Both the position numbers and the translations under genes were made by a program. Under the pieces are notes generated by a model. It was not told where the DNA came from. It made no database searches and saw only the letters and a program-made list of their open reading frames with translations. Shown one piece after another: positions 1 through 64,000 of a DNA stretch of 64,000 nucleotides. This DNA comes from Minisyncoccia bacterium. GTDB lineage: Bacteria > Patescibacteriota > Minisyncoccia > UBA6257 > 2-01-FULL-56-20. The stretch is from positions 172,609 to 236,608 of the forward strand of contig JBEKRC010000001.1 in NCBI GenBank assembly GCA_049997875.1. The letters are read 5' to 3'. Each line of letters starts with the position of its first letter. Positions within the stretch are counted from its first letter, which is position 1.

Positions 1-20
1 TATCTCAACTTGCGTTTGCT

Positions 21-743
21 GTGGCAGATAGCGGCTCTTTGTGGGGCCTCTGCCTGCCATGGCAAAACCCAGATTGCGTGGGGGAGCCTGCTGGCGTGCG
101 ATGGGTCCTTAAAAAGGACGAGTCGCAACATAAAGAAGGATGTGTTGCCATGAACAGCAATGTGTCTGATTTCAGTGTGGGCCTTGCCCACGAATTTTGC
201 ATCACCGCAGCGAAAGCCGGATTGACTCCGGGTGAAGTCGGTGAACTCGCCAAAAATGAAGAGATGCTACGTAAGTTTCGGCAAGTACTCCTCGGCTATT
301 CCGAAGTGAAAGCGATTGAGCACGTCATTGACCTCGACGCTTCCCCGTTCATTCCCGGCGACTGGAAGGTGGAAAAGCACCAGAGGGGCGGTTCCTTCAA
401 GTGGGACCCCAAGCAGGTGCAACTCTACCTCTCCCCGAACCAGCAGAACGGCAAGTCCATTGAGGGCAACAAGCTCCGTACGGAGCTTGAAGGGAAGCCG
501 GTCTTCAACGCCAACCTCCTCGATTACCTGCTCAAGAATCCACACCTCATTCCCGAGGAGTGGAAGCGGGACGAGCAGGGTCGTACCCACTACATATTTT
601 TCTGGGGTACGATTTACCGCAACTCCGGTGGCAACCTGTGTGTGCGTTGCCTCTATTGGGACGATGACGGGTGGGACTGGAACTACGACTGGCTTGGCCG
701 CGGCTGGCGCGTGCTCAGCCCTGCGGCTCTGCGCGCAAGTTAG
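21..743 (+). CDS. DGR variable (target) protein; C-terminal ~40 aa encoded by the VR. A GTG at 21 is in frame with no upstream stop to the window edge, so the gene may start upstream; an internal ATG lies at 150.
   Basis: The ORF track protein ends ...NSGGNLCVRCLYWDDDGWDWNYDWLGRGWRVLSPAALRAS. Its last 120 nt are a diverged copy of the downstream TR, differing only at TR adenines. The W/Y/G-rich C-terminus fits the usual C-type-lectin/FGE-like DGR target fold (inference). Confidence 0.6.
   Translation: MADSGSLWGLCLPWQNPDCVGEPAGVRWVLKKDESQHKEGCVAMNSNVSDFSVGLAHEFCITAAKAGLTPGEVGELAKNEEMLRKFRQVLLGYSEVKAIEHVIDLDASPFIPGDWKVEKHQRGGSFKWDPKQVQLYLSPNQQNGKSIEGNKLRTELEGKPVFNANLLDYLLKNPHLIPEEWKRDEQGRTHYIFFWGTIYRNSGGNLCVRCLYWDDDGWDWNYDWLGRGWRVLSPAALRAS
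617..736 (+). repeat. DGR variable repeat (VR), 120 nt, 3' end of the target gene
   Basis: Aligns base-for-base with 1081-1200. There are 16 mismatches and every one falls on an A in the TR copy (A to G, C or T here). The last 18 nt, ccctgcggctctgcgcgc, are identical in both (IMH-like GC-rich end). Confidence 0.85.
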
Positions 744-805
744 GCACTTTGGACTGGGACCATTTGCCCTTCTCGGACACTCAGTCCTTTGTCCTTTTAT
801 TTTCT

Positions 806-838
806 CCCCGTGCTTTGGCGTTATGCTGGAGCACGGGG
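806..838 (+). promoter_or_regulatory. GC-rich stem-loop about 70 nt downstream of VR (DGR homing hairpin/cruciform candidate)
   Basis: ccccgtgct ... agcacgggg forms a 9-bp perfect stem with a 15-nt loop. DGRs commonly carry such a hairpin just 3' of VR (established knowledge); its function here is inferred. Confidence 0.45.
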
Positions 839-1080
839 ATTTACTTTTTGCTACAATGAAGGCGGCAGTAGGTGAATACGCGGGCGGTTACGGCTTCCCG
901 CTACCGAACCCAGTATCCTTACGCCCGGAGCATCTCCGGTTACGGCTTGAGATGGAGTGGCGTATGAATCTGAAAAAGTGAAGATACTTGGTGTAGCGTG
1001 CTATGGCATTTCAATGCCGAATACGATACAGCCCGGAGAGTATTCGACGGGCAGTGGCGCGGACGGCACGCTATACGCAA

Positions 1081-1200
1081 CCGCAACTCCGATGGCAACC
1101 TGTATGTGCGTTACCTCTATTGGAACGATGACAGGTGGAACTGGAACTACAACTGGCTTGACAACGACTGGAACGTGAACAACCCTGCGGCTCTGCGCGC
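1081..1200 (+). repeat. DGR template repeat (TR), 120 nt, adenine-rich (many AAC codons)
   Basis: Same orientation as VR. It carries A at all 16 positions that differ from VR. It lies between the target gene and the RT, and the sequence diverges immediately after gcgcgc (tattcgc here versus aagttag after VR). Confidence 0.85.
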
Positions 1201-1224
1201 TATTCGCTTCGCTTCTCTCCCGTA

Positions 1225-1554
1225 TCACGCGGGGGAGTTTTGTTTTTGAATCTGGCGAATCCATCCGCCGAGCATCTTGCCGATTTCGTCAAGCTGTTCC
1301 GATATGAGAGCGTATTGCTTATTATCAATCGCCTTTATCTCCCAAGTAATTTGTAAAAAGAATTTTACGAGGTCGAGTTTCGCCGCAGCCCTCGGGAGAT
1401 ACTGCAATTTTTGATTGGAACCGAGATAGGCTGCCGTGAAGATAAAGTCAATTGTTTCCACGAGCAGGCCGTCAATTTTTACGCCAAGCGTGTATCGCGC
1501 GTCTTTCGGGACACGCGGCAGAAAACTGTGCCAGACCTTGTACGCCGCCACCAA
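1225..1554 (-). CDS. avd: Avd-like accessory variability determinant (four-helix-bundle / 23S rRNA IVS protein family), encoded antisense to TR and RT
   Basis: 109 aa. The C-terminus ...EQLDEIGKMLGGWIRQIQKQN resembles the Bordetella phage Avd C-terminus (...VGRILGSWIARVNRK) and the four-helix-bundle family. The stop (tca, reverse complement tga) lies 25 nt after the TR end. Strand was checked by hand translation. Confidence 0.65.
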   Translation of the reverse strand: MVAAYKVWHSFLPRVPKDARYTLGVKIDGLLVETIDFIFTAAYLGSNQKLQYLPRAAAKLDLVKFFLQITWEIKAIDNKQYALISEQLDEIGKMLGGWIRQIQKQNSPA

Positions 1555-1611
1555 GTGTTGGATGATGGGAAGCGTAAGGTGTCGGGGGGGGTTACGTGTG
1601 AATTTTTATCC

Positions 1612-2610
1612 ATGAAGATACGATTGGCCGGCGGCTTCGAGAAAATCGCCGCGCTGGAAAATTTATTGGAAGCGTGGCGCGAGTTTTTGCCCAGCAAGCG
1701 CAACAAGCGCGACGTGCAAGAGTTCCAACTGCGCCTGATGGATAACATTCTATCACTTCGCGCGGATATTTTGAACGGTACCTACCGCCACGGCGGATAC
1801 CATGCATTCAACATCTCCGATCCAAAACCTCGGAGTATCCACAAGGCGGCCGTCCGCGATCGGCTTCTCCACCATGCGATCTATCGCGTGCTCTATCCGT
1901 TCTTTGAGCGGACGTTCATCTCCGATTCCTTCTCGTGCCGCGATGAGAAGGGGAACCATGCCGCACTCAATCAGTTCCGTTCCTTCTTTCATAGTGTGAG
2001 CGAGAATAACACGAAAACCTGTTGGGTTTTGAAATGCGACATCCGTAAGTTCTTTGCGAATATCGACCACACTACCTTGCTCGCCATCCTGCATTCGTAC
2101 ATTTCTGACGGCGAAACGCTGTCGCTTCTGCAAGAGGTGATTGGAAGCTTCTCTTCTACTGCGCCCGGCGTGGGCCTTCCGCTCGGCAATCTCACCTCAC
2201 AGCTTTTCGTGAACGTTTATATGAACGAGTTTGACCAGTTCGTGAAGCACAAACTGAAGGTGAGGCATTATATCCGCTACGCCGATGATTTTGTGATTCT
2301 CTCAAGCAATCGTGAATGGCTCAAAATCATCCTGCCGGAGATGGATGCCTTCCTCTGCAATAATCTCAAGCTCACCATGCACCCCGAAAAGATATTTATG
2401 AAAACGGCAGCCTCTGGCGTTGATTTCCTCGGCTGGGTGCATTTTCCGGATCACTGTGTGCTGCGGACGGCGACGCGGCGCCGGATGGTAAAGCGGTTGC
2501 GGGTTGCGGGAGAGAGGCCGGAGGTGCGCGCTTCGTATCGGGGACTCCTTTCGCATGGCAATACCTATAAAATCACGCGTGAAGTTTTTGGGCCGCAAGC
2601 ATATAATTGA
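1612..2610 (+). CDS. DGR reverse transcriptase. The likely start is the ATG at 1612; the ORF is open from 1411 but that part overlaps avd.
   Basis: It has RT motifs including YADDFVIL. It has the DGR-specific LPLGNLTSQ ([I/L]GxxxSQ, in place of the group II intron QGxxxSP). Size is 333 aa, and it sits directly downstream of TR. Confidence 0.85.
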   Translation: MKIRLAGGFEKIAALENLLEAWREFLPSKRNKRDVQEFQLRLMDNILSLRADILNGTYRHGGYHAFNISDPKPRSIHKAAVRDRLLHHAIYRVLYPFFERTFISDSFSCRDEKGNHAALNQFRSFFHSVSENNTKTCWVLKCDIRKFFANIDHTTLLAILHSYISDGETLSLLQEVIGSFSSTAPGVGLPLGNLTSQLFVNVYMNEFDQFVKHKLKVRHYIRYADDFVILSSNREWLKIILPEMDAFLCNNLKLTMHPEKIFMKTAASGVDFLGWVHFPDHCVLRTATRRRMVKRLRVAGERPEVRASYRGLLSHGNTYKITREVFGPQAYN

Positions 2611-2613
2611 GAT

Positions 2614-3192
2614 ATGTTGTACAGCGTCGCGGGGAAGTTAACGCTGAAGTCGGATCATTTTGCGGTGGTTACCGCTGCGGGGTTGGGGATCAAGCTGTTT
2701 GCAAGCAAGCAAACGCTCAAGGCGCTCCCGGCGGTCGGGGCGGACGTGAAATTTTTCACCCACCTTTACGTGCGCGAGGACACACTGGACCTTTACGGGT
2801 TCTTGTCGGCCGAGGAGATGAACTTTTTTGAAATGCTGATCTCGGTTTCTGGCATCGGCCCGAAGTCGGCGCTCTCTATCTTGGACATCGCGCCATTGGG
2901 CGAGCTTTCGGCGGCGATAAAAGAAGGACGGCCGGATTTGCTCACGCGCGCGTCGGGCGTCGGCAGGAAGACCGCCGAGCGCGTGATTGTTGAGCTGCGG
3001 GGGAAGGTGGAATCGGCGAGATCGGGATTGGTCGTGGAAAAGATGGAGGGCGATGCGGACATCGTGGAGGCGCTTACGAGTCTTGGATATCGGCGCGAGG
3101 AGGCGCGCGCGGCGCTCGGGAAGGTTGATCCGAAAGTACGCGGCATGGAAGAGCGGCTCCGGGCGGCGCTCGGCGCGCTCGGGAAAAAATAA
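2614..3192 (+). CDS. ruvA: Holliday junction DNA helicase RuvA
   Basis: MLYSVAGKL... N-terminal OB domain, HhH (GIGPKSA), and a C-terminal domain ...YRREEARAAL. Confidence 0.9.
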   Translation: MLYSVAGKLTLKSDHFAVVTAAGLGIKLFASKQTLKALPAVGADVKFFTHLYVREDTLDLYGFLSAEEMNFFEMLISVSGIGPKSALSILDIAPLGELSAAIKEGRPDLLTRASGVGRKTAERVIVELRGKVESARSGLVVEKMEGDADIVEALTSLGYRREEARAALGKVDPKVRGMEERLRAALGALGKK

Positions 3193-3193
3193 A

Positions 3194-4513
3194 ATGGCGG
3201 CGATGGAAAAATTCAGGCGGTCGCGCATCGCACGGTTCTTCTACGATTCTCCGCGCCTTGTTTCGACGTACCATTTTCTTTGGGCGTGGCTCGGGGCGCT
3301 TTGGTATAGGCTGCCGGGCAGGAAAATTTTCGTGATCGGCGTCACGGGTACGAAAGGGAAAACGACGACGGTGGAGCTTTTAAATGCGATGCTTGAGGCG
3401 GCAGGAAAAAAGACCGCGTTACTTTCATCATTGCGCATCAAAATCGGGGAAACGAGCGAAAAGAATCCAGGCAGCAATTCCATGCCCGGACGCGCGCGCA
3501 TCCAACGCTTCCTCGCGGAGGCGGTACGGGCAGGGTGCCGTTATGCGATCATAGAGGTCACGTCGCAGGGCGTCACGCAGCACCGCCACCGCTTCATCAA
3601 TTGGAGAATCGCCGCCCTGACCAACCTTGCGCCGGAACATATTGAGTCCCACGGTTCCTTTGAGAATTATCGGCAGGCGAAACTGGACTTCTTGAACTAC
3701 GTGCTTGCGAGGGGCGGCAGGATATTTTTGAATCGCGACGACCAGCATTTTGGATTTTTCAGTAACGCGCTTTCGGCGCGGGAAATGCGATCATACTCTG
3801 CGGAAGACGAACGGATCGAAAAAGTTCTTGCGGAGGTTGGGGAGCCGAGCTTCGCGAGGCGGGCATCAGCGCCGCGGTTCGTTCTCACGCATTTCAATGC
3901 GCAGAATGCGGCGGCGGCGGTTGCGATCGCGATGGACCTCGAGGTTGATGAAGCGGCCATTGTACGCGCACTCACGTCCTTCCGCGGCGTTCCGGGGCGA
4001 ATGGAATTTTTGACGGAAGGTCCCTATACCGCGATCGTTGACTATGCGCACACACCCGATTCGCTCAAAGCAGCCTACGCGGCGGCGAAACCGAAGCCGA
4101 ATGCGAACTATCCCGACGCGCGCCTCATCTGCATCCTGGGTGCGGCGGGCGGCGGACGCGACAAGTGGAAACGGCCGGAGTTCGGAAAGATCGCCGCGAC
4201 GTATTGCGACGAGATCATTCTTACCGATGAGGATCCGTACGACGAGGACCCTGCGGAAATCATCCGCGAGATACGCGCGGGGATTTCAGACGATGATCTG
4301 GAATACGTTAACGTCTATGAAATATTGAACAGGCGGGAAGCGGTCAAGAAGGCATTCGCGCTCATGCGGGCCGGCGACGTTGTGATCGGCACGGGCAAAG
4401 GAAGCGAGGACTGGATTCATGTGGCGAGGGGAGAGAAAATTCCCTGGAACGAGCGGCAGGCGTTTGAGGAGGCGCTTGAGGAAAAAGACGCTGTGCGCTC
4501 CGCCGTATTATAA
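3194..4513 (+). CDS. Mur ligase family protein (MurE-like)
   Basis: GVTGTKGKTTT P-loop and EVTSQGVTQHRH (compare MurE EVSSHGLVQHR). The ATG is immediately after the ruvA stop. Shorter than canonical MurE. Confidence 0.7.
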   Translation: MAAMEKFRRSRIARFFYDSPRLVSTYHFLWAWLGALWYRLPGRKIFVIGVTGTKGKTTTVELLNAMLEAAGKKTALLSSLRIKIGETSEKNPGSNSMPGRARIQRFLAEAVRAGCRYAIIEVTSQGVTQHRHRFINWRIAALTNLAPEHIESHGSFENYRQAKLDFLNYVLARGGRIFLNRDDQHFGFFSNALSAREMRSYSAEDERIEKVLAEVGEPSFARRASAPRFVLTHFNAQNAAAAVAIAMDLEVDEAAIVRALTSFRGVPGRMEFLTEGPYTAIVDYAHTPDSLKAAYAAAKPKPNANYPDARLICILGAAGGGRDKWKRPEFGKIAATYCDEIILTDEDPYDEDPAEIIREIRAGISDDDLEYVNVYEILNRREAVKKAFALMRAGDVVIGTGKGSEDWIHVARGEKIPWNERQAFEEALEEKDAVRSAVL

Positions 4514-4524
4514 TTAATCCGAAT

Positions 4525-5877
4525 ATGAAACTTACCTTTTACGGCGGCGTGGGCGAAGTGACGGGCGCGAACTATCTTTTGGAATCCGGCCTGCCCGTGA
4601 CGAAGATCATGGTGGACTGCGGCCTGCACCAAGGAAGCCACTATGCCGAGCGGCGGAACTTTGACCCGTTCCCGTACGACCCAAAAGATGCCGCCGCCGT
4701 CTTCATCACGCACTCCCATCTTGACCATACGGGCCGCCTTCCTTCGCTCGTCCGCGCTGGGTTCCACGGCACGGTCTATTCCACCGCGGCGACGAAGGAT
4801 TTCGCGGAGCTCATGCTTCTTGATTCCGAACACATTCTTCAGACAGAAGCGGAACGCGAAAAGAAACCGCCGCTCTACACGACGGAAGACATCATGCAAC
4901 TGCGCACTCGCTGGCGGGGCCTTCGCTATCATGAGCCCGTCACCGTGGGAGCGTTCACCGCCGAACTTTTTGACGCAGGGCACATTTTGGGCTCCGCGAG
5001 CATACGGATAAAAGCCGAAGGGAAGACGATCGTCTTTTCGGGAGACCTCGGCAATTCGCCGTCACCGATCATTCAACCGACGGAAAAATTAAGCGAGGCG
5101 GATTACTGCGTGATTGAATCAACCTATGGTGACCGTGTGCACGAGAACGTGGATAAGCGCAGGGAGCAGCTTGAGGACGTGGTAGAGGATACGGTGAAGT
5201 CCGGCGGCACGCTTATGATCCCAACGTTCGCAATGGAGCGCACGCAGGAGCTGCTCTATCATCTTCACCAGCTGTTTGAAGAAGGGCGCATCCCGCGCGT
5301 GCCGGTCTTCATTGATAGTCCGCTTGCGATCAAGCTCACGGCGGTCTACAAAAAGTACGAAAGTTATTTCAATTCCGAAACGGCGCACATCGCGAAATCC
5401 GGCGACGATATTTTAAACTTTCCCGGCTTGCATCTTACGCTTACAACCGAACAATCAAAAGAGATCAATGGCGTACCGCCGCCGAAGGTGGTCATCGCGG
5501 GTTCCGGCATGTCAAACGGCGGGCGCATCCTGCATCACGAAATGCGCTATCTTCCCGATCCAAAGAGCACGATCCTTTTCATTGGATATCAAGGAAAGGG
5601 CACGCTCGGGCGCGAGATTCTTGATGGGGCGAAGGAGGTCAGGATTTTCGGCACGACAGTTCCCGTGCGCTGTAAAAAAGTGAACATCCCCGGTTACTCC
5701 GCGCACGCCGACCAGCCGCTCCTCATGGCGTGGCTTTCCCCCATGCGCCATTCGCTCAAAAAAGTGTTCGTCGTGCAGGGTGAAGAAGGGGCCAGTGAGG
5801 CGCTCGCGCAAAAAATCAGAGACGAGCTCGCGGTGGCCGTCGAGGTGCCGAAAGAAAAGGAATCGGTTATCATTTGA
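4525..5877 (+). CDS. MBL-fold beta-CASP RNA-metabolising hydrolase
   Basis: HSHLDHTG metallo-beta-lactamase motif, beta-CASP-like middle region, and RNA-specificity C-terminal domain. Confidence 0.8.
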   Translation: MKLTFYGGVGEVTGANYLLESGLPVTKIMVDCGLHQGSHYAERRNFDPFPYDPKDAAAVFITHSHLDHTGRLPSLVRAGFHGTVYSTAATKDFAELMLLDSEHILQTEAEREKKPPLYTTEDIMQLRTRWRGLRYHEPVTVGAFTAELFDAGHILGSASIRIKAEGKTIVFSGDLGNSPSPIIQPTEKLSEADYCVIESTYGDRVHENVDKRREQLEDVVEDTVKSGGTLMIPTFAMERTQELLYHLHQLFEEGRIPRVPVFIDSPLAIKLTAVYKKYESYFNSETAHIAKSGDDILNFPGLHLTLTTEQSKEINGVPPPKVVIAGSGMSNGGRILHHEMRYLPDPKSTILFIGYQGKGTLGREILDGAKEVRIFGTTVPVRCKKVNIPGYSAHADQPLLMAWLSPMRHSLKKVFVVQGEEGASEALAQKIRDELAVAVEVPKEKESVII

Positions 5878-6494
5878 ATATGCCCCAGGAGCTTTCAAAA
5901 ACCTACCTCAAGTACAAAATCTGCGTTTCCGGTTCCGCCGTGACGGATGCCGCGGCGCAGGGGACGCTTCTGAAGGCCGAAGCGCTCGGCCGTATGATCG
6001 CGGAGCGCGGGATGGTGCTCGTGACGGGCGCCACGACCGGCATTCCGTACTGGGCCGCAAAAGGAGCGAAGGAAGCAGGGGGCATCGTGATCGGACTTTC
6101 ACCGGCCGTTTCAAAACTCGCGCACATAAAAACGTATCATTTGCCAATTGATTATCACGACCTCATTATCTACACCGGTTTTGATTATTCCGGACGCAAC
6201 CTGCTCCTCACGCGCACGGCCGACGCCGTGATTACGATCTGCGGTCGCGTGGGAACCTTGAACGAATTTACCATCGCGTTTGAGGATAAAAAACCGCAGG
6301 GGGTTTTGACGGGCACCGGCGGGGAAAGCGATGAGATTGAGCATATTCTGAAGATTGCGCATCGCGGCACGGGAAGAGTGGTCTTTGACCCCGATCCGAA
6401 GTCGCTTTTGGATAAAGTGGTTGCGATGGTTGAAGCGGAAGAAAAAGAGGTGGATCCCGAGGGATTTCAATCTTCTGCACAAAGGTCGCAGTAA
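5874..6494 (+). CDS. LOG-family / TIGR00725-like Rossmann-fold nucleotide-binding protein
   Basis: TGATTGIPYWAAKGAKEAGG and CGRVGTLNEF resemble the LOG/SLOG GGGxGxMG and PGGxGTxxE motifs. Confidence 0.55.
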   Translation: MNMPQELSKTYLKYKICVSGSAVTDAAAQGTLLKAEALGRMIAERGMVLVTGATTGIPYWAAKGAKEAGGIVIGLSPAVSKLAHIKTYHLPIDYHDLIIYTGFDYSGRNLLLTRTADAVITICGRVGTLNEFTIAFEDKKPQGVLTGTGGESDEIEHILKIAHRGTGRVVFDPDPKSLLDKVVAMVEAEEKEVDPEGFQSSAQRSQ

Positions 6495-6516
6495 AAAAAT
6501 AAAATCAAAATATCAA

Positions 6517-6789
6517 ATGGCTGCCAAGGGATCTTCAAAAGAGCCAAAACCGATCGGAGAGGTCGTGCATTTTTATAACAAGATCGGTGTCGCCATCGTG
6601 AAGTTCAACAAAGTGGTTCCCGCAGGGACAAAACTTGCATTCAAGGGTGCGACGACGGACTTTGAGGAAGTGGCGGGGTCCATGCAGTATGACCACAAAG
6701 CGATTGACAAGGCACCCAAAGGCGAGCAGGTGGGCATCAAGGTGAGCGAAAAAGTTCACGAGGGGGATTCGGTCTATCTCGCCGAATGA
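6517..6789 (+). CDS. small hypothetical protein (90 aa, beta-rich)
   Basis: The ORF is ATG-initiated and tightly packed between neighbours. No domain recognised with certainty. Confidence 0.4.
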   Translation: MAAKGSSKEPKPIGEVVHFYNKIGVAIVKFNKVVPAGTKLAFKGATTDFEEVAGSMQYDHKAIDKAPKGEQVGIKVSEKVHEGDSVYLAE

Positions 6790-7901
6790 AGTCGGCGCAG
6801 GGCGGGTTTTTCAAAGTCGCCGCGATCGTTGCGGCGGCGACGGTGGGAGACGGCGTGTTTGCATTGCCGTACGTGTTCATGCAATCGGGCTGGCTCGTCG
6901 GCCTTTTTTATTTGGTCGTGCTCGCGGTTTTTGTGAGCGCGGCGCACGTGGTCTATTTAAAAACACTTGAGAAGATCGGCGAGAGGGAGCGGCTCCTCGG
7001 GCTCGTAAAACAATACTTCGGCCGCGGCGGGTTCTGGGTCGGATTTGTGGCGATCGTGCTTGGTCTTCTCCTCACGCTCGTCGCCTATCTTATCCTCGGC
7101 ATGCAATTTATCCATCTTGCGTTCCCCTCGGTTGCGATGGGCGTCGCGCTCCTCGTCTTCTGGCTTTTTACCGCCATCACTGTTTTTGCAAGCGATCGGC
7201 GCGTGGTTAAACTGGAGCTTGTGGGCATTACCTGCACGTCCGCGATCATCATTTTTATTTTTGTGACTGCGTGGCCGTCCATTACCTTCGCGGGGGTTCC
7301 CGCTATTAATTTCCAAAATTTGTTTTTGCCGTTCGGCGCCATTCTCTTTGCGCTTGCGGGGTGGACGAGCGTGGAGCCGGCATATGAATCGCGCAAAAAG
7401 ACCGGCGCATTGTCCGATCCGTGGCGCGCGCTTGCCGGCGGGACCTTCTTCGTAGCGTTGCTGTATATGCTTTTTACGTCAGGGATCCTCGGATCCGCGC
7501 CCACAATCGCGTCCGATACCATCTCGGGCCTTACCCAGTGGCCCGTTTGGAAAAAGGAGATCCTTGTGCTCTTTGGATTGCTCGCCGTCGCGACCGTTTA
7601 CATGCCCGTCTCGCACGAGATAAAGAACGCGCTGGAGCATGACCTCGGATGGAGCAAGTTCGCATCCCGTTCTTTGATCCTCTTCCTCCCCGTCATCTTG
7701 ATCGGCCTTGGACTAAATAATTTTTTGGTGGTCGTAGGGCTCGTCGGAGGCCTCTTTATCAGCGTGCAATACCTCCTCATCATTTCGATCGGCCGCCGTG
7801 TCCTTGCCCTTTCCGCCGCGAAAAAGTTCTTTCTTGACCTCGTCGCCGCGATATTCGTGATCGCCGCCGTTTACGAAGCGTGGACGTTTGTAGTACACTA
7901 G
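6786..7901 (+). CDS. polytopic membrane protein, amino-acid-permease-like
   Basis: 371 aa, about 10-11 hydrophobic helices. Start overlaps the upstream stop. Confidence 0.55.
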   Translation: MKSAQGGFFKVAAIVAAATVGDGVFALPYVFMQSGWLVGLFYLVVLAVFVSAAHVVYLKTLEKIGERERLLGLVKQYFGRGGFWVGFVAIVLGLLLTLVAYLILGMQFIHLAFPSVAMGVALLVFWLFTAITVFASDRRVVKLELVGITCTSAIIIFIFVTAWPSITFAGVPAINFQNLFLPFGAILFALAGWTSVEPAYESRKKTGALSDPWRALAGGTFFVALLYMLFTSGILGSAPTIASDTISGLTQWPVWKKEILVLFGLLAVATVYMPVSHEIKNALEHDLGWSKFASRSLILFLPVILIGLGLNNFLVVVGLVGGLFISVQYLLIISIGRRVLALSAAKKFFLDLVAAIFVIAAVYEAWTFVVH

Positions 7902-7912
7902 GGACGTTATAG

Positions 7913-7984
7913 CCCTCGTAGTTCAACGGATAGGACGTCTCCCTCCGAAGGAGAAGATTGAGGTTCAATTCCTCACGAGGGCAC
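7913..7984 (+). tRNA. tRNA-Arg (anticodon CCG)
   Basis: Hand-folded. Acceptor gccctcg/cgagggc, D arm gttc..ggac, anticodon stem tctcc/ggaga with loop ctCCGaa, and T arm tgagg-TTCAATT-cctca. CCA is not encoded. Confidence 0.8.
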
Positions 7985-7987
7985 AGA

Positions 7988-8062
7988 CAACAAGAACACT
8001 CCTTCTCGCTCGTGCGAAGACGAATTCGCGAGAAGGAGTGTTCTTGTTGTTTTTGTTTTCTT
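7988..8062 (+). terminator. intrinsic terminator (23-bp perfect stem plus T-run)
   Basis: acaacaagaacactccttctcgc ... gcgagaaggagtgttcttgttgt followed by ttttgttttcttt. Confidence 0.6.
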
Positions 8063-8091
8063 TGAGGGGAATTGAACGGAGGGGTGGGTCG

Positions 8092-8207
8092 GAGGGGACG
8101 GTACGTCCCCTCCGTGAAGGAGGGCCGCGTTCTTACGCGGCAGTTCGGCACCGTGGGTGCCGAAAGCGCAGGCCGATCTTATCGGCCGAGCAGTGAAATT
8201 CCTCACG
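8092..8207 (+). other. cluster of four consecutive perfect hairpins ending in a decayed tRNA-Arg 3'-end copy (R1)
   Basis: Four hairpins: ggaggggacg-gta-cgtcccctcc; ccgcg-ttctta-cgcgg; cggcacc-gtg-ggtgccg; ggccgat-ctt-atcggcc. They are followed by gagcagtgaaattcctcacg (compare the tRNA 3' end gaggttcaattcctcacgagggca). Confidence 0.4.
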
Positions 8208-8268
8208 CCAGTAAATAGGAGTTGTTTAAGGCTTGAATAATGCAGTTATAGTAGTAATATGATTAATA

Positions 8269-9198
8269 ATGATTGAGGGAAGCAAATTGGACTTTCTTAA
8301 AACGATTGCAGAAAAAGAGGGCGCGGCCGTTATAACCTTTATAGCGTCTGATAAGGTTGTCCGTATCAACCCAGCGAGTTATGACACTACGTCGATATCG
8401 ACGAACGACGCTTACGAGCTTGAAAAAGTTATAGATGAATCATGTAGGGGAATCGATAAGGCGTTTATGTTGCTTCACTCACCCGGAGGCAGTCTCACGG
8501 CATCTTACAATATAGCTCGCTTTCTACAGAAACGCTTCAAACACTTGCATATCTTTGTGCCTTATGAAGCGGCAAGTGGCGCGACGTTGATGTCTCTTGC
8601 TGCCAATAAGATTACTCTTGGTGATTTAGGATATTTGACGCCGATTGATCCACAACTTTCGTATAAAGGGGGATGGGTTTCCAGTTATGGCATAGTCGAG
8701 GAAGTGGACATGTTGGAGAAAAAATTTAAGAACATGCGGCCAGAGGAGATGCCTATTCCATGGAAGCAAATGGCCGAGAAGCTTGATATCGTGCTATACC
8801 GCGAGATGGATACTCTTGTTTGGGAAGCCCAAGAGTATGCTGTCAAATTACTAAAAGGTGCAGGCTATAACGACGATGTAGCGAGAGCTGTAGCGTATCG
8901 ATTGGCGCGGACACCATACAGCCACGGTCATTGCTTTGGGAGGGAAGAGTGCGAGGCGATGAAGCTAAATATAGATAGCAGTGGAAAGTCTGTCGGATAT
9001 TTACTTGAGATGAAAAAGTTAATCTCGATTGTCAATGAAGAAGAGGGACTCGGGGTTGGGCACTTCATTCGGGCTGTTACTCCAGGTAAAAATAATCAAT
9101 CAGCGGCAGGCTCTTCGCTCGCTGCACCAAAAGAGGGAGGAACGCAGACACACACACGGTCATTAAAAAGAACGGCTATAGCTCGCAAGAAATCGTAA
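8269..9198 (+). CDS. ClpP/SppA-fold serine protease (SDH-family, S49-like)
   Basis: HSPGGSL ... ASGATLMSLAANK resembles the ClpP/S49 active-site serine region. AT-richer than the backbone. Confidence 0.55.
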   Translation: MIEGSKLDFLKTIAEKEGAAVITFIASDKVVRINPASYDTTSISTNDAYELEKVIDESCRGIDKAFMLLHSPGGSLTASYNIARFLQKRFKHLHIFVPYEAASGATLMSLAANKITLGDLGYLTPIDPQLSYKGGWVSSYGIVEEVDMLEKKFKNMRPEEMPIPWKQMAEKLDIVLYREMDTLVWEAQEYAVKLLKGAGYNDDVARAVAYRLARTPYSHGHCFGREECEAMKLNIDSSGKSVGYLLEMKKLISIVNEEEGLGVGHFIRAVTPGKNNQSAAGSSLAAPKEGGTQTHTRSLKRTAIARKKS

Positions 9199-9283
9199 AT
9201 TGAAAACTGCTTGGTTCAAACTACTCACGTAGGATTTGGTTTGTTGTAGTTACCCCAAGGAATGCCGCCGCCTTGCAAGTGCC

Positions 9284-9306
9284 GAGCAGTGAAATTCCTC
9301 ACGAGG
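9284..9306 (+). repeat. decayed copy of tRNA-Arg 3' end (R2, att-like)
   Basis: gagcagtgaaattcctcacgaggg shares aattcctcacgaggg (15 nt) with the tRNA 3' end. Confidence 0.5.
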
Positions 9307-9317
9307 GACAATCCTAC

Positions 9318-9374
9318 TTGATTAAAAAATCATTAAATACTCTTTGACTTCTTGCTTGCGCCCGCTATGATAAT
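9318..9374 (+). promoter_or_regulatory. operator-promoter module copy 1
   Basis: Palindromic TTGATTaaaaAATCA operator, TTGACT -35 box, 16-nt spacer, and TATGATAAT -10 box. An identical module recurs at 11723-11779. Confidence 0.5.
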
Positions 9375-9406
9375 GGCGAGATGAACGTGGTATCATAGTA
9401 GTAACC

Positions 9407-9610
9407 ATGGAGCGTAAAGACCTCTTTTTCCAAACCTACGCGAACCTTCCTATTAATGTGAGAAAGGAGATTGTGTTGAGCATAGATCCTCATGGGCCGA
9501 TTACCTGGGAGGTCGCCTATAGGGAAATCAAGGCGGATACTGACCTCGGCAAAATCATTCTTCAGAAATTATTCGATTTGCAATTTATAAAAACTGATAA
9601 TGTCAAATAA
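9407..9610 (+). CDS. small hypothetical protein (67 aa), paralog of the next gene
   Basis: LP.N...D..G....E....D.D.GK.I...L pattern shared with the 9600-9827 product. Start is about 30 nt after the promoter -10. Confidence 0.45.
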   Translation: MERKDLFFQTYANLPINVRKEIVLSIDPHGPITWEVAYREIKADTDLGKIILQKLFDLQFIKTDNVK

Positions 9611-9827
9611 TCAAAACGTAGAAATTACCCCTGAGGTGGTTGACTTGGTTGTCGCCCGCCTCGAAACACTCCCCCCGAATATTTCTATGTCCGTTGGTGA
9701 CAAGGGCAATTTTGATCTCAGAGAATTGATAGAGCACGTTAAGGATCGCGATGAAGTTGGCAAGCAAATTATTGAGATGCAGTTGCTTTATCTGCAATCT
9801 CTTAAGGAGCTCGTTCCGGCCGAATAA
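9600..9827 (+). CDS. small hypothetical protein (75 aa), paralog of the previous gene
   Basis: Overlaps the previous gene by 11 nt and abuts the next (9827/9828), so operon organisation. Confidence 0.45.
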   Translation: MSNNQNVEITPEVVDLVVARLETLPPNISMSVGDKGNFDLRELIEHVKDRDEVGKQIIEMQLLYLQSLKELVPAE

Positions 9828-10442
9828 ATGCTGGCGTTGATAACCAGGCCGAGGTATGAGGATACCACCCACTATCTTTTTTATTGGGCTGGTGAATTGG
9901 TTCGGGAGGCTGAAAAGAGGGGAGTTCAAGTTATCGATTTAGAAAAAGAAAAAGCCTGCCGGAAGATGGTAGAAAGTTATCTGGCGAAGAAGGACCCCGA
10001 CATAGTGATTCTTAATGGACACGGAGACGAAACGTGCGTCGTGGGGCAGGATGGCGAAAAACTGTTCATCTTAGGGCAAAATACGCACTTGCTTAAGGGT
10101 AGAGAAGTATATATTAGGGCGTGTCGAGCCGGGCGGCAATTAGGGCCTGATATTATAAAAGCCGGAGCAAGCGGTTTTATAGGATATATTCAGAATTTTA
10201 TTTTTCCCTACGACAAGGACAGCATCCAGCGTCCCTTAGAGGATGAATACGCCAAGCCAAATTTGGAGTGTTCAAATCAGGTTGCCAGATCGTTGCTCAA
10301 GGGCAATCCTGCACAAATGGCGCATCAGGATGGCATGCGGATGTTTCGCAAGAAGCTTGACGAGACGATGACGAGCAATTCGCGAAATTCTGCGGTGGCG
10401 ACCTGTCTTCTGTGGAACATGACGAGCCAAATAGCCTTGTAG
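9828..10442 (+). CDS. minimal caspase-like (C14-fold) cysteine protease domain protein
   Basis: DIVILNGHGDE...DGEKLF...LLKGREVYIRACRAG matches the caspase/metacaspase His-Gly ... Q-A-C-x-G dyad architecture, 204 aa. Confidence 0.5.
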   Translation: MLALITRPRYEDTTHYLFYWAGELVREAEKRGVQVIDLEKEKACRKMVESYLAKKDPDIVILNGHGDETCVVGQDGEKLFILGQNTHLLKGREVYIRACRAGRQLGPDIIKAGASGFIGYIQNFIFPYDKDSIQRPLEDEYAKPNLECSNQVARSLLKGNPAQMAHQDGMRMFRKKLDETMTSNSRNSAVATCLLWNMTSQIAL

Positions 10443-10455
10443 GAGAGTCTATAAT

Positions 10456-10482
10456 CTTGAGGTCGCAAATTGCGACCTCAAG
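10456..10482 (+). terminator. hairpin after the caspase-like gene (no clear T-run)
   Basis: cttgaggtcgc-aaat-tgcgacctcaag, an 11-12 bp perfect stem. Confidence 0.35.
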
Positions 10483-10500
10483 TCGTGGGTGGGACTGGGT

Positions 10501-10523
10501 GAGCAGCGAAGCTCCTCACGAGG
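10501..10523 (+). repeat. decayed copy of tRNA-Arg 3' end (R3, att-like); probable right boundary of the tRNA-Arg island
   Basis: gagcagcgaagctcctcacgagg shares tcctcacgagg with the tRNA 3' end. Confidence 0.45.
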
Positions 10524-10558
10524 TGCTGGCCGTCGTGGACGATGTTTGAACGGCAATG

Positions 10559-11089
10559 CTAGCCATTCTTACTTCTCGCCACATCAGAAAGTAGATCAAA
10601 GGCCTCGCGACTTTCTAGGTCCATCCGTTTCTTAAAGAAGTCAAGCATAAGGTTGAGCGATTCCCTGGAAAATAATCCATACTCTATAGCTGGCCAATTC
10701 CTTTTATACCAAACCCCGATTTTTTCCGGCTTTATGGTTGATATGTCTCCTCGGGGGTCTTTGCACGCGACAACAATGCGATGTATTCGATGAACAACCG
10801 AAGCTCCCAAGCACATGAGACATGGTTCAAATGTGGTAAATAATTCAATTTTTGCTTTACCATGTTTATTCCATTTAAAGATGTTTTTAGAGTGTCGCAA
10901 AAACAAAAGCATTTCAGCGTGTGAGATGCGGTCGGCCTTATTCTCTTTTTTATTGTGTTCCTTGGCAATGATGCGTCCATTTACCACAAGCACTGCGCCA
11001 ATGGGATAGTTGCCAGCCTTCTTTGCCACAGAAGCTTGCCGAAGAGCCGCCCGCATGAACTTCTTGTCTCTTACAGAAAATCTTTTCAT
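10559..11089 (-). CDS. tadA: tRNA-specific adenosine deaminase (CDA-fold)
   Basis: HAEMLLF ... EPCLMCLGA zinc-binding deaminase motifs. N-terminal AALRQA...PIGAVLVVNGRII is typical of TadA. Confidence 0.7.
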   Translation of the reverse strand: MKRFSVRDKKFMRAALRQASVAKKAGNYPIGAVLVVNGRIIAKEHNKKENKADRISHAEMLLFLRHSKNIFKWNKHGKAKIELFTTFEPCLMCLGASVVHRIHRIVVACKDPRGDISTIKPEKIGVWYKRNWPAIEYGLFSRESLNLMLDFFKKRMDLESREAFDLLSDVARSKNG

Positions 11090-11144
11090 ATTTCAATTAT
11101 AGAACTAGTTTCAGTTGCTGGCATGCCTGGACGATGTCTGAACC

Positions 11145-11699
11145 CTATTGCCCGCCGACCTTCCGCCCGAGTCCTTCCAAGACCTGAACGTTGGGCAGGC
11201 GGGCGAGGAGCTTGCCGGGGAGGACTAATTTGGATTTGCGGATGCCGCTCCCGATAATGACGTATTCCGCATCAACCACGGTCTTATCAACAAGGAGAGG
11301 CCAATCGCTCGGAAGACCAATGGGAGTAATGGCTCCATACTCCATTCCGGTTTGCGCGACCGCTTGGTCCATAGATGCAAACGATACTCTGCGGGCATCG
11401 AGGGTGCGTCGCGCGAGACCATTCACATCCGCACGGGTACTCCCGAGGATGACGCACGCCGCGAACCATGTTCGCTCGGCACGCTTTGCTTCAAGGACCA
11501 CGCAATTAGCTGCTTGATTTATCTCAACGTGATAGTGTTCGCAAAATGCCGCCGTGTCAGAAAGGTTTGGATCTATCTCGGCCACTCCTATCTCATTTGC
11601 ATCGGGCATGGACGAAAGCATGCTTGCAACCCCTTTCGCGACCAGTGCCAGGTGTTCGTTCGCGGGAACTATTTTCAGAGTTCCCAGGTGAATATCCAC
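11145..11699 (-). CDS. ybaK: YbaK/ProX-family aminoacyl-tRNA deacylase
   Basis: IIGSGIRKSKLVLPGKLL matches the YbaK GxGxRxxxLxLxPxxL region. Confidence 0.65.
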   Translation of the reverse strand: MDIHLGTLKIVPANEHLALVAKGVASMLSSMPDANEIGVAEIDPNLSDTAAFCEHYHVEINQAANCVVLEAKRAERTWFAACVILGSTRADVNGLARRTLDARRVSFASMDQAVAQTGMEYGAITPIGLPSDWPLLVDKTVVDAEYVIIGSGIRKSKLVLPGKLLARLPNVQVLEGLGRKVGGQ

Positions 11700-11722
11700 T
11701 TGTTAAGCATAGCGCACTTCCA

Positions 11723-11779
11723 TTGATTAAAAAATCATTAAATGATCTTTGACTTCTTGCTTGCGCCCGCTATGATGGT
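11723..11779 (+). promoter_or_regulatory. operator-promoter module copy 2 (near-identical to 9318-9374)
   Basis: ttgattaaaaaatcattaaatgatctttgacttcttgcttgcgcccgctatgat. The downstream ATG is at 11793. Confidence 0.5.
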
Positions 11780-11792
11780 CACAAGACGAAAC

Positions 11793-12341
11793 ATGGACAA
11801 AAATGAAGCAGTTGGAAAAGTGAAAACGGTCGGCAACTGGTTTTCGGCGATGCTCCTCGGCAATATCCGCGAGCTGATCGCAAGAATTGATGAGAGGACG
11901 ATCTTTATGCAGAGAGATCTGAAGGATATAAAGCCGAAGGTGGACGACATGTTCCCGAAGGTTGACATTCTTTGGAGAGATCGAATTACTCCTTCGCGCT
12001 CCCCGCGTCGACTCAATGCGAGAGGCAATGCCATACTGAATGGCAGCGGCATTAAAGCAATTATTGACGCTAAAAAAGCTCAACTCCTCCAGCTGGTGCG
12101 AACAAAGAATGTCTCAAATGCCTATGATGCGGAAAATACGATATTGGAAGTGGTAAAAGAGTTGCCCCTACACTACCCAGACATAATAAGCGACTTAAAG
12201 AACGGAGCGTTTAGGGTTGGGGCCAGCATTGACGAAGTACTTCTTGTTGGCGGGATTTATTTGCGAGACATTATTTTCTCGGATTTGGGATTTTCACTTG
12301 ATAATGTAGATCGCCCGGGAACTTCAAAAGGAGGAGAATAA
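11793..12341 (+). CDS. hypothetical protein (182 aa) under the duplicated operator-promoter
   Basis: ATG is 14 nt after the -10 box. No recognised domain. The 3' end overlaps the convergent DUF2283 gene by about 85 nt. Confidence 0.45.
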   Translation: MDKNEAVGKVKTVGNWFSAMLLGNIRELIARIDERTIFMQRDLKDIKPKVDDMFPKVDILWRDRITPSRSPRRLNARGNAILNGSGIKAIIDAKKAQLLQLVRTKNVSNAYDAENTILEVVKELPLHYPDIISDLKNGAFRVGASIDEVLLVGGIYLRDIIFSDLGFSLDNVDRPGTSKGGE

Positions 12342-12508
12342 CGTACAGAACATTCCTGTCCCGAACAATTTAAAATCTCAACGCCTAAGAGGTTCCCTTT
12401 TTTGTCGTAATCAACCAGGCAGGTCCCTTCCTGTTTTGTTTTTGCTACCTCGCCCTTTTTCAGTTGAATATAGAGGGCGTCTGCTTGGGGATCGTGTTTT
12501 ATTTGCAT
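12257..12508 (-). CDS. DUF2283-family small protein (putative antitoxin partner)
   Basis: MQIKHDPQADALYIQLKKGEVAKTKQEGTCLVDYDKKGNLLGVEILNCS matches the DUF2283 profile (M.I.YD.E.DALYI.L ... GVEIL.AS). Confidence 0.55.
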   Translation of the reverse strand: MQIKHDPQADALYIQLKKGEVAKTKQEGTCLVDYDKKGNLLGVEILNCSGQECSVRYSPPFEVPGRSTLSSENPKSEKIMSRK

Positions 12509-12519
12509 GGTTTTGTTAT

Positions 12520-12732
12520 TTATGTCCAGTACGCGGTGATGACGCCGATTCTTTTGGCGCTTTTTATGTTGTATATAACGGTCAGAGTCCCCCGCTGGTT
12601 TCTGTGTGTTGCCTTTCTTAAGCCGCCGCTCGTGTCTTCCTGCGTACCATGGCGTAAGGCCGTTGCCACGTCCTTTTTCGTAATTTTTCTTTCTTTGAGC
12701 CGAGCCAGTGCGTGGTGGGTGTAATCCGCCAC
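12520..12732 (-). CDS. DUF4258-family small protein (putative toxin partner)
   Basis: YTHHALARLKERKITKKDV ... TLTVIYNIKSAKRIGVITAYWT matches DUF4258 (H...R..ERGI ... VVY ... VITAY). Confidence 0.6.
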   Translation of the reverse strand: MADYTHHALARLKERKITKKDVATALRHGTQEDTSGGLRKATHRNQRGTLTVIYNIKSAKRIGVITAYWT

Positions 12733-12797
12733 CAGCGGATTGTGCCATAAAGAGCATTAAATCCTTTTAAAAAGATTTTTGCGTTATACTGTCCTAT

Positions 12798-13439
12798 ATG
12801 GACAAGCGTGCTGAACTTATAAAGTTGGAGGCGGAGGTGGCCACCGCATCCCTGCCGTTCCGCGAATCTAATTTGGTCTTCGGCGAGGGGAATATTGACT
12901 GCGAGGTGATGTTCATCGGCGAAGGTCCGGGCTATAACGAGGACCGGCTGAAGCGGCCGTTCGTGGGGAGGGCTGGGCAACTTTTGGACGATCTCATCAA
13001 GGATATCGGCTGGAAGCGCGAGGATGTCTATATTACGAACATCATCAAGCGCCGCCCGCCGGAGAACCGTGATCCGCTGCCTTCTGAAATTGAGGCGTAC
13101 GAACCGTATCTCACGCGGCAAATAGAGATCATCAATCCGAAAGTGATCGTCGCGGTGGGCCGCTTCGCGATGAATTATTTCCTACCCGATGCGAAGATTA
13201 CGCGCGACCACGGGCGGGTGTTTAAGGTGGGAGAAAGGATCGTGTTCCCGATTTACCACACTGCTGCCGCGCTCCGATCGCCAATAGAGATGATGGGCGC
13301 GCTTCGCGAGGACTTTAAAAAACTGCCCAAGATTCTGAAGGGTGAACTTACCATAGAGGTGGTTGCGCCTATCGCGGCGGCGAAGATGGCACGGGCCGCA
13401 AAGAAAGCGGCGAAGCCGGAGCAGCCAGGCCTTTTTTGA
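12798..13439 (+). CDS. uracil-DNA glycosylase, family 4
   Basis: GEGPG motif and FVGRAGQLL motif. Confidence 0.8.
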   Translation: MDKRAELIKLEAEVATASLPFRESNLVFGEGNIDCEVMFIGEGPGYNEDRLKRPFVGRAGQLLDDLIKDIGWKREDVYITNIIKRRPPENRDPLPSEIEAYEPYLTRQIEIINPKVIVAVGRFAMNYFLPDAKITRDHGRVFKVGERIVFPIYHTAAALRSPIEMMGALREDFKKLPKILKGELTIEVVAPIAAAKMARAAKKAAKPEQPGLF

Positions 13440-13453
13440 GGTATCATTAAGGC

Positions 13454-13801
13454 ATGGATTTCGCGCCGGCGTATCTTGTGCAGCGGTTCTTTTATCGCCT
13501 CACGGATTTTTTCCATCACTGGTATGTGGACGGCTCGCGCAGGATCGGGCATCGGTTTATCGCGACACTGGAAGAGGCCGATCGCGCGTTTGCGGTCAGA
13601 GTCACTCTCCGGTATTTTTTCCGGCCGCTCTACGGCGACTACACGGTCATCGGGCGCATCCTCGGCATTATTTTCCGGACCGGCAGGATTTTGATCGGCG
13701 GCGCGGTATACGCGGTGATTGCGCTGCTTTTCCTGCTTTTCTACGCGATCTGGCTCGCGACGCCGGCCGTTATTATTTTCAATGCCGCAAGAGGACTCTA
13801 A
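13454..13801 (+). CDS. possible small membrane protein (two C-terminal hydrophobic helices); may instead be noise or part of the downstream gene's 5' region
   Basis: ORF only. Overlaps the start of the AAA+ gene in a different frame. Confidence 0.25.
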   Translation: MDFAPAYLVQRFFYRLTDFFHHWYVDGSRRIGHRFIATLEEADRAFAVRVTLRYFFRPLYGDYTVIGRILGIIFRTGRILIGGAVYAVIALLFLLFYAIWLATPAVIIFNAARGL

Positions 13802-16304
13802 TCGCTACGAGTTGCGGTTTGATGATCCGCGGCTCAAGATGACGATCGCGGGAAGATTCACGGTCCGCGTCGTGAGCTATATCACCAACTTGGTTTTGCT
13901 TTTCGCCACAGCGACCCTTCTCATTTCGGAGATACGGCCGCTCCGGTACGCCGGGATTTTCCTGGGGCTCGTCTTTTTGGACCGGCTTGTGCATTGGGGC
14001 GAAGCGGATCTCCCTATTGCGGAGCTTCCCTCACAGGGAAAGATCAATCTTGCGTGGCTCCTCACGCCCGCCGCCTTCTCGGCGCTCGCGCGCGCATTTG
14101 ATTACGGCCTTGTCGCGAAGCAGAACTTTTTCCTTTGCGTCACCGGGCGTTTGATAGACCTTCCGCGCATGGGCGAGGGCCTGCGTCGCCTTGACGTGAA
14201 ACCGGACGAATTCAAAGCGAAATTCACCGAATTACTTACGGAGCCGGTTTCCGCGGAGATGGCGTCGCATGAGGAATATCAGAAAAGCGCCGAAGTGCTT
14301 GTGGCGGCCGCCTTCGGCGAAGCGCTTACCGCTGGCCATAATTTCATAGAGCCGAGCGATCTCTTCTCGGCCCTCGCAAAGGTAAAATCCGACGTTATGG
14401 ACCGGCTTTTCCACATGTTTGGAATAGAAGCGGGAGATTTGGAAACCGCACTCATCTTTTCGTCGGCCAGGCGCTCATTCATACGCCGTTTCCCCCGCGC
14501 CGTGAGCGGATTCATTTTTGAATCAAACCGCCACCTGCGGCACCGCATTATGAACCGAGCATGGACGGCGCGGCCAACGCCGACGTTGGACAGGTACGGC
14601 ACCGACTTCACCGACCTTGCGCGCGCGCAACAGGTGGGATTTCTTATCGGCCATGATGCAGAGTACGAACGGCTTGTGGAAACGCTTGGCCGCCCCATGA
14701 ATCCGAACGCCCTTCTCGTCGGCGAGCCGGGGATCGGGAAAGAAGCACTGGTGCAGCATCTCGCGTTCGCGCTTACCAAGGACAAGGTGCCGAAGGCGCT
14801 GTTTGACAAACGGCTTGTGTCAATTGAACTTCAAAATCTCGTGGCCGGCGCGCCGCCGGAGGAGCTTTCCGCGCGGCTCAAAAAGATCGTGGAGGAAATT
14901 TACATGGCGGGAAACATCATCATCTATATCCCGGATATCCACAATCTTGTCCACACCTCCGGCACGGCATACCTTTCGGCGGCGGACGTTTTGATGCCCG
15001 TCATCAAAGATAACGCGTTCCCCGTCGTGGGGGCCACGTATCCGAGAGAGTTCAAGCAGCTCATAGAGCCGCGGAGCGATTTTGTGGGCGCTTTCGAGGT
15101 CATTCACATGAACGAGGTGACCGAAGCGGAAGCGGGAAGGATCCTCACGTACGAAAGCATACTTCTTGAGCAGAAGAGCCGCGTCGTGATCAGTTTCGGC
15201 GCGGTGAAGTGCGCGGTCACGCTCGCCAAGAAATATTTTAGGGACAAACTTCTGCCGTCAAGCGCGGAGGAACTGTTAAAGTCCGCGCTCGTGGATGCGG
15301 AAGAGCGCAGTGAAAAGACATTGACCGCGGATAGGGTGATGGCGGTGGCCGAAGCGAAGGTGCACATGCCGATCCGCGAAGCGGGCGCGGAGGAATCGGA
15401 AAAACTGCTGCACCTTGAAGAGATTATCCACGAACGGCTTGTGGACCAGGAAGAGGCGGTCACCGCGGTCGCAGAGGCGCTCCGCGAATACCGGAGCGGT
15501 CTTACGCGCAAAGGCGGGCCGATCGCGAGTTTCCTTTTTGTGGGTCCCACCGGCGTGGGCAAGACCGAGCTTGCGAAGACGCTCGCAAAGGTGCAATTCG
15601 GTTCGGAGCAGATGATGGTGCGGTTTGACATGACGGAATATCAGGACAAGGCAAGCTACTCCCGCTTCATCGGCTCGCCGGACGGGGCTACGCGCGGCGC
15701 CTTGACCGACGCCATTCATGACAAGCCGTACAGCTTGGTCCTCCTTGACGAATTTGAGAAAGCGTTTCCGGACATCCTGAATTTGTTTCTTCAAGTTTTT
15801 GACGACGGCCGTCTCACGGACAGCCTTGACCGCACGATTGACTTTACGAATACGATCATCATTGCGACTTCCAATGCGCACTCCGACATCATCAATGAGT
15901 CCCTCGCAAAAGGCGAGTCGATGACGGACATCGCGGAATACCTCAAAAAACGGCTCATAGACGTCTTCAAGCCGGAGCTCCTGAACCGCTTTTCCAAAAT
16001 CGTCATCTTCAGGGATCTTGGCCCGAAGGAGCTCGGAAAGATCGTGGAACTGAATTTGAAGGAACTCGCGGAAACGGTGAAAGATCAAGGCATTGCGCTT
16101 GAGTTTGATCCGGCGGCAGTGGCGCAGCTTGTGAAGCTCGGCTACGACCCCGCGTTCGGCGCGCGTCCCCTGCGCCGCGTGATTGACGAAAAGCTCAAGG
16201 CGCCGCTCTCCCGCACCATCCTCTCAAAGAAGATCGGCAGAGGGAGCCGCGTGAAGCTTGTGCTTACGGGCGACGCCTTTGATTTTGTGGATGCGGCGCA
16301 ATAG
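13782..16304 (+). CDS. ClpA/ClpB/ClpC-family AAA+ unfoldase with N-terminal hydrophobic segment and degenerate NBD1
   Basis: NBD2 is canonical: GPTGVGKTE Walker A, LLDEFEKA Walker B, sensor/arginine region, and the ClpB-type C-terminal block. NBD1 has GEPGIGKEA (Thr to Glu) and IIIYIPDIH (no Walker B Glu). There is a Clp_N-like repeat after a hydrophobic helix, and no long M-domain. Confidence 0.75.
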   Translation: MPQEDSNRYELRFDDPRLKMTIAGRFTVRVVSYITNLVLLFATATLLISEIRPLRYAGIFLGLVFLDRLVHWGEADLPIAELPSQGKINLAWLLTPAAFSALARAFDYGLVAKQNFFLCVTGRLIDLPRMGEGLRRLDVKPDEFKAKFTELLTEPVSAEMASHEEYQKSAEVLVAAAFGEALTAGHNFIEPSDLFSALAKVKSDVMDRLFHMFGIEAGDLETALIFSSARRSFIRRFPRAVSGFIFESNRHLRHRIMNRAWTARPTPTLDRYGTDFTDLARAQQVGFLIGHDAEYERLVETLGRPMNPNALLVGEPGIGKEALVQHLAFALTKDKVPKALFDKRLVSIELQNLVAGAPPEELSARLKKIVEEIYMAGNIIIYIPDIHNLVHTSGTAYLSAADVLMPVIKDNAFPVVGATYPREFKQLIEPRSDFVGAFEVIHMNEVTEAEAGRILTYESILLEQKSRVVISFGAVKCAVTLAKKYFRDKLLPSSAEELLKSALVDAEERSEKTLTADRVMAVAEAKVHMPIREAGAEESEKLLHLEEIIHERLVDQEEAVTAVAEALREYRSGLTRKGGPIASFLFVGPTGVGKTELAKTLAKVQFGSEQMMVRFDMTEYQDKASYSRFIGSPDGATRGALTDAIHDKPYSLVLLDEFEKAFPDILNLFLQVFDDGRLTDSLDRTIDFTNTIIIATSNAHSDIINESLAKGESMTDIAEYLKKRLIDVFKPELLNRFSKIVIFRDLGPKELGKIVELNLKELAETVKDQGIALEFDPAAVAQLVKLGYDPAFGARPLRRVIDEKLKAPLSRTILSKKIGRGSRVKLVLTGDAFDFVDAAQ

Positions 16305-16321
16305 CGAGATGTGGCATTGAC

Positions 16322-18073
16322 ATGCAGAAAGTTTCCAACCAATCGGTTGCAGAACTTCTCCGCGAGATCGGGGAATATCTTGAGATGCAAAATATTCCCT
16401 TCAAGCCGCGCGCCTATCAAAAAGCGGCGCTGGCGATAGAGGGATTGGAGGAGGAGGCAGCCGATATATATCAACGGGGCGGAATTAAAGCGCTCAAAGA
16501 GATTCCCGGCGTGGGCGTTTCCATCGCGGAGAAAATTGAGGAGTTCGTGCGGACCGGCAAAGTGAGATATTACGAAGATTTGAAAAAGAAAACGCCGGTG
16601 AATCTTGAGAGCTTGTCGCGCGTGGAAGGGCTCGGTCCGAAGTCAATCAAAAAGCTTTATCAAAAATTGGGCGTAAGCGACCTTGCGGGGCTTGAGAAAG
16701 CGGCGAAGGCGGGCAAGATCGCGAAACTCACAGGATTTGGCGAGAAGAGCGAAGAGAAAATTTTGAAGGGCATCGGTTTTGCGAAGAGTTCGGGCAGTCG
16801 GTTCCTCCTTGGTTATATGATGCCGCAGATCCGCGCCATTGAGGCGGGGCTCGCGAGAGTCGCGGGCGTTACGAAGGCGATCGCCGCGGGTTCCGTGCGC
16901 CGCAGGAAAGAAACGATTGGCGACGTGGATATCCTTGTCGTTTCCGCAAAACCGAAGGAGGCGATGGACTACTTCGTTTCCATGCCTGATGTGGTGTCGG
17001 TCATCGCGCACGGTGAGACGAAATCATCGGTAAAATTAAAATCGGGGATCAACGTTGATCTCCGGGTCGTGCCGAAGGAATCCTACGGTGCCGCACTCAA
17101 TTATTTCACCGGTTCCAAGGACCACAACGTCGCGTTGCGCAAGATTGCCGTCGCGAAGGGATGGAAACTGAACGAGTACGGATTGTTTTCTTTGAAAGGT
17201 AGCCGCGGAGGAGGCGGCCGGGAAAAAGTGATCGCGGGCGCCACCGAAGAGGAACTCTATAAGGCGTTCGGCATGGATTACATTGAGCCGGAGTTGCGCG
17301 AGAACACGGGCGAGTTGGAAGCCGCGCGGGCGCATCAGCTGCCGAAATTGGTCGGTTATGGCGATCTCCTGGGAGACCTCCAGACGCAGACCGACTGGAC
17401 CGACGGGTCAGATTCCATAGAAGGCCTGGCCAAGGCGGCGATGGCGCGCGGGCTCCGCTATATCGCGATCACCGACCACACGAAGCGGCTCGCGATGACG
17501 CACGGCTTGGACGCGGTGCGGATTTTGAAGCAGATGGCGGAGATTGATCGGCTGAACAAAAAGTTTGCGGGGAAGATCGTCATTCTCAAAGGGACCGAGT
17601 GCGACATTTTGAAGGATGGCACGCTGGATCTTCCGGATTCCGTTCTCGCCAAACTGGACGTGGTCGGGGTCTCGGTGCATTCGCATTTCAACCTTCCGCG
17701 TGCAGAGCAGACGGAGCGGCTCACGCGCGCCATGGCGAACCCGCACGCGGACATCCTTTTCCATCCTACCGGCCGGATCATCAACCGCCGCCCGCCGTAC
17801 GACGTGGATATGGAAGCGATCATCGCGCACGCAAAGAAAGCCGGCACCGTTCTTGAAATTGACGCGCTCCCCGAGCGCCTTGATCTCAAAGACGAGTATG
17901 TGCGGAAGTGCGTGGAGGCCCGCGTGCCCATGGCTATTGACTCCGATGCGCACGCCGCCGCGCATTTCTCCCTTTTGGAGTGGGGTATTGCGCAGGCCCG
18001 TCGCGGCTGGGCGACAAAAAGTGATATAATAAACACTTGGCCGTTGGAAAAAATGAAAAAGTTTCTAAAGTAA
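16322..18073 (+). CDS. polX: DNA polymerase X family with C-terminal PHP phosphoesterase domain
   Basis: N-terminal HhH pairs (GVGVSIAEK, GLGPKSIKK), Pol-beta-like nucleotidyltransferase core, and a PHP domain with His/Asp clusters. Confidence 0.85.
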   Translation: MQKVSNQSVAELLREIGEYLEMQNIPFKPRAYQKAALAIEGLEEEAADIYQRGGIKALKEIPGVGVSIAEKIEEFVRTGKVRYYEDLKKKTPVNLESLSRVEGLGPKSIKKLYQKLGVSDLAGLEKAAKAGKIAKLTGFGEKSEEKILKGIGFAKSSGSRFLLGYMMPQIRAIEAGLARVAGVTKAIAAGSVRRRKETIGDVDILVVSAKPKEAMDYFVSMPDVVSVIAHGETKSSVKLKSGINVDLRVVPKESYGAALNYFTGSKDHNVALRKIAVAKGWKLNEYGLFSLKGSRGGGGREKVIAGATEEELYKAFGMDYIEPELRENTGELEAARAHQLPKLVGYGDLLGDLQTQTDWTDGSDSIEGLAKAAMARGLRYIAITDHTKRLAMTHGLDAVRILKQMAEIDRLNKKFAGKIVILKGTECDILKDGTLDLPDSVLAKLDVVGVSVHSHFNLPRAEQTERLTRAMANPHADILFHPTGRIINRRPPYDVDMEAIIAHAKKAGTVLEIDALPERLDLKDEYVRKCVEARVPMAIDSDAHAAAHFSLLEWGIAQARRGWATKSDIINTWPLEKMKKFLK

Positions 18074-18583
18074 ATGACGCCGCCGCACGCACCCGAGCAG
18101 TTTGAAAAACCTCCCACCAAGAAACAGGTGGTCGCCGGCTTTGTGGTCTATCGGCGGACGAGCGACGGCATAAAATTCCTCTTGCTCTACCGCCGCGGCG
18201 ATTACTGGAATTTTCCGAAGGGGCATTTCCAGCCGGGAGAGCGCAGCATTGACGCGGCGCTCCGCGAACTTGAAGAGGAAACGGGCATTAAAAAATCCGA
18301 ATTGCGGATCGTGCCGAATTTCCGCGCCTATGAACGGTTTTATTTCCGCATCGGGGACCAGGGCATTTACGACACCGTCATTCTTTTTCTCGCCGAGACG
18401 CGCAAGGCAGAAGTAAAAATAATTCCGCGAGAGCACAGCGGCTACGGATGGTTCCTGTATCGCGACGCAATGGGTGTGATCGGCAAAAAATATGGCGACA
18501 CCCGGAAGGTTCTAAAGCAGGCGAACGATTTCCTCCGCGCGCGGAGCAGGCAATACCATCACCCGGCGCGGCCACCGCGTTAA
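18074..18583 (+). CDS. NUDIX hydrolase
   Basis: GHFQPGERSIDAALRELEEETG matches the Nudix box GX5EX7REUXEEXGU. Confidence 0.75.
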   Translation: MTPPHAPEQFEKPPTKKQVVAGFVVYRRTSDGIKFLLLYRRGDYWNFPKGHFQPGERSIDAALRELEEETGIKKSELRIVPNFRAYERFYFRIGDQGIYDTVILFLAETRKAEVKIIPREHSGYGWFLYRDAMGVIGKKYGDTRKVLKQANDFLRARSRQYHHPARPPR

Positions 18584-18624
18584 AGCAACTAAAAACCGGC
18601 GTCGCGCGCCGGCTTTCTTCCAAT

Positions 18625-18969
18625 TCATTTCACGAACGCCACTACTTTCTTGAATACCTCTGGTTCATGCTCGGCGAGGTCGGCGAGTATTTTTCTATCA
18701 AGCACTACTCCTTTCTTTTTGAGAGCAGCGATAAATTTGCCGTAGGTCATTCCTTCCTTGCGGACCGCGGCGTTGATTTTCACGTTCCAGAGCTGGCGGA
18801 AGACGCGCTTCTTTTCCTTGCGGCCCCGGAATGCGTGCGTCCATGCGTGGAGGAGCGCTTCCTTTGCGGCGCGTTCTTTTGATTTGCGGCCCCAGCGGAA
18901 TCCCTTGGTATATTTAAGGACCTTCGCCCGCCGCTTGTTCGCAATGGTTCCCCGTTTTACTCTTGGCAT
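18625..18969 (-). CDS. rplT: 50S ribosomal protein L20
   Basis: MPRVKRGTIANKRRAKVLKYTKGFRWGRK... Confidence 0.9.
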   Translation of the reverse strand: MPRVKRGTIANKRRAKVLKYTKGFRWGRKSKERAAKEALLHAWTHAFRGRKEKKRVFRQLWNVKINAAVRKEGMTYGKFIAALKKKGVVLDRKILADLAEHEPEVFKKVVAFVK

Positions 18970-18983
18970 TTGTCAACCAATGA

Positions 18984-19157
18984 TTAATAGTTTTTTAACG
19001 TTTTTATGGACATGCCAAGCGAGCGGGACTGCCGTTTGTTACGGATGTTTTTTTGGTTCGTCCGCGTGCGGAAATGGTCCACGGCCATTGGCCGGCGCAC
19101 GATCTTGCCGTTCTTCGTTATCCTTATTCGGTCGGTGACCGATTTACTCATGGTCAT
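18984..19157 (-). CDS. rpmI: 50S ribosomal protein L35
   Basis: Lys/Arg-rich 57-aa product MTMSKSVTDRIRITKNGKIVRRPMAVDHF... in the canonical infC-rpmI-rplT order. Confidence 0.7.
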   Translation of the reverse strand: MTMSKSVTDRIRITKNGKIVRRPMAVDHFRTRTNQKNIRNKRQSRSLGMSIKTLKNY

Positions 19158-19266
19158 TTTTTTTGTTTCCTGAAATGGTTTCGCGGAACCCCGTCGGGTT
19201 CGCCAAAGCTGGACGCTCGCTAAAACCGAGCCGCACAGACTCAACGAGGGAAGTGTACTACGCCTT

Positions 19267-19773
19267 TTATTTTTTTGCAATCTGGACGCTCATGCCGTAC
19301 TTCGCGAAGCGGGGCTCGGAGATGCACTTGTATTCCACGGGGATCATCTTCATAAAATCCGCAAGTTTCTCACGCGCCCAGTCCTTCATGCCTTTTTCGC
19401 GACCGCGGAGCCGCATGTTGATCTCCACCTGGTGGCCCTCCGCGAGGAATTCTTCAAGTTGTTTCAGTTTGATCAAGAGGTCGTTCCGCGCCGCGCGGGC
19501 GCTGATCTGCACGTGTTTCAGGCCGCCGCCTTTCTGCGCGAGCCGTTCTTTTCTCTCGCGCTTCGCCTCCTCATAGCGGAACTTGTCGTAGCTCATGAGG
19601 CGCGCCACGGGCGGTTTTGCGTTCGGCGAGATCTCAATGAGATCCACGCCTTCGGCGGGAAGCGTCAAGGCAAGCGCCTTCTCACGCGGAAGAATGCCGA
19701 GATTTTCCCCTTTCTCGCTTATAACGCGGAGTTCGGGTGCGGTTATTTGGCTGTTGATGCGGGGTTTTTGTAT
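19267..19773 (-). CDS. infC: translation initiation factor IF-3, probably with a non-AUG (AUA/AUU-type) start
   Basis: The ORF track starts at a TTG (protein LTLPAEGVDLIEISPNAKPPVARLMSYDKF...). Hand translation upstream in frame gives ...IQKPRINSQITAPELRVISEKGENLGILPREKALA, which is the IF3 N-domain. The earliest plausible start is ATA at 19771-19773. Confidence 0.7.
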   Translation of the reverse strand: MQKPRINSQITAPELRVISEKGENLGILPREKALALTLPAEGVDLIEISPNAKPPVARLMSYDKFRYEEAKRERKERLAQKGGGLKHVQISARAARNDLLIKLKQLEEFLAEGHQVEINMRLRGREKGMKDWAREKLADFMKMIPVEYKCISEPRFAKYGMSVQIAKK

Positions 19774-19956
19774 GGAAGTTTTGGAGAAAAGCTGTCGAGT
19801 ACGCGTGATAGTACCTTATCATTCTAGTGTGGGCGAACGGTCTTTGTCCAGCCCAGCACCACGTTCGCGTCTGTGACGAGTGCGAAATTCGTCCAGCGCG
19901 GCGCCTGCCTCCGTGTGCCTCATCTGTGCTCCCCGTTAGTGTGATAGAATAGCATC

Positions 19957-20532
19957 ATGGACGAAAAACCAGTGAGCCACCCCGGCGTTCCGCAGGAAGC
20001 GTATCACGCGCTCGGGAAGAAGACCTTCGTGATTTTTCTTCTGGACCGGATACACATTGCTGCGGTATTTTTGCTCATTGCAATTGCCCTCTTTGCCCTT
20101 CAGGGCCAGCAATTCTTAAAAAATGTCTTTTCCCTTGACCTTAGTTCCTATGTCGGCTTTTCCGCATGGGTCGCGTTTATCGTCTTCGCGCTGGTTGCCG
20201 CCGTCACTTTTTTGGTTACATGGCTCATTTATAGGAACTACAAATTTTATCTTGGCGACGATGCGCTGAAGATCAAAAAAGGAGTTTTGAACAAAGAAGA
20301 AACCGCGATCCCGTACCGCCAGATCCAGAATGCGGACATAGAAAGAGACCTTTCGTTCCAGATGCTTGGCTTAAGTCGGCTTGTCATTTTGACCGCGGGC
20401 GAGGAGGAAGAAAAATCCGGCGAGGACGAATCGGAAGGAATCCTGCCGGCAATGGACAAAGACCTTGCGGAGTGGCTCCAGGCGGAGTTGCTCAAGCGTG
20501 CGAACGTGCAGAAAGTGGTAGAGGCGCAGTAG
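19957..20532 (+). CDS. bacterial PH-domain (bPH_2/YdbT-like) membrane protein
   Basis: Two N-terminal TM helices, then ...ALKIKKGVLNKEETAIPYRQIQNADIE...LGLSRLVILTAG, followed by an acidic tail. Confidence 0.6.
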   Translation: MDEKPVSHPGVPQEAYHALGKKTFVIFLLDRIHIAAVFLLIAIALFALQGQQFLKNVFSLDLSSYVGFSAWVAFIVFALVAAVTFLVTWLIYRNYKFYLGDDALKIKKGVLNKEETAIPYRQIQNADIERDLSFQMLGLSRLVILTAGEEEEKSGEDESEGILPAMDKDLAEWLQAELLKRANVQKVVEAQ

Positions 20533-20537
20533 GCGCA

Positions 20538-20600
20538 ACGCGAAGCTTTCTCGCTCCTTTGAAGCCAGAGTCGCTCAAAAGCTTCGTGTTGCGCTTACCT
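20538..20600 (+). terminator. long imperfect hairpin plus T-run terminator
   Basis: gcgcaacgcgaagcttt ... aaagcttcgtgttgcgc followed by ttaccttcttcgtttt. Confidence 0.5.
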
Positions 20601-20635
20601 TCTTCGTTTTGGTACAATGGCGGGACAATTGAATA

Positions 20636-20950
20636 GGGGACGCACTGGCTTTGATAAGGGCAAGCAGTGGGTTTGCGGGCCGAGGGCGACGACGTAACCG
20701 CCGCACAAAACATAACTGCCAACTCTAATAGAGTTACAGCTCCGGCATTCGCTTACGCGTAATGCCGGGATCGGTGAGTCCGGGTTCCTTGGGCTCATAA
20801 CCGGTCTTATATAAGGGGACTAGCCGCGGCGGACGATCCTATGCCGCGCGCGAAAATCAGGATCACGTTGCTAGTGTTCCACTAGACACGCCCGTAGACA
20901 GCCCACGCGCATTACCTTTACACGGCGGTTCGATTCCGCCCGTCTCCACA
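20636..20950 (+). ncRNA. ssrA: tmRNA (SsrA)
   Basis: 5' GGGGACG pairs with 3' CGTCTCC (one G-U). It has the T-arm GGTTCGATTCC and the 3' end ccgcccgtctcca (CCA not encoded). Internal ORF ...NRVTAPAFAYA-TAA. A TACAAT -10 box lies just upstream. Confidence 0.8.
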
Positions 20951-20962
20951 AATGTCTAGTGT

Positions 20963-21670
20963 ATGATTGTCGGTAATTTTTTGTGGGGAAGTTTGGAAAG
21001 GAAGGCCCCATCTGCGCATCCCAATTTCTTTTGGTATATAATTCTTAATATCTCACATATGAAAGAATTGCTAGATACACCACAAAGAAACGAGAAGTCG
21101 CGGGCTTTCAAGGAATTGTATTCCAGGGTTTATGATGGTATGAGGCGTGAAAAGATTGAGCGTCTAAGGAAGCACAGAGAGCCGACAGAGTATGAAATTA
21201 CACAAAGGTGCTTTGAGGACGACCTTGAACCCCAGGTGAGACGTGCATTGGAGATACTTTCCCAAAAGGGGTACAGGACGACAGAAAGCGGCTTTTACAT
21301 CTATGGTGACAGGGAAAAAGATTCGCCATCGTTTCTGACCCAGTATATAACGGGATTTTTTGATGTTGGCGATGAAACGGAAAAGAAACTTAAGGAAATT
21401 GGCGTGAAGATCTCCAGAAGGGAAAATGATTATCCCAGGCTTAGCAATGCGGATTTTGACCCTCGTGAGTCTACTATCACGACTATAGAGTTTATGCTGC
21501 CCGAACCGGATATTGAAGCAATAACTTCTCAATGGGTGAAGATCGCCGAATTGCTACCGGTCGTTTCCGAAGATAAGCGCGTTGTTTGCGATAAGAAAAG
21601 GTTGGAGACCAATAGGATCATGCTGGAGGTAGAGGAACGTCGCGATAGGGATCGATATAGGATTTGGTAA
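20963..21670 (+). CDS. hypothetical protein (first gene of the tmRNA-adjacent island; possible ATG start at 21060)
   Basis: ORF track 235 aa with an internal ATG at 21060. AT-rich relative to the backbone. No domain recognised. Confidence 0.4.
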   Translation: MIVGNFLWGSLERKAPSAHPNFFWYIILNISHMKELLDTPQRNEKSRAFKELYSRVYDGMRREKIERLRKHREPTEYEITQRCFEDDLEPQVRRALEILSQKGYRTTESGFYIYGDREKDSPSFLTQYITGFFDVGDETEKKLKEIGVKISRRENDYPRLSNADFDPRESTITTIEFMLPEPDIEAITSQWVKIAELLPVVSEDKRVVCDKKRLETNRIMLEVEERRDRDRYRIW

Positions 21671-21694
21671 GAGGATCGTGCGCCCTACGTGCCA

Positions 21695-21765
21695 CTCACT
21701 GGCGCCCGATTTATAAGCGTCGGTAATTTTCTCAAGTATTCACCGACATCCGTTGTTAATCATTT
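21695..21765 (+). repeat. island repeat unit (family also at 22975-23050, 24765-24840, 26115-26180; partial copy right after the tmRNA 3' end)
   Basis: ggcgcccg...tcggtaattttctcaagtattcaccgacatccgttgttaatcatttgac. The copies at 22975 and 24765 end in gaccactcgtttccaca / gaccactcgtctcc, resembling the tmRNA 3' terminus ccgcccgtctccaca. Confidence 0.5.
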
Positions 21766-21867
21766 GACAGAAAACTACAACAGTGCTAAAACATACGCAG
21801 CCATAGAATATCGTGGCTTGACGCAAAATACTGCCGCAAAAGGAGCACGTTTATGTTTCCGAAATAC

Positions 21868-22215
21868 ATGGAACGGGGCTCGCATGGCCCTATCGTCCAG
21901 CTTGTGATTGTATTCTTGCTCGGTGCCGGATGCGGAAAGGGCCTCGTCGCAGACGGTATGTACGGTGACGTGGCCGTTGCGAACATGCAGGCGTGGCAGC
22001 GTGCCAATGGCATCAGCGATGATGGCGGGTGCGGTCCCGAAACCAGAAACTGCATGAAAGAACGCTGGGGCTTTGATCTCGAACTGGCGTCCCGGTACCT
22101 GCTAGCTGATGCCCCAACCGTCTTTTTCCAACCCGAAGGAGGATGGATTAGGTGGCACCCGGCCGAGGAATACGCGGACCCTCTCCAGTCGTCCCCCACG
22201 TCCCCCCTCGAGTAA
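21868..22215 (+). CDS. small lipoprotein with peptidoglycan-binding-like domain
   Basis: Signal peptide with lipobox LLGAGC. DGMYGDVAVANMQAWQRANGISDDGGCGPETRNCM resembles PG_binding_1. Confidence 0.45.
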   Translation: MERGSHGPIVQLVIVFLLGAGCGKGLVADGMYGDVAVANMQAWQRANGISDDGGCGPETRNCMKERWGFDLELASRYLLADAPTVFFQPEGGWIRWHPAEEYADPLQSSPTSPLE

Positions 22216-22449
22216 TGAGAGAACAGGCTGCGGACAATGCCGCATCGGATCAGGGCGGTAGCAGCAAAATACTACCGCCTCTCTCCTAAGATTATCCGCG
22301 TGGTGGGTACTTTTAGGCGAGAGGATGAATGTCATGAACATAGTGCACGTTGTGAATGTCGCAAGCCCGAACAAGCCTGCTTTTATATTTTTCTTATGTC
22401 ATCTATATTGTATGTAGCTAGCGAATGGATTTTCACCAAAGGAGGTTTT

Positions 22450-22851
22450 ATGGGTACTGCTACCGAACAGCCGCGACTGAAAGTTTCCTGGATTTCTGCA
22501 GTTTGCCTGATATTGCTGAGAAACCTGGCACGGGGAAAACGGTGCGGTCACCGGGATGTTGCGGAGGAATTGAAGCAATTGAAAGATGCCAATCTGCGGT
22601 TTTCCGATCTTGGACTGCGTGCGGCACCCGGCGGCTTCATGTCCGAAGATGCGCTCTTCTGGCTCTGGGAACTTTATCCGATGGGATACTACAAAGGCGA
22701 CCCTCATGCCACAGGGCTCATCTTGACCGACAATGGCAGAAAGTTCTGCGAGGAGATTGTGCGCGAGGAAGCCGAGAAGAATCCCGAGGAGTTTCAATCA
22801 GTGGCAAAAGCTCTTGAAGCGGACACTCTGGCGATATCTATCATCTCATAG
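22450..22851 (+). CDS. hypothetical protein (about 133 aa)
   Basis: An ATG preceded by aaaggagg, downstream of a copy of the tandem 8-mer motif. Confidence 0.4.
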   Translation: MGTATEQPRLKVSWISAVCLILLRNLARGKRCGHRDVAEELKQLKDANLRFSDLGLRAAPGGFMSEDALFWLWELYPMGYYKGDPHATGLILTDNGRKFCEEIVREEAEKNPEEFQSVAKALEADTLAISIIS

Positions 22852-22974
22852 AAGTTCTTCACCCATGTACATTGCGCCCGTCTTCTCGAAAGAAAGGATG
22901 GGCGCTTTTCGTACGCAGGAGGGGATTCAAACAAATGAACATCGTGAACGTAGTGTATGTCCTACGGGATGCTG

Positions 22975-23050
22975 ACCGGCGCCCGGTCCATCAGCCTCGG
23001 CAATTCTCTCAAATATTCCCCGAGTTCCAACGTTGACCACTCGTTTCCAC
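22975..23050 (+). repeat. island repeat unit copy (decayed tmRNA-3'-end-like att remnant)
   Basis: ggcgcccggtccatcagcctcggcaattctctcaaatattccccgagttccaacgttgaccactcgtttccaca. About 110 nt in total are shared with 24720-24840. Confidence 0.5.
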
Positions 23051-23203
23051 AGTGCTCGATATCGAACTCAGAAAGAGCTCGATTTTTGTTACATAATCTG
23101 TTTTTGTCGAGGCCTGGACGATCTTCAAGCGATTTTGAACGACCCTGAAGTTGCAAAAACTTTGTAAACTCAGGGTTGTGGGCGTGGTAATCGCAATGAT
23201 CTC

Positions 23204-23398
23204 TCACGCCCGTTTGTGGGACTTCTGCCACCGGACGTAGCAATCCTCGCCTTTCTCGTCGGGTATCCGATGGAAGAAGACATAGACGTACTTTCCGGGA
23301 AGTTTGAAGCGGATGCACTCTTCGCCAGGCAAAAGGTACTCATGGCAAGAGTAACACTGGAAGAGGAATCCATCCCTTTCAATCCATAGTTTGTCCAT
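23204..23398 (-). CDS. small Cys-rich hypothetical protein (64 aa)
   Basis: An aaggagg RBS directly precedes the ATG. CYSCHEY...EECIRF pattern. Confidence 0.4.
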   Translation of the reverse strand: MDKLWIERDGFLFQCYSCHEYLLPGEECIRFKLPGKYVYVFFHRIPDEKGEDCYVRWQKSHKRA

Positions 23399-24342
23399 AG
23401 GTGCCTCCTTCAGTTCGCGAGATTGTTTTTCTAGGGGATGAACGAGCCGGACTCCTCGACATCAGAGAGGCAAACTTGGCACAGATTTCCCCGATGGTCG
23501 AGGTTGAAGAAGAACCGATTAGACCCTCCCTGTCAAAGAGCTGGGTTGGAGCGACGGGTCGCGAGTCCCGCATCCTCCGATTTAAGAGATCGGTGCTCGC
23601 CTTGAGCTACGCCCCTCTCTGGGGCTGTCCCAGAGAGCGGAGTACCTTTTTCTTGACTTACTTCGTTTATAATATGCGAGGCACCTACCGTCAAGCACTC
23701 CCCGTAAGGGTTCAATAGCTTGTAACCAAAATGAACGTATGCACATTGTGAATGTCCTTGGAATGCCGAATGGTATCTTGTTTAACGGAAATATTAATAA
23801 AACTAAAAAGGGGAGCCAGAGACGATCACGTGAGTCGCTCCAACTCCCCTCTCTTGCTTCTTGCTGGCGCAGGCGGTTGCCTTATTTTGCGATGAGACCC
23901 GAATGGTTGTACCTAAGGCGGTCGATTTGAGTGCAATGATAAGGGTCTTCATCTTCCGGTTGGCCACCCAGGGTTGTCTGCTCCCCATGGGGAGCAAGAT
24001 GAATTGTGTACCCCCGGGGCCTTGCGAGATCTTCCTCTCGCTGTTTGAGTTGTCCCTCGGTCAACTTAGACTTTGTCTTCGCCACTGCGCACCTCGTGTT
24101 TGAGATTACTATGGTATTCACTACCACAGCCGAACTACTACCTTTTATCATTATAACACCTCTCTTATAAAAAAGCAAACATAATCTGCTACGGTTCAAC
24201 AGCTTGGAACCAAAATGAACGTATGCACGTTGTGAACGTCGCAGGGGGATAATCGGGAACAATCTGAAAAACAGAGAAGCTCCACAGCAATGAGAGCATG
24301 AGCTTCCCTGCGTGTGGAGCTGTTGTGTCGAAGGTCTGCCAG

Positions 24343-24627
24343 TTACCAGATGCTGTATGAATCTTCGGAAGGATGGCTTTCTGTAAGGCGGCGCCCTACC
24401 TGTTCCTGTACGCGGTCTTGCGCTTTGGCAAAGCGCTTTCGTGAATTGCCGGGGCGATGAGGCGGTTTTACGTGCCCGTCCTGTCCTGCGCGCTCAACAA
24501 GGTCGATTTGGCCAGCACGGAGGCCAAACTGGACGATAGCTCTGGCGAAGGCGTATTTCTTCCCATGCCGCCCTTTAACTTCCGTGATTTCCCTAGTGTC
24601 TCTTCTTCTGAACCTGAAAGTGGCCAT
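24343..24627 (-). CDS. small basic hypothetical protein (94 aa)
   Basis: An aaggagg RBS precedes the ATG at 24627. MATFRFRRRDTREITEVKGRHGKKYAFARAIVQFGL... Confidence 0.4.
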   Translation of the reverse strand: MATFRFRRRDTREITEVKGRHGKKYAFARAIVQFGLRAGQIDLVERAGQDGHVKPPHRPGNSRKRFAKAQDRVQEQVGRRLTESHPSEDSYSIW

Positions 24628-24764
24628 AGGCCCCTCCTTTGGATTCGCAAACATTTGCGAACACCTGATTAGGTTATAGATGTCGGATTGCGGTATGTCA
24701 AGCGTAAGTCTAACGGCGGCGAGTGAACATAGTGTGCATAGTGCAAATCCTATGGGATACTGAT

Positions 24765-24840
24765 CGGTACCCGGTTTAGCAGCTGTGGTAGTTTTCTCAA
24801 ATATTCCCCGAGTTCCAACGAAGACCACTCGTCTCCGCCG
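24765..24840 (+). repeat. island repeat unit copy (decayed tmRNA-3'-end-like att remnant)
   Basis: ggtacccggtttagcagctgtggtagttttctcaaatattccccgagttccaacgaagaccactcgtctcc. Confidence 0.5.
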
Positions 24841-25220
24841 ATTTCCGTTTTTGGTCGGTTGCGACCATCTCAAAGTGTTTTTTCCAAGCAACCACAAGGT
24901 TTTTATCGTGGAGGCTTAAGTTTGCCGCCATGAAAACAAGCAACCTCGGCACGGTGCCCCCTATTGATTTTTAGGCCGATTTGCTTTTAAATGCTCTCGG
25001 AAAGAGGTACCCATGGCGATGGACATTCTATGGTTGAACATGGAGGCAGAGGCATTCGGCTCCCCGCAAGCGCCACAACCAACATTTACGGGAACTCGCG
25101 GATCGACAGGCAGCCGCGAGTGTGCATATTACCCTCGGCACGCTTTATGCACGACGAGCGAATGAGCGCCCAAACAATAACAGCCCCATCTCTGGAGCTG
25201 TTTTTGTACACCTGTGCATC

Positions 25221-25589
25221 CTACCAATAAAGCAAAACGAGGCCGAGAATTAATGCGACCACCCCGCAGAACACGAGCACGCCGCCCTTATTGAATTTCC
25301 TGTAGAGAGAAACAGACGCATCGGGAAAGAAAAAGATGAAAGCCCCCTTTATGAGGGCCATCCACCCGATGATGGTGACGAGCAGCGGCAGGCCGGAGGT
25401 CCACATATTGTTAAGGACAACGATTACTGCGCCGATCAACACGGCAAGAAATCCCCACAGCCACAAGATCCCCTTGTTCTGAACCGACTCTTCCATGGCG
25501 GCGGCGGTAGCCTTGCTTCTGATGACTATTGATATGCCCACCAGTGCGAAGAAAATTCCCAGAATCTGAGCGATGACGATGGTATTCAT
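25221..25589 (-). CDS. small integral membrane protein (4 TM)
   Basis: 122 aa, four hydrophobic helices. Confidence 0.5.
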   Translation of the reverse strand: MNTIVIAQILGIFFALVGISIVIRSKATAAAMEESVQNKGILWLWGFLAVLIGAVIVVLNNMWTSGLPLLVTIIGWMALIKGAFIFFFPDASVSLYRKFNKGGVLVFCGVVALILGLVLLYW

Positions 25590-25747
25590 ATTTTAAACAT
25601 TAATTGTTAATTAATGACACCGGGTCGGCCTTTCTATAATCATAGTTCTGTTTGCATTAGAACTCCAATGTTGGCAAAAAGTCCCGTGCATCGTGAACGT
25701 ATGCACGTTGTTGAACCGGCAGAGAATCAAGAGGGCGGTTCCGGCCC

Positions 25748-26089
25748 TTACTTTTCTTTAGGGAGGTATGGTTTAAGTTCAGCCGGGGCCATCCCGATCT
25801 GCCGTAGTATTTTTTGTCGCACCGTCGCGACATACGATGGGGTTACCACGAGCGCCTCTGCGACCTCACCTATTGATTCTCCTTCAACGAATAATCTCCG
25901 AGCCACTTCTTCATAGTCCTTGCCCTTTAGGCGAGAGATCCGTTTCTCTATGAGCTTTCTCAACTCTTCCCTTTCCACGGCCTCGTCCGGCCCTAATGTC
26001 GAATCGGGAAGTCGGTGAGTTATTCTCTCCTCTCTGCCTTCAGGCCGCCCCTCAAAATTGCGAGGTTGTTCGGGGAATGATTCTTTCAT
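25748..26089 (-). CDS. stand-alone sigma-70 region 4 (HTH) domain protein
   Basis: LKGKDYEEVARRLFVEGESIGEVAEALVVTPSYVATVRQKILRQ matches sigma70_r4. No region 2 is present (113 aa). Confidence 0.5.
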   Translation of the reverse strand: MKESFPEQPRNFEGRPEGREERITHRLPDSTLGPDEAVEREELRKLIEKRISRLKGKDYEEVARRLFVEGESIGEVAEALVVTPSYVATVRQKILRQIGMAPAELKPYLPKEK

Positions 26090-26114
26090 TTGATTTGGAT
26101 TATAGCCTCATTCA

Positions 26115-26180
26115 AAAACTCAGGCAACTTCCTTAGATAATCCCGAGTTCCAATGTTGACCATTCGTTTTCACCCCAATG
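26115..26180 (+). repeat. partial island repeat unit; probable right boundary of the tmRNA island
   Basis: ataatcccgagttccaatgttgaccattcgttttcacc. Confidence 0.4.
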
Positions 26181-26184
26181 GTCT

Positions 26185-26784
26185 TTGCTGCGTGATATAA
26201 TCAGCTCCATGCGGAAGATTGTTCTTGCGTCGTCCTCTCCGAGGAGGACGGAGATTCTGAATAGGATCGGTTTGAAGTTTGTCGTGGACCCTGGTGACTA
26301 TAAGGAAGACATGACCCTAAAACTCGCGCCAAGGGAACTTGCGAAGAGGTTGTCTTTGAAAAAGGCGGAATCGGTAGCGCGGCGGCATAAGGACGCCGTC
26401 GTCATCGGGGCGGACACCTGCGTCGTTTATAAAAACCGCGTTTTGGGAAAGCCCGGCATTCCAAAGAGGGCAAAAGCGATGCTGAAATTATTGAGCGGCA
26501 GGACGCATTCGGTGTTTACCGGTTTTACTATCATTGACACCAAAACAGGGAAAAGAGTGTCGCGCGTGAGCGAGAGCAAAGTCTACTTCAAAAAACTTGG
26601 CAATCGCGAGATGAATGCATACGTGAGGACGGGCGAGCCCTTGGATAAAGCGGGAGCGTACGCCGTGCAGGGGCGCGGGGCGGCGTTCATAAGGAAAGTG
26701 GAAGGTGATTTTTTCGGCATTATGGGATTACCGCTCTACGAGATTGTGCACGAGCTCGCGAAGTTCGGAGTGAAGATTTTTTAG
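26185..26784 (+). CDS. maf: Maf-like nucleoside triphosphate pyrophosphatase
   Basis: IVLASSSPRR...GADTCVV...GKP...LSGRTHSVFTG. Confidence 0.8.
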   Translation: MLRDIISSMRKIVLASSSPRRTEILNRIGLKFVVDPGDYKEDMTLKLAPRELAKRLSLKKAESVARRHKDAVVIGADTCVVYKNRVLGKPGIPKRAKAMLKLLSGRTHSVFTGFTIIDTKTGKRVSRVSESKVYFKKLGNREMNAYVRTGEPLDKAGAYAVQGRGAAFIRKVEGDFFGIMGLPLYEIVHELAKFGVKIF

Positions 26785-26811
26785 CGAGCGTTTTTTGGGG
26801 TGCCGGCGCTG

Positions 26812-27249
26812 CTATTCGGCACTGCGCATCTCGCGTTCGTGGGCGCGCTTTTTGAGCGCCTCGCGCTTGTCGGATTTTTTCTTTGCGCGGCCGAGGCCGA
26901 GCTCCAATTTTATGAAACCGCGTTTCAGAAAAGCGCAGAGAGGGACGAGTGTCTGCCCCTTTTCTTGGAGTGCGCCGGTCAATTCCTTTATTTCCTCTTT
27001 TGTCAACAAAAGCTTCCGCGAGCGGTCTTCTTCGTATCCCGAGGGGGTGTTCTTCGGCTGGTAGGGTGGGACGTGGGAATTCACGAGCCACGCCTCGCCG
27101 TTGCGGATCAAAACCCGCGCGCCCGCGATTTGCAAGCGGCCGCTTTTTGCGCTTTTTACCTCATGGCCGAGCAACGAAATGCCCGCTTCGTAGGTATCCG
27201 AAATTTCGTAGTCAAACCGCGCCCGGCGGTTTTCCGCAATGGTTTCCAT
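26812..27249 (-). CDS. smpB: SsrA-binding protein SmpB
   Basis: NRRARFDYEI.DTYEAGISLLGHEVKS...LVPL...KRG..KLELGL.RAKKK.DKR. Confidence 0.85.
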   Translation of the reverse strand: METIAENRRARFDYEISDTYEAGISLLGHEVKSAKSGRLQIAGARVLIRNGEAWLVNSHVPPYQPKNTPSGYEEDRSRKLLLTKEEIKELTGALQEKGQTLVPLCAFLKRGFIKLELGLGRAKKKSDKREALKKRAHEREMRSAE

Positions 27250-27429
27250 AGCTTTATTATAAACCGTATAGACCGTGCGTTGAATTCCATCCGTTTTTGG
27301 CTCACAATGAATGAAAAGTGGCGGAGAGCCAAAGACCGAAGGATTGGCCTTTGCCGCCTTCAGAGCTGAAGGTCGCTCATCCGCCACCATCATTATCCGC
27401 CGCCGCCGGCATGAGTCAAATATAGCGAT

Positions 27430-29172
27430 ATGAAAGAGAAAATCGTCAAAATTCTTGAAGATACAGCCGGCCGGAAGGCGTCGCTGATAGATGTTTTTGT
27501 TCCGGAACGCGAAAATTTTGGGCATTACTCAACAAATGTTGCGATGCGGCTCGGCGGTGCGGAGGAACGGAGCGAAGAGCCGCTTGCGCGCGCGGAGCGG
27601 CTTGCGGCGAAGGTGGCCAAGGCCGCGCCCGCCGGATTTTTTGAAAAAGTGGAGGCGGTGCCGCCGGGCTTCGTCAATTTTTGGCTGAGCAAGAAAACCA
27701 CACAAGAGGAATTTCAGAAGATCGTGCGCGACGCGCGGTTTGGAACGGGCGAAGCTATGAAAGGCAAAACGGTAATGGTGGAGTTTACCGACCCGAACCC
27801 CTTTAAGCTTTTCCACATTGGCCACCTCATGAGCAATACAGTTGGGGAATCTTTCGCGTGCCTCTATGAGGCGGCGGGGGCGAAGGTGATTCGCGCGAAC
27901 TATCAGGGAGACGTGGGGCTCCACGTGGCGAAGGCGGTATGGGGGATGGAGGAAATGTCCAAGCAGCACAGAGAGAAAAAGTTGCCGGGAGAAAATGCAC
28001 CGCTTGCCGAGAAAATTGCGTTCCTCGGCGATGCGTATGCGTTCGGCGCGCGAGCGTATGAAGATCAATCGGACGCCAAAAAACAGATAGAGACCGTGAA
28101 TGAAGCAATATACCGGCGCACGAATGCCGCCGTGAACCAGCTTTACGACGCCGGTCTGCGGTGGAGCCTGGCATATTTTGAAACCATTTATAAACGGCTT
28201 GGCACGAAATTTGACCGTTATTTTTTTGAGAATGAGATGGGAGAAAAAGGCCTTGCGCTGGTCCGTGCGCGAAGAGATATTTTTAAAGAGAGCGACGGCG
28301 CGATCGTGTTTCATGGCGAGGAATACGGTCTGCACACCCGTGTGTTCGTGAATTCCCGCGGGCTGCCCACGTACGAAGCGAAAGAACTCGGTCTCAACAC
28401 GAAAAAGTTTGAACTGTATCCATTGGACCTTTCCGTCATTGTGACAGGGAATGAGATTGTTGATTATTTCAGGGTGCTTTTGAAGGCGATGGAGCTTGTG
28501 GCGCCGGAGATTGCGGCGAAGACGCGCCATGTGCCGCACGGCATGCTGCGGCTCGCAACTGGCAAGATGTCGTCGCGGACCGGGGAGGTGGTTACCGCGG
28601 AATCCCTCCTTGAACAAGCAAAAGAGAAAATAAGAGAGCGCATGACCGCGGCGGAAGGCAAGAGCGCTGCGGAACGTGAAGAAATTGCGGAAGCCGTCGC
28701 AATCGGGGCGGTGAAATATTCCATCCTGAAGCAAAACCCCGGGCAGGATATTGCCTTTGATTTTGATAAATCGCTTTCTTTTGAGGGCGACTCCGGTCCT
28801 TATGTGCAGTACGCCTACGCGCGGCTCGCGAGCATTCTTCGTAAGGCGGGAATGGTACCGCCCGCATCCGACGCTGACGCTGACGCCGACGCCGCGCGTC
28901 TTGATTCGGAACTTGAGCTCGCGGTTATCCGCAAGATCATGGAATTCCCCGACGTGGTCTCGCACGCGGCCGAACGGCATCTCCCGAGCGGCGTCGCGGC
29001 GTATCTTTATAAGTTTGCTTCCCTCGTGAACAGGTTCTACGAAACCACGCCGGTCCTGAAAGAAAAAGACGCGGCGCGCCGCAACGCGCGTCTCGCGCTC
29101 GTGCGGGTCGCGTCGGAGGTTCTCATAAAGGGCCTTGCGCTTCTCGGGGTCCGTGCGCCGGAGAAGATATAG
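27430..29172 (+). CDS. argS: arginyl-tRNA synthetase
   Basis: HIGHLMSN class-I HIGH motif, DALR anticodon-binding C-terminus, 580 aa. Confidence 0.9.
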   Translation: MKEKIVKILEDTAGRKASLIDVFVPERENFGHYSTNVAMRLGGAEERSEEPLARAERLAAKVAKAAPAGFFEKVEAVPPGFVNFWLSKKTTQEEFQKIVRDARFGTGEAMKGKTVMVEFTDPNPFKLFHIGHLMSNTVGESFACLYEAAGAKVIRANYQGDVGLHVAKAVWGMEEMSKQHREKKLPGENAPLAEKIAFLGDAYAFGARAYEDQSDAKKQIETVNEAIYRRTNAAVNQLYDAGLRWSLAYFETIYKRLGTKFDRYFFENEMGEKGLALVRARRDIFKESDGAIVFHGEEYGLHTRVFVNSRGLPTYEAKELGLNTKKFELYPLDLSVIVTGNEIVDYFRVLLKAMELVAPEIAAKTRHVPHGMLRLATGKMSSRTGEVVTAESLLEQAKEKIRERMTAAEGKSAAEREEIAEAVAIGAVKYSILKQNPGQDIAFDFDKSLSFEGDSGPYVQYAYARLASILRKAGMVPPASDADADADAARLDSELELAVIRKIMEFPDVVSHAAERHLPSGVAAYLYKFASLVNRFYETTPVLKEKDAARRNARLALVRVASEVLIKGLALLGVRAPEKI

Positions 29173-29207
29173 AATATCTGCGGAAAATCTGGTATTTTAA
29201 GAGGACG

Positions 29208-32200
29208 ATGGCGCAGAAACGGAATTCCTCCGATGATAATTCCTCGTTGCCGAGACGCGAAGAGAAAACGCTTGAGTTTTGGGACGCCCATCGTGTTTTT
29301 GAAAAAAGTTTAGAAAAAACCAAGGAAGGGAAACCTTTCACATTCTACGACGGGCCGCCGTTCGCGACGGGACTCCCGCATTACGGGCACATTCTGGCGT
29401 CCACCATTAAAGACGTTGTGCCGCGATATCAGACGATGAATGGGCGGTTCGTCCGCCGCCGCTGGGGGTGGGATTGCCACGGGCTTCCCATTGAGGAGAT
29501 TGTGGAGCGCAAACTCGGCATTTCCGGAAAGAAGCAGATAGAGGCGATTGGCATCAAAAAATTCAACGAAACCTGCCGAAGCATGGTTTTGGAATATGCC
29601 GCGGAGTGGAAAAAGATGATCCGCCGCATTGCGCGCTGGGTGGAATTTGACGATTCCTACAAGACGATGGACGCGAGCTATATGGAATCGGTCTGGTGGG
29701 CGTTCAAGGAAATATATAAGAAGAAGCTCGTCTACGAAGGGCGGAAGGTGCTTTTGTATTGTCCGCGCTGCGAGACGCCGATCTCAAACTTTGAGGTGGC
29801 GATGGACAACAGCTACAAAGACGTGACCGAGGAATCAGTGACGGTGAAGTTCCATTTGAAACCAGGGCAGAAATTCGGGAAGGGCGGTAATTATGAAACA
29901 AAAGACAACGCTTATATTCTTTCGTGGACGACAACGCCCTGGACGCTCCCCGGGAACGTCGCGCTTGCAGTAGGAGAAGATGTTTCCTACACCGCACTGC
30001 GCGTCAAAAATGTGCCCGGCCTCTATATTCTTGCAAGTGACCGCGCGAACACCGTTTTCAAAGATCAACCGGTGGAGGTTGTTCACGATGATATTAAGGG
30101 AAAGGATTTGGTCGGGTTGGAATACGAGCCGCTTTTCGATGTTCCTGCGGCGCGGAACGACAAGGCCTTCAAGGTTTACCCTGCCGACTTTGTGACGACC
30201 GAAGAGGGAACGGGCGTTGTGCACACGGCGGTCGTTTACGGAGAAGAGGACTATGAGCTTGGCATGCGCGTGGGGCTGCCCGTCGTGCCGCTGCTTGACG
30301 AAAAAGGAATTTTCAACGAAAAGGCGCCGGAGCTTGTGCGCGGGACGTACTTCAAAGACTCTGAAAAAATCATTAAAGGCGACTTGCAAAATCGCGGACT
30401 GTTGTTCAAACGGGAAGCGCATACGCACTCGTATCCGTACTGCTGGCGCTGCGGCAACATGCTCTTCTATAACGCAATTCCCGCATGGTTCATCAATGTT
30501 CAGAAGATAAAACCGCAACTCTTGGATTCGAATAACCGCGAGATCAACTGGTTCCCGGAGCACCTGAAGCACGGACGCTATGAAAAAAGCGTGGAGGCGG
30601 CGCCCGATTGGAACATCTCGCGCAATCGCTACTGGGGCAATCCGATTCCCGTGTGGAAGTGCGATGGCTGCGATCGCGAGGAGGCCGTGGGCAGCATTGA
30701 GGAATTGTCAAAGCTCGCCGGTCATTCAAAAAATAATTACTGGGTGATGCGGCACGGAGAGGCGGAAAGCAATATGTTCCACATCGTTGATTCGGGTCAG
30801 CGGAAGTATTTGCACCTCACGCCGCGCGGCCAGAAACAGGTTGGAGATTCAATCAGGAATTTCAAATCCGAGCTTGCAAAACGCGGGCAAAAAATAGACT
30901 TGGTAATCTCCTCGGACATCACGCGCACCGAGGAAACCGAATCTATCGTCGCCTCCGTTTTGGCGGGAGAAAAGGTGCGGTTTGACGCGCGGCTTGAGGA
31001 AATTCACCTTGGTCCCACGCTCACCGGTTATCGCGATGCAGAATATTCGACCGCTTTCCCCACCTACCGGGCGCGGTTTGAGAAACGGCCGGAAGGAGGA
31101 GAATCCCTGCGTGATCTCCGTGCCCGCGTGTGGGAATTTTTGGCGGAATGCGAAAGGAAATATGAGGGGAAAAATATTCTTCTTGTCACTCACGAGTATC
31201 CCACGTGGATGTTGTTTCATGTGGCGCTTGGATGGAGCGAGCGCGACGCAATCGTTGAGAAAGAGAAGCAAAAAGCGGATTTCATTGATTTTGCGGAGGT
31301 GCGTAAGTTGGAAGTGGGAATTATTCCGCGGAATGACGGGGGAGAAGCAGACCTTCATCGGCCGTATATTGATGGCATAACGTTCAAGTGTTCCGAGTGC
31401 GGGGACGCGATGAAGCGGACGCCGGAAATTTTTGATTCTTGGATGGAAGCGGGCTCAATGCCGTTCGCCGAGTATCATTATCCGTTTGAAAATAAAGAGG
31501 TCTTTGAGGGCCGTTTCCCGTGCCAGTTCGTTGCGGAATATACCGCACAGACGCGGGCGTGGTTCTATGTGATGCATGTGATCGCCATGGTTCTCTTTGG
31601 GAAGGCACCCTTTGAAAACGTGGTCACCACCGGGAACATTCTTGCGGAAGACGGTTCAAAAATGAGCAAATCAAAAGGGAACTTTCCGGACCCCAACCTT
31701 GTGATCGGAAAATACGGGGCGGACAGCTTGCGATTCTATCTCATGAATTCCGTCGTGATGCAGGCCGATGACATCAATTTTTCCGAGAAGGCTGTGGAGA
31801 ACATTTATCGGAAGGTTGTTGTTATCCTGTGGAATGTATGCAAATTTTTCACGACCTATATTGATCCGGCGGTGCTCGCGTCGGAGAAGCCGCCGTCCTC
31901 CGGCGGAGCGAATGTTCTTGATCAATGGATCGGAATACGAACGGCGGAACTTGTGGAGGGCGCGACCGAGTATCTTTCGGCCTATGACACCGTGCGCGCG
32001 ACGCGAGTGATCCAGGAATATATTGATGACCTCTCCACCTGGTATCTCCGCCGCAGCCGGAAGCGCGAAGACGCCGCTTTTTACGCCACGCTTTACAAAA
32101 GCCTCCTTACTGCAAGCAAAGTTATCGCGCCGTTCATGCCGTTTCTTGCCGAAGAACTCTATGGGACATTGAGATCGTATAGCGGCGGCAGGGAAGTTGC

Positions 32201-32765
32201 CGAGTCGGTGCATCTCGCCCGTTGGCCGGTTGCGGAAATTTCAGAGGGCGTTGCGGAAAGGAAAAGATTGATTGAGGCCATGAAAGAGGTGCGGCGGCTG
32301 GCGAGCGTGGGGCTTGCGAAGCGCGCAGGGGCCGGCATCAAGATCCGCCAGCCGCTCGGGAAATTGAAGATCAAGACCGCAGCAATGCCGCTCTCGGCTG
32401 AACTGCTTCGCGTATTGGCCGAGGAGGTGAATGTGGAGGAAGTCGTTTTTGACAAATCCCTTGAAGGCGAAATTGAGCTTGACCTTGCGATCACGCCGGC
32501 ATTGCGCGAGAAAGGGTTGCTCCGCGAGGTGGCGAGGATGGTTCAGGAGCTGCGGCAAAAAGCGGGACTTGCGCCAAAGGATAAGATTACGCTGATGCTT
32601 GATCTCCCCCCAGTTGCCAAAGCCGCCGTTCTGAAACAGGAAGCAGTGCTGCGTTCCGCCGTCGGCGCAAAATTGGTTGAATACGGGAGAGCGGAAAGGT
32701 TTAGCGCGGAAGCGCTCGCAAAGTTGGAAGGGCAAGAAGCGTGGATCGGGCTCCGCAAGGCGTAG
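29208..32765 (+). CDS. ileS: isoleucyl-tRNA synthetase carrying an inserted histidine-phosphatase (PGAM-like) domain
   Basis: PHYGHILAS HIGH motif, CP1 editing region, WNISRNRYWGNPIPVW, KMSKS, and the DLHRPYID...C..CG zinc knuckle. An insertion of about 208 aa at roughly nt 30725-31350 carries YWVMRHGEAESN and LLVTHEY (RHG histidine-phosphatase signature). Confidence 0.9.
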   Translation: MAQKRNSSDDNSSLPRREEKTLEFWDAHRVFEKSLEKTKEGKPFTFYDGPPFATGLPHYGHILASTIKDVVPRYQTMNGRFVRRRWGWDCHGLPIEEIVERKLGISGKKQIEAIGIKKFNETCRSMVLEYAAEWKKMIRRIARWVEFDDSYKTMDASYMESVWWAFKEIYKKKLVYEGRKVLLYCPRCETPISNFEVAMDNSYKDVTEESVTVKFHLKPGQKFGKGGNYETKDNAYILSWTTTPWTLPGNVALAVGEDVSYTALRVKNVPGLYILASDRANTVFKDQPVEVVHDDIKGKDLVGLEYEPLFDVPAARNDKAFKVYPADFVTTEEGTGVVHTAVVYGEEDYELGMRVGLPVVPLLDEKGIFNEKAPELVRGTYFKDSEKIIKGDLQNRGLLFKREAHTHSYPYCWRCGNMLFYNAIPAWFINVQKIKPQLLDSNNREINWFPEHLKHGRYEKSVEAAPDWNISRNRYWGNPIPVWKCDGCDREEAVGSIEELSKLAGHSKNNYWVMRHGEAESNMFHIVDSGQRKYLHLTPRGQKQVGDSIRNFKSELAKRGQKIDLVISSDITRTEETESIVASVLAGEKVRFDARLEEIHLGPTLTGYRDAEYSTAFPTYRARFEKRPEGGESLRDLRARVWEFLAECERKYEGKNILLVTHEYPTWMLFHVALGWSERDAIVEKEKQKADFIDFAEVRKLEVGIIPRNDGGEADLHRPYIDGITFKCSECGDAMKRTPEIFDSWMEAGSMPFAEYHYPFENKEVFEGRFPCQFVAEYTAQTRAWFYVMHVIAMVLFGKAPFENVVTTGNILAEDGSKMSKSKGNFPDPNLVIGKYGADSLRFYLMNSVVMQADDINFSEKAVENIYRKVVVILWNVCKFFTTYIDPAVLASEKPPSSGGANVLDQWIGIRTAELVEGATEYLSAYDTVRATRVIQEYIDDLSTWYLRRSRKREDAAFYATLYKSLLTASKVIAPFMPFLAEELYGTLRSYSGGREVAESVHLARWPVAEISEGVAERKRLIEAMKEVRRLASVGLAKRAGAGIKIRQPLGKLKIKTAAMPLSAELLRVLAEEVNVEEVVFDKSLEGEIELDLAITPALREKGLLREVARMVQELRQKAGLAPKDKITLMLDLPPVAKAAVLKQEAVLRSAVGAKLVEYGRAERFSAEALAKLEGQEAWIGLRKA

Positions 32766-32784
32766 AAGGACAGACGGCGGGACG

Positions 32785-33063
32785 CTAAAAGCCGAGCGCT
32801 TTTTCCGTGCGAACGACGCGGACGTTCAGGTTATCAATCACTTTGTGAACGCCGCGCATTTCTTCGTTGGACGCCTTTATGTTGTCTTCTGTGCGGGAAA
32901 CAGTGATTGCGATGCTATCTACGCGTTCTTCAAGGGCGGTAAACCGCCGGTCTACCATAGTAAAACCATCTCTGACCGCACCTGTAAGGTCTTCAATGGA
33001 AACGGCAAGGGTTTTGAGCGTGATTTCTTCTTCCATTCTTTCCAGTGTAGCCGCCAAAGCCAC
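32785..33063 (-). CDS. small hypothetical coiled-coil protein (92 aa)
   Basis: ORF only, between ileS and trpS. Confidence 0.35.
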   Translation of the reverse strand: MALAATLERMEEEITLKTLAVSIEDLTGAVRDGFTMVDRRFTALEERVDSIAITVSRTEDNIKASNEEMRGVHKVIDNLNVRVVRTEKALGF

Positions 33064-33125
33064 CCTGTCAAAGGTTCTTTAATAATTTTTTAATCTGCGT
33101 GCAAGGGGTTTTGGGCTCACGCACT

Positions 33126-34145
33126 TCAGAGTGCGATGCCGATTTTCCTTTTCACTTCTTTTATTTTCTTTTCCGCGACGCGTGCCGCACGCGCCGATCC
33201 TTCCTCCAAAATTTTCACGAGCGTTGCAGGTTCCGAAAGCAGTTCTTTTTTCCGGGCGCGGAATTTTGCAAGGTGGTTCGCCGCAAGCTCCACAAGCCGT
33301 TTTTTGAATGTCGCATAATTTTCGCCCGCGAATTCCTTCGCGACCATCTGTGGTTCCATGTGTGAGAGCGCCGTGTAGATGTCCAGAAGGTTCGCAAGGC
33401 CCGGTTTTTTGTGCGGCTCGTAGGTCACCGCGGAGCCGGAATCCGTGACCGCATGCGCGATCTTTTTCGCGATCTCTGCCGGCGCGTCGTCCAGAAACAA
33501 GCATCCCGCCGGCTCCGATTTTGACATTTTTTTCTCCGGATTTGTGAGGCTCATCACACGCGCGCTCTTCGTGAGCAGTGCCTTCGGTTCCGTGAATGTT
33601 TTTCCGAACCGCGCATTGAACCTCCGCGCGAGCGTGCGCGTGAGTTCCAAATGTTGCAGCTGGTCATCACCCACCGGAACGACCGCGGCATCGTACATGA
33701 GGATATCCGCCGCCATGAGGACCGGATAATCAAAAAGTCCGACATTGACGTTCTCCTTTTGTCGCGCCGACTTGTCTTTATACTGCGTCATTCTTTCCAG
33801 GTCTCCCATCGGAGCTACCGTGTTAAGGATCCACCCAAGTTCCGCGTGCGTCGGCACTTGTGACTGTTGGAAAATGCAGGATTTTTTCGGGTCAATGCCG
33901 GCCGCCAGGTATTCCGCGAGGGTTTCCAGGATTTGCTTCTTTTTCTCTTTCGGCTCAAATGGTTCAGTGATGGAATGAAGATCCGCGATGAAAAAGTAGT
34001 ACTCGTATTGCGCGGAGTCCTGGAGATCAACGAAGTTCCTGAGCGCGCCCAGATAATTGCCGATATGGAGGCGTCCCGATGGCTGGATGCCGGAGACAAG
34101 AACCGGTTTCATATCTTGATGATAGCACAAAAAACAAAGACTCAT
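33126..34145 (-). CDS. trpS: tryptophanyl-tRNA synthetase
   Basis: SGIQPSGRLHIGNYLGA and KMSKS. Confidence 0.9.
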   Translation of the reverse strand: MSLCFLCYHQDMKPVLVSGIQPSGRLHIGNYLGALRNFVDLQDSAQYEYYFFIADLHSITEPFEPKEKKKQILETLAEYLAAGIDPKKSCIFQQSQVPTHAELGWILNTVAPMGDLERMTQYKDKSARQKENVNVGLFDYPVLMAADILMYDAAVVPVGDDQLQHLELTRTLARRFNARFGKTFTEPKALLTKSARVMSLTNPEKKMSKSEPAGCLFLDDAPAEIAKKIAHAVTDSGSAVTYEPHKKPGLANLLDIYTALSHMEPQMVAKEFAGENYATFKKRLVELAANHLAKFRARKKELLSEPATLVKILEEGSARAARVAEKKIKEVKRKIGIAL

Positions 34146-34293
34146 CCTAGGTCACCCTCCCATTTTCTGTTTGATATCTTCCAATTTCAGGGCCCTGCTC
34201 TTTTCATTAAGGCGCCGCATAGCGTCTTCCTGCATGTCAAGCAAAAGATTCAGGTCTTCTTCCAATAACCTCTCCTTTTCTTTGTTTTTTAAT

Positions 34294-35910
34294 TTATCGT
34301 TTGGCATATTTTTCGGTGAAATAATTCACGAACCTTTCTCCATAAACGTCTCTAAAGTGATCCTTTCTTTCTTGTATGTCCGAAACCATGAACTCCAAAG
34401 TTCCTTCGTCCATGCCTCGATCTAATAATTGAGGATTTTCCCTTACTGCAGATCTTGTTTCGTTTATTTGTTGAGGGGTGGCGAATTGTGGATAAAACTC
34501 TGTGAGAGCGTAAGCCCCATAACCGCCTTGCTCAAATATCTTAGACGCCATTGGTGCGACCGCCTCTGGCCTTTTGTCCAATAATTCCAGCAGTGCCTTG
34601 GTGGATGCCGGATCTGCCAACGCTGCGGCGAGCAACTGCTCAGCGCGCTTTTTCAGCTCCGGGCGGCCACTCCAGAATTTTTGCAAAGCCTTATCGTTCA
34701 CGTCATATAACGCGAGTCCCAGCTCTCTATAGAAACTTGTTGACATTTTTTTCGCATCTCCGGGCTCGCCAGCAGGACCATTTTCGCGTTCCGAAGAAAA
34801 TTCTTCTACTTTATCGGTTCCTTGAGTCAGATAAGTTAAATGTTCCGCCACTAGATTTTCATATTTTTGGGCCAACGCGGGCGGCAGGTCCGCTCTGTGC
34901 CGCTCAAGTGTTTTCCATTGGCTGAACGGATGGAATAAGGCAACGTTACCCCGCGTGCGCTCCGGATGGTAACCAGGGATCCCATGCATGAATGTCCTTT
35001 CAAAGCCGTTCAGCCAACTATTGTAATGCTGGGCGTATCCTCCGGATTTTACACCCATCCGCTCTGCGAGTTTGTGGTCAACGGCGATCGGGGATTCTGA
35101 TCCTCCATACCAACCATAATCCTCCTTTTTTAAAACTTCCGTTATCGTATCGTCGCCCAAGGATTTGTTCTCAACGAATTGGATGCCGAGATTCTGACTG
35201 GTGCAAAATTCTTGTAACTGGGCCAAAGAAGCATTTTCTTTCATATCAGCTCGGTAGACGATTTTTGTTCCTTCGGGCAATTCCAGTCCGTCTGCCACAA
35301 GCCAATACGTATCATCTTTTCCTAAAGCGTACGGTTTACCATTCTTTTCAACCGTTTTATCCATCGGCATAACATACGCGAAGGCAACATCGTTCCACGA
35401 ACCACCGTCATTATTCGCGACCCTGCAATTTAAGGTGAAGTGCAGTGTGGGCCGGGGGACCTTGCCCCCCGTTTCGTCAAATGCCGTTCGGAGCTGTAAT
35501 TTGCCATCCGCAATGACGGGTAGATTATTGGAGACCCTGACCGCCGCTAAATATTCCAAAGGGTTTTCTTTCCCTATTATTGATTCTCCTTCCTTTAGTT
35601 TCCTGCTGAATGGAGGAGGGATATTTTCAACTCCTTGCTCTTCTTGTGATGCGGCTTCTCTCGCCATTTCGTGAGCGGTGTCGGAGATCGCAGCAATTTC
35701 ATTAAGCTCAGGAAGGTCTTTTGTGTTTATCGCCTCCGCATTATCTAACACCAATTCTTGGGATTTTTTCAGCCCCTTTGTAAATTTTAAAAGCTTTCGC
35801 CTTATCCGCTCTACGAAATTTTCTTTAGGAGAATTACTTTCAGGCGTCCCTTCCTTAAGAACTTCGTTCTCTTGTTGGGGTTCCTTCTTCGTTTCAGCTT
35901 CTCCATTCAT
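34294..35910 (-). CDS. large hypothetical protein (538 aa), acidic low-complexity N-terminus, lower GC than neighbours
   Basis: Long uninterrupted ORF. No recognised domain and no signal peptide. Confidence 0.55.
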   Translation of the reverse strand: MNGEAETKKEPQQENEVLKEGTPESNSPKENFVERIRRKLLKFTKGLKKSQELVLDNAEAINTKDLPELNEIAAISDTAHEMAREAASQEEQGVENIPPPFSRKLKEGESIIGKENPLEYLAAVRVSNNLPVIADGKLQLRTAFDETGGKVPRPTLHFTLNCRVANNDGGSWNDVAFAYVMPMDKTVEKNGKPYALGKDDTYWLVADGLELPEGTKIVYRADMKENASLAQLQEFCTSQNLGIQFVENKSLGDDTITEVLKKEDYGWYGGSESPIAVDHKLAERMGVKSGGYAQHYNSWLNGFERTFMHGIPGYHPERTRGNVALFHPFSQWKTLERHRADLPPALAQKYENLVAEHLTYLTQGTDKVEEFSSERENGPAGEPGDAKKMSTSFYRELGLALYDVNDKALQKFWSGRPELKKRAEQLLAAALADPASTKALLELLDKRPEAVAPMASKIFEQGGYGAYALTEFYPQFATPQQINETRSAVRENPQLLDRGMDEGTLEFMVSDIQERKDHFRDVYGERFVNYFTEKYAKR

Positions 35911-35928
35911 GTCTTATTCTGAACAGGA

Positions 35929-37785
35929 TTACACCTCAATGATCACGGGCAGGATCATCGGCCGGCGCCGCGTTTTGTTATAGAGGAATTGTCCAACTTG
36001 GTCGCGGATGAGCGTCTTTAGATAATCAGGCTCCACTTCGCGGTAACTGGGAAGGCGTGTAATGAGCGCGCGGATGCGTTTGCGAATTTCTTCCAGAAGC
36101 TCCTGATGTTCCTTAAGGTAGATAAAGCCGCGCGAGATGATGTCGGGGTTTTTGAGAAGCCGCCCCTTGGTTTGGTCAATGGTGAGAATAATGACGACCA
36201 TGCCCTCCTGGGAAAGCGCGCGCCGGTCGCGGAGCACTACTTCCTCCACGTCGCCGACGCCCAAGCCATCCACCATCACGTACGACGCGGGCACGGTCTG
36301 CTTGGTTATCGTAAACGTGTCTTTTGTGATCTCCGCCACTTGCCCATTGTCCATCATTTTGACCGTTTCGCGGGGGAGGCCCACCTCAACTGCAATTTTT
36401 TTGAGCGCCGAACGGAAGAAATAATACCCATGGATCGGGACGACAAATTTCGGTTTCATGAGCCGGAGCACGAACTTTAGGTCTTCCTGGTGCGCGTGGC
36501 CCGAGGCGTGGATGTCCAGGATCTTTACGTTGTAAAGTTCGTCCACCTGCCGCGCAATGTTATCTTGTAGTGCCTGCACGCTCCGCTCGTTTCCCGGTAC
36601 GACCGACGAGGAGAAGATGACGGTATCAGTGGATTTGAGGCGCACTACCCTGTGGTCGCCGTTCACGATGCGCATGAGTCCGGCATTCTTTTCTCCCTGG
36701 GATCCGGTCGTAAGGATGACCACTTTGTTATCGGGATATTTATTGATCTCCTCAATTGGGACGATTTCATCCTTTTTGGTCTTGAGATAGCCAAGCTGCT
36801 CAGCGATTTGGAAATTGTCCTTCATGGATCTGCCATTGAGGGCTACCTTCCGGTCAAGTTTTTCGGCGAGCTTCACGACTTCAAAAAGGCGCGTGAGGAG
36901 CGAGGAGAACGTGGCAATGAGGAGCCGCCCCTTCGCATGACTCATGAGCTCGTAGAGATTGTCGCTTACGGTTTCTTCCGAAAACGAGAATCCCGGCTTG
37001 TAGGCATTCGTGCTGTCAATGAAGACGGTGTGGATGCCTCGTTTGCCGATTTCGCCGAATATCTCCGTTTCCACCGGTTTGCCCTGCTTGTCCATCCTCA
37101 ACCGGAAATCGCCGAAGCTCACCATATTGCCAATGGGCGTTTTCAATACGAAGCCGAGCGCGTCGGGGATCGTGTGGTCAACGTTGAAGAAGTCGGCTTC
37201 AAAATATCTGCCAAGTTTTTCGTGGTCGCCGTGTTTCACCACCTTGAAGCGCAGCTTCGGCGCGTTCGTGAATTCCTGATGCCGTTTTTCTATCATTGCC
37301 TTCGTGAAGTCCGCCGTGTAGATGACGGGGTTGCCCAGCTTTTCTATGAGGTAATGGATCGCGGCCATGTGGTCATAGTGGCCGTGGGTAATGAGGATCG
37401 CCTGGATGCGGTCCTTTTTAGATTCAAGATACGCGATGTTCGGAATAATGTAATCAATACCCGGCGTTTCCTCTTCGGGGAATTGGATGCCGACGTCCAC
37501 AAGAACGATTTCGTCTTTGTACTCAAAAAAGTAGCAGTTCCTGCCAATTTCCTCCAGGCCGCCAAGCGGCACGAAACGGAGCGTGTCTTCCTTCAGTACC
37601 GCAGGCGCTGCGGCGGTTTGCTCTGTTTTCGGCCGCATCATTTCACGGCGCGGCGCCGCACTGCGACCCTGTTTAGTGCGGGTCATTGTGTGCGCCGGTC
37701 GTTGCGGCGCGGCGGGAAACGGACGTGGCCGCACTTCGGGCGGCCTTATTCTCGGTCGTTCTTTCTCTTCAATTTTTCTCATCAT
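35929..37785 (-). CDS. rnj: ribonuclease J (beta-CASP MBL) with Arg/Pro-rich N-terminal extension
   Basis: ILITHGHYDHMAAIHYL, beta-CASP and C-terminal RNase J domains. Confidence 0.85.
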   Translation of the reverse strand: MMRKIEEKERPRIRPPEVRPRPFPAAPQRPAHTMTRTKQGRSAAPRREMMRPKTEQTAAAPAVLKEDTLRFVPLGGLEEIGRNCYFFEYKDEIVLVDVGIQFPEEETPGIDYIIPNIAYLESKKDRIQAILITHGHYDHMAAIHYLIEKLGNPVIYTADFTKAMIEKRHQEFTNAPKLRFKVVKHGDHEKLGRYFEADFFNVDHTIPDALGFVLKTPIGNMVSFGDFRLRMDKQGKPVETEIFGEIGKRGIHTVFIDSTNAYKPGFSFSEETVSDNLYELMSHAKGRLLIATFSSLLTRLFEVVKLAEKLDRKVALNGRSMKDNFQIAEQLGYLKTKKDEIVPIEEINKYPDNKVVILTTGSQGEKNAGLMRIVNGDHRVVRLKSTDTVIFSSSVVPGNERSVQALQDNIARQVDELYNVKILDIHASGHAHQEDLKFVLRLMKPKFVVPIHGYYFFRSALKKIAVEVGLPRETVKMMDNGQVAEITKDTFTITKQTVPASYVMVDGLGVGDVEEVVLRDRRALSQEGMVVIILTIDQTKGRLLKNPDIISRGFIYLKEHQELLEEIRKRIRALITRLPSYREVEPDYLKTLIRDQVGQFLYNKTRRRPMILPVIIEV

Positions 37786-37816
37786 GCTTTCTCTTTCTCA
37801 ATCGTCATTCATCTTC

Positions 37817-37903
37817 TGGTGGGCAGGGAGGGATTTGAACCCTCACGACCTTGCGGCCATAGGCTCCTGGGGCCTACATGTCTGCCAGTTCCATCACCTG
37901 CCC
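37817..37903 (-). tRNA. tRNA-Leu (anticodon CAG), class II with long variable arm, CCA encoded
   Basis: The reverse complement gives GGGCAGG...TAGGC-ccCAGga-GCCTA-TGGCCGCAAGGTCGTGA-GGGTTCAAATCCCTCC-CTGCCC-A-CCA. Confidence 0.8.
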
Positions 37904-37997
37904 TTAGGAAACGGTGTTGCCGAAGGAGGAATTCGCCATGTAGATTACAGTATAGCGCCGCTCTTGTAAAAAAGTCAATGTGTCGCGTGAGCCCGCG

Positions 37998-39641
37998 TTA
38001 TTTGAGCACTCGCGCCGTGTTCAAATACCACGCGCCGATGTTTCGGAATCGGTCGGACGGATCGGAGAGGAATCCGGTTGTTATGCCCTGCACGCTTTTG
38101 TCAGTTACGTATAAGTAGTCCGGCGAGTAAAGGAATACGGCGGGATTGTCGGCGACGATGGCGTTTTCCGCGCTTGCGAATTCCTGCGTCCGCGAGGCGT
38201 CGTTCATGTCTGTGCGCGCCGCCGCGACGAGCGAATCAACCTTTGTGTTTTGGTAGATTGCAAGATTGAGGCCGGGGAAGAACCTTTGCGAGGAGGCCCA
38301 AAAAGCGCTGAGGTCGGAATCCGGACCAAGGATGTTCCCGAAAAGCAACGATTCGTAGTCGCGGTTTTTGATCGCGTTGTCCGCGAGGGACTGCGGGTCC
38401 GCAGGCGAGACGTTCACCGTGACCCCTATGCTTTCCCACGCGTTTGTGAGCGCTTGCGCAGTCCGCGTGAGGAAGTCTATCTGCGGGACGGTCAAATTCA
38501 CGACGAGCGGCACGGAGGTTTTTTGGATGGTCTTTGCACGGAAACCGTCCGTGCCCACGTTCCATCCCGCGGCATCAAGTGTGGTTGACGCGAAATAAAG
38601 TGAGGTCGTCGCGGGGATGGATATAAAATACGGAGCGCCTTCGGGAACGGGGCCGTACTCGGGCGCTCCTTTGCCGCCCAATGCGAGGGTGACGAGGGCA
38701 TCGCGATCCACCGCGGCCGAAAGCGCTTCGCGGACGGCGGGATCTTGGAGAGGAAGGCTTCTGCTTTGATTGAAGAACACCGCGTAGTAGCTTGAGGTGC
38801 GCCACGCGAAAAGATCATGAGGGCGTTCAATCGCAGCAAGGTGATCCGGCGGGATGTTGTCCATGCCGTTGATTTGCCCTGCGTTAAAACTTTTTACGAG
38901 GGCGTCAAGGTTGCTAAAAAAACTGAAATCAAAGCGTTGGATGAGAGGTTTTGTGCCGAAGTAGCTGTTCCATGCCTGGAGGTGGTAGGCCGAGATGGTG
39001 CCGTCCGATTGCTTTTCGTACGAAACGAATTCGTACGGGCCGCTCCCGACGGGCCTCAAGTTGTAGTCGGAGAGGCGCCAATTACCGGGCGGCGTATTCG
39101 CGAAAATGTGCTTCGGCACTACATAGAGGTTTTTCAAATCGTCACCAAAGAAAGCATACGGGTTGATAAGGTTAAATTGGAGCATGAGTTCGCTCGCGCG
39201 GCTTACGGTGACGCCCTGCCAGTTTGCCGCGAGCGGGGAATTGGCATCTGCGCTTTCTATTGATTGGACGGTGAAAATGACATCGTCGGAGGTGAGCTTC
39301 TCACCGTCCTGCCAGTGTAAATTTTCTTTCAGCCGCACCGTCCAGGTTTTTCCGTCCGGCGAAACCGCGATGTTGTCGGCAATGTCATAGACGTTGCTGT
39401 AGATCATTTTTACCAAGCTCAAATCGGTTTCGCTTGCCGCCATTACCGGGTTTACGTATTCGGGCTGTCCCACCATTCCTTCGGTATAATCTCCGCCGGC
39501 GGCGGGGACCACGGTGGTTGCCTGGACCACAAGCAAACTCATGACCGCCGCGAGACTCGCGACGGTAAGCGAAGCGGCGGTTAAAAAAGCAATGCGCTCA
39601 TTCCTCGTAAAGACAAAAAAAATTTTCTTGAGAGGTAGCAT
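37998..39641 (-). CDS. ABC transporter substrate-binding protein, family 5 (peptide/nickel type)
   Basis: 547 aa with N-terminal signal anchor. Typical SBP_bac_5 length and motifs. Confidence 0.75.
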   Translation of the reverse strand: MLPLKKIFFVFTRNERIAFLTAASLTVASLAAVMSLLVVQATTVVPAAGGDYTEGMVGQPEYVNPVMAASETDLSLVKMIYSNVYDIADNIAVSPDGKTWTVRLKENLHWQDGEKLTSDDVIFTVQSIESADANSPLAANWQGVTVSRASELMLQFNLINPYAFFGDDLKNLYVVPKHIFANTPPGNWRLSDYNLRPVGSGPYEFVSYEKQSDGTISAYHLQAWNSYFGTKPLIQRFDFSFFSNLDALVKSFNAGQINGMDNIPPDHLAAIERPHDLFAWRTSSYYAVFFNQSRSLPLQDPAVREALSAAVDRDALVTLALGGKGAPEYGPVPEGAPYFISIPATTSLYFASTTLDAAGWNVGTDGFRAKTIQKTSVPLVVNLTVPQIDFLTRTAQALTNAWESIGVTVNVSPADPQSLADNAIKNRDYESLLFGNILGPDSDLSAFWASSQRFFPGLNLAIYQNTKVDSLVAAARTDMNDASRTQEFASAENAIVADNPAVFLYSPDYLYVTDKSVQGITTGFLSDPSDRFRNIGAWYLNTARVLK

Positions 39642-39667
39642 GACGGGTATCTGCCTCGGTACCTCGC

Positions 39668-39883
39668 CTAGAGGTGGGCGGCGAGCCGATATACCGCGAG
39701 CACGACGAACGCGGTGGTCAATACAATCGTCGCGTAGAAAATGACCTTCTCCATGCCGCGGCGCGCTTGATAAAACCCGCCGCCCTCGCCGCCCAAAAGC
39801 CCCGATATCCCCGACGAGCGTTCTTGGAGGAGGATAAGCGCAATGATGATGACGGCGAGGGAAATTTGGATAATGGAAATCAT
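39668..39883 (-). CDS. secG: preprotein translocase subunit SecG
   Basis: 71 aa, two TM helices flanking a Gly-rich loop LLGGEGGGF. Confidence 0.7.
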   Translation of the reverse strand: MISIIQISLAVIIIALILLQERSSGISGLLGGEGGGFYQARRGMEKVIFYATIVLTTAFVVLAVYRLAAHL

Positions 39884-40252
39884 TTAGGTGGCAAGATGAA
39901 TAAGGAAGTTGATGACGCTTACGATGAGCGTGGCGAGAATGAGAGCGGGAATGGTCTCAATACTAATGCTTCCCCGGAGAATGTCAATGTGATTTGCGAA
40001 AACGGGAAGGAGATACACAATAATCGCGTTCACGACGACGATGCCGATGCCGAGCGTAATCACAATGATGGGACCGAGGACGAGCGTGAGGATCGGCTTA
40101 AGGATGAAATTGAGCAGGGCGAGGATGAGCGCGATGATCGCGAGTTGCAGCCAGTTCGCGTTCAGGACGAAGCCGGGGATGTACATATTTGCAAGCCAGA
40201 GGGCGAGGGCGTTGCCGGCGATGATGAGGACAATGCGCGCGAGCCAGTGCAT
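39884..40252 (-). CDS. DUF360 / phage-holin-family-4-like membrane protein
   Basis: 122 aa, 3-4 TM helices, abutting secG. Confidence 0.55.
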   Translation of the reverse strand: MHWLARIVLIIAGNALALWLANMYIPGFVLNANWLQLAIIALILALLNFILKPILTLVLGPIIVITLGIGIVVVNAIIVYLLPVFANHIDILRGSISIETIPALILATLIVSVINFLIHLAT

Positions 40253-40274
40253 GGTCCTATTATATCATGCGTAA

Positions 40275-40420
40275 CAGCAAGGTGGGGGCACTTTTGAAGC
40301 GCCAGAATAAAATTGCTCCGGCGGCAATTTTTTCTTGCCGCTCAGCCCGCTCATCGAAAACACGCAAGAGTTTTCGAACCAAGCTGAGCGGGCCTGCGCG
40401 ACCCGCTTCAAAAGTGCCCC
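40275..40420. repeat. structured element E1: 27-bp perfect terminal inverted repeat enclosing an approximately 92-nt core with nested hairpins
   Basis: Arms cagcaaggtgggggcacttttgaagcg (40275-40301) and cgcttcaaaagtgcccccaccttgctg (40394-40420). The core contains aaattgc/gcaattt, cgctcagc/gctgagcg and cgaaaac/gttttcg stems. The core is homologous, in reverse orientation, to 44092-44195. Confidence 0.6.
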
Positions 40421-40567
40421 CACCTTGCTGTTGCCCTTGCTATAAATGAATCAGGTTTTTGTTCGCGCAGGCGATCGTTGACAATCATAATCGGACTGTG
40501 CTTCGCTACTTTGTAGTCCCCTTGGTGCGTGCACCTCTGGGGAAAATCCAACGAAAGGAATAAGAGC

Positions 40568-41212
40568 ATGCTCGATGTCCATGGATTGCAATTGATGGTC
40601 AGCAAGTCGTTACTTACGACAAAAGAACAGTGGGTTGCGCTGATTGATGCGCGGCTCACAATGGTCAAACCCTTCCTGAACTTCATGCCTACCTGTGAAT
40701 TGCAGCATGTGGGCTGCGTGTATGACGGCAGATGCCTCTCAAACCTCAACTACCAGAAGTTTATAGCAGAGGGCAGTCCTGGCGTCCACATCAAGGTGGA
40801 ACCGAAGCCAGCCCTCCTCTCGACCGATGGCATTTGGGAACGAGGGCTGACAGCAGACAGCTCGTGGCTCCCCCAGGAAAGCTGTGTGGTTTTGGACAAA
40901 TTGGTGCTCTGGGGCCTCGTTCGGAATGGAACGTGGCTGGGAGCGTGGGCAAACTACAGCATCACGCATTATTCCTCTTGGGCAGACCAAGGGCCACAGT
41001 CATTCGCCGATCTTGGGTTTCTCGCGATACGCCCCACCACGGTACGGGAGTTGCTTGAGAAAGAGAGAATACCTCCCGCACGGATTTATAACATGCTGAC
41101 TTCCGAATTCCACAAGTGGTTTCGGGGATACAAAGAAAGATTTGAGCGTGCAAGTGATCTCGCGAAGATTATGGAAGTGGAAGATTTCTTTGTGAGCAAC
41201 CGAGATCGTTAA
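40568..41212 (+). CDS. hypothetical protein (about 214 aa; ATG at 40568 with an aagga RBS)
   Basis: ORF only. No domain recognised. Confidence 0.45.
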   Translation: MLDVHGLQLMVSKSLLTTKEQWVALIDARLTMVKPFLNFMPTCELQHVGCVYDGRCLSNLNYQKFIAEGSPGVHIKVEPKPALLSTDGIWERGLTADSSWLPQESCVVLDKLVLWGLVRNGTWLGAWANYSITHYSSWADQGPQSFADLGFLAIRPTTVRELLEKERIPPARIYNMLTSEFHKWFRGYKERFERASDLAKIMEVEDFFVSNRDR

Positions 41213-41266
41213 CCAACCCGCCTACACTAGGGCAGAAGCCCGTCTGTTGTATGGCGGGTTTTCTGG

Positions 41267-42802
41267 TTACGTGATCTGGTCCAGCAGGCTCCTTCCGGTC
41301 ATCTCGGCTGGCTTTTCTATGCCCATTGCTTCCAAGAGGGTGGGGGCGACGTCGGCGAGGGAGCCGAGTGTTTCAACCTCAAGCGTGTCGGCGTTGATGA
41401 ATTTTCTGCCGCGGTATTGGTCGGCGATGAAATAAAGAGGCACGGGATTTGACGCGTGCTGGCTCTCGGGGAGCCCCGTCACAGGACTCACCATTTCCTC
41501 AATGTGGCCGTGATCGCTCGTGATCGCGAGGGTAGTATCGGGATTTATCGCGACCTTGAGGATGCGGCCGATCTCTCGGTCAATAACCCGTACGGCAGCG
41601 AGCGCCGCGTTGTAATCGGCGGTGTGGCCGATGGTGTCGGGATTGGCGTAATTAACGAGGATAAAGTCAAATGTTTTGTTTTGAATCGCCTCAAGGAGCC
41701 GGTCGGTGATCGCCCCCGCCATCATTTCCGGATGTTCCTCGGGGTGGAGGCTGGAGTTTGAAGGGACGAGCGTTCGGTATTCTCCCTTGAACGGCGGCTC
41801 GCGGAGGCCGTTGAAGAAATAGGTAACGTGCGCATATTTGTAGGTTTCGGCAAGGCGAAGCTGGGCCATGCCCAGGTCGGAGATCACTTTTCCAATGGGA
41901 TTTTCCACGATGTCGGCGGGGTAGATGACGGGGATGTTGAACGCGTCATCGTAGTGGCTCATCGTTGCAACGTACAGGTTTTGGAACTTGAGCGTCGGGA
42001 ATTTGTCAAAATCTTTCAATATGAACGACGACGCGAGCTGCCGGATGCTATCCTCGCGGTAATTGAAGAAAATGACGGCGTCGCCATCCTGAATTTTCTT
42101 GTCTTCTCCAAAGCGCATCGGCGGGAGATATTCCTCCGTGCCGCTTTCTTGGTAGGTAGCCTTAATGATGGGCGCAGGATCATCCACTATCCTCCCTGCC
42201 TGGCCCGTCACAGTGTCATAGGCGGTTTCCGTGAGCCGCCAGGTTCCGTTCCTGTCCATGGCATAGTATCGGCCAATGAGGGAGGCAAGATATTCGCGCG
42301 GCAGTTCGCCGAGGAAGCTTTCCACGGTGTGCAGCGGGCTGTCCTTCCCGTCGGCGAAGAGGTGCAGATTGATCTTCGGTACGCGTTCTGCCTGCGCCAT
42401 TTTGATGAGCGCCTTCAGATGATCAAGCGAAGCATGCACGTTGGCCTTCGTGAGAAGTCCCAGGAAATTTATCGCGGCGTTATGTTCCCGTGCGTGAGCG
42501 CAGGCCGCCTTGAGCACCGGATTTTGGAAAAAGGTCCCGTCCCGGATTGCCATCATGATCTTCGGATAATACTGATAAAGGACCTTGCCTGCGCCGAGCG
42601 TGAGATGCCCAACCTCGCTGTTGCCGACCTCGCCCCATGGGAGTCCGATCGCGATCCCCGACGCCTGCAAGCTCGTCATCGGATAATTGTTCCTTAGCCA
42701 CTCAAACACCGGCGGTTTCACGACGTAGATCGGATTCGATTCGCTGTTGCGGCCGATGCCCCAGCCGTCAAGGACAATAAGGACGGTCGTTTTCTTTGCC
42801 AT
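41267..42802 (-). CDS. gpmI: 2,3-bisphosphoglycerate-independent phosphoglycerate mutase
   Basis: MAKKTTVLIVLDGWGIG...; metalloenzyme-domain motifs including SDHGN/SDHGH. Confidence 0.85.
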   Translation of the reverse strand: MAKKTTVLIVLDGWGIGRNSESNPIYVVKPPVFEWLRNNYPMTSLQASGIAIGLPWGEVGNSEVGHLTLGAGKVLYQYYPKIMMAIRDGTFFQNPVLKAACAHAREHNAAINFLGLLTKANVHASLDHLKALIKMAQAERVPKINLHLFADGKDSPLHTVESFLGELPREYLASLIGRYYAMDRNGTWRLTETAYDTVTGQAGRIVDDPAPIIKATYQESGTEEYLPPMRFGEDKKIQDGDAVIFFNYREDSIRQLASSFILKDFDKFPTLKFQNLYVATMSHYDDAFNIPVIYPADIVENPIGKVISDLGMAQLRLAETYKYAHVTYFFNGLREPPFKGEYRTLVPSNSSLHPEEHPEMMAGAITDRLLEAIQNKTFDFILVNYANPDTIGHTADYNAALAAVRVIDREIGRILKVAINPDTTLAITSDHGHIEEMVSPVTGLPESQHASNPVPLYFIADQYRGRKFINADTLEVETLGSLADVAPTLLEAMGIEKPAEMTGRSLLDQIT

Positions 42803-43035
42803 GGGTTCATTATACCGCGCGCGCGCGGCTGCGCGAACGATGTATGAAAACACAAAAGACCCGTTGCTCGGGTCTTTTGCTGGTCCAACGCGAAGCCGGA
42901 ACCCTCCCCACCAAGAAGGGAAACATAAATTCTGGATCGCTTGGGATGACCTCGCAAGATGCAAGGGTCGCCTCGCCAGGATCCTCGCTCGCCTGGGATT
43001 CCGTCCCTAAGTCGAGTTTTGCTCAACCCCGCAAT

Positions 43036-43078
43036 TGCACGGCCCCAAAAAGGCCCTGCAAGTCGCGGGGCCTTTTCG
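43036..43078 (-). terminator. terminator hairpin plus U-run downstream of the methyltransferase gene
   Basis: The reverse complement reads aaaaacgaaaaggccccgcgacttgcagggccttttt. Confidence 0.45.
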
Positions 43079-43081
43079 TTT

Positions 43082-43891
43082 TTAACCCCGATTACAATTT
43101 TCACAGACAAGAAATCCTCTCCTTACATTGTCGACAAAGAAACCGTTCTGGGCAATCTCCTTCTCTATCTCTGCCCTCACCATACTCTCGATTTTTTTCC
43201 AATCAGCATCTGATGGAACCGGCTCGTACATGTCCCGAACCGAGTTAAAAGCATGAAGATACGGTTCAGGCTTTTCAAGCTGGATTTGCCCCTCGTAAAC
43301 AAATCTATCGATAATCTTGAAAGTGTCTTTGAGTTGCTCTTCTGCGTTTTCCAAGTTAAACGACGAGCTGAACTGTGGAGATGCTGTTTTGCCAATCAAG
43401 TTTTCTACCGTTTTTTTGAATGCTTTGTTTTTCGGCTTATTCAGCTGACTTCCGGTCGCAATCAAAACTTTGCCGTTATCCTTCAAGGCGCGTTTCCACT
43501 CCTTTAGAGTTTTCTGGATATCGGGCATGTGATAGAGCATAAAGAAAGCAAGAATCACATCAAATGATTTATCAGGAAACGGGAGGTCATCGGCTGAGCC
43601 GACAATGAATTCTATCTGTCTGCCAAGAGATTCTTGAAATATATTTTCGTTGATCTCTAGGCCAACTAACTTCCCAAAATGGCCGGCCTGTCGCAAGTTT
43701 ACGAGGACACTGCCATCGCCGCAGCCGACCTCCAAAATATTTTCGTCCCTTTTCAGCCCCAAATGTTCAATTCCCACCTGATGTATGTCTATTTTGGGAA
43801 CTGCAAATTCGTACAAATCCCAGCGGGCGCGAAACTTGTCCGCGGAGGCGTATTGGTTGAATGACAGATATTTTATGTCCTTCAGCTTCAT
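43082..43891 (-). CDS. class I SAM-dependent methyltransferase
   Basis: ILEVGCGDGSVLVNL motif I and following Rossmann-fold motifs. Confidence 0.75.
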   Translation of the reverse strand: MKLKDIKYLSFNQYASADKFRARWDLYEFAVPKIDIHQVGIEHLGLKRDENILEVGCGDGSVLVNLRQAGHFGKLVGLEINENIFQESLGRQIEFIVGSADDLPFPDKSFDVILAFFMLYHMPDIQKTLKEWKRALKDNGKVLIATGSQLNKPKNKAFKKTVENLIGKTASPQFSSSFNLENAEEQLKDTFKIIDRFVYEGQIQLEKPEPYLHAFNSVRDMYEPVPSDADWKKIESMVRAEIEKEIAQNGFFVDNVRRGFLVCENCNRG

Positions 43892-44063
43892 TTTATTAGA
43901 ATCTATTTTAACACGTTGGAATATTCCATAACCGGTTCAACTCTGCCCGTCTCTTGGGGTTTTTGATAAAAAATACAAAAGTGGTGTCCTACAAACATTG
44001 ATTTTACTGGAGTCCCAACGTTATATGGACCGTGGAAGTGCGGGGAGTCAAACCCTGTGGATT

Positions 44064-44223
44064 CCCCCATTGCCGCAGGTACTCCAAGGCGGATCGCGCA
44101 GGCCTGCTCGGCTAGGTCCGAAATGCCATTGTGTGCATTTCGGCGAGCGGGCCGAGCGGCAAGAAAAAATCCCCGCAGGAGGGATTTTATTCTGGCGCTT
44201 TGGAGTACCTGCGGCAATGGGGG
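44064..44223. repeat. structured element E2: 28-bp terminal inverted repeat (one G-U on the + strand) enclosing a core homologous to E1 in opposite orientation
   Basis: Arms cccccattgccgcaggtactccaaggcg and cgctttggagtacctgcggcaatggggg. Core stems are gctcggc/gccgagc, ccgaaatgc/gcatttcgg and aaatccc/gggattt, and each has compensatory changes relative to E1. Confidence 0.6.
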
Positions 44224-44311
44224 ACAGGGGCGAGTTGACAGGTATTCCATCGCTGCGTTACGATGAAGTTATTAAAAGTCCTTAAAATGAAACATTTCAA
44301 TAACATTAACT

Positions 44312-45808
44312 ATGAACGCACTTATACCGCTCGTTGCGGCGGTTTTTGGCATTGCAGTAGGGTACTTCGCGCGGAGATACTGGGCAGCTAAACGCTTCGG
44401 GGATGTTGAGGAAAGAGTAAAAAAGGATCTTGCTGAGGCGGAAGCCAAAGCGAAAGAGATCGTCGTAGAGGCAAAAGATAAGGCCGCCTCGCTTTTGGTT
44501 GACATCAAAAACGACGAGAAGGAGCGCAGGAAGGAAATTGAAGCGTTGGAGAGCCGCCTTCTCAAGAAAGAGGAAACGTTTGAGAAACGATCGGAGGAAC
44601 TTTCCGCCGAAGAAGGGGAACTCCACGTCCGCGAAGAGAAATTAAAAACGGGGGAAACCGAGGTCCAATCGCAGTTGGAAAAGATTGGGAAACTTTCCGC
44701 GGAGGAGGCGAAAGAGGAAATCATGCGCCGCGTGAAGGAGGATCGGGCGCAGGATCTTGCGCAGCTTGTCCAGAAGATGGACCGCGAAGGGCGGGACGAA
44801 GTTGAGAAGAAAACGGCGGAAATCATAACGACCGCGCTCCAGCGCTATGCGCGCTCGCACGTTTCGGAGATTACGACCACGCTGCTCCCCTTGAGCGACG
44901 AAGATCTGAAGGGAAAGATCATCGGCCGCGAGGGGAGGAATATCAGGGCACTGGAGCGCGCGACGGGGGTGGAATTCATCATTGATGAGGCGCCAGAGGC
45001 GATCATCATTTCTTCATTTGATCCCTATCGCCGCGAAGTGGCGCGGCTTGCGCTGGAGCGCTTGATCAAAGACGGCCGGATCCAGCCCGCAAAGATTGAG
45101 GAGAAAGTGGAGGAGGCGAAGGCGGAACTCGCGAAGCGCACGCAGGAGATCGGCGAAGCGGCGGCGCAAGACCTCGGCATTTTTGATTTGCCGAAGGAGA
45201 TTTTGCAGATGGTTGGCCGACTGCACTTCCGGGCAAGCTTCGGGCAGAACGTACTCACGCATTCCGTTGAGATGGCGTACATTTCGGAGATGATGGCGCG
45301 CGAGCTCGGGTTGAATGCGGAGGTTGCGAAGAAAGGGGCTTTTCTCCACGACATCGGGAAGGCAATTGACCAGGAGGTGGAAGGGACTCATGTTGACCTG
45401 GGTATGAAACTCCTCAAAAAATATAACGTTGATGAGCGCGTCATTGAGGCGATGCAGTCCCACCACGATGATTATCCCTATGCGCGGCCGGAAGCGTACG
45501 TCGTAGCCGCGGCGGACGTGCTCTCGGCGGCGCGGCCCGGCGCGCGGCGCGGGACGCTTGAGAATTACGTGAAGCGCCTCGCCGATCTTGAGAAGATTGC
45601 CCTGGAGTTTCAGGGCGTGAAGCAAGCTTATGCCATCTCCGCGGGCCGCGAACTCCGCGTGTTCGTGGTTCCGGAAAAGGTGGATGACTTCCGTGCACTT
45701 GAGCTTGCGCGGGAGATTGCGAATCGGATACAATCTGAGTTACAATATCCGGGAGAGATCAAGGTGAACGTCATCCGGGAAATACGGGCCGTGGAATACG
45801 CCCGTTAG
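44312..45808 (+). CDS. rny: ribonuclease Y
   Basis: N-terminal TM helix, coiled-coil, KH domain (GREGRNIRALE), and HD domain (HDIGKA...). Confidence 0.85.
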   Translation: MNALIPLVAAVFGIAVGYFARRYWAAKRFGDVEERVKKDLAEAEAKAKEIVVEAKDKAASLLVDIKNDEKERRKEIEALESRLLKKEETFEKRSEELSAEEGELHVREEKLKTGETEVQSQLEKIGKLSAEEAKEEIMRRVKEDRAQDLAQLVQKMDREGRDEVEKKTAEIITTALQRYARSHVSEITTTLLPLSDEDLKGKIIGREGRNIRALERATGVEFIIDEAPEAIIISSFDPYRREVARLALERLIKDGRIQPAKIEEKVEEAKAELAKRTQEIGEAAAQDLGIFDLPKEILQMVGRLHFRASFGQNVLTHSVEMAYISEMMARELGLNAEVAKKGAFLHDIGKAIDQEVEGTHVDLGMKLLKKYNVDERVIEAMQSHHDDYPYARPEAYVVAAADVLSAARPGARRGTLENYVKRLADLEKIALEFQGVKQAYAISAGRELRVFVVPEKVDDFRALELAREIANRIQSELQYPGEIKVNVIREIRAVEYAR

Positions 45809-45816
45809 TCATTCGT

Positions 45817-47277
45817 ATGGACACTATTGTTAACCACCCAGAAGCGCTCGCGGTCATCGTTGCATTGCCCATTCTCGGCATCGTGGCGAAGCTTTTCGGC
45901 GCTTCCCTCCGCCGCATCGCGAAATGGTATCTCTACGTCGCCGTTTTCGCGGTCGTCATCGTGATGAATTCAATATTCTTCCCCTTCATCGGCGGGAAGG
46001 ATTATTTTTTCAGGTTTGCGGTTGAGCTTGCGCTTATTTTCTTCATTCTCGCATGGGCGTTTGAGATGCGGGAAGGCGAGTTCGCGGCGCATCTCCGGAC
46101 GGTGTTCAAGAAGCCGCTCGTGATCGCCGTCTCCGTCTTCGTGCTCGTGTTCCTCCTTGCGTGCCTCTTCGCGTACGACGTACATGCGGCATTCTGGGCC
46201 AACTACGAGCGCGGGGAAGGCGGTTTCCAGATGATCCATTATTACCTCTTCTTCCTCCTGCTCGCACTTTTGCTCCGGACCGATGGCGATTGGAAAAATA
46301 TCTTCAAGTTTTCGCTCGTTTCGGCCGGGCTCGTGATCCTCTACGGGATCGGAGGGAGCTTGACCCTTTCCGGATTCATCGGACCATGGTCTGGGAACGC
46401 CAATCCGCCTGCCGGCTGGTTGCACAAATTGATAGATACCCGCTTCCAGGGATCGCTTGGGAATGCCGCATACGTTGCGCCCTACCTCATGTTCGCCATG
46501 TTCTTCGCCGGCTACCTCTGGATCAAGCGGAAGGCGAAGGGTGCAATGGGCATCTGGTCCCATATTGGGTACGGCGCCGTCATCTTCGTTCTCCTTTTCT
46601 TCTTTTATTTGAGCCAGACGCGCGGCGCGCTTCTCGGCTTTGGCCTTAGTCTCTTCGTTCTCGTTTTGTATTTCATCTTTGCCGGTCGCGGCTCGTTCCG
46701 AAAATGGTCGCTCATCGCGTTGATCCTTCTTGTTGCCGCCGCCGGCACCGTCTATTCTCTGCGGAATTCAAGTTTGGTACAAACCTTGCCTGGCGGGCGA
46801 CTTCTCCAAATCAGTTTGTCGGATTCTTCCGCACAAACGCGCCTTTGGGTATGGGGTGAGGCATGGCAGGGATTTTTGGAACGGCCGATCCTCGGATGGG
46901 GTCCGGAGAATTTTACCTCCGTATTTGATAAATATTTCAATCCTAACTTCTTTGTCCCTGGACAAAGCACCGAAACGTGGTTTGACCGCGCGCACAGCGT
47001 ATATTTTGACTATTTAAGCGAAACCGGAATACTTGGCCTCCTTGCCTATCTTTCCATCTTTGTTGTTTTTGCATGGATGTTCTTTTCCAAAAAATACAGG
47101 CACGAGGAGGCGTCGTCCGCGAAAACATCGTCCGTCGTCCTGCGCGGCATCTTCCTTGCGACGCCCATCGCATATCTCGGCCAGGGAGTAGCGATCTTTG
47201 ACGTCTTGCCGATGTACCTAAGCTTGTTCCTCTTCCTCGGTTTCGCATACCACTACTTTTATGGACAGAACAATTAA
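45817..47277 (+). CDS. O-antigen ligase/polymerase-like (Wzy_C) polytopic membrane protein
   Basis: 486 aa with more than 10 TM helices and a central Wzy_C-like loop region. Confidence 0.6.
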   Translation: MDTIVNHPEALAVIVALPILGIVAKLFGASLRRIAKWYLYVAVFAVVIVMNSIFFPFIGGKDYFFRFAVELALIFFILAWAFEMREGEFAAHLRTVFKKPLVIAVSVFVLVFLLACLFAYDVHAAFWANYERGEGGFQMIHYYLFFLLLALLLRTDGDWKNIFKFSLVSAGLVILYGIGGSLTLSGFIGPWSGNANPPAGWLHKLIDTRFQGSLGNAAYVAPYLMFAMFFAGYLWIKRKAKGAMGIWSHIGYGAVIFVLLFFFYLSQTRGALLGFGLSLFVLVLYFIFAGRGSFRKWSLIALILLVAAAGTVYSLRNSSLVQTLPGGRLLQISLSDSSAQTRLWVWGEAWQGFLERPILGWGPENFTSVFDKYFNPNFFVPGQSTETWFDRAHSVYFDYLSETGILGLLAYLSIFVVFAWMFFSKKYRHEEASSAKTSSVVLRGIFLATPIAYLGQGVAIFDVLPMYLSLFLFLGFAYHYFYGQNN

Positions 47278-47914
47278 AGGAACCATCGCAGTCATCGTTA
47301 CCGCCGTCATCCTGCTTTTTGTGGCGTACGGTTCGTATTTGCCTATGCGGAAGGCGCAGATTTTCATTGCGACGCTCCAGAGTTTCCAGACAAAGCCGGT
47401 CACCTCGCTCCAGGATTTGGAGAACCGCCTTTCGGTTCCACTGGACTATCCCTCGCCCATTGGGCAGGAGGAACTTGTGCGAAATACGGCGAACAGCGTA
47501 CTCGGTTTCCTGCAGCACGGGACCGACGCAACGACAACCGCCGTATTCATGGGATTCCTGAACGGCTATTACAAACCGATTCTTGACCGCGGGAAGGGCA
47601 TGAGCTTCGGCCAGGATCTTTATCTTGAGGGTGCCATGAACGAGATTGCGTTCTCCCAAACCGGCGGCGCGAACTACCTTCAGGACGCGCTCAAGTACTA
47701 CTCGCTCGGCCACGAGCAGGGTCCCAACCGTCCCCAGCCGCTCTACGGGCTCTTTGACGTCTATCGCGCAATGGGGGACGTGGTTGACGCCAAAGCGACC
47801 GCCGCCGAAATTCTGGCCAATTGGCCGAGTGACACGCGCGTAGCAGACAGTATGGCGCAATTCATGAGTCCCACCAAAACGAGTTCTGTGCCGTCGTCCG
47901 CGAAGACCCCTTAG
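47261..47914 (+). CDS. hypothetical N-terminally membrane-anchored protein
   Basis: ORF with a single N-terminal TM helix. No recognised domain. Confidence 0.4.
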   Translation: MDRTIKGTIAVIVTAVILLFVAYGSYLPMRKAQIFIATLQSFQTKPVTSLQDLENRLSVPLDYPSPIGQEELVRNTANSVLGFLQHGTDATTTAVFMGFLNGYYKPILDRGKGMSFGQDLYLEGAMNEIAFSQTGGANYLQDALKYYSLGHEQGPNRPQPLYGLFDVYRAMGDVVDAKATAAEILANWPSDTRVADSMAQFMSPTKTSSVPSSAKTP

Positions 47915-47919
47915 TCTCC

Positions 47920-48900
47920 GTGGTAAGGCTGCTCGCCATGCCCTATAAAGCGGCTCCTCACGTTTGCCCAGTGTGCAAGGAGCATGCCAGATTTTCTTTT
48001 ATTCTGGATCACAAAAGCGGCAAAGATGAATGGACTTTATATGAATGCCTCGGGTGTCTGGTACAGTTTTGGATGCCATTTCGGGAGGCGGGGAGGTCAT
48101 TTTATGAAGGATATTTTCAGGTGAGGAAAAGCATGAAGCCAACCTTGAGTTCCGCGCATCGCCGGTTTTTAAAAACTGAACGCAGTTTCGTGAAAGGGAT
48201 ACGAACTCTCGATGTTGGCTGCAATACCGGGGATGTCATGGTCGAATTGCAGAAGAAAGGATGCGAGGTATGGGGAGTGGATATTGATGCGAACGCCATC
48301 AATTTCGCTAAAAAATATTTTGGCCTCCGGCACGTTTACGCAATGTCTTCTTCGAACTTTTTCCGCTTGCCGGATCTGCCGAAATTCGACCTCATCACTT
48401 TTTTTGAATTGATAGAGCATTTGGAAGACCCGGTCGGATTCGTTCATGATGTAGTAAAATTTTTGAAACCCGGCGGCAGGGTCGTGCTTAGTACTCCCTC
48501 CCGGGAGCGTTTTTTTGCGACTTCCATAAGCTCCGACCCTCCTCCGGCGCACCTTACACGATGGAACGAAGTGGCAATAACCAATCTTTTTAAAGGGACC
48601 GGCTGCGAATTCGATAAGGCAATTTATGTGGATCAAATGAAGCTTCTTGTCGAGGCATTTTCGAGGAAGCTTGCCATGGGGCTTGTGACGAAAACGGCAA
48701 GGGCATTCAAAGACAAACGCATCAATACCGAGGACGCGACAGTGGTAGGAGGGAATATGGTCACGAAAATGGTCCACGCCGGCGCCTATATGAAGAATTA
48801 TCTGTTCGGAGGATTACCGGCCGGTTTTTTCTTCTTGCTCGGAAAAATAACTGGCCGGAAGAACGGGGATATGATCGTTTGGATGCGGCGGCACGCTTAA
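47920..48900 (+). CDS. SAM-dependent methyltransferase with N-terminal Cys4 zinc ribbon
   Basis: CPVC...CLGC then LDVGCNTGDVMVEL. Paralogous to the N-terminal half of 55068-57017. Confidence 0.7.
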   Translation: MVRLLAMPYKAAPHVCPVCKEHARFSFILDHKSGKDEWTLYECLGCLVQFWMPFREAGRSFYEGYFQVRKSMKPTLSSAHRRFLKTERSFVKGIRTLDVGCNTGDVMVELQKKGCEVWGVDIDANAINFAKKYFGLRHVYAMSSSNFFRLPDLPKFDLITFFELIEHLEDPVGFVHDVVKFLKPGGRVVLSTPSRERFFATSISSDPPPAHLTRWNEVAITNLFKGTGCEFDKAIYVDQMKLLVEAFSRKLAMGLVTKTARAFKDKRINTEDATVVGGNMVTKMVHAGAYMKNYLFGGLPAGFFFLLGKITGRKNGDMIVWMRRHA

Positions 48901-49849
48901 CGATTCGCTTCGAAATAAAAACCGTGGTTCATCAGCTCCGGCGGCAATACCGCTGGGTCGAATTCCTCGGTCAGTTTTCCGTCGGAGCCCATGGCAAAAG
49001 CGCGGTAGCCCAGCCCCGCAAGAAGATCGAAAACCGCTTTCGGCTTATGGCCAAAACGTTCGGTGTGCCATTCTTGGATCTCAAATACAAGGCGAGGATG
49101 GAATCGTTCAAGGGTCTTCTGGCCCCCGAGGAGCATATGAAACTCTCCTCCTTCAATGTCCGCCTTTATAAAATCAAGGCGCTTGATATGGTGCTCATCA
49201 GCGAAGTCGTCGAGGGTCGTCATGGTGACAGGAATCCTCTTGCCATAATAGTTATATCGCGAAGCGCCTCCGCTCCCGCGAAATTCCTGGGAGACAAAGA
49301 AAGAAGTTTCGCCTTTTTTATCTCCAAGCGCCTGGTTTATCAATGCCGCATTGGAGATGTGGTTCAGCTTTATATTTTCCTCGAGTTCCTTGAACGTAGA
49401 GTAGATCGGCTCAAAGGCAAACACCTTTCCGCCCTCTCCGACATAGCGCGCGAAGTGGGTCGTATACCAGCCAAAGTTGGCTCCTGCGTCCAACACGGTC
49501 CAATCTTTTTAATAATGCCTCTCATGAGGTTCGTTTCTTCTTCCTCGAAAGAGCCAGTGTAGAATAGTGCGCTTGTGGTTGATTGGCCCGGCCGCACGAA
49601 AAACTTCATACCGTTTTTCATCACGGCAATGATCGCGTGGGGTGAAATTTCAATGCGTTCAAGGTTCGCCATGCCGACGACGGCCATAAGGTCGCAGGCG
49701 TTCACGAGGCGCTTTTCCATCAGGGAGGTTATTGCGCCATTTTTCGTGGTCAAGCGAGCGAGGTTCTCGTAACGCCTTTTCAAGAAATTCGCAAGGCGTT
49801 CATCTTTTGCGACTATTTTTTTAAGCCAGAGAGGAACTTTCATAGTCAT
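48897..49849 (-). pseudogene. FkbM-family methyltransferase split over two overlapping frames (frameshift near 49440-49500)
   Basis: The 48897-49496 product begins at the FkbM core (LDAGANFGWYTTHF...). The 49370-49909 product supplies the N-terminal region in another frame. It could be a sequencing error or a genuine pseudogene. Confidence 0.45.
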
Positions 49850-49890
49850 AGTATGTAAAAAAGTTTTGGAAATTACAAGTCTTTTCTGGC

Positions 49891-50862
49891 ATGGATTTTT
49901 ATGCGACAATGTCCCTAATGGCTTTTAAGCCCTCATCTCCAAAAGTGACGGTGATCATCCCTACGTATAATCATGTGAAGGTCATCGGGCGTACCATAGA
50001 AAGCGTGCTCTCGCAGACCTATTCCGATTTTGAGATCTTAGTGATCGACGATCGCGGCACTCCCGATACGAAGCCCACAGTGGAAGCATTCGTGGAGCGT
50101 GATCCAAGGGTGCGCTATATCCCGAACGAAGTGCGTCTCGGCCTTATGGAAAATAAAAATAAAGGAGTCCGGCTCTCAAGTCCGAGCGTTCTCTACATGG
50201 CATTTTTGGACGATGATGACGCTTATCTCCCGAAATATCTAGAGAGGACCGTCGCGGAGATGGAAAAACATCCCGATGCCGTTGCGGTGACGACCGACTG
50301 CGAATTGCGGCACCAGAATGGGGAATTCGTGAAGAGATATAGATGCGAGCGAGAGATTTTCTGGAAGATCTCTATCGGCAACGGATGCCTCGTGAGGAAA
50401 TCTGTCTTTACCAAGCTCAATATTTGGTATGACAAGGACGCTATATTTGAAGACCTTGATTTCGGCGTACGCGTGGTGAAAGACCATGCGTGGGTTGCCA
50501 TCCCCGAAGTGCTTCGGATCTACTACCGCTATTATGACGAGCAGGGGACTTCCATGAGCACAATGTATACTAGGTCCACCCCGCGGGAGAAGCTGGAATA
50601 TTTCATGACGAAGAACGGCGTGATCTACGAAGCAGCGGGGAATCATGCGCTTGCATGGATACATTCTTTGACGGGGAAAATGCTTATCCGGGCAGGGCAT
50701 TTTGGAGCCGGCCGCAAACATTTACGCAAATCGCTTACTCTTGACCCGCGACCCTCCTATCTTGCGTACTATCTTATCGCGCTATTCTTCCCGTCCGCCT
50801 TCGCGAAGCAGTCCATCGCCGTCTGGAAGAACAAGATTCTGGGAAAACTGGAGAAAGAATGA
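49891..50862 (+). CDS. glycosyltransferase family 2
   Basis: VTVIIPTYNHVKVIGRTIESVLSQTY...VIDD. Confidence 0.8.
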   Translation: MDFYATMSLMAFKPSSPKVTVIIPTYNHVKVIGRTIESVLSQTYSDFEILVIDDRGTPDTKPTVEAFVERDPRVRYIPNEVRLGLMENKNKGVRLSSPSVLYMAFLDDDDAYLPKYLERTVAEMEKHPDAVAVTTDCELRHQNGEFVKRYRCEREIFWKISIGNGCLVRKSVFTKLNIWYDKDAIFEDLDFGVRVVKDHAWVAIPEVLRIYYRYYDEQGTSMSTMYTRSTPREKLEYFMTKNGVIYEAAGNHALAWIHSLTGKMLIRAGHFGAGRKHLRKSLTLDPRPSYLAYYLIALFFPSAFAKQSIAVWKNKILGKLEKE

Positions 50863-52019
50863 CCAAAGTCCTTTTTGTATATACTCATACGGTTTTGGGC
50901 GGCGGGGAGACCATGCTCGTGCGTACGATTTCGGGGCTCGATAAGAAGAGAATTGCCTCCGTGGCAGTCATTTCTTCGAAGAACGAACGTTTGTACCAAG
51001 AACTTACGCGCGCGGGGATCCGTTGCGTGCGGTTGCATGACAAGAACCGTCCATGGAAGAACAAAGTATTCAAGGCAATCGTGCAGATCCCAAACTTTCT
51101 TTTATTGAACGTGAGGATGTTTTTTATCATTGTGAAGGAAAAACCGGACATCGTGCATGCCGGTCTCTCTTATTCCGCACTGTGGAGCATAGTGCCCGCG
51201 CGGCTCCTCGGAAAAAAATTTGTATGGGTAGGGCAAACATTGTCGGATTTTTTCGCCTATCCTTTTTTATCAAAGATGCTCATGCGTCTTTCGGATGTGA
51301 CCGTCCTTACGTGCGCCGACTTCAACCGGCTTCTCAAAGAAAACGGCATGGCGGGTGTCGGAAGGACCGAGGTCATCTACACGGGCCTCCCGCAGAACGT
51401 TTTCGAGAGCCATTCTGGCGGCCCAATCCTCAACATTGGTGAGCATCACATAAAGCGGCCCATTGTTGCCCTCATTGCGCGATTCGACGAATCACAAAAG
51501 GGATTTGGATACTTTTGGGAGATGGCAGGGATCATCCATGGGAAAATGCCGGCAGTGAATTTCGTCGTTGCTGGCGCACCGGTCAACGCCGCGGAAGAGG
51601 AATTCAAAAAGAGACTTGACGCGCTCGCCAAGAAGCTCGGCATCTGGGATAACTTGTTTTGCGTTGGGTTCGTGAACGACCTGCCGGTTTTTTTCCCTTG
51701 CGTTGACGTGGTGGTGATCCCGTCGACCTATGAAGCACCTTCGGCGGTTGCGATGGAAGCCGGCGCGGGGGGAAAACCGGTTGTTGCATTCGCGGTAGGA
51801 GGGATTCCCGAGGTGATACGCAACGGTGATACCGGCTGGCTGGTACCGCACGGCGACGCGCGGGGCCTTGCGGAAAAAACCATGCTTCTCTTGCGGGAGC
51901 CGGAGAAAGCCGCCCGCATGGGTGAGCGGGGCAGGGAATTCGTGAGGAAGACGTTTTCGCAAGAAAGGTTGGCCGAAAATTACTCGCGGCTTTATGAGTC
52001 GCTTGTCCGGGGCGCATGA
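50859..52019 (+). CDS. glycosyltransferase family 4 (GT-B)
   Basis: C-terminal IPSTYEAPSAVAMEAGAGGKPVVAFAVGGIPEVI. Confidence 0.8.
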   Translation: MTKVLFVYTHTVLGGGETMLVRTISGLDKKRIASVAVISSKNERLYQELTRAGIRCVRLHDKNRPWKNKVFKAIVQIPNFLLLNVRMFFIIVKEKPDIVHAGLSYSALWSIVPARLLGKKFVWVGQTLSDFFAYPFLSKMLMRLSDVTVLTCADFNRLLKENGMAGVGRTEVIYTGLPQNVFESHSGGPILNIGEHHIKRPIVALIARFDESQKGFGYFWEMAGIIHGKMPAVNFVVAGAPVNAAEEEFKKRLDALAKKLGIWDNLFCVGFVNDLPVFFPCVDVVVIPSTYEAPSAVAMEAGAGGKPVVAFAVGGIPEVIRNGDTGWLVPHGDARGLAEKTMLLLREPEKAARMGERGREFVRKTFSQERLAENYSRLYESLVRGA

Positions 52020-53155
52020 AGATCGGCATTGATGCGCGCCTGCTTGAGCGGCACATGACGGGAATCGGGCGGTATCTCTCCGATCTTGTCACGGAACTTC
52101 CGCGCTTGGACAAAGAGAATCGGTACACGCTTTTTTCCTATCGGCCGGTTTCCGGCTTCAGTGTTGCCAATATGAAGAACGTTCCTACGCTTGATGTCAG
52201 GAGCGAGGGGAGGTTCCAAAAAGTCATATCTCCGCTTTGGTTGAACTTCATTCTGCCGCGGTTCCTCAAAAAAGAGGAAATAGACATCTTTTTTTCGCCA
52301 AACAACCTGCTTCCAATGAGAAGTACCGCGACAAAAAACATCGTTTCCATTATGGATGTCTTCGCGCTTCTCAATCCGCGCTTCCACTCGCCGCTTTACC
52401 GGGTATATTCAGTCCCGGTGTTAAAGAGGTCGGCAAGGAGAGCGGACCACGTCATCACCATTTCGGAATGCTCAAAGCGCGATATCGTGAAATTCCTGGG
52501 AGTTTCGGAAGAAAAGGTGAGCGTGACCTACCCTTCCGCCGCAAAACGTTTTATGCCCCGGGAGGTTCCTCGCGAAACACGCGGTCTCCTTCGGCAGAAA
52601 TACCGTCTCCCGGAGCATTTTATTCTTTACGTCGGCGTGATTGAGCGGAGAAAGAACATTGAGGGAATTATCCAGGTCGCCGATGGTTTGAACAAGCCCG
52701 ACGATCTCCCCCTGGTGCTTGTCGGCCGCTTGGGCTATGGCGGAGAGCAGTATGTGAAAGAGATCAGCAAACGGAAAAATATGCACTGGTGCGGTTTCGT
52801 AGCGGACGAAGACATGCCTCTCTTCTACAATATTGCCTCGGCGTTTCTTTTTCCGTCCTGGTACGAAGGGTTTGGCCTCCCTGTTCTTGAGGCTATGCAG
52901 TCGGGGCTTCCGGTCGTGACCTCAAATAGCTCTTCGTTGCCCGAAGTTGTTGGTTCTGCCGGAATAACGCTCGCGCCGGCCGACTACGGAGGGTTTGCGC
53001 GGGAACTGCGCGGCCTTACTCGCGACGGCGTGAAACGCAAGGTCCTGCGCGACGCGGGCATCGCGCGCGCCCGCCTCTTTGATCCGGAAAGAACCGCGCG
53101 CGGGACGATTGAAGCGTTCAAAATTGCATGCCGGGCGCAAAAAGTTTATAAATAG
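52016..53155 (+). CDS. glycosyltransferase family 4 (GT-B)
   Basis: [37 protein letters not shown]. Confidence 0.8.
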
Positions 53156-53159
53156 GGAT

Positions 53160-54137
53160 ATGGGAAAACGGGCTCTTATCACTGGTATTACCGGTCAGGA
53201 CGGCTCATATCTTGCGGAGCTTCTCCTTGCGAAGGGGTATGAGGTCTTCGGGCTTGAGCGCCGCGCTTCCAGAAAGAACCGCACGAACATCGCCCACATC
53301 GAACGCCGTTTGCAGCTCATCTCGGGGGACCTTCTTGATGAGGGATCGCTTGTGAGAGCGTTGCTCATCGCCCAGCCTGACGAGGTATATAATCTTGGCG
53401 CCCAGACCTTTGTTCCGGAATCTTGGAAACAGCCAATCTACACGGCGGAGGTTTCGGGCCTCGGGGCCTTGCGCCTGCTTGAAGCGGTTCGACAGGTGAA
53501 CCCGAAGATGAAATTTTACCAGGCCTCCACTTCTGAAATGTTCGGGAAGGTTCAGGCGATCCCTCAAAATGAAAAAACGCCTTTCTATCCGAGAAGTCCC
53601 TACGGCTTTTCGAAATTGGTGGCCCATTGGGCGACGGTGAATTATCGCGAGTCCTATGGAATTTTTGCGGTCAGCGGCATTTTATTCAACCATGAATCCC
53701 CGCGGAGAGGTTATGAATTTTTGACGAGAAAAGTTTCAAATGCCGCCGCACGCATCTCGTTGGGACTGGATAAAGAGCTTATGCTCGGGAATTTGGAGGC
53801 GAAGCGCGATTGGGGATATGCGGGTGATTATGTGGAAGCGGTGTGGCGCATGCTCCAGGCGCCATCCCCCAGCGATTACGTTATCGCGACCGGCATCCAG
53901 CACAGCGTTCAGGAATTTGTTGAAAAGGCATTTTCAATCGTCGGCCTTGACTGGAAGCGATACGTGAAAACCTCTTCCGAGTTCTTGCGGCCCGCCGAAT
54001 CGGACCTCCTGGTCGGAGATGCCTCAAAAGCGAAAAAAGAGCTCGGGTGGGTTCCAAGGGTTAACTTTGACGGGCTCGTCAAAATGATGGTGGAGAGCGA
54101 TCTTGTCTTGAACAAAGGGAGTCAATTGCCGGCATAG
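53160..54137 (+). CDS. gmd: GDP-mannose 4,6-dehydratase
   Basis: [25 protein letters not shown]...[10 protein letters not shown]. Confidence 0.85.
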
Positions 54138-54139
54138 CC

Positions 54140-55063
54140 ATGGCCGCGCGTTCGATGGGTCCGAAGGTCAGCGTCATTATCCCTACCTACAACCGTCCGC
54201 AGCTCATCAAGCGGACGGTGGGAAGCGCGCTTGAACAGACATATAAGAACATTGAGATCATTGTGGTGGACGGGGATCCAACCGGCGCCACAGCGAAGGT
54301 GCTCGCGCCGTTCGTCAAGGCCCATCCCGGCGTGGTCAGAGACTTCCGTTTTGAGCAGTTGCCGCGGACGGGGACGGTATACGACCGCGCGAATATCGCA
54401 CGGAATCGGAACGCGGGCATCCGCATTGCGGAAGGGAAATATATTGCACCTCTGGACGACGACGACGATTGGCCCGACAATGAGAAGCTGGCGAAACAAG
54501 TAGCCTTCATGGAAGCGCATCCGGAATATACTTTGACGGCTGGCGGCCTGATGGGCGTTATCAAACATCCCGGCGGCACGGTGACGAAAGAAGCGATACT
54601 TTTTGCCGAGCGCGACGAGGATATTCGGAAGATGATCCTCATGCTTTTCGGGATCATGAACAGCACCGTCATGTATAAAAAGTGCGATTGGGAGAGGGTC
54701 GGCGGCTACGACGAAATCCATCCCGTGAGCGAGACGCAGGACTTTCACCTGAAACTCGGAAAAATAGGGAAACTGTACAATTTTCAGGATTATTTCGTCC
54801 GTTACGTCTTTGGGGAACACGAGAGAGACCACATCGTGAAATATGGAAGGTACTGCTTGTATGACGGCTTTCGGATCATTTGGACCTACCGCAAGGATTA
54901 CCCCGGGGTTTATAAGGCGTTTGCCGTCCAAGCTTTGTATTATGCGTACACATTTGTCCCTCTGGGTATAAAAAACGTTCTCCGCTCCTTTTCCGCGAAG
55001 ATTCAAGTCGCCTTTTTTCGAAAATTCGGCGGAACCAACGCTAAGAGGGAGAAAATGTCATAG
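54140..55063 (+). CDS. glycosyltransferase family 2
   Basis: VSVIIPTYNRPQLIKRTVGSALEQTY...DDDD. Confidence 0.75.
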   Translation: MAARSMGPKVSVIIPTYNRPQLIKRTVGSALEQTYKNIEIIVVDGDPTGATAKVLAPFVKAHPGVVRDFRFEQLPRTGTVYDRANIARNRNAGIRIAEGKYIAPLDDDDDWPDNEKLAKQVAFMEAHPEYTLTAGGLMGVIKHPGGTVTKEAILFAERDEDIRKMILMLFGIMNSTVMYKKCDWERVGGYDEIHPVSETQDFHLKLGKIGKLYNFQDYFVRYVFGEHERDHIVKYGRYCLYDGFRIIWTYRKDYPGVYKAFAVQALYYAYTFVPLGIKNVLRSFSAKIQVAFFRKFGGTNAKREKMS

Positions 55064-55067
55064 TTTT

Positions 55068-57017
55068 TTGCTTGCCATGAAAACGCCGTACCATCCGAAA
55101 CCGACTCGCTGTCCTATTTGCAAAAGAGGGACAGACTTTGCTTTTATGGAAAATTACAAAGATCAAAACGAAAAGCAATGGTCTCGCTATGAATGTTGCT
55201 CCTGCGCGGTGCAATTTTGGCTGCCGCTCGTCGCGCCCGAGGGAGATGCCTATGAGGAGGACGTTGCATATCAAGGAAAAAGCGAGGTGCTCTCCAAAAA
55301 AAATGCGCATGCAATCGTCCGCGGGTATTGGAACGCAAGACAGTTTCTTTCGGACTTCTCCAAAAAGGGCGCCGCTCCCAAGAAACTTTTGGATGTAGGC
55401 TGCGGGACGGGTGAATTCGCTTTTGTGGCGGGCGAACTTGGGTATCAAGTGGAGGGAGTGGACTTCAATGCGGGCGCCGTGGCGCTCGCCCGCGCGCGCT
55501 TCGGCCTCAGGGACGTTTTTGTGGCTGACGTTTACGCTTTTTTAGAAGACAAAAGAGAAGCCTATGACGTTATTACCGCTTTTGAGGTTATTGAGCATTT
55601 TCCCGATCCCGGGCGTTTTTTGGAACTGGCGCGCGGCGCTCTCACGGTCGGCGGCGTGCTTGTCCTTTCCACTCCGAACCGCGATCGCTACTGGGGGCGC
55701 ATCAATGCACGGAGCGAGTCATGGGATTTTCCTTACCAACATCTTTCGCGATGGAGCGTGCGCTCGCTCCGGAACTTCGCCGAGGACCGTGGCTTCGGTG
55801 CGGTCCGTATGAGAGAAGAACTGCCGACCGATTGGTTCGTGGAAAGGTTGCGGAGCGCGGCTGGCATGTTTTTGGGAAAGCCGCGGGCAGACGACCGTCG
55901 GAGCGCTTCCGAACGGACGCGGAGCCGCCTCGGGTTTTCAAGATACGAGCGCCTGAAGCGTGCGGTCCTCGCGGTTTGTGAGGTGCCCGCCGCAATCATG
56001 CATTTCATCTTCCGCTTCAAAGGGGTCCATCTGTACGGCGTTTTCATAAAGGATAGAACGGCGGATTACGGCCCGGTTGTCCGATGGCTTCGGAGCCCTG
56101 CACGCAAGCCAATCGTCCTTTCCATGAGCCGGTGGATCGGGCCCCTGCGCGTGCGCCTCCTCGCGTTCAAAGGATATTTCGCCGGCATATTCTCCCGCTA
56201 TGACCTGTACGCCTATCTGTTCAAAGGGGCGAAGAGCAGGACAAAAGAACAACGCTTGCTTCTTGCGTATTACCTTCAACGGGAAGCGACACTCGCGGCC
56301 ATCAAGCAGTTCGTCCGCGCCGATGGTTCTGTGGAATTCTGCGGCCGACCATTTTTTCCTTGCGAAGGGAATTACTGGGAAATGATGATGCTGTTTGACA
56401 GCACCGTGACAAAGGATCCCTATCGCGCGGAGCAGTTCTTAAAAGAGGATTCGGTAGTAATAGACGCTGGAGCGAACACGGGCGTTTTCACCGTCCTCGC
56501 TGCGACGCTCGCCCCCAGAGGGAGGGTGTATGCTTTCGAGCCGATACAAAGGACCTTCGCGGCGCTTATGCGGAATACCGAACGGTTGCGAAAAGAAAAC
56601 AGGGTGGAATGCCATCAAGAGTTCCTTGCAGAAAAAGATGGAGAGAAAGTCATGCGTGCGGCGCTTTCCGGATTCACGGGCTCTCTTGCCGAAGATAGTC
56701 CCTTCGTGCCGCACCAGGACACTTTTGATTTTGATATTGTGGAAAGAGTAAGAACGATCCGCATTGATGATTTTGTGAAGGAAAAACACATAAAACGCCT
56801 TGATTTCATTAAGATCGACACGGAGGGATATGAGCGGTTTGTGCTCCAAGGCGCGCACGAGACCATCCGCAGATTCAAGCCCGTCATTGCCATGTCTGCC
56901 TATCACAATCCCGACGACAAGGAAGTGCTGCTGGCGTTCGTAAAAAGCGCGTGTCCGGAGTATGTTGTGGAACTCTCGCAGGGCACCGAGGAGGATTTCA
57001 TTTGCTACGTCCCTTAG
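55068..57017 (+). CDS. fusion protein: zinc ribbon plus class I SAM methyltransferase plus C-terminal FkbM-family methyltransferase
   Basis: N-terminal CPICK...CCSC and LDVGCGTGEFAF. The C-terminal half has VIDAGANTGVFTVLAA and the paralog-conserved ending AMSAYHNPDDKEVL...EEDFICYVP. Confidence 0.7.
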   Translation: MLAMKTPYHPKPTRCPICKRGTDFAFMENYKDQNEKQWSRYECCSCAVQFWLPLVAPEGDAYEEDVAYQGKSEVLSKKNAHAIVRGYWNARQFLSDFSKKGAAPKKLLDVGCGTGEFAFVAGELGYQVEGVDFNAGAVALARARFGLRDVFVADVYAFLEDKREAYDVITAFEVIEHFPDPGRFLELARGALTVGGVLVLSTPNRDRYWGRINARSESWDFPYQHLSRWSVRSLRNFAEDRGFGAVRMREELPTDWFVERLRSAAGMFLGKPRADDRRSASERTRSRLGFSRYERLKRAVLAVCEVPAAIMHFIFRFKGVHLYGVFIKDRTADYGPVVRWLRSPARKPIVLSMSRWIGPLRVRLLAFKGYFAGIFSRYDLYAYLFKGAKSRTKEQRLLLAYYLQREATLAAIKQFVRADGSVEFCGRPFFPCEGNYWEMMMLFDSTVTKDPYRAEQFLKEDSVVIDAGANTGVFTVLAATLAPRGRVYAFEPIQRTFAALMRNTERLRKENRVECHQEFLAEKDGEKVMRAALSGFTGSLAEDSPFVPHQDTFDFDIVERVRTIRIDDFVKEKHIKRLDFIKIDTEGYERFVLQGAHETIRRFKPVIAMSAYHNPDDKEVLLAFVKSACPEYVVELSQGTEEDFICYVP

Positions 57018-57039
57018 AGTACCATTTAACTATAGACGA

Positions 57040-57298
57040 GGTTGATTTGACGCACGTTCGCCGGTACGAATTCGCAAGGCAATACGTTTCCGGGAAGAGC
57101 GTGCTGGATGTGGGGGGGGGCGCCGACGGCGTCGGGGCGGCGATCCTTGCCGAAGTTGCGGCGAAGGAACTGACGTTCCCGCAATTCTTTTGTCTCATGA
57201 ACACTTATTTCAGCCGTCCGGAATTCTTCGGACAAATTTTCTACAAGGAACCAATGTGGAAAACAAAAGTGCTTAATCTTATGAAACAGATGGCATGA
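57040..57298 (+). pseudogene. 5' fragment of a SAM-methyltransferase gene
   Basis: YEFARQYVSGKSVLDVGGGADGVGAAILAE (motif I) and then it ends. The 3' flank of the preceding gene is duplicated at 58555-58625. Confidence 0.4.
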
Positions 57299-57424
57299 CG
57301 CGCTTACCCTCCGTATTACCATGAATGGGAAAATCGCTGTCCAGATGATGCAGCGTCTTGCTTCCGCTGCTGACCTTGTGAATGTCGTGGGTAAGAAAAA
57401 TTTTGAGCGTGCCGAAATTTTTCC

Positions 57425-57830
57425 TCAGTAGATCCCCACGGGCAAGCCCGTGGGGATCTCAGAGGTCAAGCTTCGCCTGACCTGAATCCTGGTCCTGCTG
57501 CCAGCGGACGTAGTTGAGAATCTTAGTTTCGTCCAGGCCAACGGTGGACACGAAGTAGTCGGGCGACCAAACGATGTTTTCTTTCCAGTATACGTTCTCC
57601 AGCCAGGCAAACTGTTTCCTCAGGATGCTTGCGGTCTGGGCTTTGATGCGGTCGATGACCTCACTCACGGCATACTTCGGCGGGATCGACAGGCAATTCC
57701 TTTGACAAAACGGCGCTCTCAACGACGTCTTCCCTAAGTGATTTGATTTCGGTATCATTACCAAGAAAGGCATCGATCGCGCTTCGGCCAAGGAGATAGG
57801 CGGCTGTGCCGATCAAGTTAACCGAACGCG
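57425..57830 (-). mobile_element. tnpA: IS200/IS605-family remnant: frameshifted tnpA (Y1 transposase C-terminal half) plus subterminal 12-bp palindrome
   Basis: The 57459-57791 product contains IPPKYAVSEVIDRIKAQTASILRKQF..LENVYWKENIVWSPDYFVSTVG.DETKILNYVRWQ (IS200 TnpA C-terminus), but the N-terminal HuH region is missing or out of frame. Hairpin gatccccacggg-caag-cccgtggggatc at 57431-57458. Confidence 0.5.
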
Positions 57831-57833
57831 TCC

Positions 57834-58574
57834 ATGAGAATAAAGAACGCTCCATTATATGTAAAAACCGTTGTCCGCGATTTGCGACATCCGCTTCTCT
57901 TTTTGCGATCAATGCCATGGGATGAGTCGCTCAAAAAAATTACGGAATCCGCCTCATTGTTCGGGGATATTTCCGTATTAGACCAATATTGTGCGAGGGA
58001 GTTCATAAAAAAAGGGGACGTGGTGATAGAAGGCGGCGCAAACATGGGCGTTTTTTCCTGTCTTGCGGCGTCGCTTGGTGCAACGGTTTATGCTTTCGAA
58101 CCCTATAAAAAGGCGTTCTTTATCTTGTCAAAAAAAAATCAAAGATTTTCCTCCATCATCCCGGTTCATTCTGCTCTTGGCGATAGGAATGGGACTGCCA
58201 TGTTGAAGGAGGGCGGAGAAAGACATTTCGGTTGCTCCACAATGACTGATACCAGCTTGAATCCCTTGGGGTTTTCGTGGGAACCAGAATGCCAAGTTTC
58301 CGAAGTGCCGATAACAACTGTTGATGATTTCGTGAATAAGAATGGAATACGGAAAGTGGACTTTGTGAAGCTGGATATCGAGGGATACGAGGCGCAAACT
58401 CTACGAGGCGCGTTGAAAACGATAAAGAGAGACAGGCCCGTGATTGCCATGTCCGCCTACCATCACCCAGAAGACAAGAAAGTCCTCCCCGAGATCCTCC
58501 ATTCAGTCGTCCCGGACTATGTCTGCCGGTTGGAAAAAAGGGCGGAGGACGATTTCATTTGCTACGTCCCTTAG
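57834..58574 (+). CDS. FkbM-family methyltransferase
   Basis: VIEGGANMGVFSCLAA ... AMSAYHHPEDKKVLPEILHSVVPDYVCRLEKRAEDDFICYVP. Confidence 0.7.
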   Translation: MRIKNAPLYVKTVVRDLRHPLLFLRSMPWDESLKKITESASLFGDISVLDQYCAREFIKKGDVVIEGGANMGVFSCLAASLGATVYAFEPYKKAFFILSKKNQRFSSIIPVHSALGDRNGTAMLKEGGERHFGCSTMTDTSLNPLGFSWEPECQVSEVPITTVDDFVNKNGIRKVDFVKLDIEGYEAQTLRGALKTIKRDRPVIAMSAYHHPEDKKVLPEILHSVVPDYVCRLEKRAEDDFICYVP

Positions 58575-58639
58575 AGTATAGTATCTTTTAACTATGGACG
58601 AAGGCGGCACCTGCTCCGGAATGCCAGTGGAAAAATCAT

Positions 58640-58720
58640 CAACGCCGCTCGCTCCGGAATTTTGCTGGGGATCGCGGCTTCGGTGCGATCCGTACGGGAC
58701 AGCAATTAGTTCAGATCGCG
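58640..58720 (+). pseudogene. duplicated internal fragment of the 55068-57017 methyltransferase gene
   Basis: ccgctcgctccggaattttgctggggatcgcggcttcggtgcgatccgtacggga parallels 55758-55825 (SLRNFAEDRGFGAVRMRE). Confidence 0.4.
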
Positions 58721-58749
58721 CAACAAAGGGCAAGTAGCACGAAGAAATA

Positions 58750-59619
58750 ATGAAAAGCATCGTTCCACGAGAGGTTATGCGCGGGCAGGAGAACTGGTTG
58801 AAGAGAATCATCAAAAATAACCACACTCTCTATTCTGCGGTCTATAAGCTCACGAGGTGCAACTATCCACTCTATGTCCTCAAGAACCTGAGGATGGATA
58901 CCGATAAGCTATTCAACAACATTGCCATTGAGACCGTTTCCGTCTGCAACCGCAGGTGCCCCTTCTGCCCGATGAGCAAGGATTCAGGACCGAAGGGACT
59001 GATGCCGGAGAAGCTTTTCGACAAGATACTCAAGGAATTGAAGGAACTCAACTTCAAGGACAGGGTAGCGTTCAGCAACTACGGAGAGCCTTTGCTTGAT
59101 ACCCGCCTCCCGAGATTCGTAAAGAAGGTGAGGGATGAGCTTGATCCCGCCATCATCTGGGTTTCCACGAACGGGGACTTCCTTACTTCAAAGAAGTTCA
59201 GGGAGCTGGTAACTGCTGGGATGACCGTGTTCCATGTCGCCCAGCACGATGCGGAGCCTTCAGAGGCGGTTAAGGAACTCTTCTCTGTCATTACTAGGGA
59301 TGAATGGAAGTATATCTCTTATGAGGTAGTGGGGGAGAACACGGTCACCCTCAACAACCGCGCAGGCTCTGTGGATGTGGAGACGTTCTATCCCTTCAAC
59401 TGTGCACCCCAGTACCTTATAGTCCGATGGAACGGCGAAGTGTGTATGTGTTGCAACGACTACTACAACGAGGTGAAGCTCGGCAACATAAACGATGAGA
59501 AGCTCATAGATGTTTGGAACAAGCCTTTCTACCGGAAGATCAGGGACGATATAAAACGCGGCAAGTTCAATCTTGATATCTGCAGGAGGTGCTTAGGCAT
59601 AAAAAGCATGAAGAAATGA
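58750..59619 (+). CDS. radical SAM protein with C-terminal SPASM/twitch-like Cys cluster
   Basis: CNRRCPFCPM (CxxxCxxC), GEPLL, and C-terminal C...CMCC...C..C. Lower GC than flanks. Confidence 0.7.
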   Translation: MKSIVPREVMRGQENWLKRIIKNNHTLYSAVYKLTRCNYPLYVLKNLRMDTDKLFNNIAIETVSVCNRRCPFCPMSKDSGPKGLMPEKLFDKILKELKELNFKDRVAFSNYGEPLLDTRLPRFVKKVRDELDPAIIWVSTNGDFLTSKKFRELVTAGMTVFHVAQHDAEPSEAVKELFSVITRDEWKYISYEVVGENTVTLNNRAGSVDVETFYPFNCAPQYLIVRWNGEVCMCCNDYYNEVKLGNINDEKLIDVWNKPFYRKIRDDIKRGKFNLDICRRCLGIKSMKK

Positions 59620-59659
59620 GCGAATACCCCTGCAACTTTCATAAGGACGGCAACTGCGT

Positions 59660-59850
59660 GAAGAGGAGTGGCATACTGAACGTTTCGGCTACAAACCGCA
59701 GGCCATTTTCGATCTCCTCTCTGGACTTGGGTATCGCGCTTTTGCAATTGCTACCGATGGCAGATTAATCGAAGAGTTCGACGTAAAAGTGCTCCCGCCG
59801 GGAATGACATACAGCTATTATTTCAAGCACGCAGAAAGCCCATCGCGCTA
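59660..59850 (+). pseudogene. 3' fragment of an FkbM-family methyltransferase paralog
   Basis: Translates to EEWHTERFGYKPQAIFDLLSGLGYRAFAIATDGRLIEEFDVKVLPPGM, matching the C-terminus of the 48897-49496 product (QEWHTERFGHKPKAVFDLLAGLGYRAFAMGSDGKLTEEFDPAVLPPEL). Confidence 0.45.
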
Positions 59851-60855
59851 GCCGAGCTTTCTTGGATAACATATCAGATCGGCTTCGTAGCCCTTCTTTA
59901 GTTCGCAGGCATATTCCGGAACAAAAGAGCGGAGGATCGCCGGAAGCGCTTTTTTATCTCCCGGGTGGTGATATGCGGACATTGCAATAGTAGGTCTCCA
60001 TTTTTGGATCGTCTCCCGTGCGCCATTGAGGATCTGTTTTTCATACCCTTCGGTATCGATCTTGATAAAGTCAACCCGCGGGACATTCTCTTCCTGAATG
60101 AATTGGTCGAGCGTTGTGATACTGGCCTGCTTCCCTTCTCTCATGTCGCGCAAGCCGCTATCTTCAAATGTAGTTCCATGAATAGTCTTTTGAGCGACAG
60201 CGTCGCCAAGGCCCAGTTCGCGGCAAGAAACGTTTTGTAGGCCCTTCATATTTTCCTTCAGAATAGCGAACACATCTGGCGCTGGTTCAAATGCGTAGAT
60301 TTTTGCATGCGGCGCGATATGAGAAGCGAAAGCAGAAAAAGTCCCGATATTGGCGCCAGCATCAATGACTACGGCTCCCTCCTTGAGGTAATCAGCTATA
60401 TGGTATTGGTCAAATACAATCACCTCAAAAAGCAAGATTGCCAGATAGTGGTACCCGCCTCCTTCTCGTCCAAAGAGTGGGAGCCGGAAAGGACGATCGT
60501 ACAACATCAGTGAACCATCACGGGTGAGGAACGGAGAGAATTCAGCTTTTGCCTCCGTGTCAAGAAATTTCCAGAATTTATCCTGTAGTTCCCTGGAGCG
60601 GAATTCCCCGGGGAGCATTAAACGAATCACCTCCACAAAAGAAAAATGTCCCTTCCGAAGGCCGTACAGCGAGAGGAGCCTGCTCGTGATGAACGGAGGA
60701 AGTTTTTTTTCCTCCCGTAAGGTGGTAAAAACAAATGATTTGAACCGTCCTTCTTTCAGAAAAGCTATGACGTCCATGATTTTAGATATGATAACTCGGA
60801 ACCGCTCGATTTCATAATTGAACACTTTCAAATCTTGTGATAGTATAATGCTCAT
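59848..60855 (-). CDS. FkbM-family methyltransferase
   Basis: VIDAGANIGTFSAFAS ... AMSAYHHPGDKKALPAILRSFVPEYACELKKGYEADLICYP. Confidence 0.7.
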   Translation of the reverse strand: MSIILSQDLKVFNYEIERFRVIISKIMDVIAFLKEGRFKSFVFTTLREEKKLPPFITSRLLSLYGLRKGHFSFVEVIRLMLPGEFRSRELQDKFWKFLDTEAKAEFSPFLTRDGSLMLYDRPFRLPLFGREGGGYHYLAILLFEVIVFDQYHIADYLKEGAVVIDAGANIGTFSAFASHIAPHAKIYAFEPAPDVFAILKENMKGLQNVSCRELGLGDAVAQKTIHGTTFEDSGLRDMREGKQASITTLDQFIQEENVPRVDFIKIDTEGYEKQILNGARETIQKWRPTIAMSAYHHPGDKKALPAILRSFVPEYACELKKGYEADLICYPRKLG

Positions 60856-61806
60856 ATGTCAAAGAAAACCATTCTCGTAACCGGCGCGGCCGGGTTTATC
60901 GGCAGCAATCTTGCGGATCGCCTTATTAAGGAGGGATATGCGGTCATCGGCATTGATGATCTTTCCGCTGGCGTTCCGGAGCAGGTGCCGAAAGGGGTGG
61001 AGTTTCGCAAGGCGGACATCCGGTCCAAGGATATTTTCCCGATCGTAAAGAAGGCAGATGTGGTGTTCCATCTTGCGGCAAAGAACTCCGTCGTCATGTG
61101 CCAGAGGGACCCGTACGATACCGCTGACGTGAACGTGATGGGGACGCTGAACGTCTTTGAAGCGTGCCGCGCGGCGGGGATCAAGCGCGTGATTTATGCG
61201 GAAACGTCGGCGATCTATGAAGGAACGAAAACCTTGCCGACGCCCGAGACCGATTTCACTCCGCAAACATTTTACGCCATTTCAAAGGCTTCGGATCATT
61301 TGTTTGCGAAGGCCTACGGAAGTGAATTTGGCATGGAGATGGTCGGCTTGCGGTATTTGAACGTTTACGGACCTCGCCAGGATTACCGGCGCGCGATACC
61401 GCCCGTGATGACGCGGTTCATCATCCGCCTCTTGATGGGCGAGCGTCCGCCGGTCTACGGCGACGGGAGCGAGCGACGCGATTACATCCACGTGGACGAC
61501 GTGAACGATTTCCACGTGCTTTGCATTGGAAGCGACAAAGTGGCGGGGCGGGTTTTCAATTTGGGTTGCGGGAAGAACTATGCCATCCTGGAAGTGCTCG
61601 CCATGATCCAAAAAATATTAGGGACGAACATTAAACCGGAATTCGTCCCCAACCTCCCCGGAGCGGCGCCCGCAAATCTCGCCGACATCACGGCTGCCCG
61701 GAGCGTCGGTTGGGAACCGAGGGTGGGGCTGGAAGAAGGGCTGCGGGGAGTGGTAGACTATGTAAAAGCAGAAATAACGAAAGGCAATATCACCCACTCA
61801 ATATGA
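60856..61806 (+). CDS. NAD-dependent nucleotide-sugar epimerase/dehydratase (extended SDR)
   Basis: ILVTGAAGFIGSNLADRL ... YAISK. Confidence 0.8.
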   Translation: MSKKTILVTGAAGFIGSNLADRLIKEGYAVIGIDDLSAGVPEQVPKGVEFRKADIRSKDIFPIVKKADVVFHLAAKNSVVMCQRDPYDTADVNVMGTLNVFEACRAAGIKRVIYAETSAIYEGTKTLPTPETDFTPQTFYAISKASDHLFAKAYGSEFGMEMVGLRYLNVYGPRQDYRRAIPPVMTRFIIRLLMGERPPVYGDGSERRDYIHVDDVNDFHVLCIGSDKVAGRVFNLGCGKNYAILEVLAMIQKILGTNIKPEFVPNLPGAAPANLADITAARSVGWEPRVGLEEGLRGVVDYVKAEITKGNITHSI

Positions 61807-62789
61807 TTGTCACGCGAACACCGTTTAGAATAACGCTCGGCGGCGGCGGCACCGACCTTCCTTCATATGCTTCAAAATACGGCGGTTTCATTTTCGCCGT
61901 AGGGCTTAACAAGTACATGTTCGTGGACGTGAACCGTCCGGCTGCCGACGATTTGATCCGCCTCAAATATTCCGAGTCGGAAACGGTAGAGGCGATAAGC
62001 GAAGTTCAGCACGAACTCGCGCGGGAAGTGTTCCGCCTTACCGGCATTGAAAAAAATATTGAAGTAAGTTCGGTTGCCGATATCCCGGCGGGGACCGGCC
62101 TCGGATCTTCAAGTTGCTACGTGGTGGGATTGCTCCATGCGATCCACACCCTGAAGCGCGAGTACATGACCCTGGAGCAGCTCGCCGAGGAGGATTTCAA
62201 AATTGAAGCAGAGATATTGAAGCGTCCGATCGGGAAGCAAGATCCCTATCTCGCGGCATTCGGCGGCCTCACCGTGCTTGAGATAGCGAAAGACGGGAAA
62301 GTGAAAGTGCGAAAGGCGAACGTCTCCATAGAGGTCGCCGACGAACTCAATCACAACATGCTCATTTTCTTTACTGGCAAGACGCGGAGCGCCGAGACGA
62401 TCCTTACGGAGCAGTCAAAGAGCGTGAAAGAGGAAAAGAAGGACGTTGTGGAAAGCATGCATTATATCAAGGAGCTCGGATATGAAATATTGGAGGCAGT
62501 AGAGGCAGGCAACGTTGACGAAGTGGGGAGGAAGTTCCACGCGCATTGGCAGCACAAGAAGAAGATCTCAAGCAAAATGACGAATCCGGAGCTGGACAAG
62601 ATCTACGATAGTGCCGTCCGCCACGGCGCCCTCGGCGGCAAGATCTCCGGCGCCGGAGGGGGAGGATTCTTCACCTTTTATGTTCCCGGCGACCAGCGCG
62701 ACTTCCGCGCGGCTATGCGGGAATTCGGCCTCCGCGAACTTCGCTATCGCTTTGATTTTGAGGGGTCAAAGGTTTTGGTTGACTTTTAA
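61803..62789 (+). CDS. GHMP-family sugar kinase (heptose-7-phosphate kinase-like)
   Basis: PFRITLGGGGTDLPSY and PAGTGLGSSS GHMP motifs. Confidence 0.75.
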   Translation: MIVTRTPFRITLGGGGTDLPSYASKYGGFIFAVGLNKYMFVDVNRPAADDLIRLKYSESETVEAISEVQHELAREVFRLTGIEKNIEVSSVADIPAGTGLGSSSCYVVGLLHAIHTLKREYMTLEQLAEEDFKIEAEILKRPIGKQDPYLAAFGGLTVLEIAKDGKVKVRKANVSIEVADELNHNMLIFFTGKTRSAETILTEQSKSVKEEKKDVVESMHYIKELGYEILEAVEAGNVDEVGRKFHAHWQHKKKISSKMTNPELDKIYDSAVRHGALGGKISGAGGGGFFTFYVPGDQRDFRAAMREFGLRELRYRFDFEGSKVLVDF

Positions 62790-62799
62790 CCCTGCCGAG

Positions 62800-63633
62800 A
62801 TGAAGCTCCGCGAGAAGGTTGCCATTGTGACCGGCGGATCGCGCGGCATTGGGAAGGCAATCGCCGAATTTTTTTGCCGCGAGGGTGCCCTGGTGATTAT
62901 TTTTGCGAGGGATCGCCGCGAGATTGCGCAGGCAATAAAAGAAATTAAGGAAGTGACGGGGCGGACGGCGGTCGGCTTCGCATGTGATGTTTCGGATTAT
63001 CCTTCCGTAAGGCGAGCCGTTGCGAACGTCGCCAAGAAATTCCACCGGATTGACGTACTGGTAAATGCCGCGGGCATCCAGCCGCCCATCGGACCATTCG
63101 TTACGAACCGCACGGAGGATTGGGAAAAGAATGTGGCCATTAATCTTTTCGGCACCGTCCATATGTGCCATGCGGCGCTCCCGTTCATGATGAAAAAGAA
63201 AAAAGGATCCATTGTTAATTTCTCCGGCGGCGGCGCAACGTCGTCCCGCCCGAATTTCTCCGCGTATGCGGTTGCGAAGACGGGTGTTGTAAGATTTACC
63301 GAGATTCTTGCGGATGAGCTCAAACCATTCCGCATCCGGGTGAATGCGATCGCGCCGGGCGCGGTGAATACCAAAATGCTTACGGAGGTGCTTAGGGCAG
63401 GCCGCCGCGCGGGAGAAAAGGAACTTGCGGAGGCGAAGAAGAGGGAAAGAGCGGGCGGAACATCGCCGGAATTGGCGGCCGCACTCGCGGTATTCCTCGC
63501 CTCAAGCGCCTCAGTGGGGCTCACCGGCTGCCTCGTGAGCGCGGTGTGGGATGGTTGGAGCCAGTGGGGCAAAAAAGATATCAAAAAAATAATGTCTTCT
63601 GATGCGCTCAAATTGCGAAGAATGAAGATATGA
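62800..63633 (+). CDS. SDR-family short-chain dehydrogenase/reductase
   Basis: VAIVTGGSRGIGKAIA, NAAG, and YxxxK region. Confidence 0.8.
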   Translation: MKLREKVAIVTGGSRGIGKAIAEFFCREGALVIIFARDRREIAQAIKEIKEVTGRTAVGFACDVSDYPSVRRAVANVAKKFHRIDVLVNAAGIQPPIGPFVTNRTEDWEKNVAINLFGTVHMCHAALPFMMKKKKGSIVNFSGGGATSSRPNFSAYAVAKTGVVRFTEILADELKPFRIRVNAIAPGAVNTKMLTEVLRAGRRAGEKELAEAKKRERAGGTSPELAAALAVFLASSASVGLTGCLVSAVWDGWSQWGKKDIKKIMSSDALKLRRMKI

Positions 63634-64000
63634 CCATGAATCCGAAAACACTGCGCATAGGGATCGTGGGTGCCGGGCTCATCGGCGGCAAGCGCGCCTT
63701 GGCTATCAAGCATACCGGGAAAGGAATTCTCGCTGCGGTTGCCGACGTCAATCAAAAAAGCGCCGAGGCGCTTGCGGCGAAGTACGGCGCTTCTGCGGAA
63801 ACGGATTGGAAGAAACTTATCGCCCGGAAAGATATTGACGTTGTGGTCGTCGCGGTACCGAACGCTTTTACGAAAAAGATCGTCATTGCGGCCCTCCGGC
63901 ATGGGAAGCACGTGCTTTCCGAAAAGCCGTTTGGCATCAATGCGAAAGAGGCAAAGGCGATGGCGGAGGCGGCGCGGAAAAGCCGTTGCGTGGCAAAAGC
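63630..64000 (+). CDS. Gfo/Idh/MocA-family oxidoreductase (5' part; continues past window end)
   Basis: LRIGIVGAGLIGGKRA ... VVVAVPNAFTKKIVIAALRHGKHVLSEKP. Confidence 0.7.
   Translation, partial: MTMNPKTLRIGIVGAGLIGGKRALAIKHTGKGILAAVADVNQKSAEALAAKYGASAETDWKKLIARKDIDVVVVAVPNAFTKKIVIAALRHGKHVLSEKPFGINAKEAKAMAEAARKSRCVAK

What the first reader, a model, noticed from the sequence alone, without database searches (positions are those of the whole stretch)
30725..31350. Isoleucyl-tRNA synthetase with an approximately 200-aa histidine-phosphatase (PGAM/RHG-family) domain inserted in the catalytic core
The insertion lies between the conserved WNISRNRYWGNPIPVW...GSIEELSKLAG block and the DLHRPYIDGITFKCSECG zinc-binding/KMSKS-proximal block. 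It carries YWVMRHGEAESN (the RHGE catalytic His motif of phosphoglycerate-mutase-like histidine phosphatases) and LLVTHEY (second His). Flanking IleRS sequence stays in frame and the protein is 1185 aa, versus roughly 920-1050 aa for typical bacterial IleRS. A phosphatase domain fused inside an aminoacyl-tRNA synthetase is not something I can attribute to a described family.
Basis: partly seen in the sequence, partly recalled or inferred. Interest (0 to 1): 0.65.

Follow-up and report, generated by a model that had tools for sequence, protein, structure and literature searches.

The report
Isoleucyl-tRNA synthetase with embedded histidine phosphatase
The isoleucyl-tRNA synthetase of this ultra-small (Patescibacteria/CPR) bacterium has a complete, apparently active histidine-phosphatase enzyme spliced into a surface loop of its catalytic domain; the arrangement is conserved across the whole radiation, I found no description of it in the literature, and its substrate is unknown.

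Summary
Confirmed. ORF 29208-32765 (+) encodes a 1185-aa type-2 IleRS. About 212 residues (aa 503-714, nt 30714-31349) form a full His_Phos_1 domain (Pfam E 2e-24) where insert-free IleRSs have a 10-14-residue linker. The site lies between the two CxxC halves of the CP3 zinc knuckle, just after the SRNRYWG motif that holds the tRNA CCA end.

It is not a chimera. The identical protein occurs on 8 contigs. All 120 best homologues (down to 54% identity), and representatives down to 35%, carry the domain at the same site. The catalytic residues R515, H516, R573 and H662 are invariant and E598 is nearly so.

Non-CPR type-2 IleRSs lack the insert. Peribacteria carry two copies. In several CPR lineages IleRS has lost the insert, and a 190-aa orthologue then sits as its own gene between argS and ileS. 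Rare ArgRS and TsaC fusions also exist.

The fold resembles the small phosphatases PhoE, CobC, GpgP and PspA, not the glycolytic mutase. No curated subfamily threshold is met.

Best reading: an autonomous, active phosphomonoesterase tied to class-I synthetase function. My leading but weak guess for its substrate is a phosphorylated tRNA 3' end. The full-text searches found no description. I call it a new variant of a known kind.

The parts
29208..32765 (+). ileS: 1185-aa type-2 (eukaryote-like) isoleucyl-tRNA synthetase carrying the insert
   Evidence: ORF. TIGR00392 scores 821 bits against a cut-off of 621. Best solved relatives are 1ILE, 8C8V and 8WND. AF2 model: pLDDT 87.5, pTM 0.80.
29379..29390 (+). 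HIGH signature (HYGH, aa 58-61) of the synthetic site
   Evidence: Sequence. H58, G60 and H61 are invariant in 96 homologues.
30609..30650 (+). WNISRNRYWGNPIP (aa 468-481), the CP2-CP3 linker motif that lines the tRNA CCA-end pocket in IleRS and LeuRS
   Evidence: Sequence. R472 and R474 are invariant. The role of the equivalent ScIleRS 453-465 motif (Arg460/Arg462) is taken from PMC7955072.
30660..30671 (+). First CxxC (C485-C488) of the CP3 zinc knuckle, upstream of the insert
   Evidence: Sequence. C485 is invariant. The TtIleRS CP3 carries a Zn motif (PMC7191050).
30714..31349 (+). Inserted histidine-phosphatase module (aa 503-714), absent from insert-free IleRS
   Evidence: Gap against 1ILE and against about 60 non-CPR type-2 IleRSs. 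As an isolated domain it folds with pLDDT 95.3 and pTM 0.92.
30741..31241 (+). Pfam His_Phos_1 core (aa 512-678)
   Evidence: PF00300, E 2e-24, 86.8 bits against a cut-off of 21.7.
30750..30758 (+). RHG motif: R515 and the presumed nucleophile H516
   Evidence: R and H are present in 115/115 close homologues and in 87/87 diverse embedded and stand-alone domains.
30924..30926 (+). R573, second phosphate-binding arginine (SxxxRTxxT motif)
   Evidence: Invariant.
30999..31001 (+). E598, presumed proton donor (RLxE motif)
   Evidence: E in 110/115, D in the remainder. The role is assigned by analogy with the dPGM/PhoE family (established knowledge).
31191..31193 (+). H662, second catalytic histidine (LLVTHEY)
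   Evidence: 115/115 and 86/87.
31350..31400 (+). Return to IleRS: DLHRPYID (aa 715-722) and the second CxxC (C728-C731) of the CP3 zinc knuckle
   Evidence: Sequence. H717, R718, P719, D722, C728 and C731 are invariant.
31659..31673 (+). KMSKS signature (aa 818-822)
   Evidence: Sequence. K818-S822 are invariant.
27430..29172 (+). argS (ArgRS, 580 aa) immediately upstream. This is the same argS-ileS synteny in which the free-standing phosphatase gene is found in other CPR lineages.
   Evidence: Pfam Arg_tRNA_synt_N, tRNA-synt_1d and DALR_1. Synteny comparison.

Best explanation
This is a bifunctional enzyme: a normal-looking type-2 IleRS whose CP3 zinc-knuckle loop carries a complete, autonomously folding histidine phosphatase of the small PhoE/CobC/GpgP type.

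Shown:
- The IleRS signatures are intact.
- The insert has the full catalytic set (Arg-His nucleophile, Arg, Glu, His). That set is invariant over the deepest divergences found.
- The architecture is ancestral and nearly general in Patescibacteria and is absent from type-2 IleRS of other phyla.
- The module is separable. Where IleRS has lost it, an orthologous ~190-aa protein is encoded next to ileS, in most cases as its own gene between argS and ileS. It is also found duplicated within IleRS, fused to the ArgRS C-terminus, and fused to TsaC.

Inferred:
- The domain is an active phosphomonoesterase working through a phospho-His516 intermediate.
- Its function is selected in its own right and is coupled to class-I synthetase/tRNA biology rather than to glycolysis.

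My committed but weakly supported guess (about 20-25%) is that the synthetase serves as a tRNA-binding platform. The phosphatase would remove a blocking 2'/3'-phosphate, or the terminal phosphate of a pyrophosphorylated end, from the tRNA 3' end so that A76 can be charged. The substrate is not established by anything done here.
For: Architecture and insert boundaries.

Not an artefact: the identical protein is on 8 contigs. All 120 of the 120 best homologues carry PF00300. Of the 150 best 50%-identity representatives for the insert alone, 96 are IleRS-embedded. All 31 full-length representatives, down to 35% identity, keep RH[GA] at the same site.

Catalytic residues: R515, H516, R573, E632, R640 and H662 are 115/115, and E598 is 110/115. 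The same holds for 47 diverse embedded and 40 stand-alone domains, and for both copies in double-domain IleRSs.

Fold: the isolated domain has pLDDT 95.3. Its nearest structures are GpgP Rv2419c, PspA, CobC, PhoE and TIGAR, with TM about 0.73.

Distribution: the insert is seen in Saccharibacteria, Minisyncoccia, Yanofskybacteria, Paceibacteria, Spechtbacterales and Peregrinibacteria. It is absent in about 60 non-CPR type-2 IleRSs.

Separability and genomic linkage:
- argS -> phosphatase -> insert-free ileS in L017 and L082-L086.
- argS -> phosphatase -> ileS start in L087-L089. The ileS ORFs there are cut at the contig end before the insertion site.
- Phosphatase -> ileS start in L091, likewise cut.
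- argS -> phosphatase with a convergent, insert-free ileS in L090.
- ArgRS-His_Phos and TsaC-His_Phos fusions.
- Insert-free CPR IleRSs nest inside insert-bearing clades, which points to secondary fission or loss.

Hints towards tRNA:
- CP3 starts at the SRNRYWG linker, whose arginines bind the C74/A76 phosphates (PMC7955072).
- Free-standing forms are strongly basic (mean pI 9.75), whereas the embedded domain is near neutral (mean pI 6.7).
- All three fusion partners (IleRS, ArgRS, TsaC) are tRNA/adenylate enzymes.
Against: - No substrate was tested, and no curated phosphatase subfamily threshold is met. Specificity is therefore open.
- The argS/ileS adjacency of the free-standing gene can be explained by descent: it may be a relic of an older insert-bearing ileS. 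That weakens it as independent evidence of functional coupling.
- ArgRS fusions are rare, 3 of 120 ArgRS relatives, and could be neighbour read-through.
- In one protein a second copy sits at a different IleRS site. This argues that exact geometry relative to the synthetic site is not critical.
- I had no model coordinates, so I could not measure whether the phosphatase pocket faces the tRNA path.
- No histidine phosphatase of this branch is known to me to act on RNA ends.
- Some CPR IleRSs (L031, L038) lack the insert and have no copy within 3 kb.
Confidence: 0.72

Rival explanations
1. Metabolic hitch-hiker. The domain is an ordinary small-molecule phosphatase or mutase (for example phosphoglycerate mutase, phosphoserine phosphatase or a sugar-phosphate phosphatase). 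It happened to land in a permissive IleRS loop and is kept there only because that guarantees expression. It has no mechanistic link to aminoacylation.
For: - CP3 is a variable module of 25-77 aa with no assigned role (PMC10810186; topology differs between IleRSs). It is therefore a tolerant insertion site.
- The nearest structures are all metabolic phosphatases.
- The best NCBIfam similarities include archaeal dPGM.
- The module works as a free protein.
- A second copy at another site suggests that position is unimportant.
- PGM is reported missing from some shallow Parcubacteria clades (PMC7304191).
Against: - dPGM_arch scores 57.8 bits against a cut-off of 225.
- The cap region is short. 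The dPGM-specific Lys100/Arg116-117/Asn186 equivalents are not conserved: D610 is variable and H662 is followed by E/G-Y/D. This is sequence compared with my own knowledge of dPGM motifs.
- PGM is present in most CPR, including lineages with the insert.
- After fission the gene stays in a translation-gene neighbourhood (rplT-rpmI-infC, smpB, argS, ileS). It becomes strongly basic, and an independent fusion partner is again a tRNA-pathway enzyme, TsaC.
Confidence: 0.3
2. Product-clearing enzyme. The phosphatase hydrolyses a by-product common to adenylate-forming enzymes (PPi, or AMP or another nucleotide) next to the synthetic site, pulling amino-acid activation forward.
For: - IleRS, ArgRS and TsaC, the three fusion partners, all split ATP into an adenylate plus PPi.
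- CP3 adjoins the active-site cavity.
- Relatives such as CobC and PhoE act on nucleotide-like 5'-phosphates (activities from established knowledge).
Against: - Complete Peribacteria genomes, the lineage with two copies, are reported to encode an inorganic pyrophosphatase (PMC4736985).
- I know of no branch-1 histidine phosphatase that is a PPase.
- Destroying AMP would be wasteful in organisms that depend on nucleotide salvage.
- Only one or two of about 20 synthetases carry the domain.
Confidence: 0.1
3. Built-in protein phosphatase. The domain removes inhibitory phosphorylation from the synthetase itself or from neighbouring translation proteins. Examples would be phosphorylation by HipA-like toxin kinases or phage kinases that target the ATP site of aaRSs.
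For: - The superfamily includes protein phosphatases (SixA, PGAM5, Sts-1; established knowledge). There is a weak SixA similarity, 24 bits.
- HipA-family toxins are known to phosphorylate GltX and TrpS (my own knowledge).
- The insertion lies in the catalytic domain.
- A toxin-antitoxin pair is wedged into the phosphatase-ileS interval in L082/L083, which shows that this locus attracts such elements.
Against: - No kinase targeting IleRS or ArgRS is known.
- There are no PADLOC defence-family matches.
- The SixA cut-off is far from met.
- Nothing in the window suggests a cognate kinase.
Confidence: 0.07
4. Catalytically dead structural, regulatory or tRNA-binding appendage that merely retains the ancestral fold.
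For: Many aaRS appended domains are non-catalytic (established knowledge). The substrate is unknown.
Against: The nucleophile His, both Arg, the acid Glu and the second His are invariant across sequences that are otherwise only 30-40% identical, and in both copies of the duplicated forms. Such a pattern is not expected for a pseudo-enzyme.
Confidence: 0.04
5. Assembly chimera or mis-joined reads that fuse a phosphatase gene into ileS.
For: The source is a metagenome-derived sequence.
Against: - The same 1185-aa protein is on 8 contigs from four repositories.
- Hundreds of divergent homologues have the insert at the identical position and in frame.
- Composition is smooth across the junctions.
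- The full-length model is confident through both linkers: the pLDDT blocks covering aa 501-510 and aa 701-720 are all about 90 or higher.
Confidence: 0.005

Closest known systems
Type-2 (eukaryote-like, mupirocin-resistant) IleRS, e.g. T. thermophilus 1ILE, Priestia megaterium IleRS2 8C8V, yeast IleRS 8WND
   Same: Same overall fold and domain order: Rossmann, CP core, CP1 editing, CP2, CP3, SC-fold, anticodon domain and C-terminal DUF5915 domains. HIGH and KMSKS are present, and there are two Zn knuckles as in TtIleRS. Foldseek E 1e-80, and TM normalised to target 0.80-0.88.
   Different: These enzymes have about 10-14 residues where this one has a 212-residue phosphatase domain inside CP3.
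Small histidine phosphatases of His_Phos_1 branch 1: PhoE/YhfR (1H2E, 1EBB), CobC alpha-ribazole phosphatase (6E4B), GpgP Rv2419c (4PZ9), PspA phosphoserine phosphatase (4IJ5), TIGAR
   Same: Same fold (TM about 0.7, Foldseek E 1e-12 to 1e-11). Same RHG...R...E...H catalytic constellation, and a short cap typical of phosphatases rather than mutases.
   Different: Only 19-25% identity. No curated subfamily cut-off is met. Here the domain is embedded in, or genomically tied to, a tRNA synthetase. All of the listed enzymes are free-standing metabolic enzymes.
Bifunctional RNase H / acid phosphatase (Rv2228c type, NCBIfam NF005567)
   Same: Top NCBIfam similarity of the insert (64.8 bits). It is also a precedent for a CobC-like histidine phosphatase fused to a nucleic-acid enzyme.
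   Different: The score is far below the 326-bit cut-off. That fusion is end-to-end, not an internal insertion, and its partner is RNase H.
IleRS with an N-acetyltransferase domain (NCBIfam NF040702, ileS_w_GNAT)
   Same: A precedent that IleRS can carry a second enzymatic domain. One relative here (P0263) even has both His_Phos_1 and GNAT.
   Different: The extra domain is different. The query scores 285 bits against a cut-off of 1999. I did not establish where the GNAT sits in that family.
Idiosyncratic insertion modules of class Ia synthetases (CP3 zinc finger, LeuRS leucine-specific domain, ZN domains)
   Same: Same principle: surface loops of the Rossmann domain accept insertion modules. 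In the AARS module catalogue CP3 is a 25-77-aa Cys-rich zinc finger (PMC10810186).
   Different: Those modules are small and non-enzymatic and help with tRNA binding or catalysis. Here the module is a full second enzyme with its own active site.
HD-domain phosphatase/phosphodiesterase of bacterial class-II CCA-adding enzymes (functional analogy only, from my own knowledge)
   Same: It would be the nearest functional analogue if the tRNA-end guess is right: a tRNA 3'-end enzyme with a built-in phosphoesterase that can clean 2',3'-cyclic or terminal phosphates.
   Different: Unrelated fold and metal-dependent chemistry. Nothing here tests the analogy.

Membership tests
Isoleucyl-tRNA synthetase (class Ia, type 2) | Passes the curated equivalog model for ileS | tested here: met
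   TIGR00392 scores 821.2 bits against a cut-off of 621.4. The match is in two stretches around the insert.
Isoleucyl-tRNA synthetase (class Ia, type 2) | HIGH and KMSKS class-I signatures intact | tested here: met
   HYGH at aa 58-61 and KMSKS at aa 818-822. Both are invariant in 96 homologues.
Isoleucyl-tRNA synthetase (class Ia, type 2) | CP1 editing domain and anticodon-binding domain present; overall fold of IleRS2 | tested here: met
   The editing-domain structures 1WK8 and 1UE0 match aa 202-411. Anticodon_1 and DUF5915 are found by Pfam. Foldseek best hits are 8C8V, 8WND and 1ILE.
Isoleucyl-tRNA synthetase (class Ia, type 2) | Isoleucylation and editing activity | not testable with these tools
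   Inferred from sequence conservation only.
Histidine phosphatase superfamily, branch 1 (Pfam PF00300) | Passes the Pfam gathering threshold | tested here: met
   86.8 bits against 21.7, E 2e-24, aa 512-678.
Histidine phosphatase superfamily, branch 1 (Pfam PF00300) | RHG motif with nucleophilic His, two further phosphate-pocket residues (Arg, His) and an acidic proton donor | tested here: met
   R515, H516, R573, E598 and H662 are invariant or nearly invariant.
Histidine phosphatase superfamily, branch 1 (Pfam PF00300) | alpha/beta/alpha fold of the family | tested here: met
   AF2 domain model has pLDDT 95.3. Foldseek hits GpgP, PspA, CobC, PhoE and dPGM with probability 1.00 and TM 0.6-0.75.
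Histidine phosphatase superfamily, branch 1 (Pfam PF00300) | Phosphatase turnover via phospho-histidine | not testable with these tools
   Needs an enzyme assay.
Cofactor-dependent phosphoglycerate mutase (dPGM) | Passes a curated dPGM model | tested here: not met
   dPGM_arch 57.8 bits against 225; GpmB 41.8 against 261; PRK01295 30.9 against 316.
Cofactor-dependent phosphoglycerate mutase (dPGM) | Long cap and dPGM-specific substrate residues (Lys100, Arg116/117 and Asn186 equivalents) | tested here: not met
   The cap is about 34 aa. The position aligned to Lys100 is D610 and is variable. H662 is followed by E/G then Y/D, not G-N. The motif definitions are from my own knowledge of the family.
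CobC alpha-ribazole phosphatase | Passes the curated model | tested here: not met
   TIGR03162 scores 51.5 bits against 162.9; PRK15004 scores 41.2 against 250.
SixA phosphohistidine phosphatase | Passes the curated model | tested here: not met
   TIGR00249 scores 24.3 bits against 74.5, and only the N-terminal third aligns.
ileS_w_GNAT (NF040702) | Passes the curated model / has a GNAT domain | tested here: not met
   284.8 bits against a cut-off of 1999. Pfam finds no GNAT domain in the query.

The most novel reading that the evidence does not exclude
The embedded or operon-linked phosphatase is a tRNA 3'-end 'healing' activity. It would strip a 2'/3'-phosphate or pyrophosphate, left by nuclease or toxin damage, from tRNA while the tRNA is held by the synthetase. 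That would be a previously unknown quality-control or repair step coupled directly to aminoacylation, and a lineage-defining trait of Patescibacteria.
Probability: 0.2. Interest if true: 0.85.

Novelty: new variant of a known kind. Interest (0 to 1): 0.62.

Why it matters
Aminoacyl-tRNA synthetases are among the most conserved enzymes known. Bacterial examples that carry a second complete catalytic domain inside the Rossmann core are very rare.

Here such an architecture is the rule for an entire, very large and poorly understood bacterial radiation whose genomes are otherwise shrinking. That implies strong selection for a phosphatase activity tied to translation. The fission forms (argS-phosphatase-ileS), the duplicated forms and the ArgRS/TsaC fusions give a ready-made comparative framework.

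Practical consequences:
- It is a clean sequence marker for CPR IleRS.
- It shows that automated annotation hides a whole enzyme inside 'isoleucyl-tRNA synthetase'. This may affect metabolic reconstructions that count phosphatases or mutases.
- The protein should be easy to express and assay.
- If the substrate turns out to be tRNA- or adenylate-related, it would add a new kind of accessory chemistry to aminoacylation.

Tried and rejected
- Assembly chimera: rejected.
- Glycolytic dPGM, CobC or SixA membership: curated cut-offs are not met. The stand-alone relatives fail them too.
- 'CPR lack a pyrophosphatase, so this replaces it': weakened, because Peribacteria are reported to have one.
- 'This is the missing CPR phosphoglycerate mutase': weakened, because PGM is generally present in CPR.
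- 'CPR use archaeal CCA-adding enzymes without an HD phosphatase': a 2026 preprint says they have canonical class-II enzymes, so this gives no support.
- Defence-system link: no PADLOC hits.
- Sequence search of the PDB with the insert: only weak hits, E about 1e-4. The fold search was needed.
- Literature: ten full-text searches found no description of IleRS plus a histidine phosphatase.
- Geometry of the phosphatase pocket relative to the synthetic site: not obtainable, because model coordinates are not exposed.
- AFDB50 fold search: library unavailable.
- Domain and IleRS neighbour-joining trees: star-like and without support values. I used them only qualitatively.
- Apparent 'split ileS' in L016: this is a scaffold gap.
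Full report
**1. What is in the window**

A single ORF on the + strand, 29208-32765, encodes 1185 aa. It passes NCBI's curated equivalog model for isoleucine-tRNA ligase (TIGR00392, 821 bits against a cut-off of 621). Its best solved relatives are type-2 ("eukaryote-like") IleRSs:
- T. thermophilus 1ILE (E 7e-214)
- Priestia megaterium IleRS2 8C8V
- yeast IleRS 8WND (Foldseek E about 1e-80)

HIGH (HYGH, aa 58-61) and KMSKS (aa 818-822) are intact, and both are invariant in homologues.

Pfam splits the tRNA-synt_1 match in two. Between the halves it finds His_Phos_1 (PF00300) at aa 512-678, with E 2e-24 and 86.8 bits against a gathering score of 21.7.

In the pairwise alignment with 1ILE, query 13-502 matches 9-478 and query 715-1044 matches 489-821. 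About 212 residues (aa 503-714, nt 30714-31349) therefore stand where T. thermophilus has about 10.

**2. Not chance, not an artefact**

- GC content is flat across both junctions.
- The identical protein is recorded on 8 contigs in four repositories, the longest 309 kb. NCBI names it as coming from a Minisyncoccia (Patescibacteria) MAG.
- All 120 best homologues, from 100% down to 54% identity, carry PF00300.
- An exhaustive HMMER search was run with the insert alone against 1.84 billion 50%-identity representatives. It gave 289 hits at E<=1e-10. Of the best 150, 96 are IleRS-embedded (64 with both IleRS halves, 32 fragments) and 54 are free proteins of about 190 aa.
- All 31 full-length representatives, down to 35% overall identity, have RH[GA] at the same site.

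**3. Where exactly the insert sits**

The insert lies between C485-x-x-C488 and C728-x-x-C731. By alignment these are the two halves of the zinc motif of the CP3 subdomain. CP3 is defined as residues 473-534 in C. albicans IleRS and 459-526 in yeast IleRS. T. thermophilus CP3 is stated to carry a zinc motif, and CP3 topology differs between IleRSs (PMC7191050; PMC7955072).

A catalogue of synthetase insertion modules lists CP3 as a 25-77-aa Cys-rich zinc finger with no assigned role (PMC10810186).

CP3 begins with the SRNRYWG linker. In yeast IleRS this linker lines the pocket for the tRNA CCA end. Its two arginines correspond to the LeuRS residues that bind the C74 and A76 phosphates. In the query these are R472 and R474, both invariant. 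The phosphatase is thus planted on a variable surface element directly adjoining the acceptor-end and ATP cavity.

The full-length AlphaFold model is confident (pLDDT 87.5, pTM 0.80), including both linkers. I had no coordinates, so I could not measure orientations.

**4. The insert looks like a working enzyme**

Across 115 full-length homologues:
- R515, H516, G541, S569, R573, E632, R640 and H662 are invariant.
- E598 is Glu in 110 and Asp in 5.
- G517 is conserved in 96% and N522 in 80%.

The same set holds in 47 diverse embedded and 40 free-standing domains. It is the canonical Arg-His(nucleophile)...Arg...Glu(acid)...His constellation of branch-1 histidine phosphatases (established knowledge).

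The insert is 53% identical to the query on average, against 67% for the rest of IleRS, and the two values co-vary (r = 0.66). This fits long vertical co-evolution under purifying selection.

Folded alone, the domain gives pLDDT 95.3. Its nearest structures are the small phosphatases GpgP Rv2419c, PspA, CobC, PhoE/YhfR and TIGAR, at TM about 0.73 and 19-25% identity.

No curated subfamily cut-off is reached:
- RNase H/acid phosphatase: 64.8 against 326
- archaeal dPGM: 57.8 against 225
- CobC: 51.5 against 163
- SixA: 24 against 74.5

The cap is short, and the dPGM-specific substrate residues, as I know them, are not conserved. I therefore read the domain as a phosphatase of undefined specificity, not a mutase.

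**5. Distribution and evolution**

- Insert-bearing IleRSs came from Saccharibacteria, Minisyncoccia, Spechtbacterales, Yanofskybacteria, Paceibacteria and Peregrinibacteria.
- About 60 type-2 IleRSs with no insert came from Clostridia, Bacilli, Ignavibacteria, Cloacimonadota, Treponema, Chloroflexota, Actinomycetota and others.

Peribacteria and Peregrinibacteria enzymes (L018, L019, L039; about 1480 aa) carry two tandem phosphatase domains in CP3, both with full catalytic sets. One protein (P0258) has its second copy at a different site, between the SC-fold and the anticodon domain.

A few CPR IleRSs lack the insert (L017, L031, L038). In a rough neighbour-joining tree of IleRS cores they fall inside insert-bearing CPR clades, not with other phyla (no support values). 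This suggests secondary loss.

**6. The key extra finding: fission forms**

In a Staskawiczbacteria genome (L017) the gene order is:
- argS (1337-2992)
- a 202-aa histidine phosphatase (2956-3564)
- an insert-free 947-aa ileS (3569-6412)

The window has argS (27430-29172) directly followed by the insert-bearing ileS. The free protein starts and ends at the domain boundaries of the insert (MKLKNKYYIMRHG... to ...AEIRELN, compared with ...KNNYWVMRHG... to ...AEVRKLE).

It belongs to a large family: 298 relatives at E<=1e-8, which JGI often labels 'PhoE' and twice 'isoleucyl-tRNA synthetase'.

Gene neighbourhoods of members that are only about 30-60% identical to the L017 protein show the same linkage:
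- argS-phosphatase-ileS in L084 and L085, and argS-phosphatase in L086 with the downstream gene cut.
- The same order in L082 and L083, with a toxin-antitoxin cassette wedged in.
- argS-phosphatase-ileS in L087-L089.
- Phosphatase-ileS in L091.
- argS-phosphatase with a convergent insert-free ileS in L090.

Two rarer fusions also exist.
- ArgRS with a C-terminal His_Phos_1 (P0201, L092). Only 3 of 120 ArgRS relatives have this, two of them 49% identical to each other.
- TsaC/YrdC fused to His_Phos_1 (P0169, L094).

Free-standing forms are strongly basic (mean pI 9.75), whereas the embedded domain is near neutral (mean pI 6.7). No copy lies within 3 kb of insert-free ileS in L031, L038 or any non-CPR locus.

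**7. Interpretation**

Shown:
- a bifunctional architecture that is ancient in CPR
- a conserved catalytic apparatus
- separability of the module
- persistent genomic linkage to ileS and argS

Inferred:
- The phosphatase is active.
- It is selected for its own function, because it survives fission, duplicates and re-fuses.
- That function is related to class-I synthetase and tRNA biology.

Part of the argS/ileS adjacency may simply be inheritance. The free gene could be the relic of an old insert-bearing ileS. I therefore do not count each lineage as independent evidence.

The following points favour a real coupling:
- the location on CP3 next to the CCA-end pocket
- the repeated acquisition of extra copies within IleRS
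- the independent TsaC fusion
- the translation-gene neighbourhood
- the basic charge of the free forms

My committed guess is that the module dephosphorylates a blocked tRNA 3' end while the synthetase holds the tRNA. I put this at only about 20-25%.

Alternatives:
- A purely metabolic hitch-hiker is the main rival, at about 30%.
- PPi or nucleotide clearing is weakened because Peribacteria are reported to encode a pyrophosphatase.
- A protein phosphatase that counters aaRS-targeting kinases lacks support. PADLOC found nothing.
- A 'hidden glycolytic PGM' is unlikely. PGM is generally present in CPR and the dPGM tests fail.
- A dead scaffold domain is very unlikely, given invariant catalytic residues.

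**8. Novelty**

Ten full-text searches found no paper describing an IleRS, or any aaRS, with a histidine-phosphatase domain. Databases label these proteins only as IleRS or class-I ligase.

NCBIfam does contain a precedent for IleRS with another enzyme domain, ileS_w_GNAT. It also holds an RNase H/acid-phosphatase fusion as the nearest named relative of the insert.

I therefore rate this a new variant of a known kind. Two known families are combined in an undescribed, lineage-wide and evidently selected way, and the function is unresolved.

Noticed in passing
L018 724-5139, L019 1489-5961, L039 1498-5958 (also L021): Peribacteria/Peregrinibacteria IleRSs of about 1470-1490 aa carry two tandem His_Phos_1 domains in CP3. 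Both copies keep all catalytic residues.
   Followed up: partly
P0258 (1419 aa), aa 491-685 and 868-1062: An IleRS with one phosphatase domain in CP3 and a second at a different site, between the SC-fold and the anticodon-binding domain. This site corresponds to the low-confidence loop near query aa 885-902.
   Followed up: partly
P0263 (1066 aa): An IleRS-like ORF that contains an IS200-like Y1 transposase domain (aa 340-461) and a GNAT acetyltransferase domain (aa 935-1063) as well as His_Phos_1. It could be a chimeric call or a real multi-insert enzyme.
   Followed up: no
P0140, P0153, P0158, P0159, P0217, P0228, P0229, P0232 (723-766 aa): Eight divergent cluster representatives all begin at the same point, about 70 aa before the insert (equivalent to query aa ~434). 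They then run through the phosphatase and the C-terminal half of IleRS. This may be a naturally split ileS, or an artefact of an alternative genetic code or a frameshift.
   Followed up: partly
L090 2685-5609 (- strand): The insert-free ileS next to a free-standing phosphatase appears as two consecutive ORFs that break near query aa 412. This is either a split gene or a sequencing frameshift.
   Followed up: no
L082/L083 5678-7686: An RHH/YafQ-like toxin-antitoxin pair plus two unannotated ORFs are wedged between the free-standing phosphatase gene and ileS. They interrupt an otherwise conserved argS-phosphatase-ileS order.
   Followed up: no
L012 (contig CAYOXM010000018.1): An insert-bearing IleRS sits on a contig whose MAG is labelled 'uncultured Gammaproteobacteria'. 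This is probably a mis-binned CPR contig. It would be the only non-CPR occurrence if real.
   Followed up: no
window 26185-39641: Three class-I synthetase genes cluster here: argS 27430-29172 (+), ileS 29208-32765 (+) and trpS 33126-34145 (-). They are flanked by Maf (26185-26784), RNase J (35929-37785, -) and a family-5 solute-binding protein (37998-39641, -). ORFs 26800-27369, 32785-33063 and 34294-35910 have no Pfam match.
   Followed up: partly
L082-L085, L092 (loci around the free-standing phosphatase): A conserved CPR block runs rplT-(rpmI)-infC / smpB / AA_kinase-family gene / argS / phosphatase / ileS / unknown / recO. In L092 ileS and the AA_kinase gene have left the block, and the phosphatase is fused to argS.
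   Followed up: partly

Follow-up and report, generated by a model that had tools for sequence, protein, structure and literature searches.

A lineage-restricted family of structured intergenic elements with a covarying three-way junction and copy-specific closing helices in Minisyncoccia

Two intergenic elements, E1 and E2, found in the 64-kb stretch of Minisyncoccia DNA analyzed here (the window), represent two subtypes of a small, previously undescribed, lineage-restricted family (E), so far confined to a narrow Minisyncoccia/Patescibacteria clade. The conserved unit of the family is a three-way junction of ∼105 nt together with 10 to 16 bp of semi-conserved stem, and every core caps a long, near-perfect hairpin that has a different sequence at each site. 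Patescibacteria, to our knowledge, have tiny genomes with few recognized mobile elements and almost no described noncoding RNAs; the family is a well-supported structured element that is absent from existing libraries. Among the explanations considered, we tentatively favor a nonautonomous mobile or cassette-boundary element that is recognized in its folded form and needs a long helix of any sequence.

Both elements lie in divergent intergenic regions, exactly where the sequence-only reading had placed them: E1 between the Phage_holin_4_2/SecG operon (39884 to 40252, minus strand) and an ORFan (40568 to 41212, plus strand), and E2 between a class I methyltransferase gene (43082 to 43891, minus strand) and the RNase Y gene, rny (44312 to 45808, plus strand). 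E1, of subtype A, spans 40273 to 40432 on the minus strand (covariance model match of 139.6 bits; −94.4 kcal/mol, z = −9.5) and consists of a 5′ arm (40432 to 40404), the core (40403 to 40302), and a 3′ arm (40301 to 40273), with all 29 arm positions forming Watson-Crick pairs. E2, of subtype B, spans 44063 to 44224 on the plus strand (137.7 bits; −113.2 kcal/mol, z = −10.6), and its arms (44063 to 44091 and 44196 to 44224) enclose the core (44092 to 44195) and form 29 pairs, one of them G-T. The arms had been given as 27/27 and 28/28; the perfect pairing within each copy holds, but both arms are slightly longer than claimed. Both strands of each element fold far better than shuffled sequences (z = −9.5 to −12.8). 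The reported interior identity of about 80% is likewise correct: reverse-complemented E1 matches E2 at 79% over the alignment and at 81% over the ∼105-nt core, with the blocks GAGCGGGCnGAGCGGCAAGAAAAAAT and ATTTTATTCTGGCGCTT intact. No other copies were detected in the 64 kb, including by covariance model search. The two are 3.8 kb apart in opposite orientations, so that orientation tracks the adjoining genes rather than replication.

Scans of genome collections recovered six further full copies and two decayed or truncated ones (L005 and L023), all within the same narrow clade, bringing the full copies to eight, in at least five genomes or contigs. A strict pattern search found three copies in the 899-kb OY970175.1. 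Copy number is low, 2 to 3 per ∼0.9-Mb genome, and copies within one genome share only ∼80% identity, which gives no indication of a recent burst. A gathering-threshold scan of the window against Rfam 15 returned only the tmRNA and one tRNA, and E-value scans of E1 and E2 yielded noise (12 to 22 bits, against thresholds of 35 to 90); thus, the elements, which had been described as matching no known RNA class, match no Rfam family at any threshold. Phage or plasmid matches to the elements were also lacking.

The three-way-junction fold pairs 98.3% of the cells across the eight copies, compared with 36 to 51% for slid controls, and 20 of the 46 pairs have changed on both sides. In E2, branch 1 (44095 to 44158, plus strand; pair counts from the eight copies) starts with P1a, in which CGC (44095 to 44097) pairs with GCG (44156 to 44158), followed by the internal loop GCA/GA. 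P2 joins 44101 to 44110 with 44144 to 44153, with 5 of its 10 pairs changed on both sides, and is followed by a conserved 7-nt bulge, GCTAGGT (44111 to 44117), and by the P3 hairpin (44118 to 44143), which in L008 and L020 is swapped wholesale for a different hairpin. Branch 2, P4 (44159 to 44196, plus strand), is a long A/T-rich hairpin, GCaAGAAAAAATCCC/GGGATTTTaTTCTgGC, with the loop CGCAGGA. The upper four pairs of P4 covary and the loop is conserved as CGCNGGA; the invariance of its lower stem is in part imposed by the pattern with which copies were sought. Across the family, the junction and bulge bases are invariant while the stems covary.

Compensatory changes had been claimed for three helices. 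Two are as described; the first, gctcAgc/gcTgagc, was read in the wrong register, and the correct partners are GGCCCGCTCA and TGAGCGGGCC (the proximal repeat), a pairing backed by the six further copies. Read this way, the A/G position still covaries: the pair is A-T in three copies and G-C in five. The proposed selection on intrastrand pairing is real and strong in the eight-copy comparison. Such covariation in support of a conserved fold is what is generally expected of a structured RNA, and a single-stranded DNA fold would give the same signal. The step from structure to RNA, which the sequence-only reading had taken, is not established: G-U pairs account for only ∼2% of the paired cells, the counts of G-U versus A-C (∼8 versus 4) single out no strand, and the better folding of the E2-plus orientation in seven of the eight copies is weak strand evidence, so the folded form may be either RNA or single-stranded DNA, with neither preferred.

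As originally noted, the outer arms of the closing helix are unrelated between copies: only 2 of 55 pairwise comparisons reach a P value of ≤0.05, about as expected by chance. The inner 10 to 16 bp are semi-conserved (TTTTGRAGmG) and common to some copies; for example, L008 and L020, which lie at different loci, match over the core and 16 bp of arm, and E1 and L002 share 12 bp. Arm lengths range from 12 to 34 bp, and conservation is weakest at the outermost bases of the element. No direct target-site duplications flank the arms in any of the eight copies, and neither arm has a recognizable source in the sequence of the empty sites in relatives. In E1, L002, and L014, the helix runs uninterrupted from outer to inner arm, which a plain insertion into a hairpin loop would not produce. 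A conserved core enclosed by a perfect stem peculiar to each copy makes a distinctive signature, for which searches with a covariance model are now feasible.

The loci occupied by the family turn over faster than neutral drift. In rny, the window genome and OY970175.1 agree at 83% of four-fold degenerate sites, where saturation would be 33%, and cores are 92% identical within subtype A (E1 and L003) and within subtype B (E2, L004, and L002), yet the copies sit at different loci with unrelated outer arms. The orthologous holin-iPGM-rny regions of L021, L022, and L038 lack E1, E2, and the adjacent genes. Similarly, the spacer between the histidine kinase gene and pyrG is 28 to 49 nt long in L034 and L035 and 274 nt long in L003, where it contains a copy. 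E1 and E2 each form the outermost part of a block specific to the lineage, 5 to 10 nt from a resident promoter. The holin/secG promoter (40253 to 40272, minus strand; extended −10 TGATATAAT, ∼6 nt before the ATG) adjoins the 3′ arm of E1 and forms the left edge of the block comprising E1 and the ORFan (∼40270 to 41266); it is also present in L021 and L022, which carry neither. The rny promoter (44235 to 44264, plus strand; TTGACA-18-TACGAT in a promoter scan), 10 nt past the 3′ arm of E2, forms the right edge of the block comprising the methyltransferase gene and E2 (∼42823 to 44234) and is conserved in the same two loci, which again lack the block. The family marks spots of single-gene gain and loss between closely related genomes; its copies either occupy the margins of insertions specific to a lineage or abut the 3′ ends of genes and tRNAs.

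Two copies adjoin tRNA 3′ ends: L002 follows tRNA-Glu, and L014 follows tRNA-Trp, with an arm that takes in the last 8 nt of the tRNA. At L002, the last 16 nt of tRNA-Glu recur as a displaced copy, an att-like duplication, and the E element lies within the interval so bounded, alongside a structured module that shares the basal motif of E. In the window, a core-less long hairpin (7982 to 8055, plus strand; 28-bp stem, 18-nt loop) starts at the last bases of the tRNA at 7912 to 7983, in a position matching those of the L002 and L014 copies, and it too has the intact tRNA on one side and a displaced tRNA 3′-end copy on the other. At the orthologous tRNA, L035 has a perfect hairpin (30/30) of unrelated sequence and L034 has none; another core-less long hairpin precedes the tmRNA promoter (20529 to 20598). 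Next to the window hairpin is a second conserved structured region, the T-module (8064 to 8209, plus strand; fold z = −4.7), which consists of a closing stem and four hairpins and ends in the tRNA 3′-end copy. The 3′ two-thirds of the T-module are largely identical to positions 3960 to 4105 of L002, which flank the E copy there, and its last hairpin shares with the base of the E core the motif GCGCA-GGCC...GGCC-GA-GC, which is unique in the window (0 occurrences expected by chance).

Locus turnover, decayed remnants, and a location at insertion edges all fit the option of a mobile structured element, which had been raised for E1 and E2 at the outset. The covarying fold of the family, the empty orthologous sites, the inner ends shared between loci, the tRNA contexts, and the opposed orientations of E1 and E2 count in favor as well. 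Under our preferred reading, a putative trans-acting protein would recognize E in a folded, single-stranded form, and E would be either a mobile element that is nonautonomous or a boundary for small gene cassettes that integrate. The helix would be required for its length and perfection rather than as a sequence-specific terminal repeat and might be kept or extended by selection and/or hairpin-templated correction, which would explain why every copy seems to be closed by its own inverted repeat. Such a recombination or boundary site would explain the swapping of small cassettes in streamlined genomes. Several observations run against mobility: no transposase, integrase, or reverse transcriptase was found beside any copy, target duplications are lacking, and conservation is lowest at the termini, the reverse of what a classical TIR shows. 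The low copy number, the uninterrupted closing helix, and arms that cannot be traced to empty sites point the same way, and invariant junction and bulge bases with covarying stems would also suit a functional RNA.

A more specific, and more speculative, version is that E is a miniature integrative element or cassette boundary of a previously unrecognized kind in candidate-phyla-radiation bacteria, the site being a branched three-way-junction fold with conserved unpaired bases that builds or demands a long perfect hairpin of arbitrary local sequence, with a related module mediating insertion at tRNA 3′ ends. Its pattern of conservation would be the inverse of that of integron attC sites, which resemble E, on this reading, in being folded single strands at cassette edges, recognized by structure over sequence and with conserved unpaired bases. 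The arrangement around L002 and the core-less window hairpin recalls tRNA-targeting integrative elements, which lie between an intact tRNA and a displaced 3′-end copy, but the unit here is 200 to 350 bp long, noncoding, and without a nearby integrase, and most E copies are away from tRNA genes. IS1397 and ISKpn1, which target palindrome loops, are precedents for mobile DNA entering the loop of a resident palindrome; loop insertion of that type would leave a stem discontinuity, and none is present in E1, L002, or L014. REP/REPIN sequences are also hairpin-forming intergenic repeats kept by compensatory change but, unlike E, are sequence-conserved, abundant, and RAYT dependent.

Less probable, though the closest competitor, is a family of small stable RNA genes. 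The precursor would come from any upstream promoter or from read-through, the closing helix would be an RNase III-type processing stalk, and the mature RNA would comprise the three-way junction with the inner ∼10 bp and bind a protein via the bulge GCUUGGU and the internal loop. The strong covariation and the invariant unpaired bases agree with this scenario, as does the outward fading of stem conservation, expected if the mature RNA holds only the inner stem. The variable promoter distance and the absence of a U-tract after the closing helix on either strand are as for a processed RNA, stems of 25 to 34 bp exceed the roughly 20 bp of helix that RNase III needs, and the E2-plus orientation is the better folder. 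RNase III stalks of rRNA precursors offer a parallel, a fast-evolving long helix in which the flanks of a conserved structured RNA pair with each other and only the pairing is constrained; the copies of E, however, are not syntenic. Against an RNA gene family, synteny is lacking between close relatives and copies decay, the unit brings no conserved promoter with it, the E2-plus orientation is antisense to both neighbors in all five head-to-tail contexts, and the scarce G-U pairs define no strand. As an RNA, E would be a new, stable, lineage-specific one whose requirement for a long perfect stem is unusually strict.

It is unlikely that E is an elaborated form of the long intergenic hairpins of this lineage and acts on transcripts as a terminator, insulator, or intercistronic processing site, separating expression of the upstream gene from the next promoter, with the core as an accessory. 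The core-less perfect hairpins after the tRNA in the window and in L035 and before the tmRNA promoter occupy the same niche, and in all five head-to-tail cases E lies between the 3′ end of a gene or tRNA and the promoter of the next gene, its arms overlapping the last 3 to 8 nt of the upstream gene and the P4 strand with the longer U-run being co-directional with that gene. As an intrinsic terminator, however, E lacks a U-tract after the closing helix in both directions, and P4, which had been called terminator-like, is a weak candidate with 3 to 4 G-C pairs that a consensus terminator scan did not call. Moreover, E1 and E2 lie between divergent promoters, where there is nothing to terminate, an invariant bulge and a conserved three-way junction would be superfluous in a terminator, and locus turnover would be left unexplained. 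A cis-regulatory role, suggested earlier, finds no support: the copies are located upstream of the neighbors' promoters rather than in the 5′ leader, unlike a riboswitch, and the neighbors are functionally unrelated (an ORFan, a methyltransferase, pyrG, atpB, an aaRS, and a hydrolase).

The sequence-only reading had also allowed that E1 and E2 might be fragments of a known repeat family, such as a MITE with conserved TIRs, with the stem differences coincidental. E is MITE-like in its size and intergenic location, in its inverted-repeat ends and semi-conserved inner arms, and in having decayed copies, but the possibility is largely refuted and now very improbable: the outer arms are unrelated, flanking direct repeats are absent, near-identical copies are lacking (two at 81% in 64 kb), and substitutions are concentrated in compensatory pairs rather than random. 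The Correia/NEMIS and ERIC-type MITEs are, like E, intergenic sequences of ∼100 to 160 bp that form one long hairpin and leave decayed copies; when transcribed, such hairpins are substrates of RNase III or RNase E and may carry promoter or terminator activity. In these families, the terminal repeats are conserved, targets are duplicated, and similar copies number in the tens to hundreds, whereas E has poorly conserved termini, no duplications, 2 to 3 diverged copies per genome, and a covarying three-way junction inside.

Retron-like msr/msd RNAs, invertible promoter switches, and integron attC sites are the least credible candidates, despite copy-specific inverted repeats that resemble retron a1/a2 (a feature that is not retron specific) and surround ∼100 bp as in an inverton, and despite a folded site at a cassette edge that recalls attC. 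No reverse transcriptase, invertase, or integron integrase adjoins any of the eight copies, which instead neighbor holin/SecG, RNase Y, tRNAs, a histidine kinase, a CAP-domain protein, and GreA. As earlier noted for attC, msr/msd, and riboswitches, the defining features are missing: attC sites have conserved outer R″/R′ boxes (RYYYAAC...GTTRRRY) around a variable center and form co-oriented arrays next to intI, whereas E has free ends and a conserved center, E1 and E2 are in opposite orientations, and no integrase is present in the regions scanned. As for inversion, 19 contigs of the window's population carry its rny, and the nine loci read have an identical element sequence in a single orientation.

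A low-confidence candidate for a decayed E 3′ half (P4 plus inner arm) is located at the other end of the methyltransferase block (42905 to 42955, plus strand); undetected by the covariance model, it aligns to the 3′ halves of E copies and to the L023 and L005 remnants.

Two copies of a structured element lie in the window, E1 (40273-40432, core on the - strand) and E2 (44063-44224, + strand). Both occupy divergent intergenic regions, as the sequence-only reading had placed them: E1 lies between a Phage_holin_4_2/SecG gene and an ORFan, and E2 separates a class-I methyltransferase gene from that of RNase Y. Aligning reverse-complemented E1 with E2 recovered the conserved blocks quoted in that reading. 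The inverted repeat closing E1 is perfect, as claimed, but spans 29/29 positions (40273-40301 with 40404-40432) rather than 27; that of E2 includes the single G-T described and comprises 29 pairs (44063-44091 with 44196-44224), not 28. Fold stability exceeds that of shuffled sequences for E1 and E2 on both strands (z -9.5 to -12.8). No third copy was found in the window, even by an unfiltered covariance-model run, and the E1 and E2 sequences are identical among contigs of the window's own population (9 loci read). The RNase Y protein of the window is 100% identical to one in a Minisyncoccia (Patescibacteria) MAG; the nearest relatives by this protein are two ~0.89-Mb chromosomes (94% amino-acid identity).

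Further copies were found in species-representative genomes and JGI metagenomes with one pattern across an A-run/T-run hairpin (P4); because every extra copy came through that pattern, the search itself partly forces the lower P4 stem to look invariant. One copy (L007) is identical to E2. The true copies include L002, adjoining tRNA-Glu, and L014, adjoining tRNA-Trp, with perfect arm runs of 30 and 34 bp, respectively; L008 (arms of 19 bp, three non-Watson-Crick pairs); and a single sequence represented by both L012 and L020 (L020 arms of 28 bp, one C-A). The 899-kb chromosome OY970175.1 carries two true copies, L003 (arms of 25 bp, one G-T) and L004 (about 22 bp), together with a degenerate full copy, L005. 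Among these pattern-found copies, the arms are private to each true copy. The remaining matches are ordinary terminators or coding sequence.

The copies fold into a three-way junction, and the structure obtained with RNAalifold accords with the one specified by hand. The closing helix, P1, leads into P1a, a helix of 3 bp (CGC/GCG), and then a GCA/GA internal loop; beyond these come the 10-bp helix P2, a 7-nt bulge (GCUUGGU) that is invariant, the variable hairpin P3, which is wholly different in L008 and L020, and another long hairpin, P4, whose loop is CGCNGGA. The compensatory change proposed from E1 and E2 was borne out across eight sequences, with both sides changed in 20 of 46 pairs and 98.3% of cells being standard pairs. 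Slid controls gave 36-51% pairing and 1-5 pairs changed on both sides, and none of 500 shuffles matched the observed pairing values. The first helix of the sequence-only reading was drawn in the wrong register; it is the proximal register that covaries (A-T in three copies, G-C in five). G-U accounts for only about 2% of cells in the eight-copy fold, and wobble pairs are so scarce that either strand folds almost equally well. On the strand that reads the E2 core forward (the E2-plus orientation), a hand count over all helices gave about 8 G-U versus about 4 A-C, and fold energy favors this orientation in seven of the eight copies. No Rfam family matches the element, either at the gathering threshold or at E≤10, in keeping with the earlier failure to name it. 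The element is a real, reproducible family with an unusual architecture, absent from the libraries searched here.

The reading that we tentatively favor, as the foremost of several putative functions, is that of a mobile or cassette-boundary element recognized in its folded form. It is favored because turnover outpaces neutral drift, orthologous sites are empty, and decayed remnants exist; because the element edges lineage-specific insertions and its ends are shared between different loci; and because it occurs in tRNA-end contexts with an att-like duplication and has a motif in common with an integration-associated module. Of the two roles first entertained, a cis-regulatory one, including a riboswitch-like regulator, is unsupported, and mobility gains from the turnover, the empty sites, and the insertion edges.

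At four-fold degenerate sites of rny, identity to the window genome is 83% for OY970175.1 and 67% for a sibling of that chromosome, against 33% at saturation, and therefore neutral sequence should still align. Core identities delimit subtypes: 92% for E1 and L003, 92% each for E2 with L004 and with L002, 85% for L008 and L020, and 72-84% between subtypes. Copies of the same subtype occupy different loci and have statistically unrelated outer arms, so that the arms, or the association of core and arms, evolve more rapidly than neutral sites; even in the inner arm, E1 and L003 differ at half of the pairs. Arms that are homologous but diverged were rejected, given that their similarity is not significant, and a vertically inherited RNA gene under slow compensatory drift cannot explain such arm turnover.

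Comparison with relatives places the element at the borders of accessory DNA. The loci L021, L022, and L038 share the gene order SBP-SecG-holin-iPGM, then rny, with short spacers, to which the window adds two blocks: one (about 40270-41266) consisting of E1, a promoter, the ORFan, and a terminator, and the other (about 42823-44234) of two hairpins, the methyltransferase gene, and E2. The element is at the extreme edge of both blocks; the E1 arm is 5 nt from the extended -10 box of the holin gene, and the E2 arm is 10 nt from the -35 box of rny. Similarly, the L003 copy lies within a histidine-kinase-pyrG spacer of 274 nt that measures 49 nt in the related locus L034 and 28 nt in L035, where neither L003 arm was found. 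No further copies were found near rny or pyrG in six relatives. A P4-only remnant adjoins one single accessory gene in L023, and window positions 42905-42955, at the far end of the second block, are a doubtful candidate for a further remnant. The RNase J-SBP, holin-iPGM, and iPGM-rny spacers were compared in the window, L021, L022, L023, L038, and L039; each relative has different single accessory genes there (LAGLIDADG, Peptidase_S51, methyltransferases, PHA_gran_rgn, Inositol_P, CPT), and these spacers are one-gene gain/loss hot spots in otherwise collinear genomes. A separate feature of these loci is a TATAAT about 6 to 7 nt before the ATG of the holin (40253-40264) and iPGM (42803-42820) genes, and near an ATG also at L021 9896-9910, where it overlaps the ATG, and L022 8332-8345; motifs so close to the ATG would imply that mRNAs of this lineage are leaderless or nearly so.

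In the five head-to-tail contexts, the element comes after the 3' end of a gene or tRNA and before the start of the gene that follows, and the E2-plus orientation is antisense to both neighbors. The upstream neighbors are a histidine kinase (L003), a CAP-domain protein (L008), tRNA-Glu (L002), GreA (L020), and tRNA-Trp (L014). The arm on the side of the upstream neighbor reaches into resident functional sequence, covering the final 3 nt of tRNA-Glu, 7 nt of greA, and 8 nt of tRNA-Trp, in the last case with 3 of the next 5 as well. An 8-nt arm extension has a chance probability of about 10^-5, so that, at least there, the opposite arm was made complementary to resident sequence; this pattern suggests a pressure, whether from mutation or from selection, toward a long and perfect helix. 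Copying of the arms in general from the resident flank was not supported, as anchored and local alignments to empty sites in five relatives were not significant. Past the arms, only E1 continues with clear complementarity (22/40 ungapped), and most copies show none. The genes downstream are unrelated to one another (ORFan, methyltransferase, pyrG, atpB, aaRS, hydrolase, and two hypotheticals), and a link between E1 and its ORFan was dismissed because no element lies near the only homologue of the latter (36% identity).

An RNase III-processed stable RNA ranks second and is unlikely. Such an RNA would account for stem conservation that fades outward and for the absence of a fixed promoter or terminator (no promoter was found at a fixed distance upstream of the copies), but it leaves the turnover, the antisense orientation, and the rarity of G-U pairs unexplained. 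Less probable still is a terminator or insulator: the niche suits it, but the U-tract is missing, the conserved junction does not fit, and both window copies sit between divergent promoters. A small ORF was dismissed because P3 differs by 2 nt between copies, which breaks the reading frames and leaves no conserved peptide; arms acting as guides or spacers were dismissed because no arm has a third copy in the 379 kb searched and the E1 and E2 arms match nothing exactly in viral contigs; and a classical MITE or inverton, like the retron RNA and attC site already judged poor fits, fails a defining feature tested.

Mobility as a folded element also faces contrary evidence: no enzyme was found near the copies, target duplication is absent, copy number is low, and the stem lacks the discontinuity that insertion into a loop would leave. 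A phage or plasmid origin was rejected separately: two scans of viral contigs with core patterns gave nothing but one chance match, and blastn yielded no match in phage and plasmid records.

Long hairpins without a core also occur at tRNA and tmRNA genes. A 28-bp hairpin (7982-8055) directly follows the window tRNA at 7912-7983; the orthologous tRNA in L035 is followed by a perfect hairpin (30/30; L035 11578-11649) unrelated to it in sequence, the inner stem of which (TTCGGGAAGAG) resembles the inner-arm consensus of the element, and none follows the orthologous tRNA in L034. Another long hairpin (20529-20598) separates a stop codon from the tmRNA promoter. These core-less hairpins span 21-30 bp and are perfect or near-perfect, and their exchange and absence at the tRNA, together with the tmRNA case, indicate that long, perfect, fast-changing hairpins are general in these genomes. 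The element sits at the tips of such hairpins.

Downstream of the window tRNA hairpin is a structured module (8064-8209, +) that is largely identical, in its 3' two-thirds, to the flank of the L002 copy (L002 3960-4105, +). The module, which has no Rfam match, folds into a closing stem and four hairpins, one of which covaries, and is present in two genomes, each time at a different tRNA. It terminates in a copy of the adjacent tRNA 3' end, in L002 the last 16 nt of tRNA-Glu; such a copied end is characteristic of DNA integrated at a tRNA gene. Its last hairpin and the base of the element core have a common motif, GCGCA-GGCC...GGCC-GA-GC, a pattern unique in the window with a chance expectation of none, and in L002 two such motifs face each other, inverted, across a small inserted unit. 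Fragments resembling the 3' end of tRNA 7912-7983 (GAGCAGYGAARYTCCTCACG) at 8188-8210, 9284-9306, and 10501-10523 delimit three small islets, one of 204 nt, one with an SDH-protease gene, and one with 75-aa and 204-aa ORFs, an arrangement that looks like serial integration at this tRNA. No integrase was found near these islets (6.5-13.5 kb).

Other repeats were also noted in the window. A 68-nt promoter-like repeat (TTGATTAAAAAATCATTAAAT..TCTTTGAC..GCTATGAT) is present at 9318-9385 and 11723-11790 (88% identity), with a partial inverted copy at 33067-33095. Just downstream of the tmRNA gene (20636-20951), several direct-repeat families with units of 113, 48, and 32 nt, spaced 0.5-1.8 kb apart (21659-26173), suggest tandem paralogous genes or cassettes. 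A 136-nt inverted repeat (48938-49073 versus 59666-59801) is 71% complementary, its halves being about 10.6 kb apart. Finally, direct repeats of 54-86 nt between neighboring genes (55761-58699) probably reflect paralogous sugar-modifying or methyltransferase genes.
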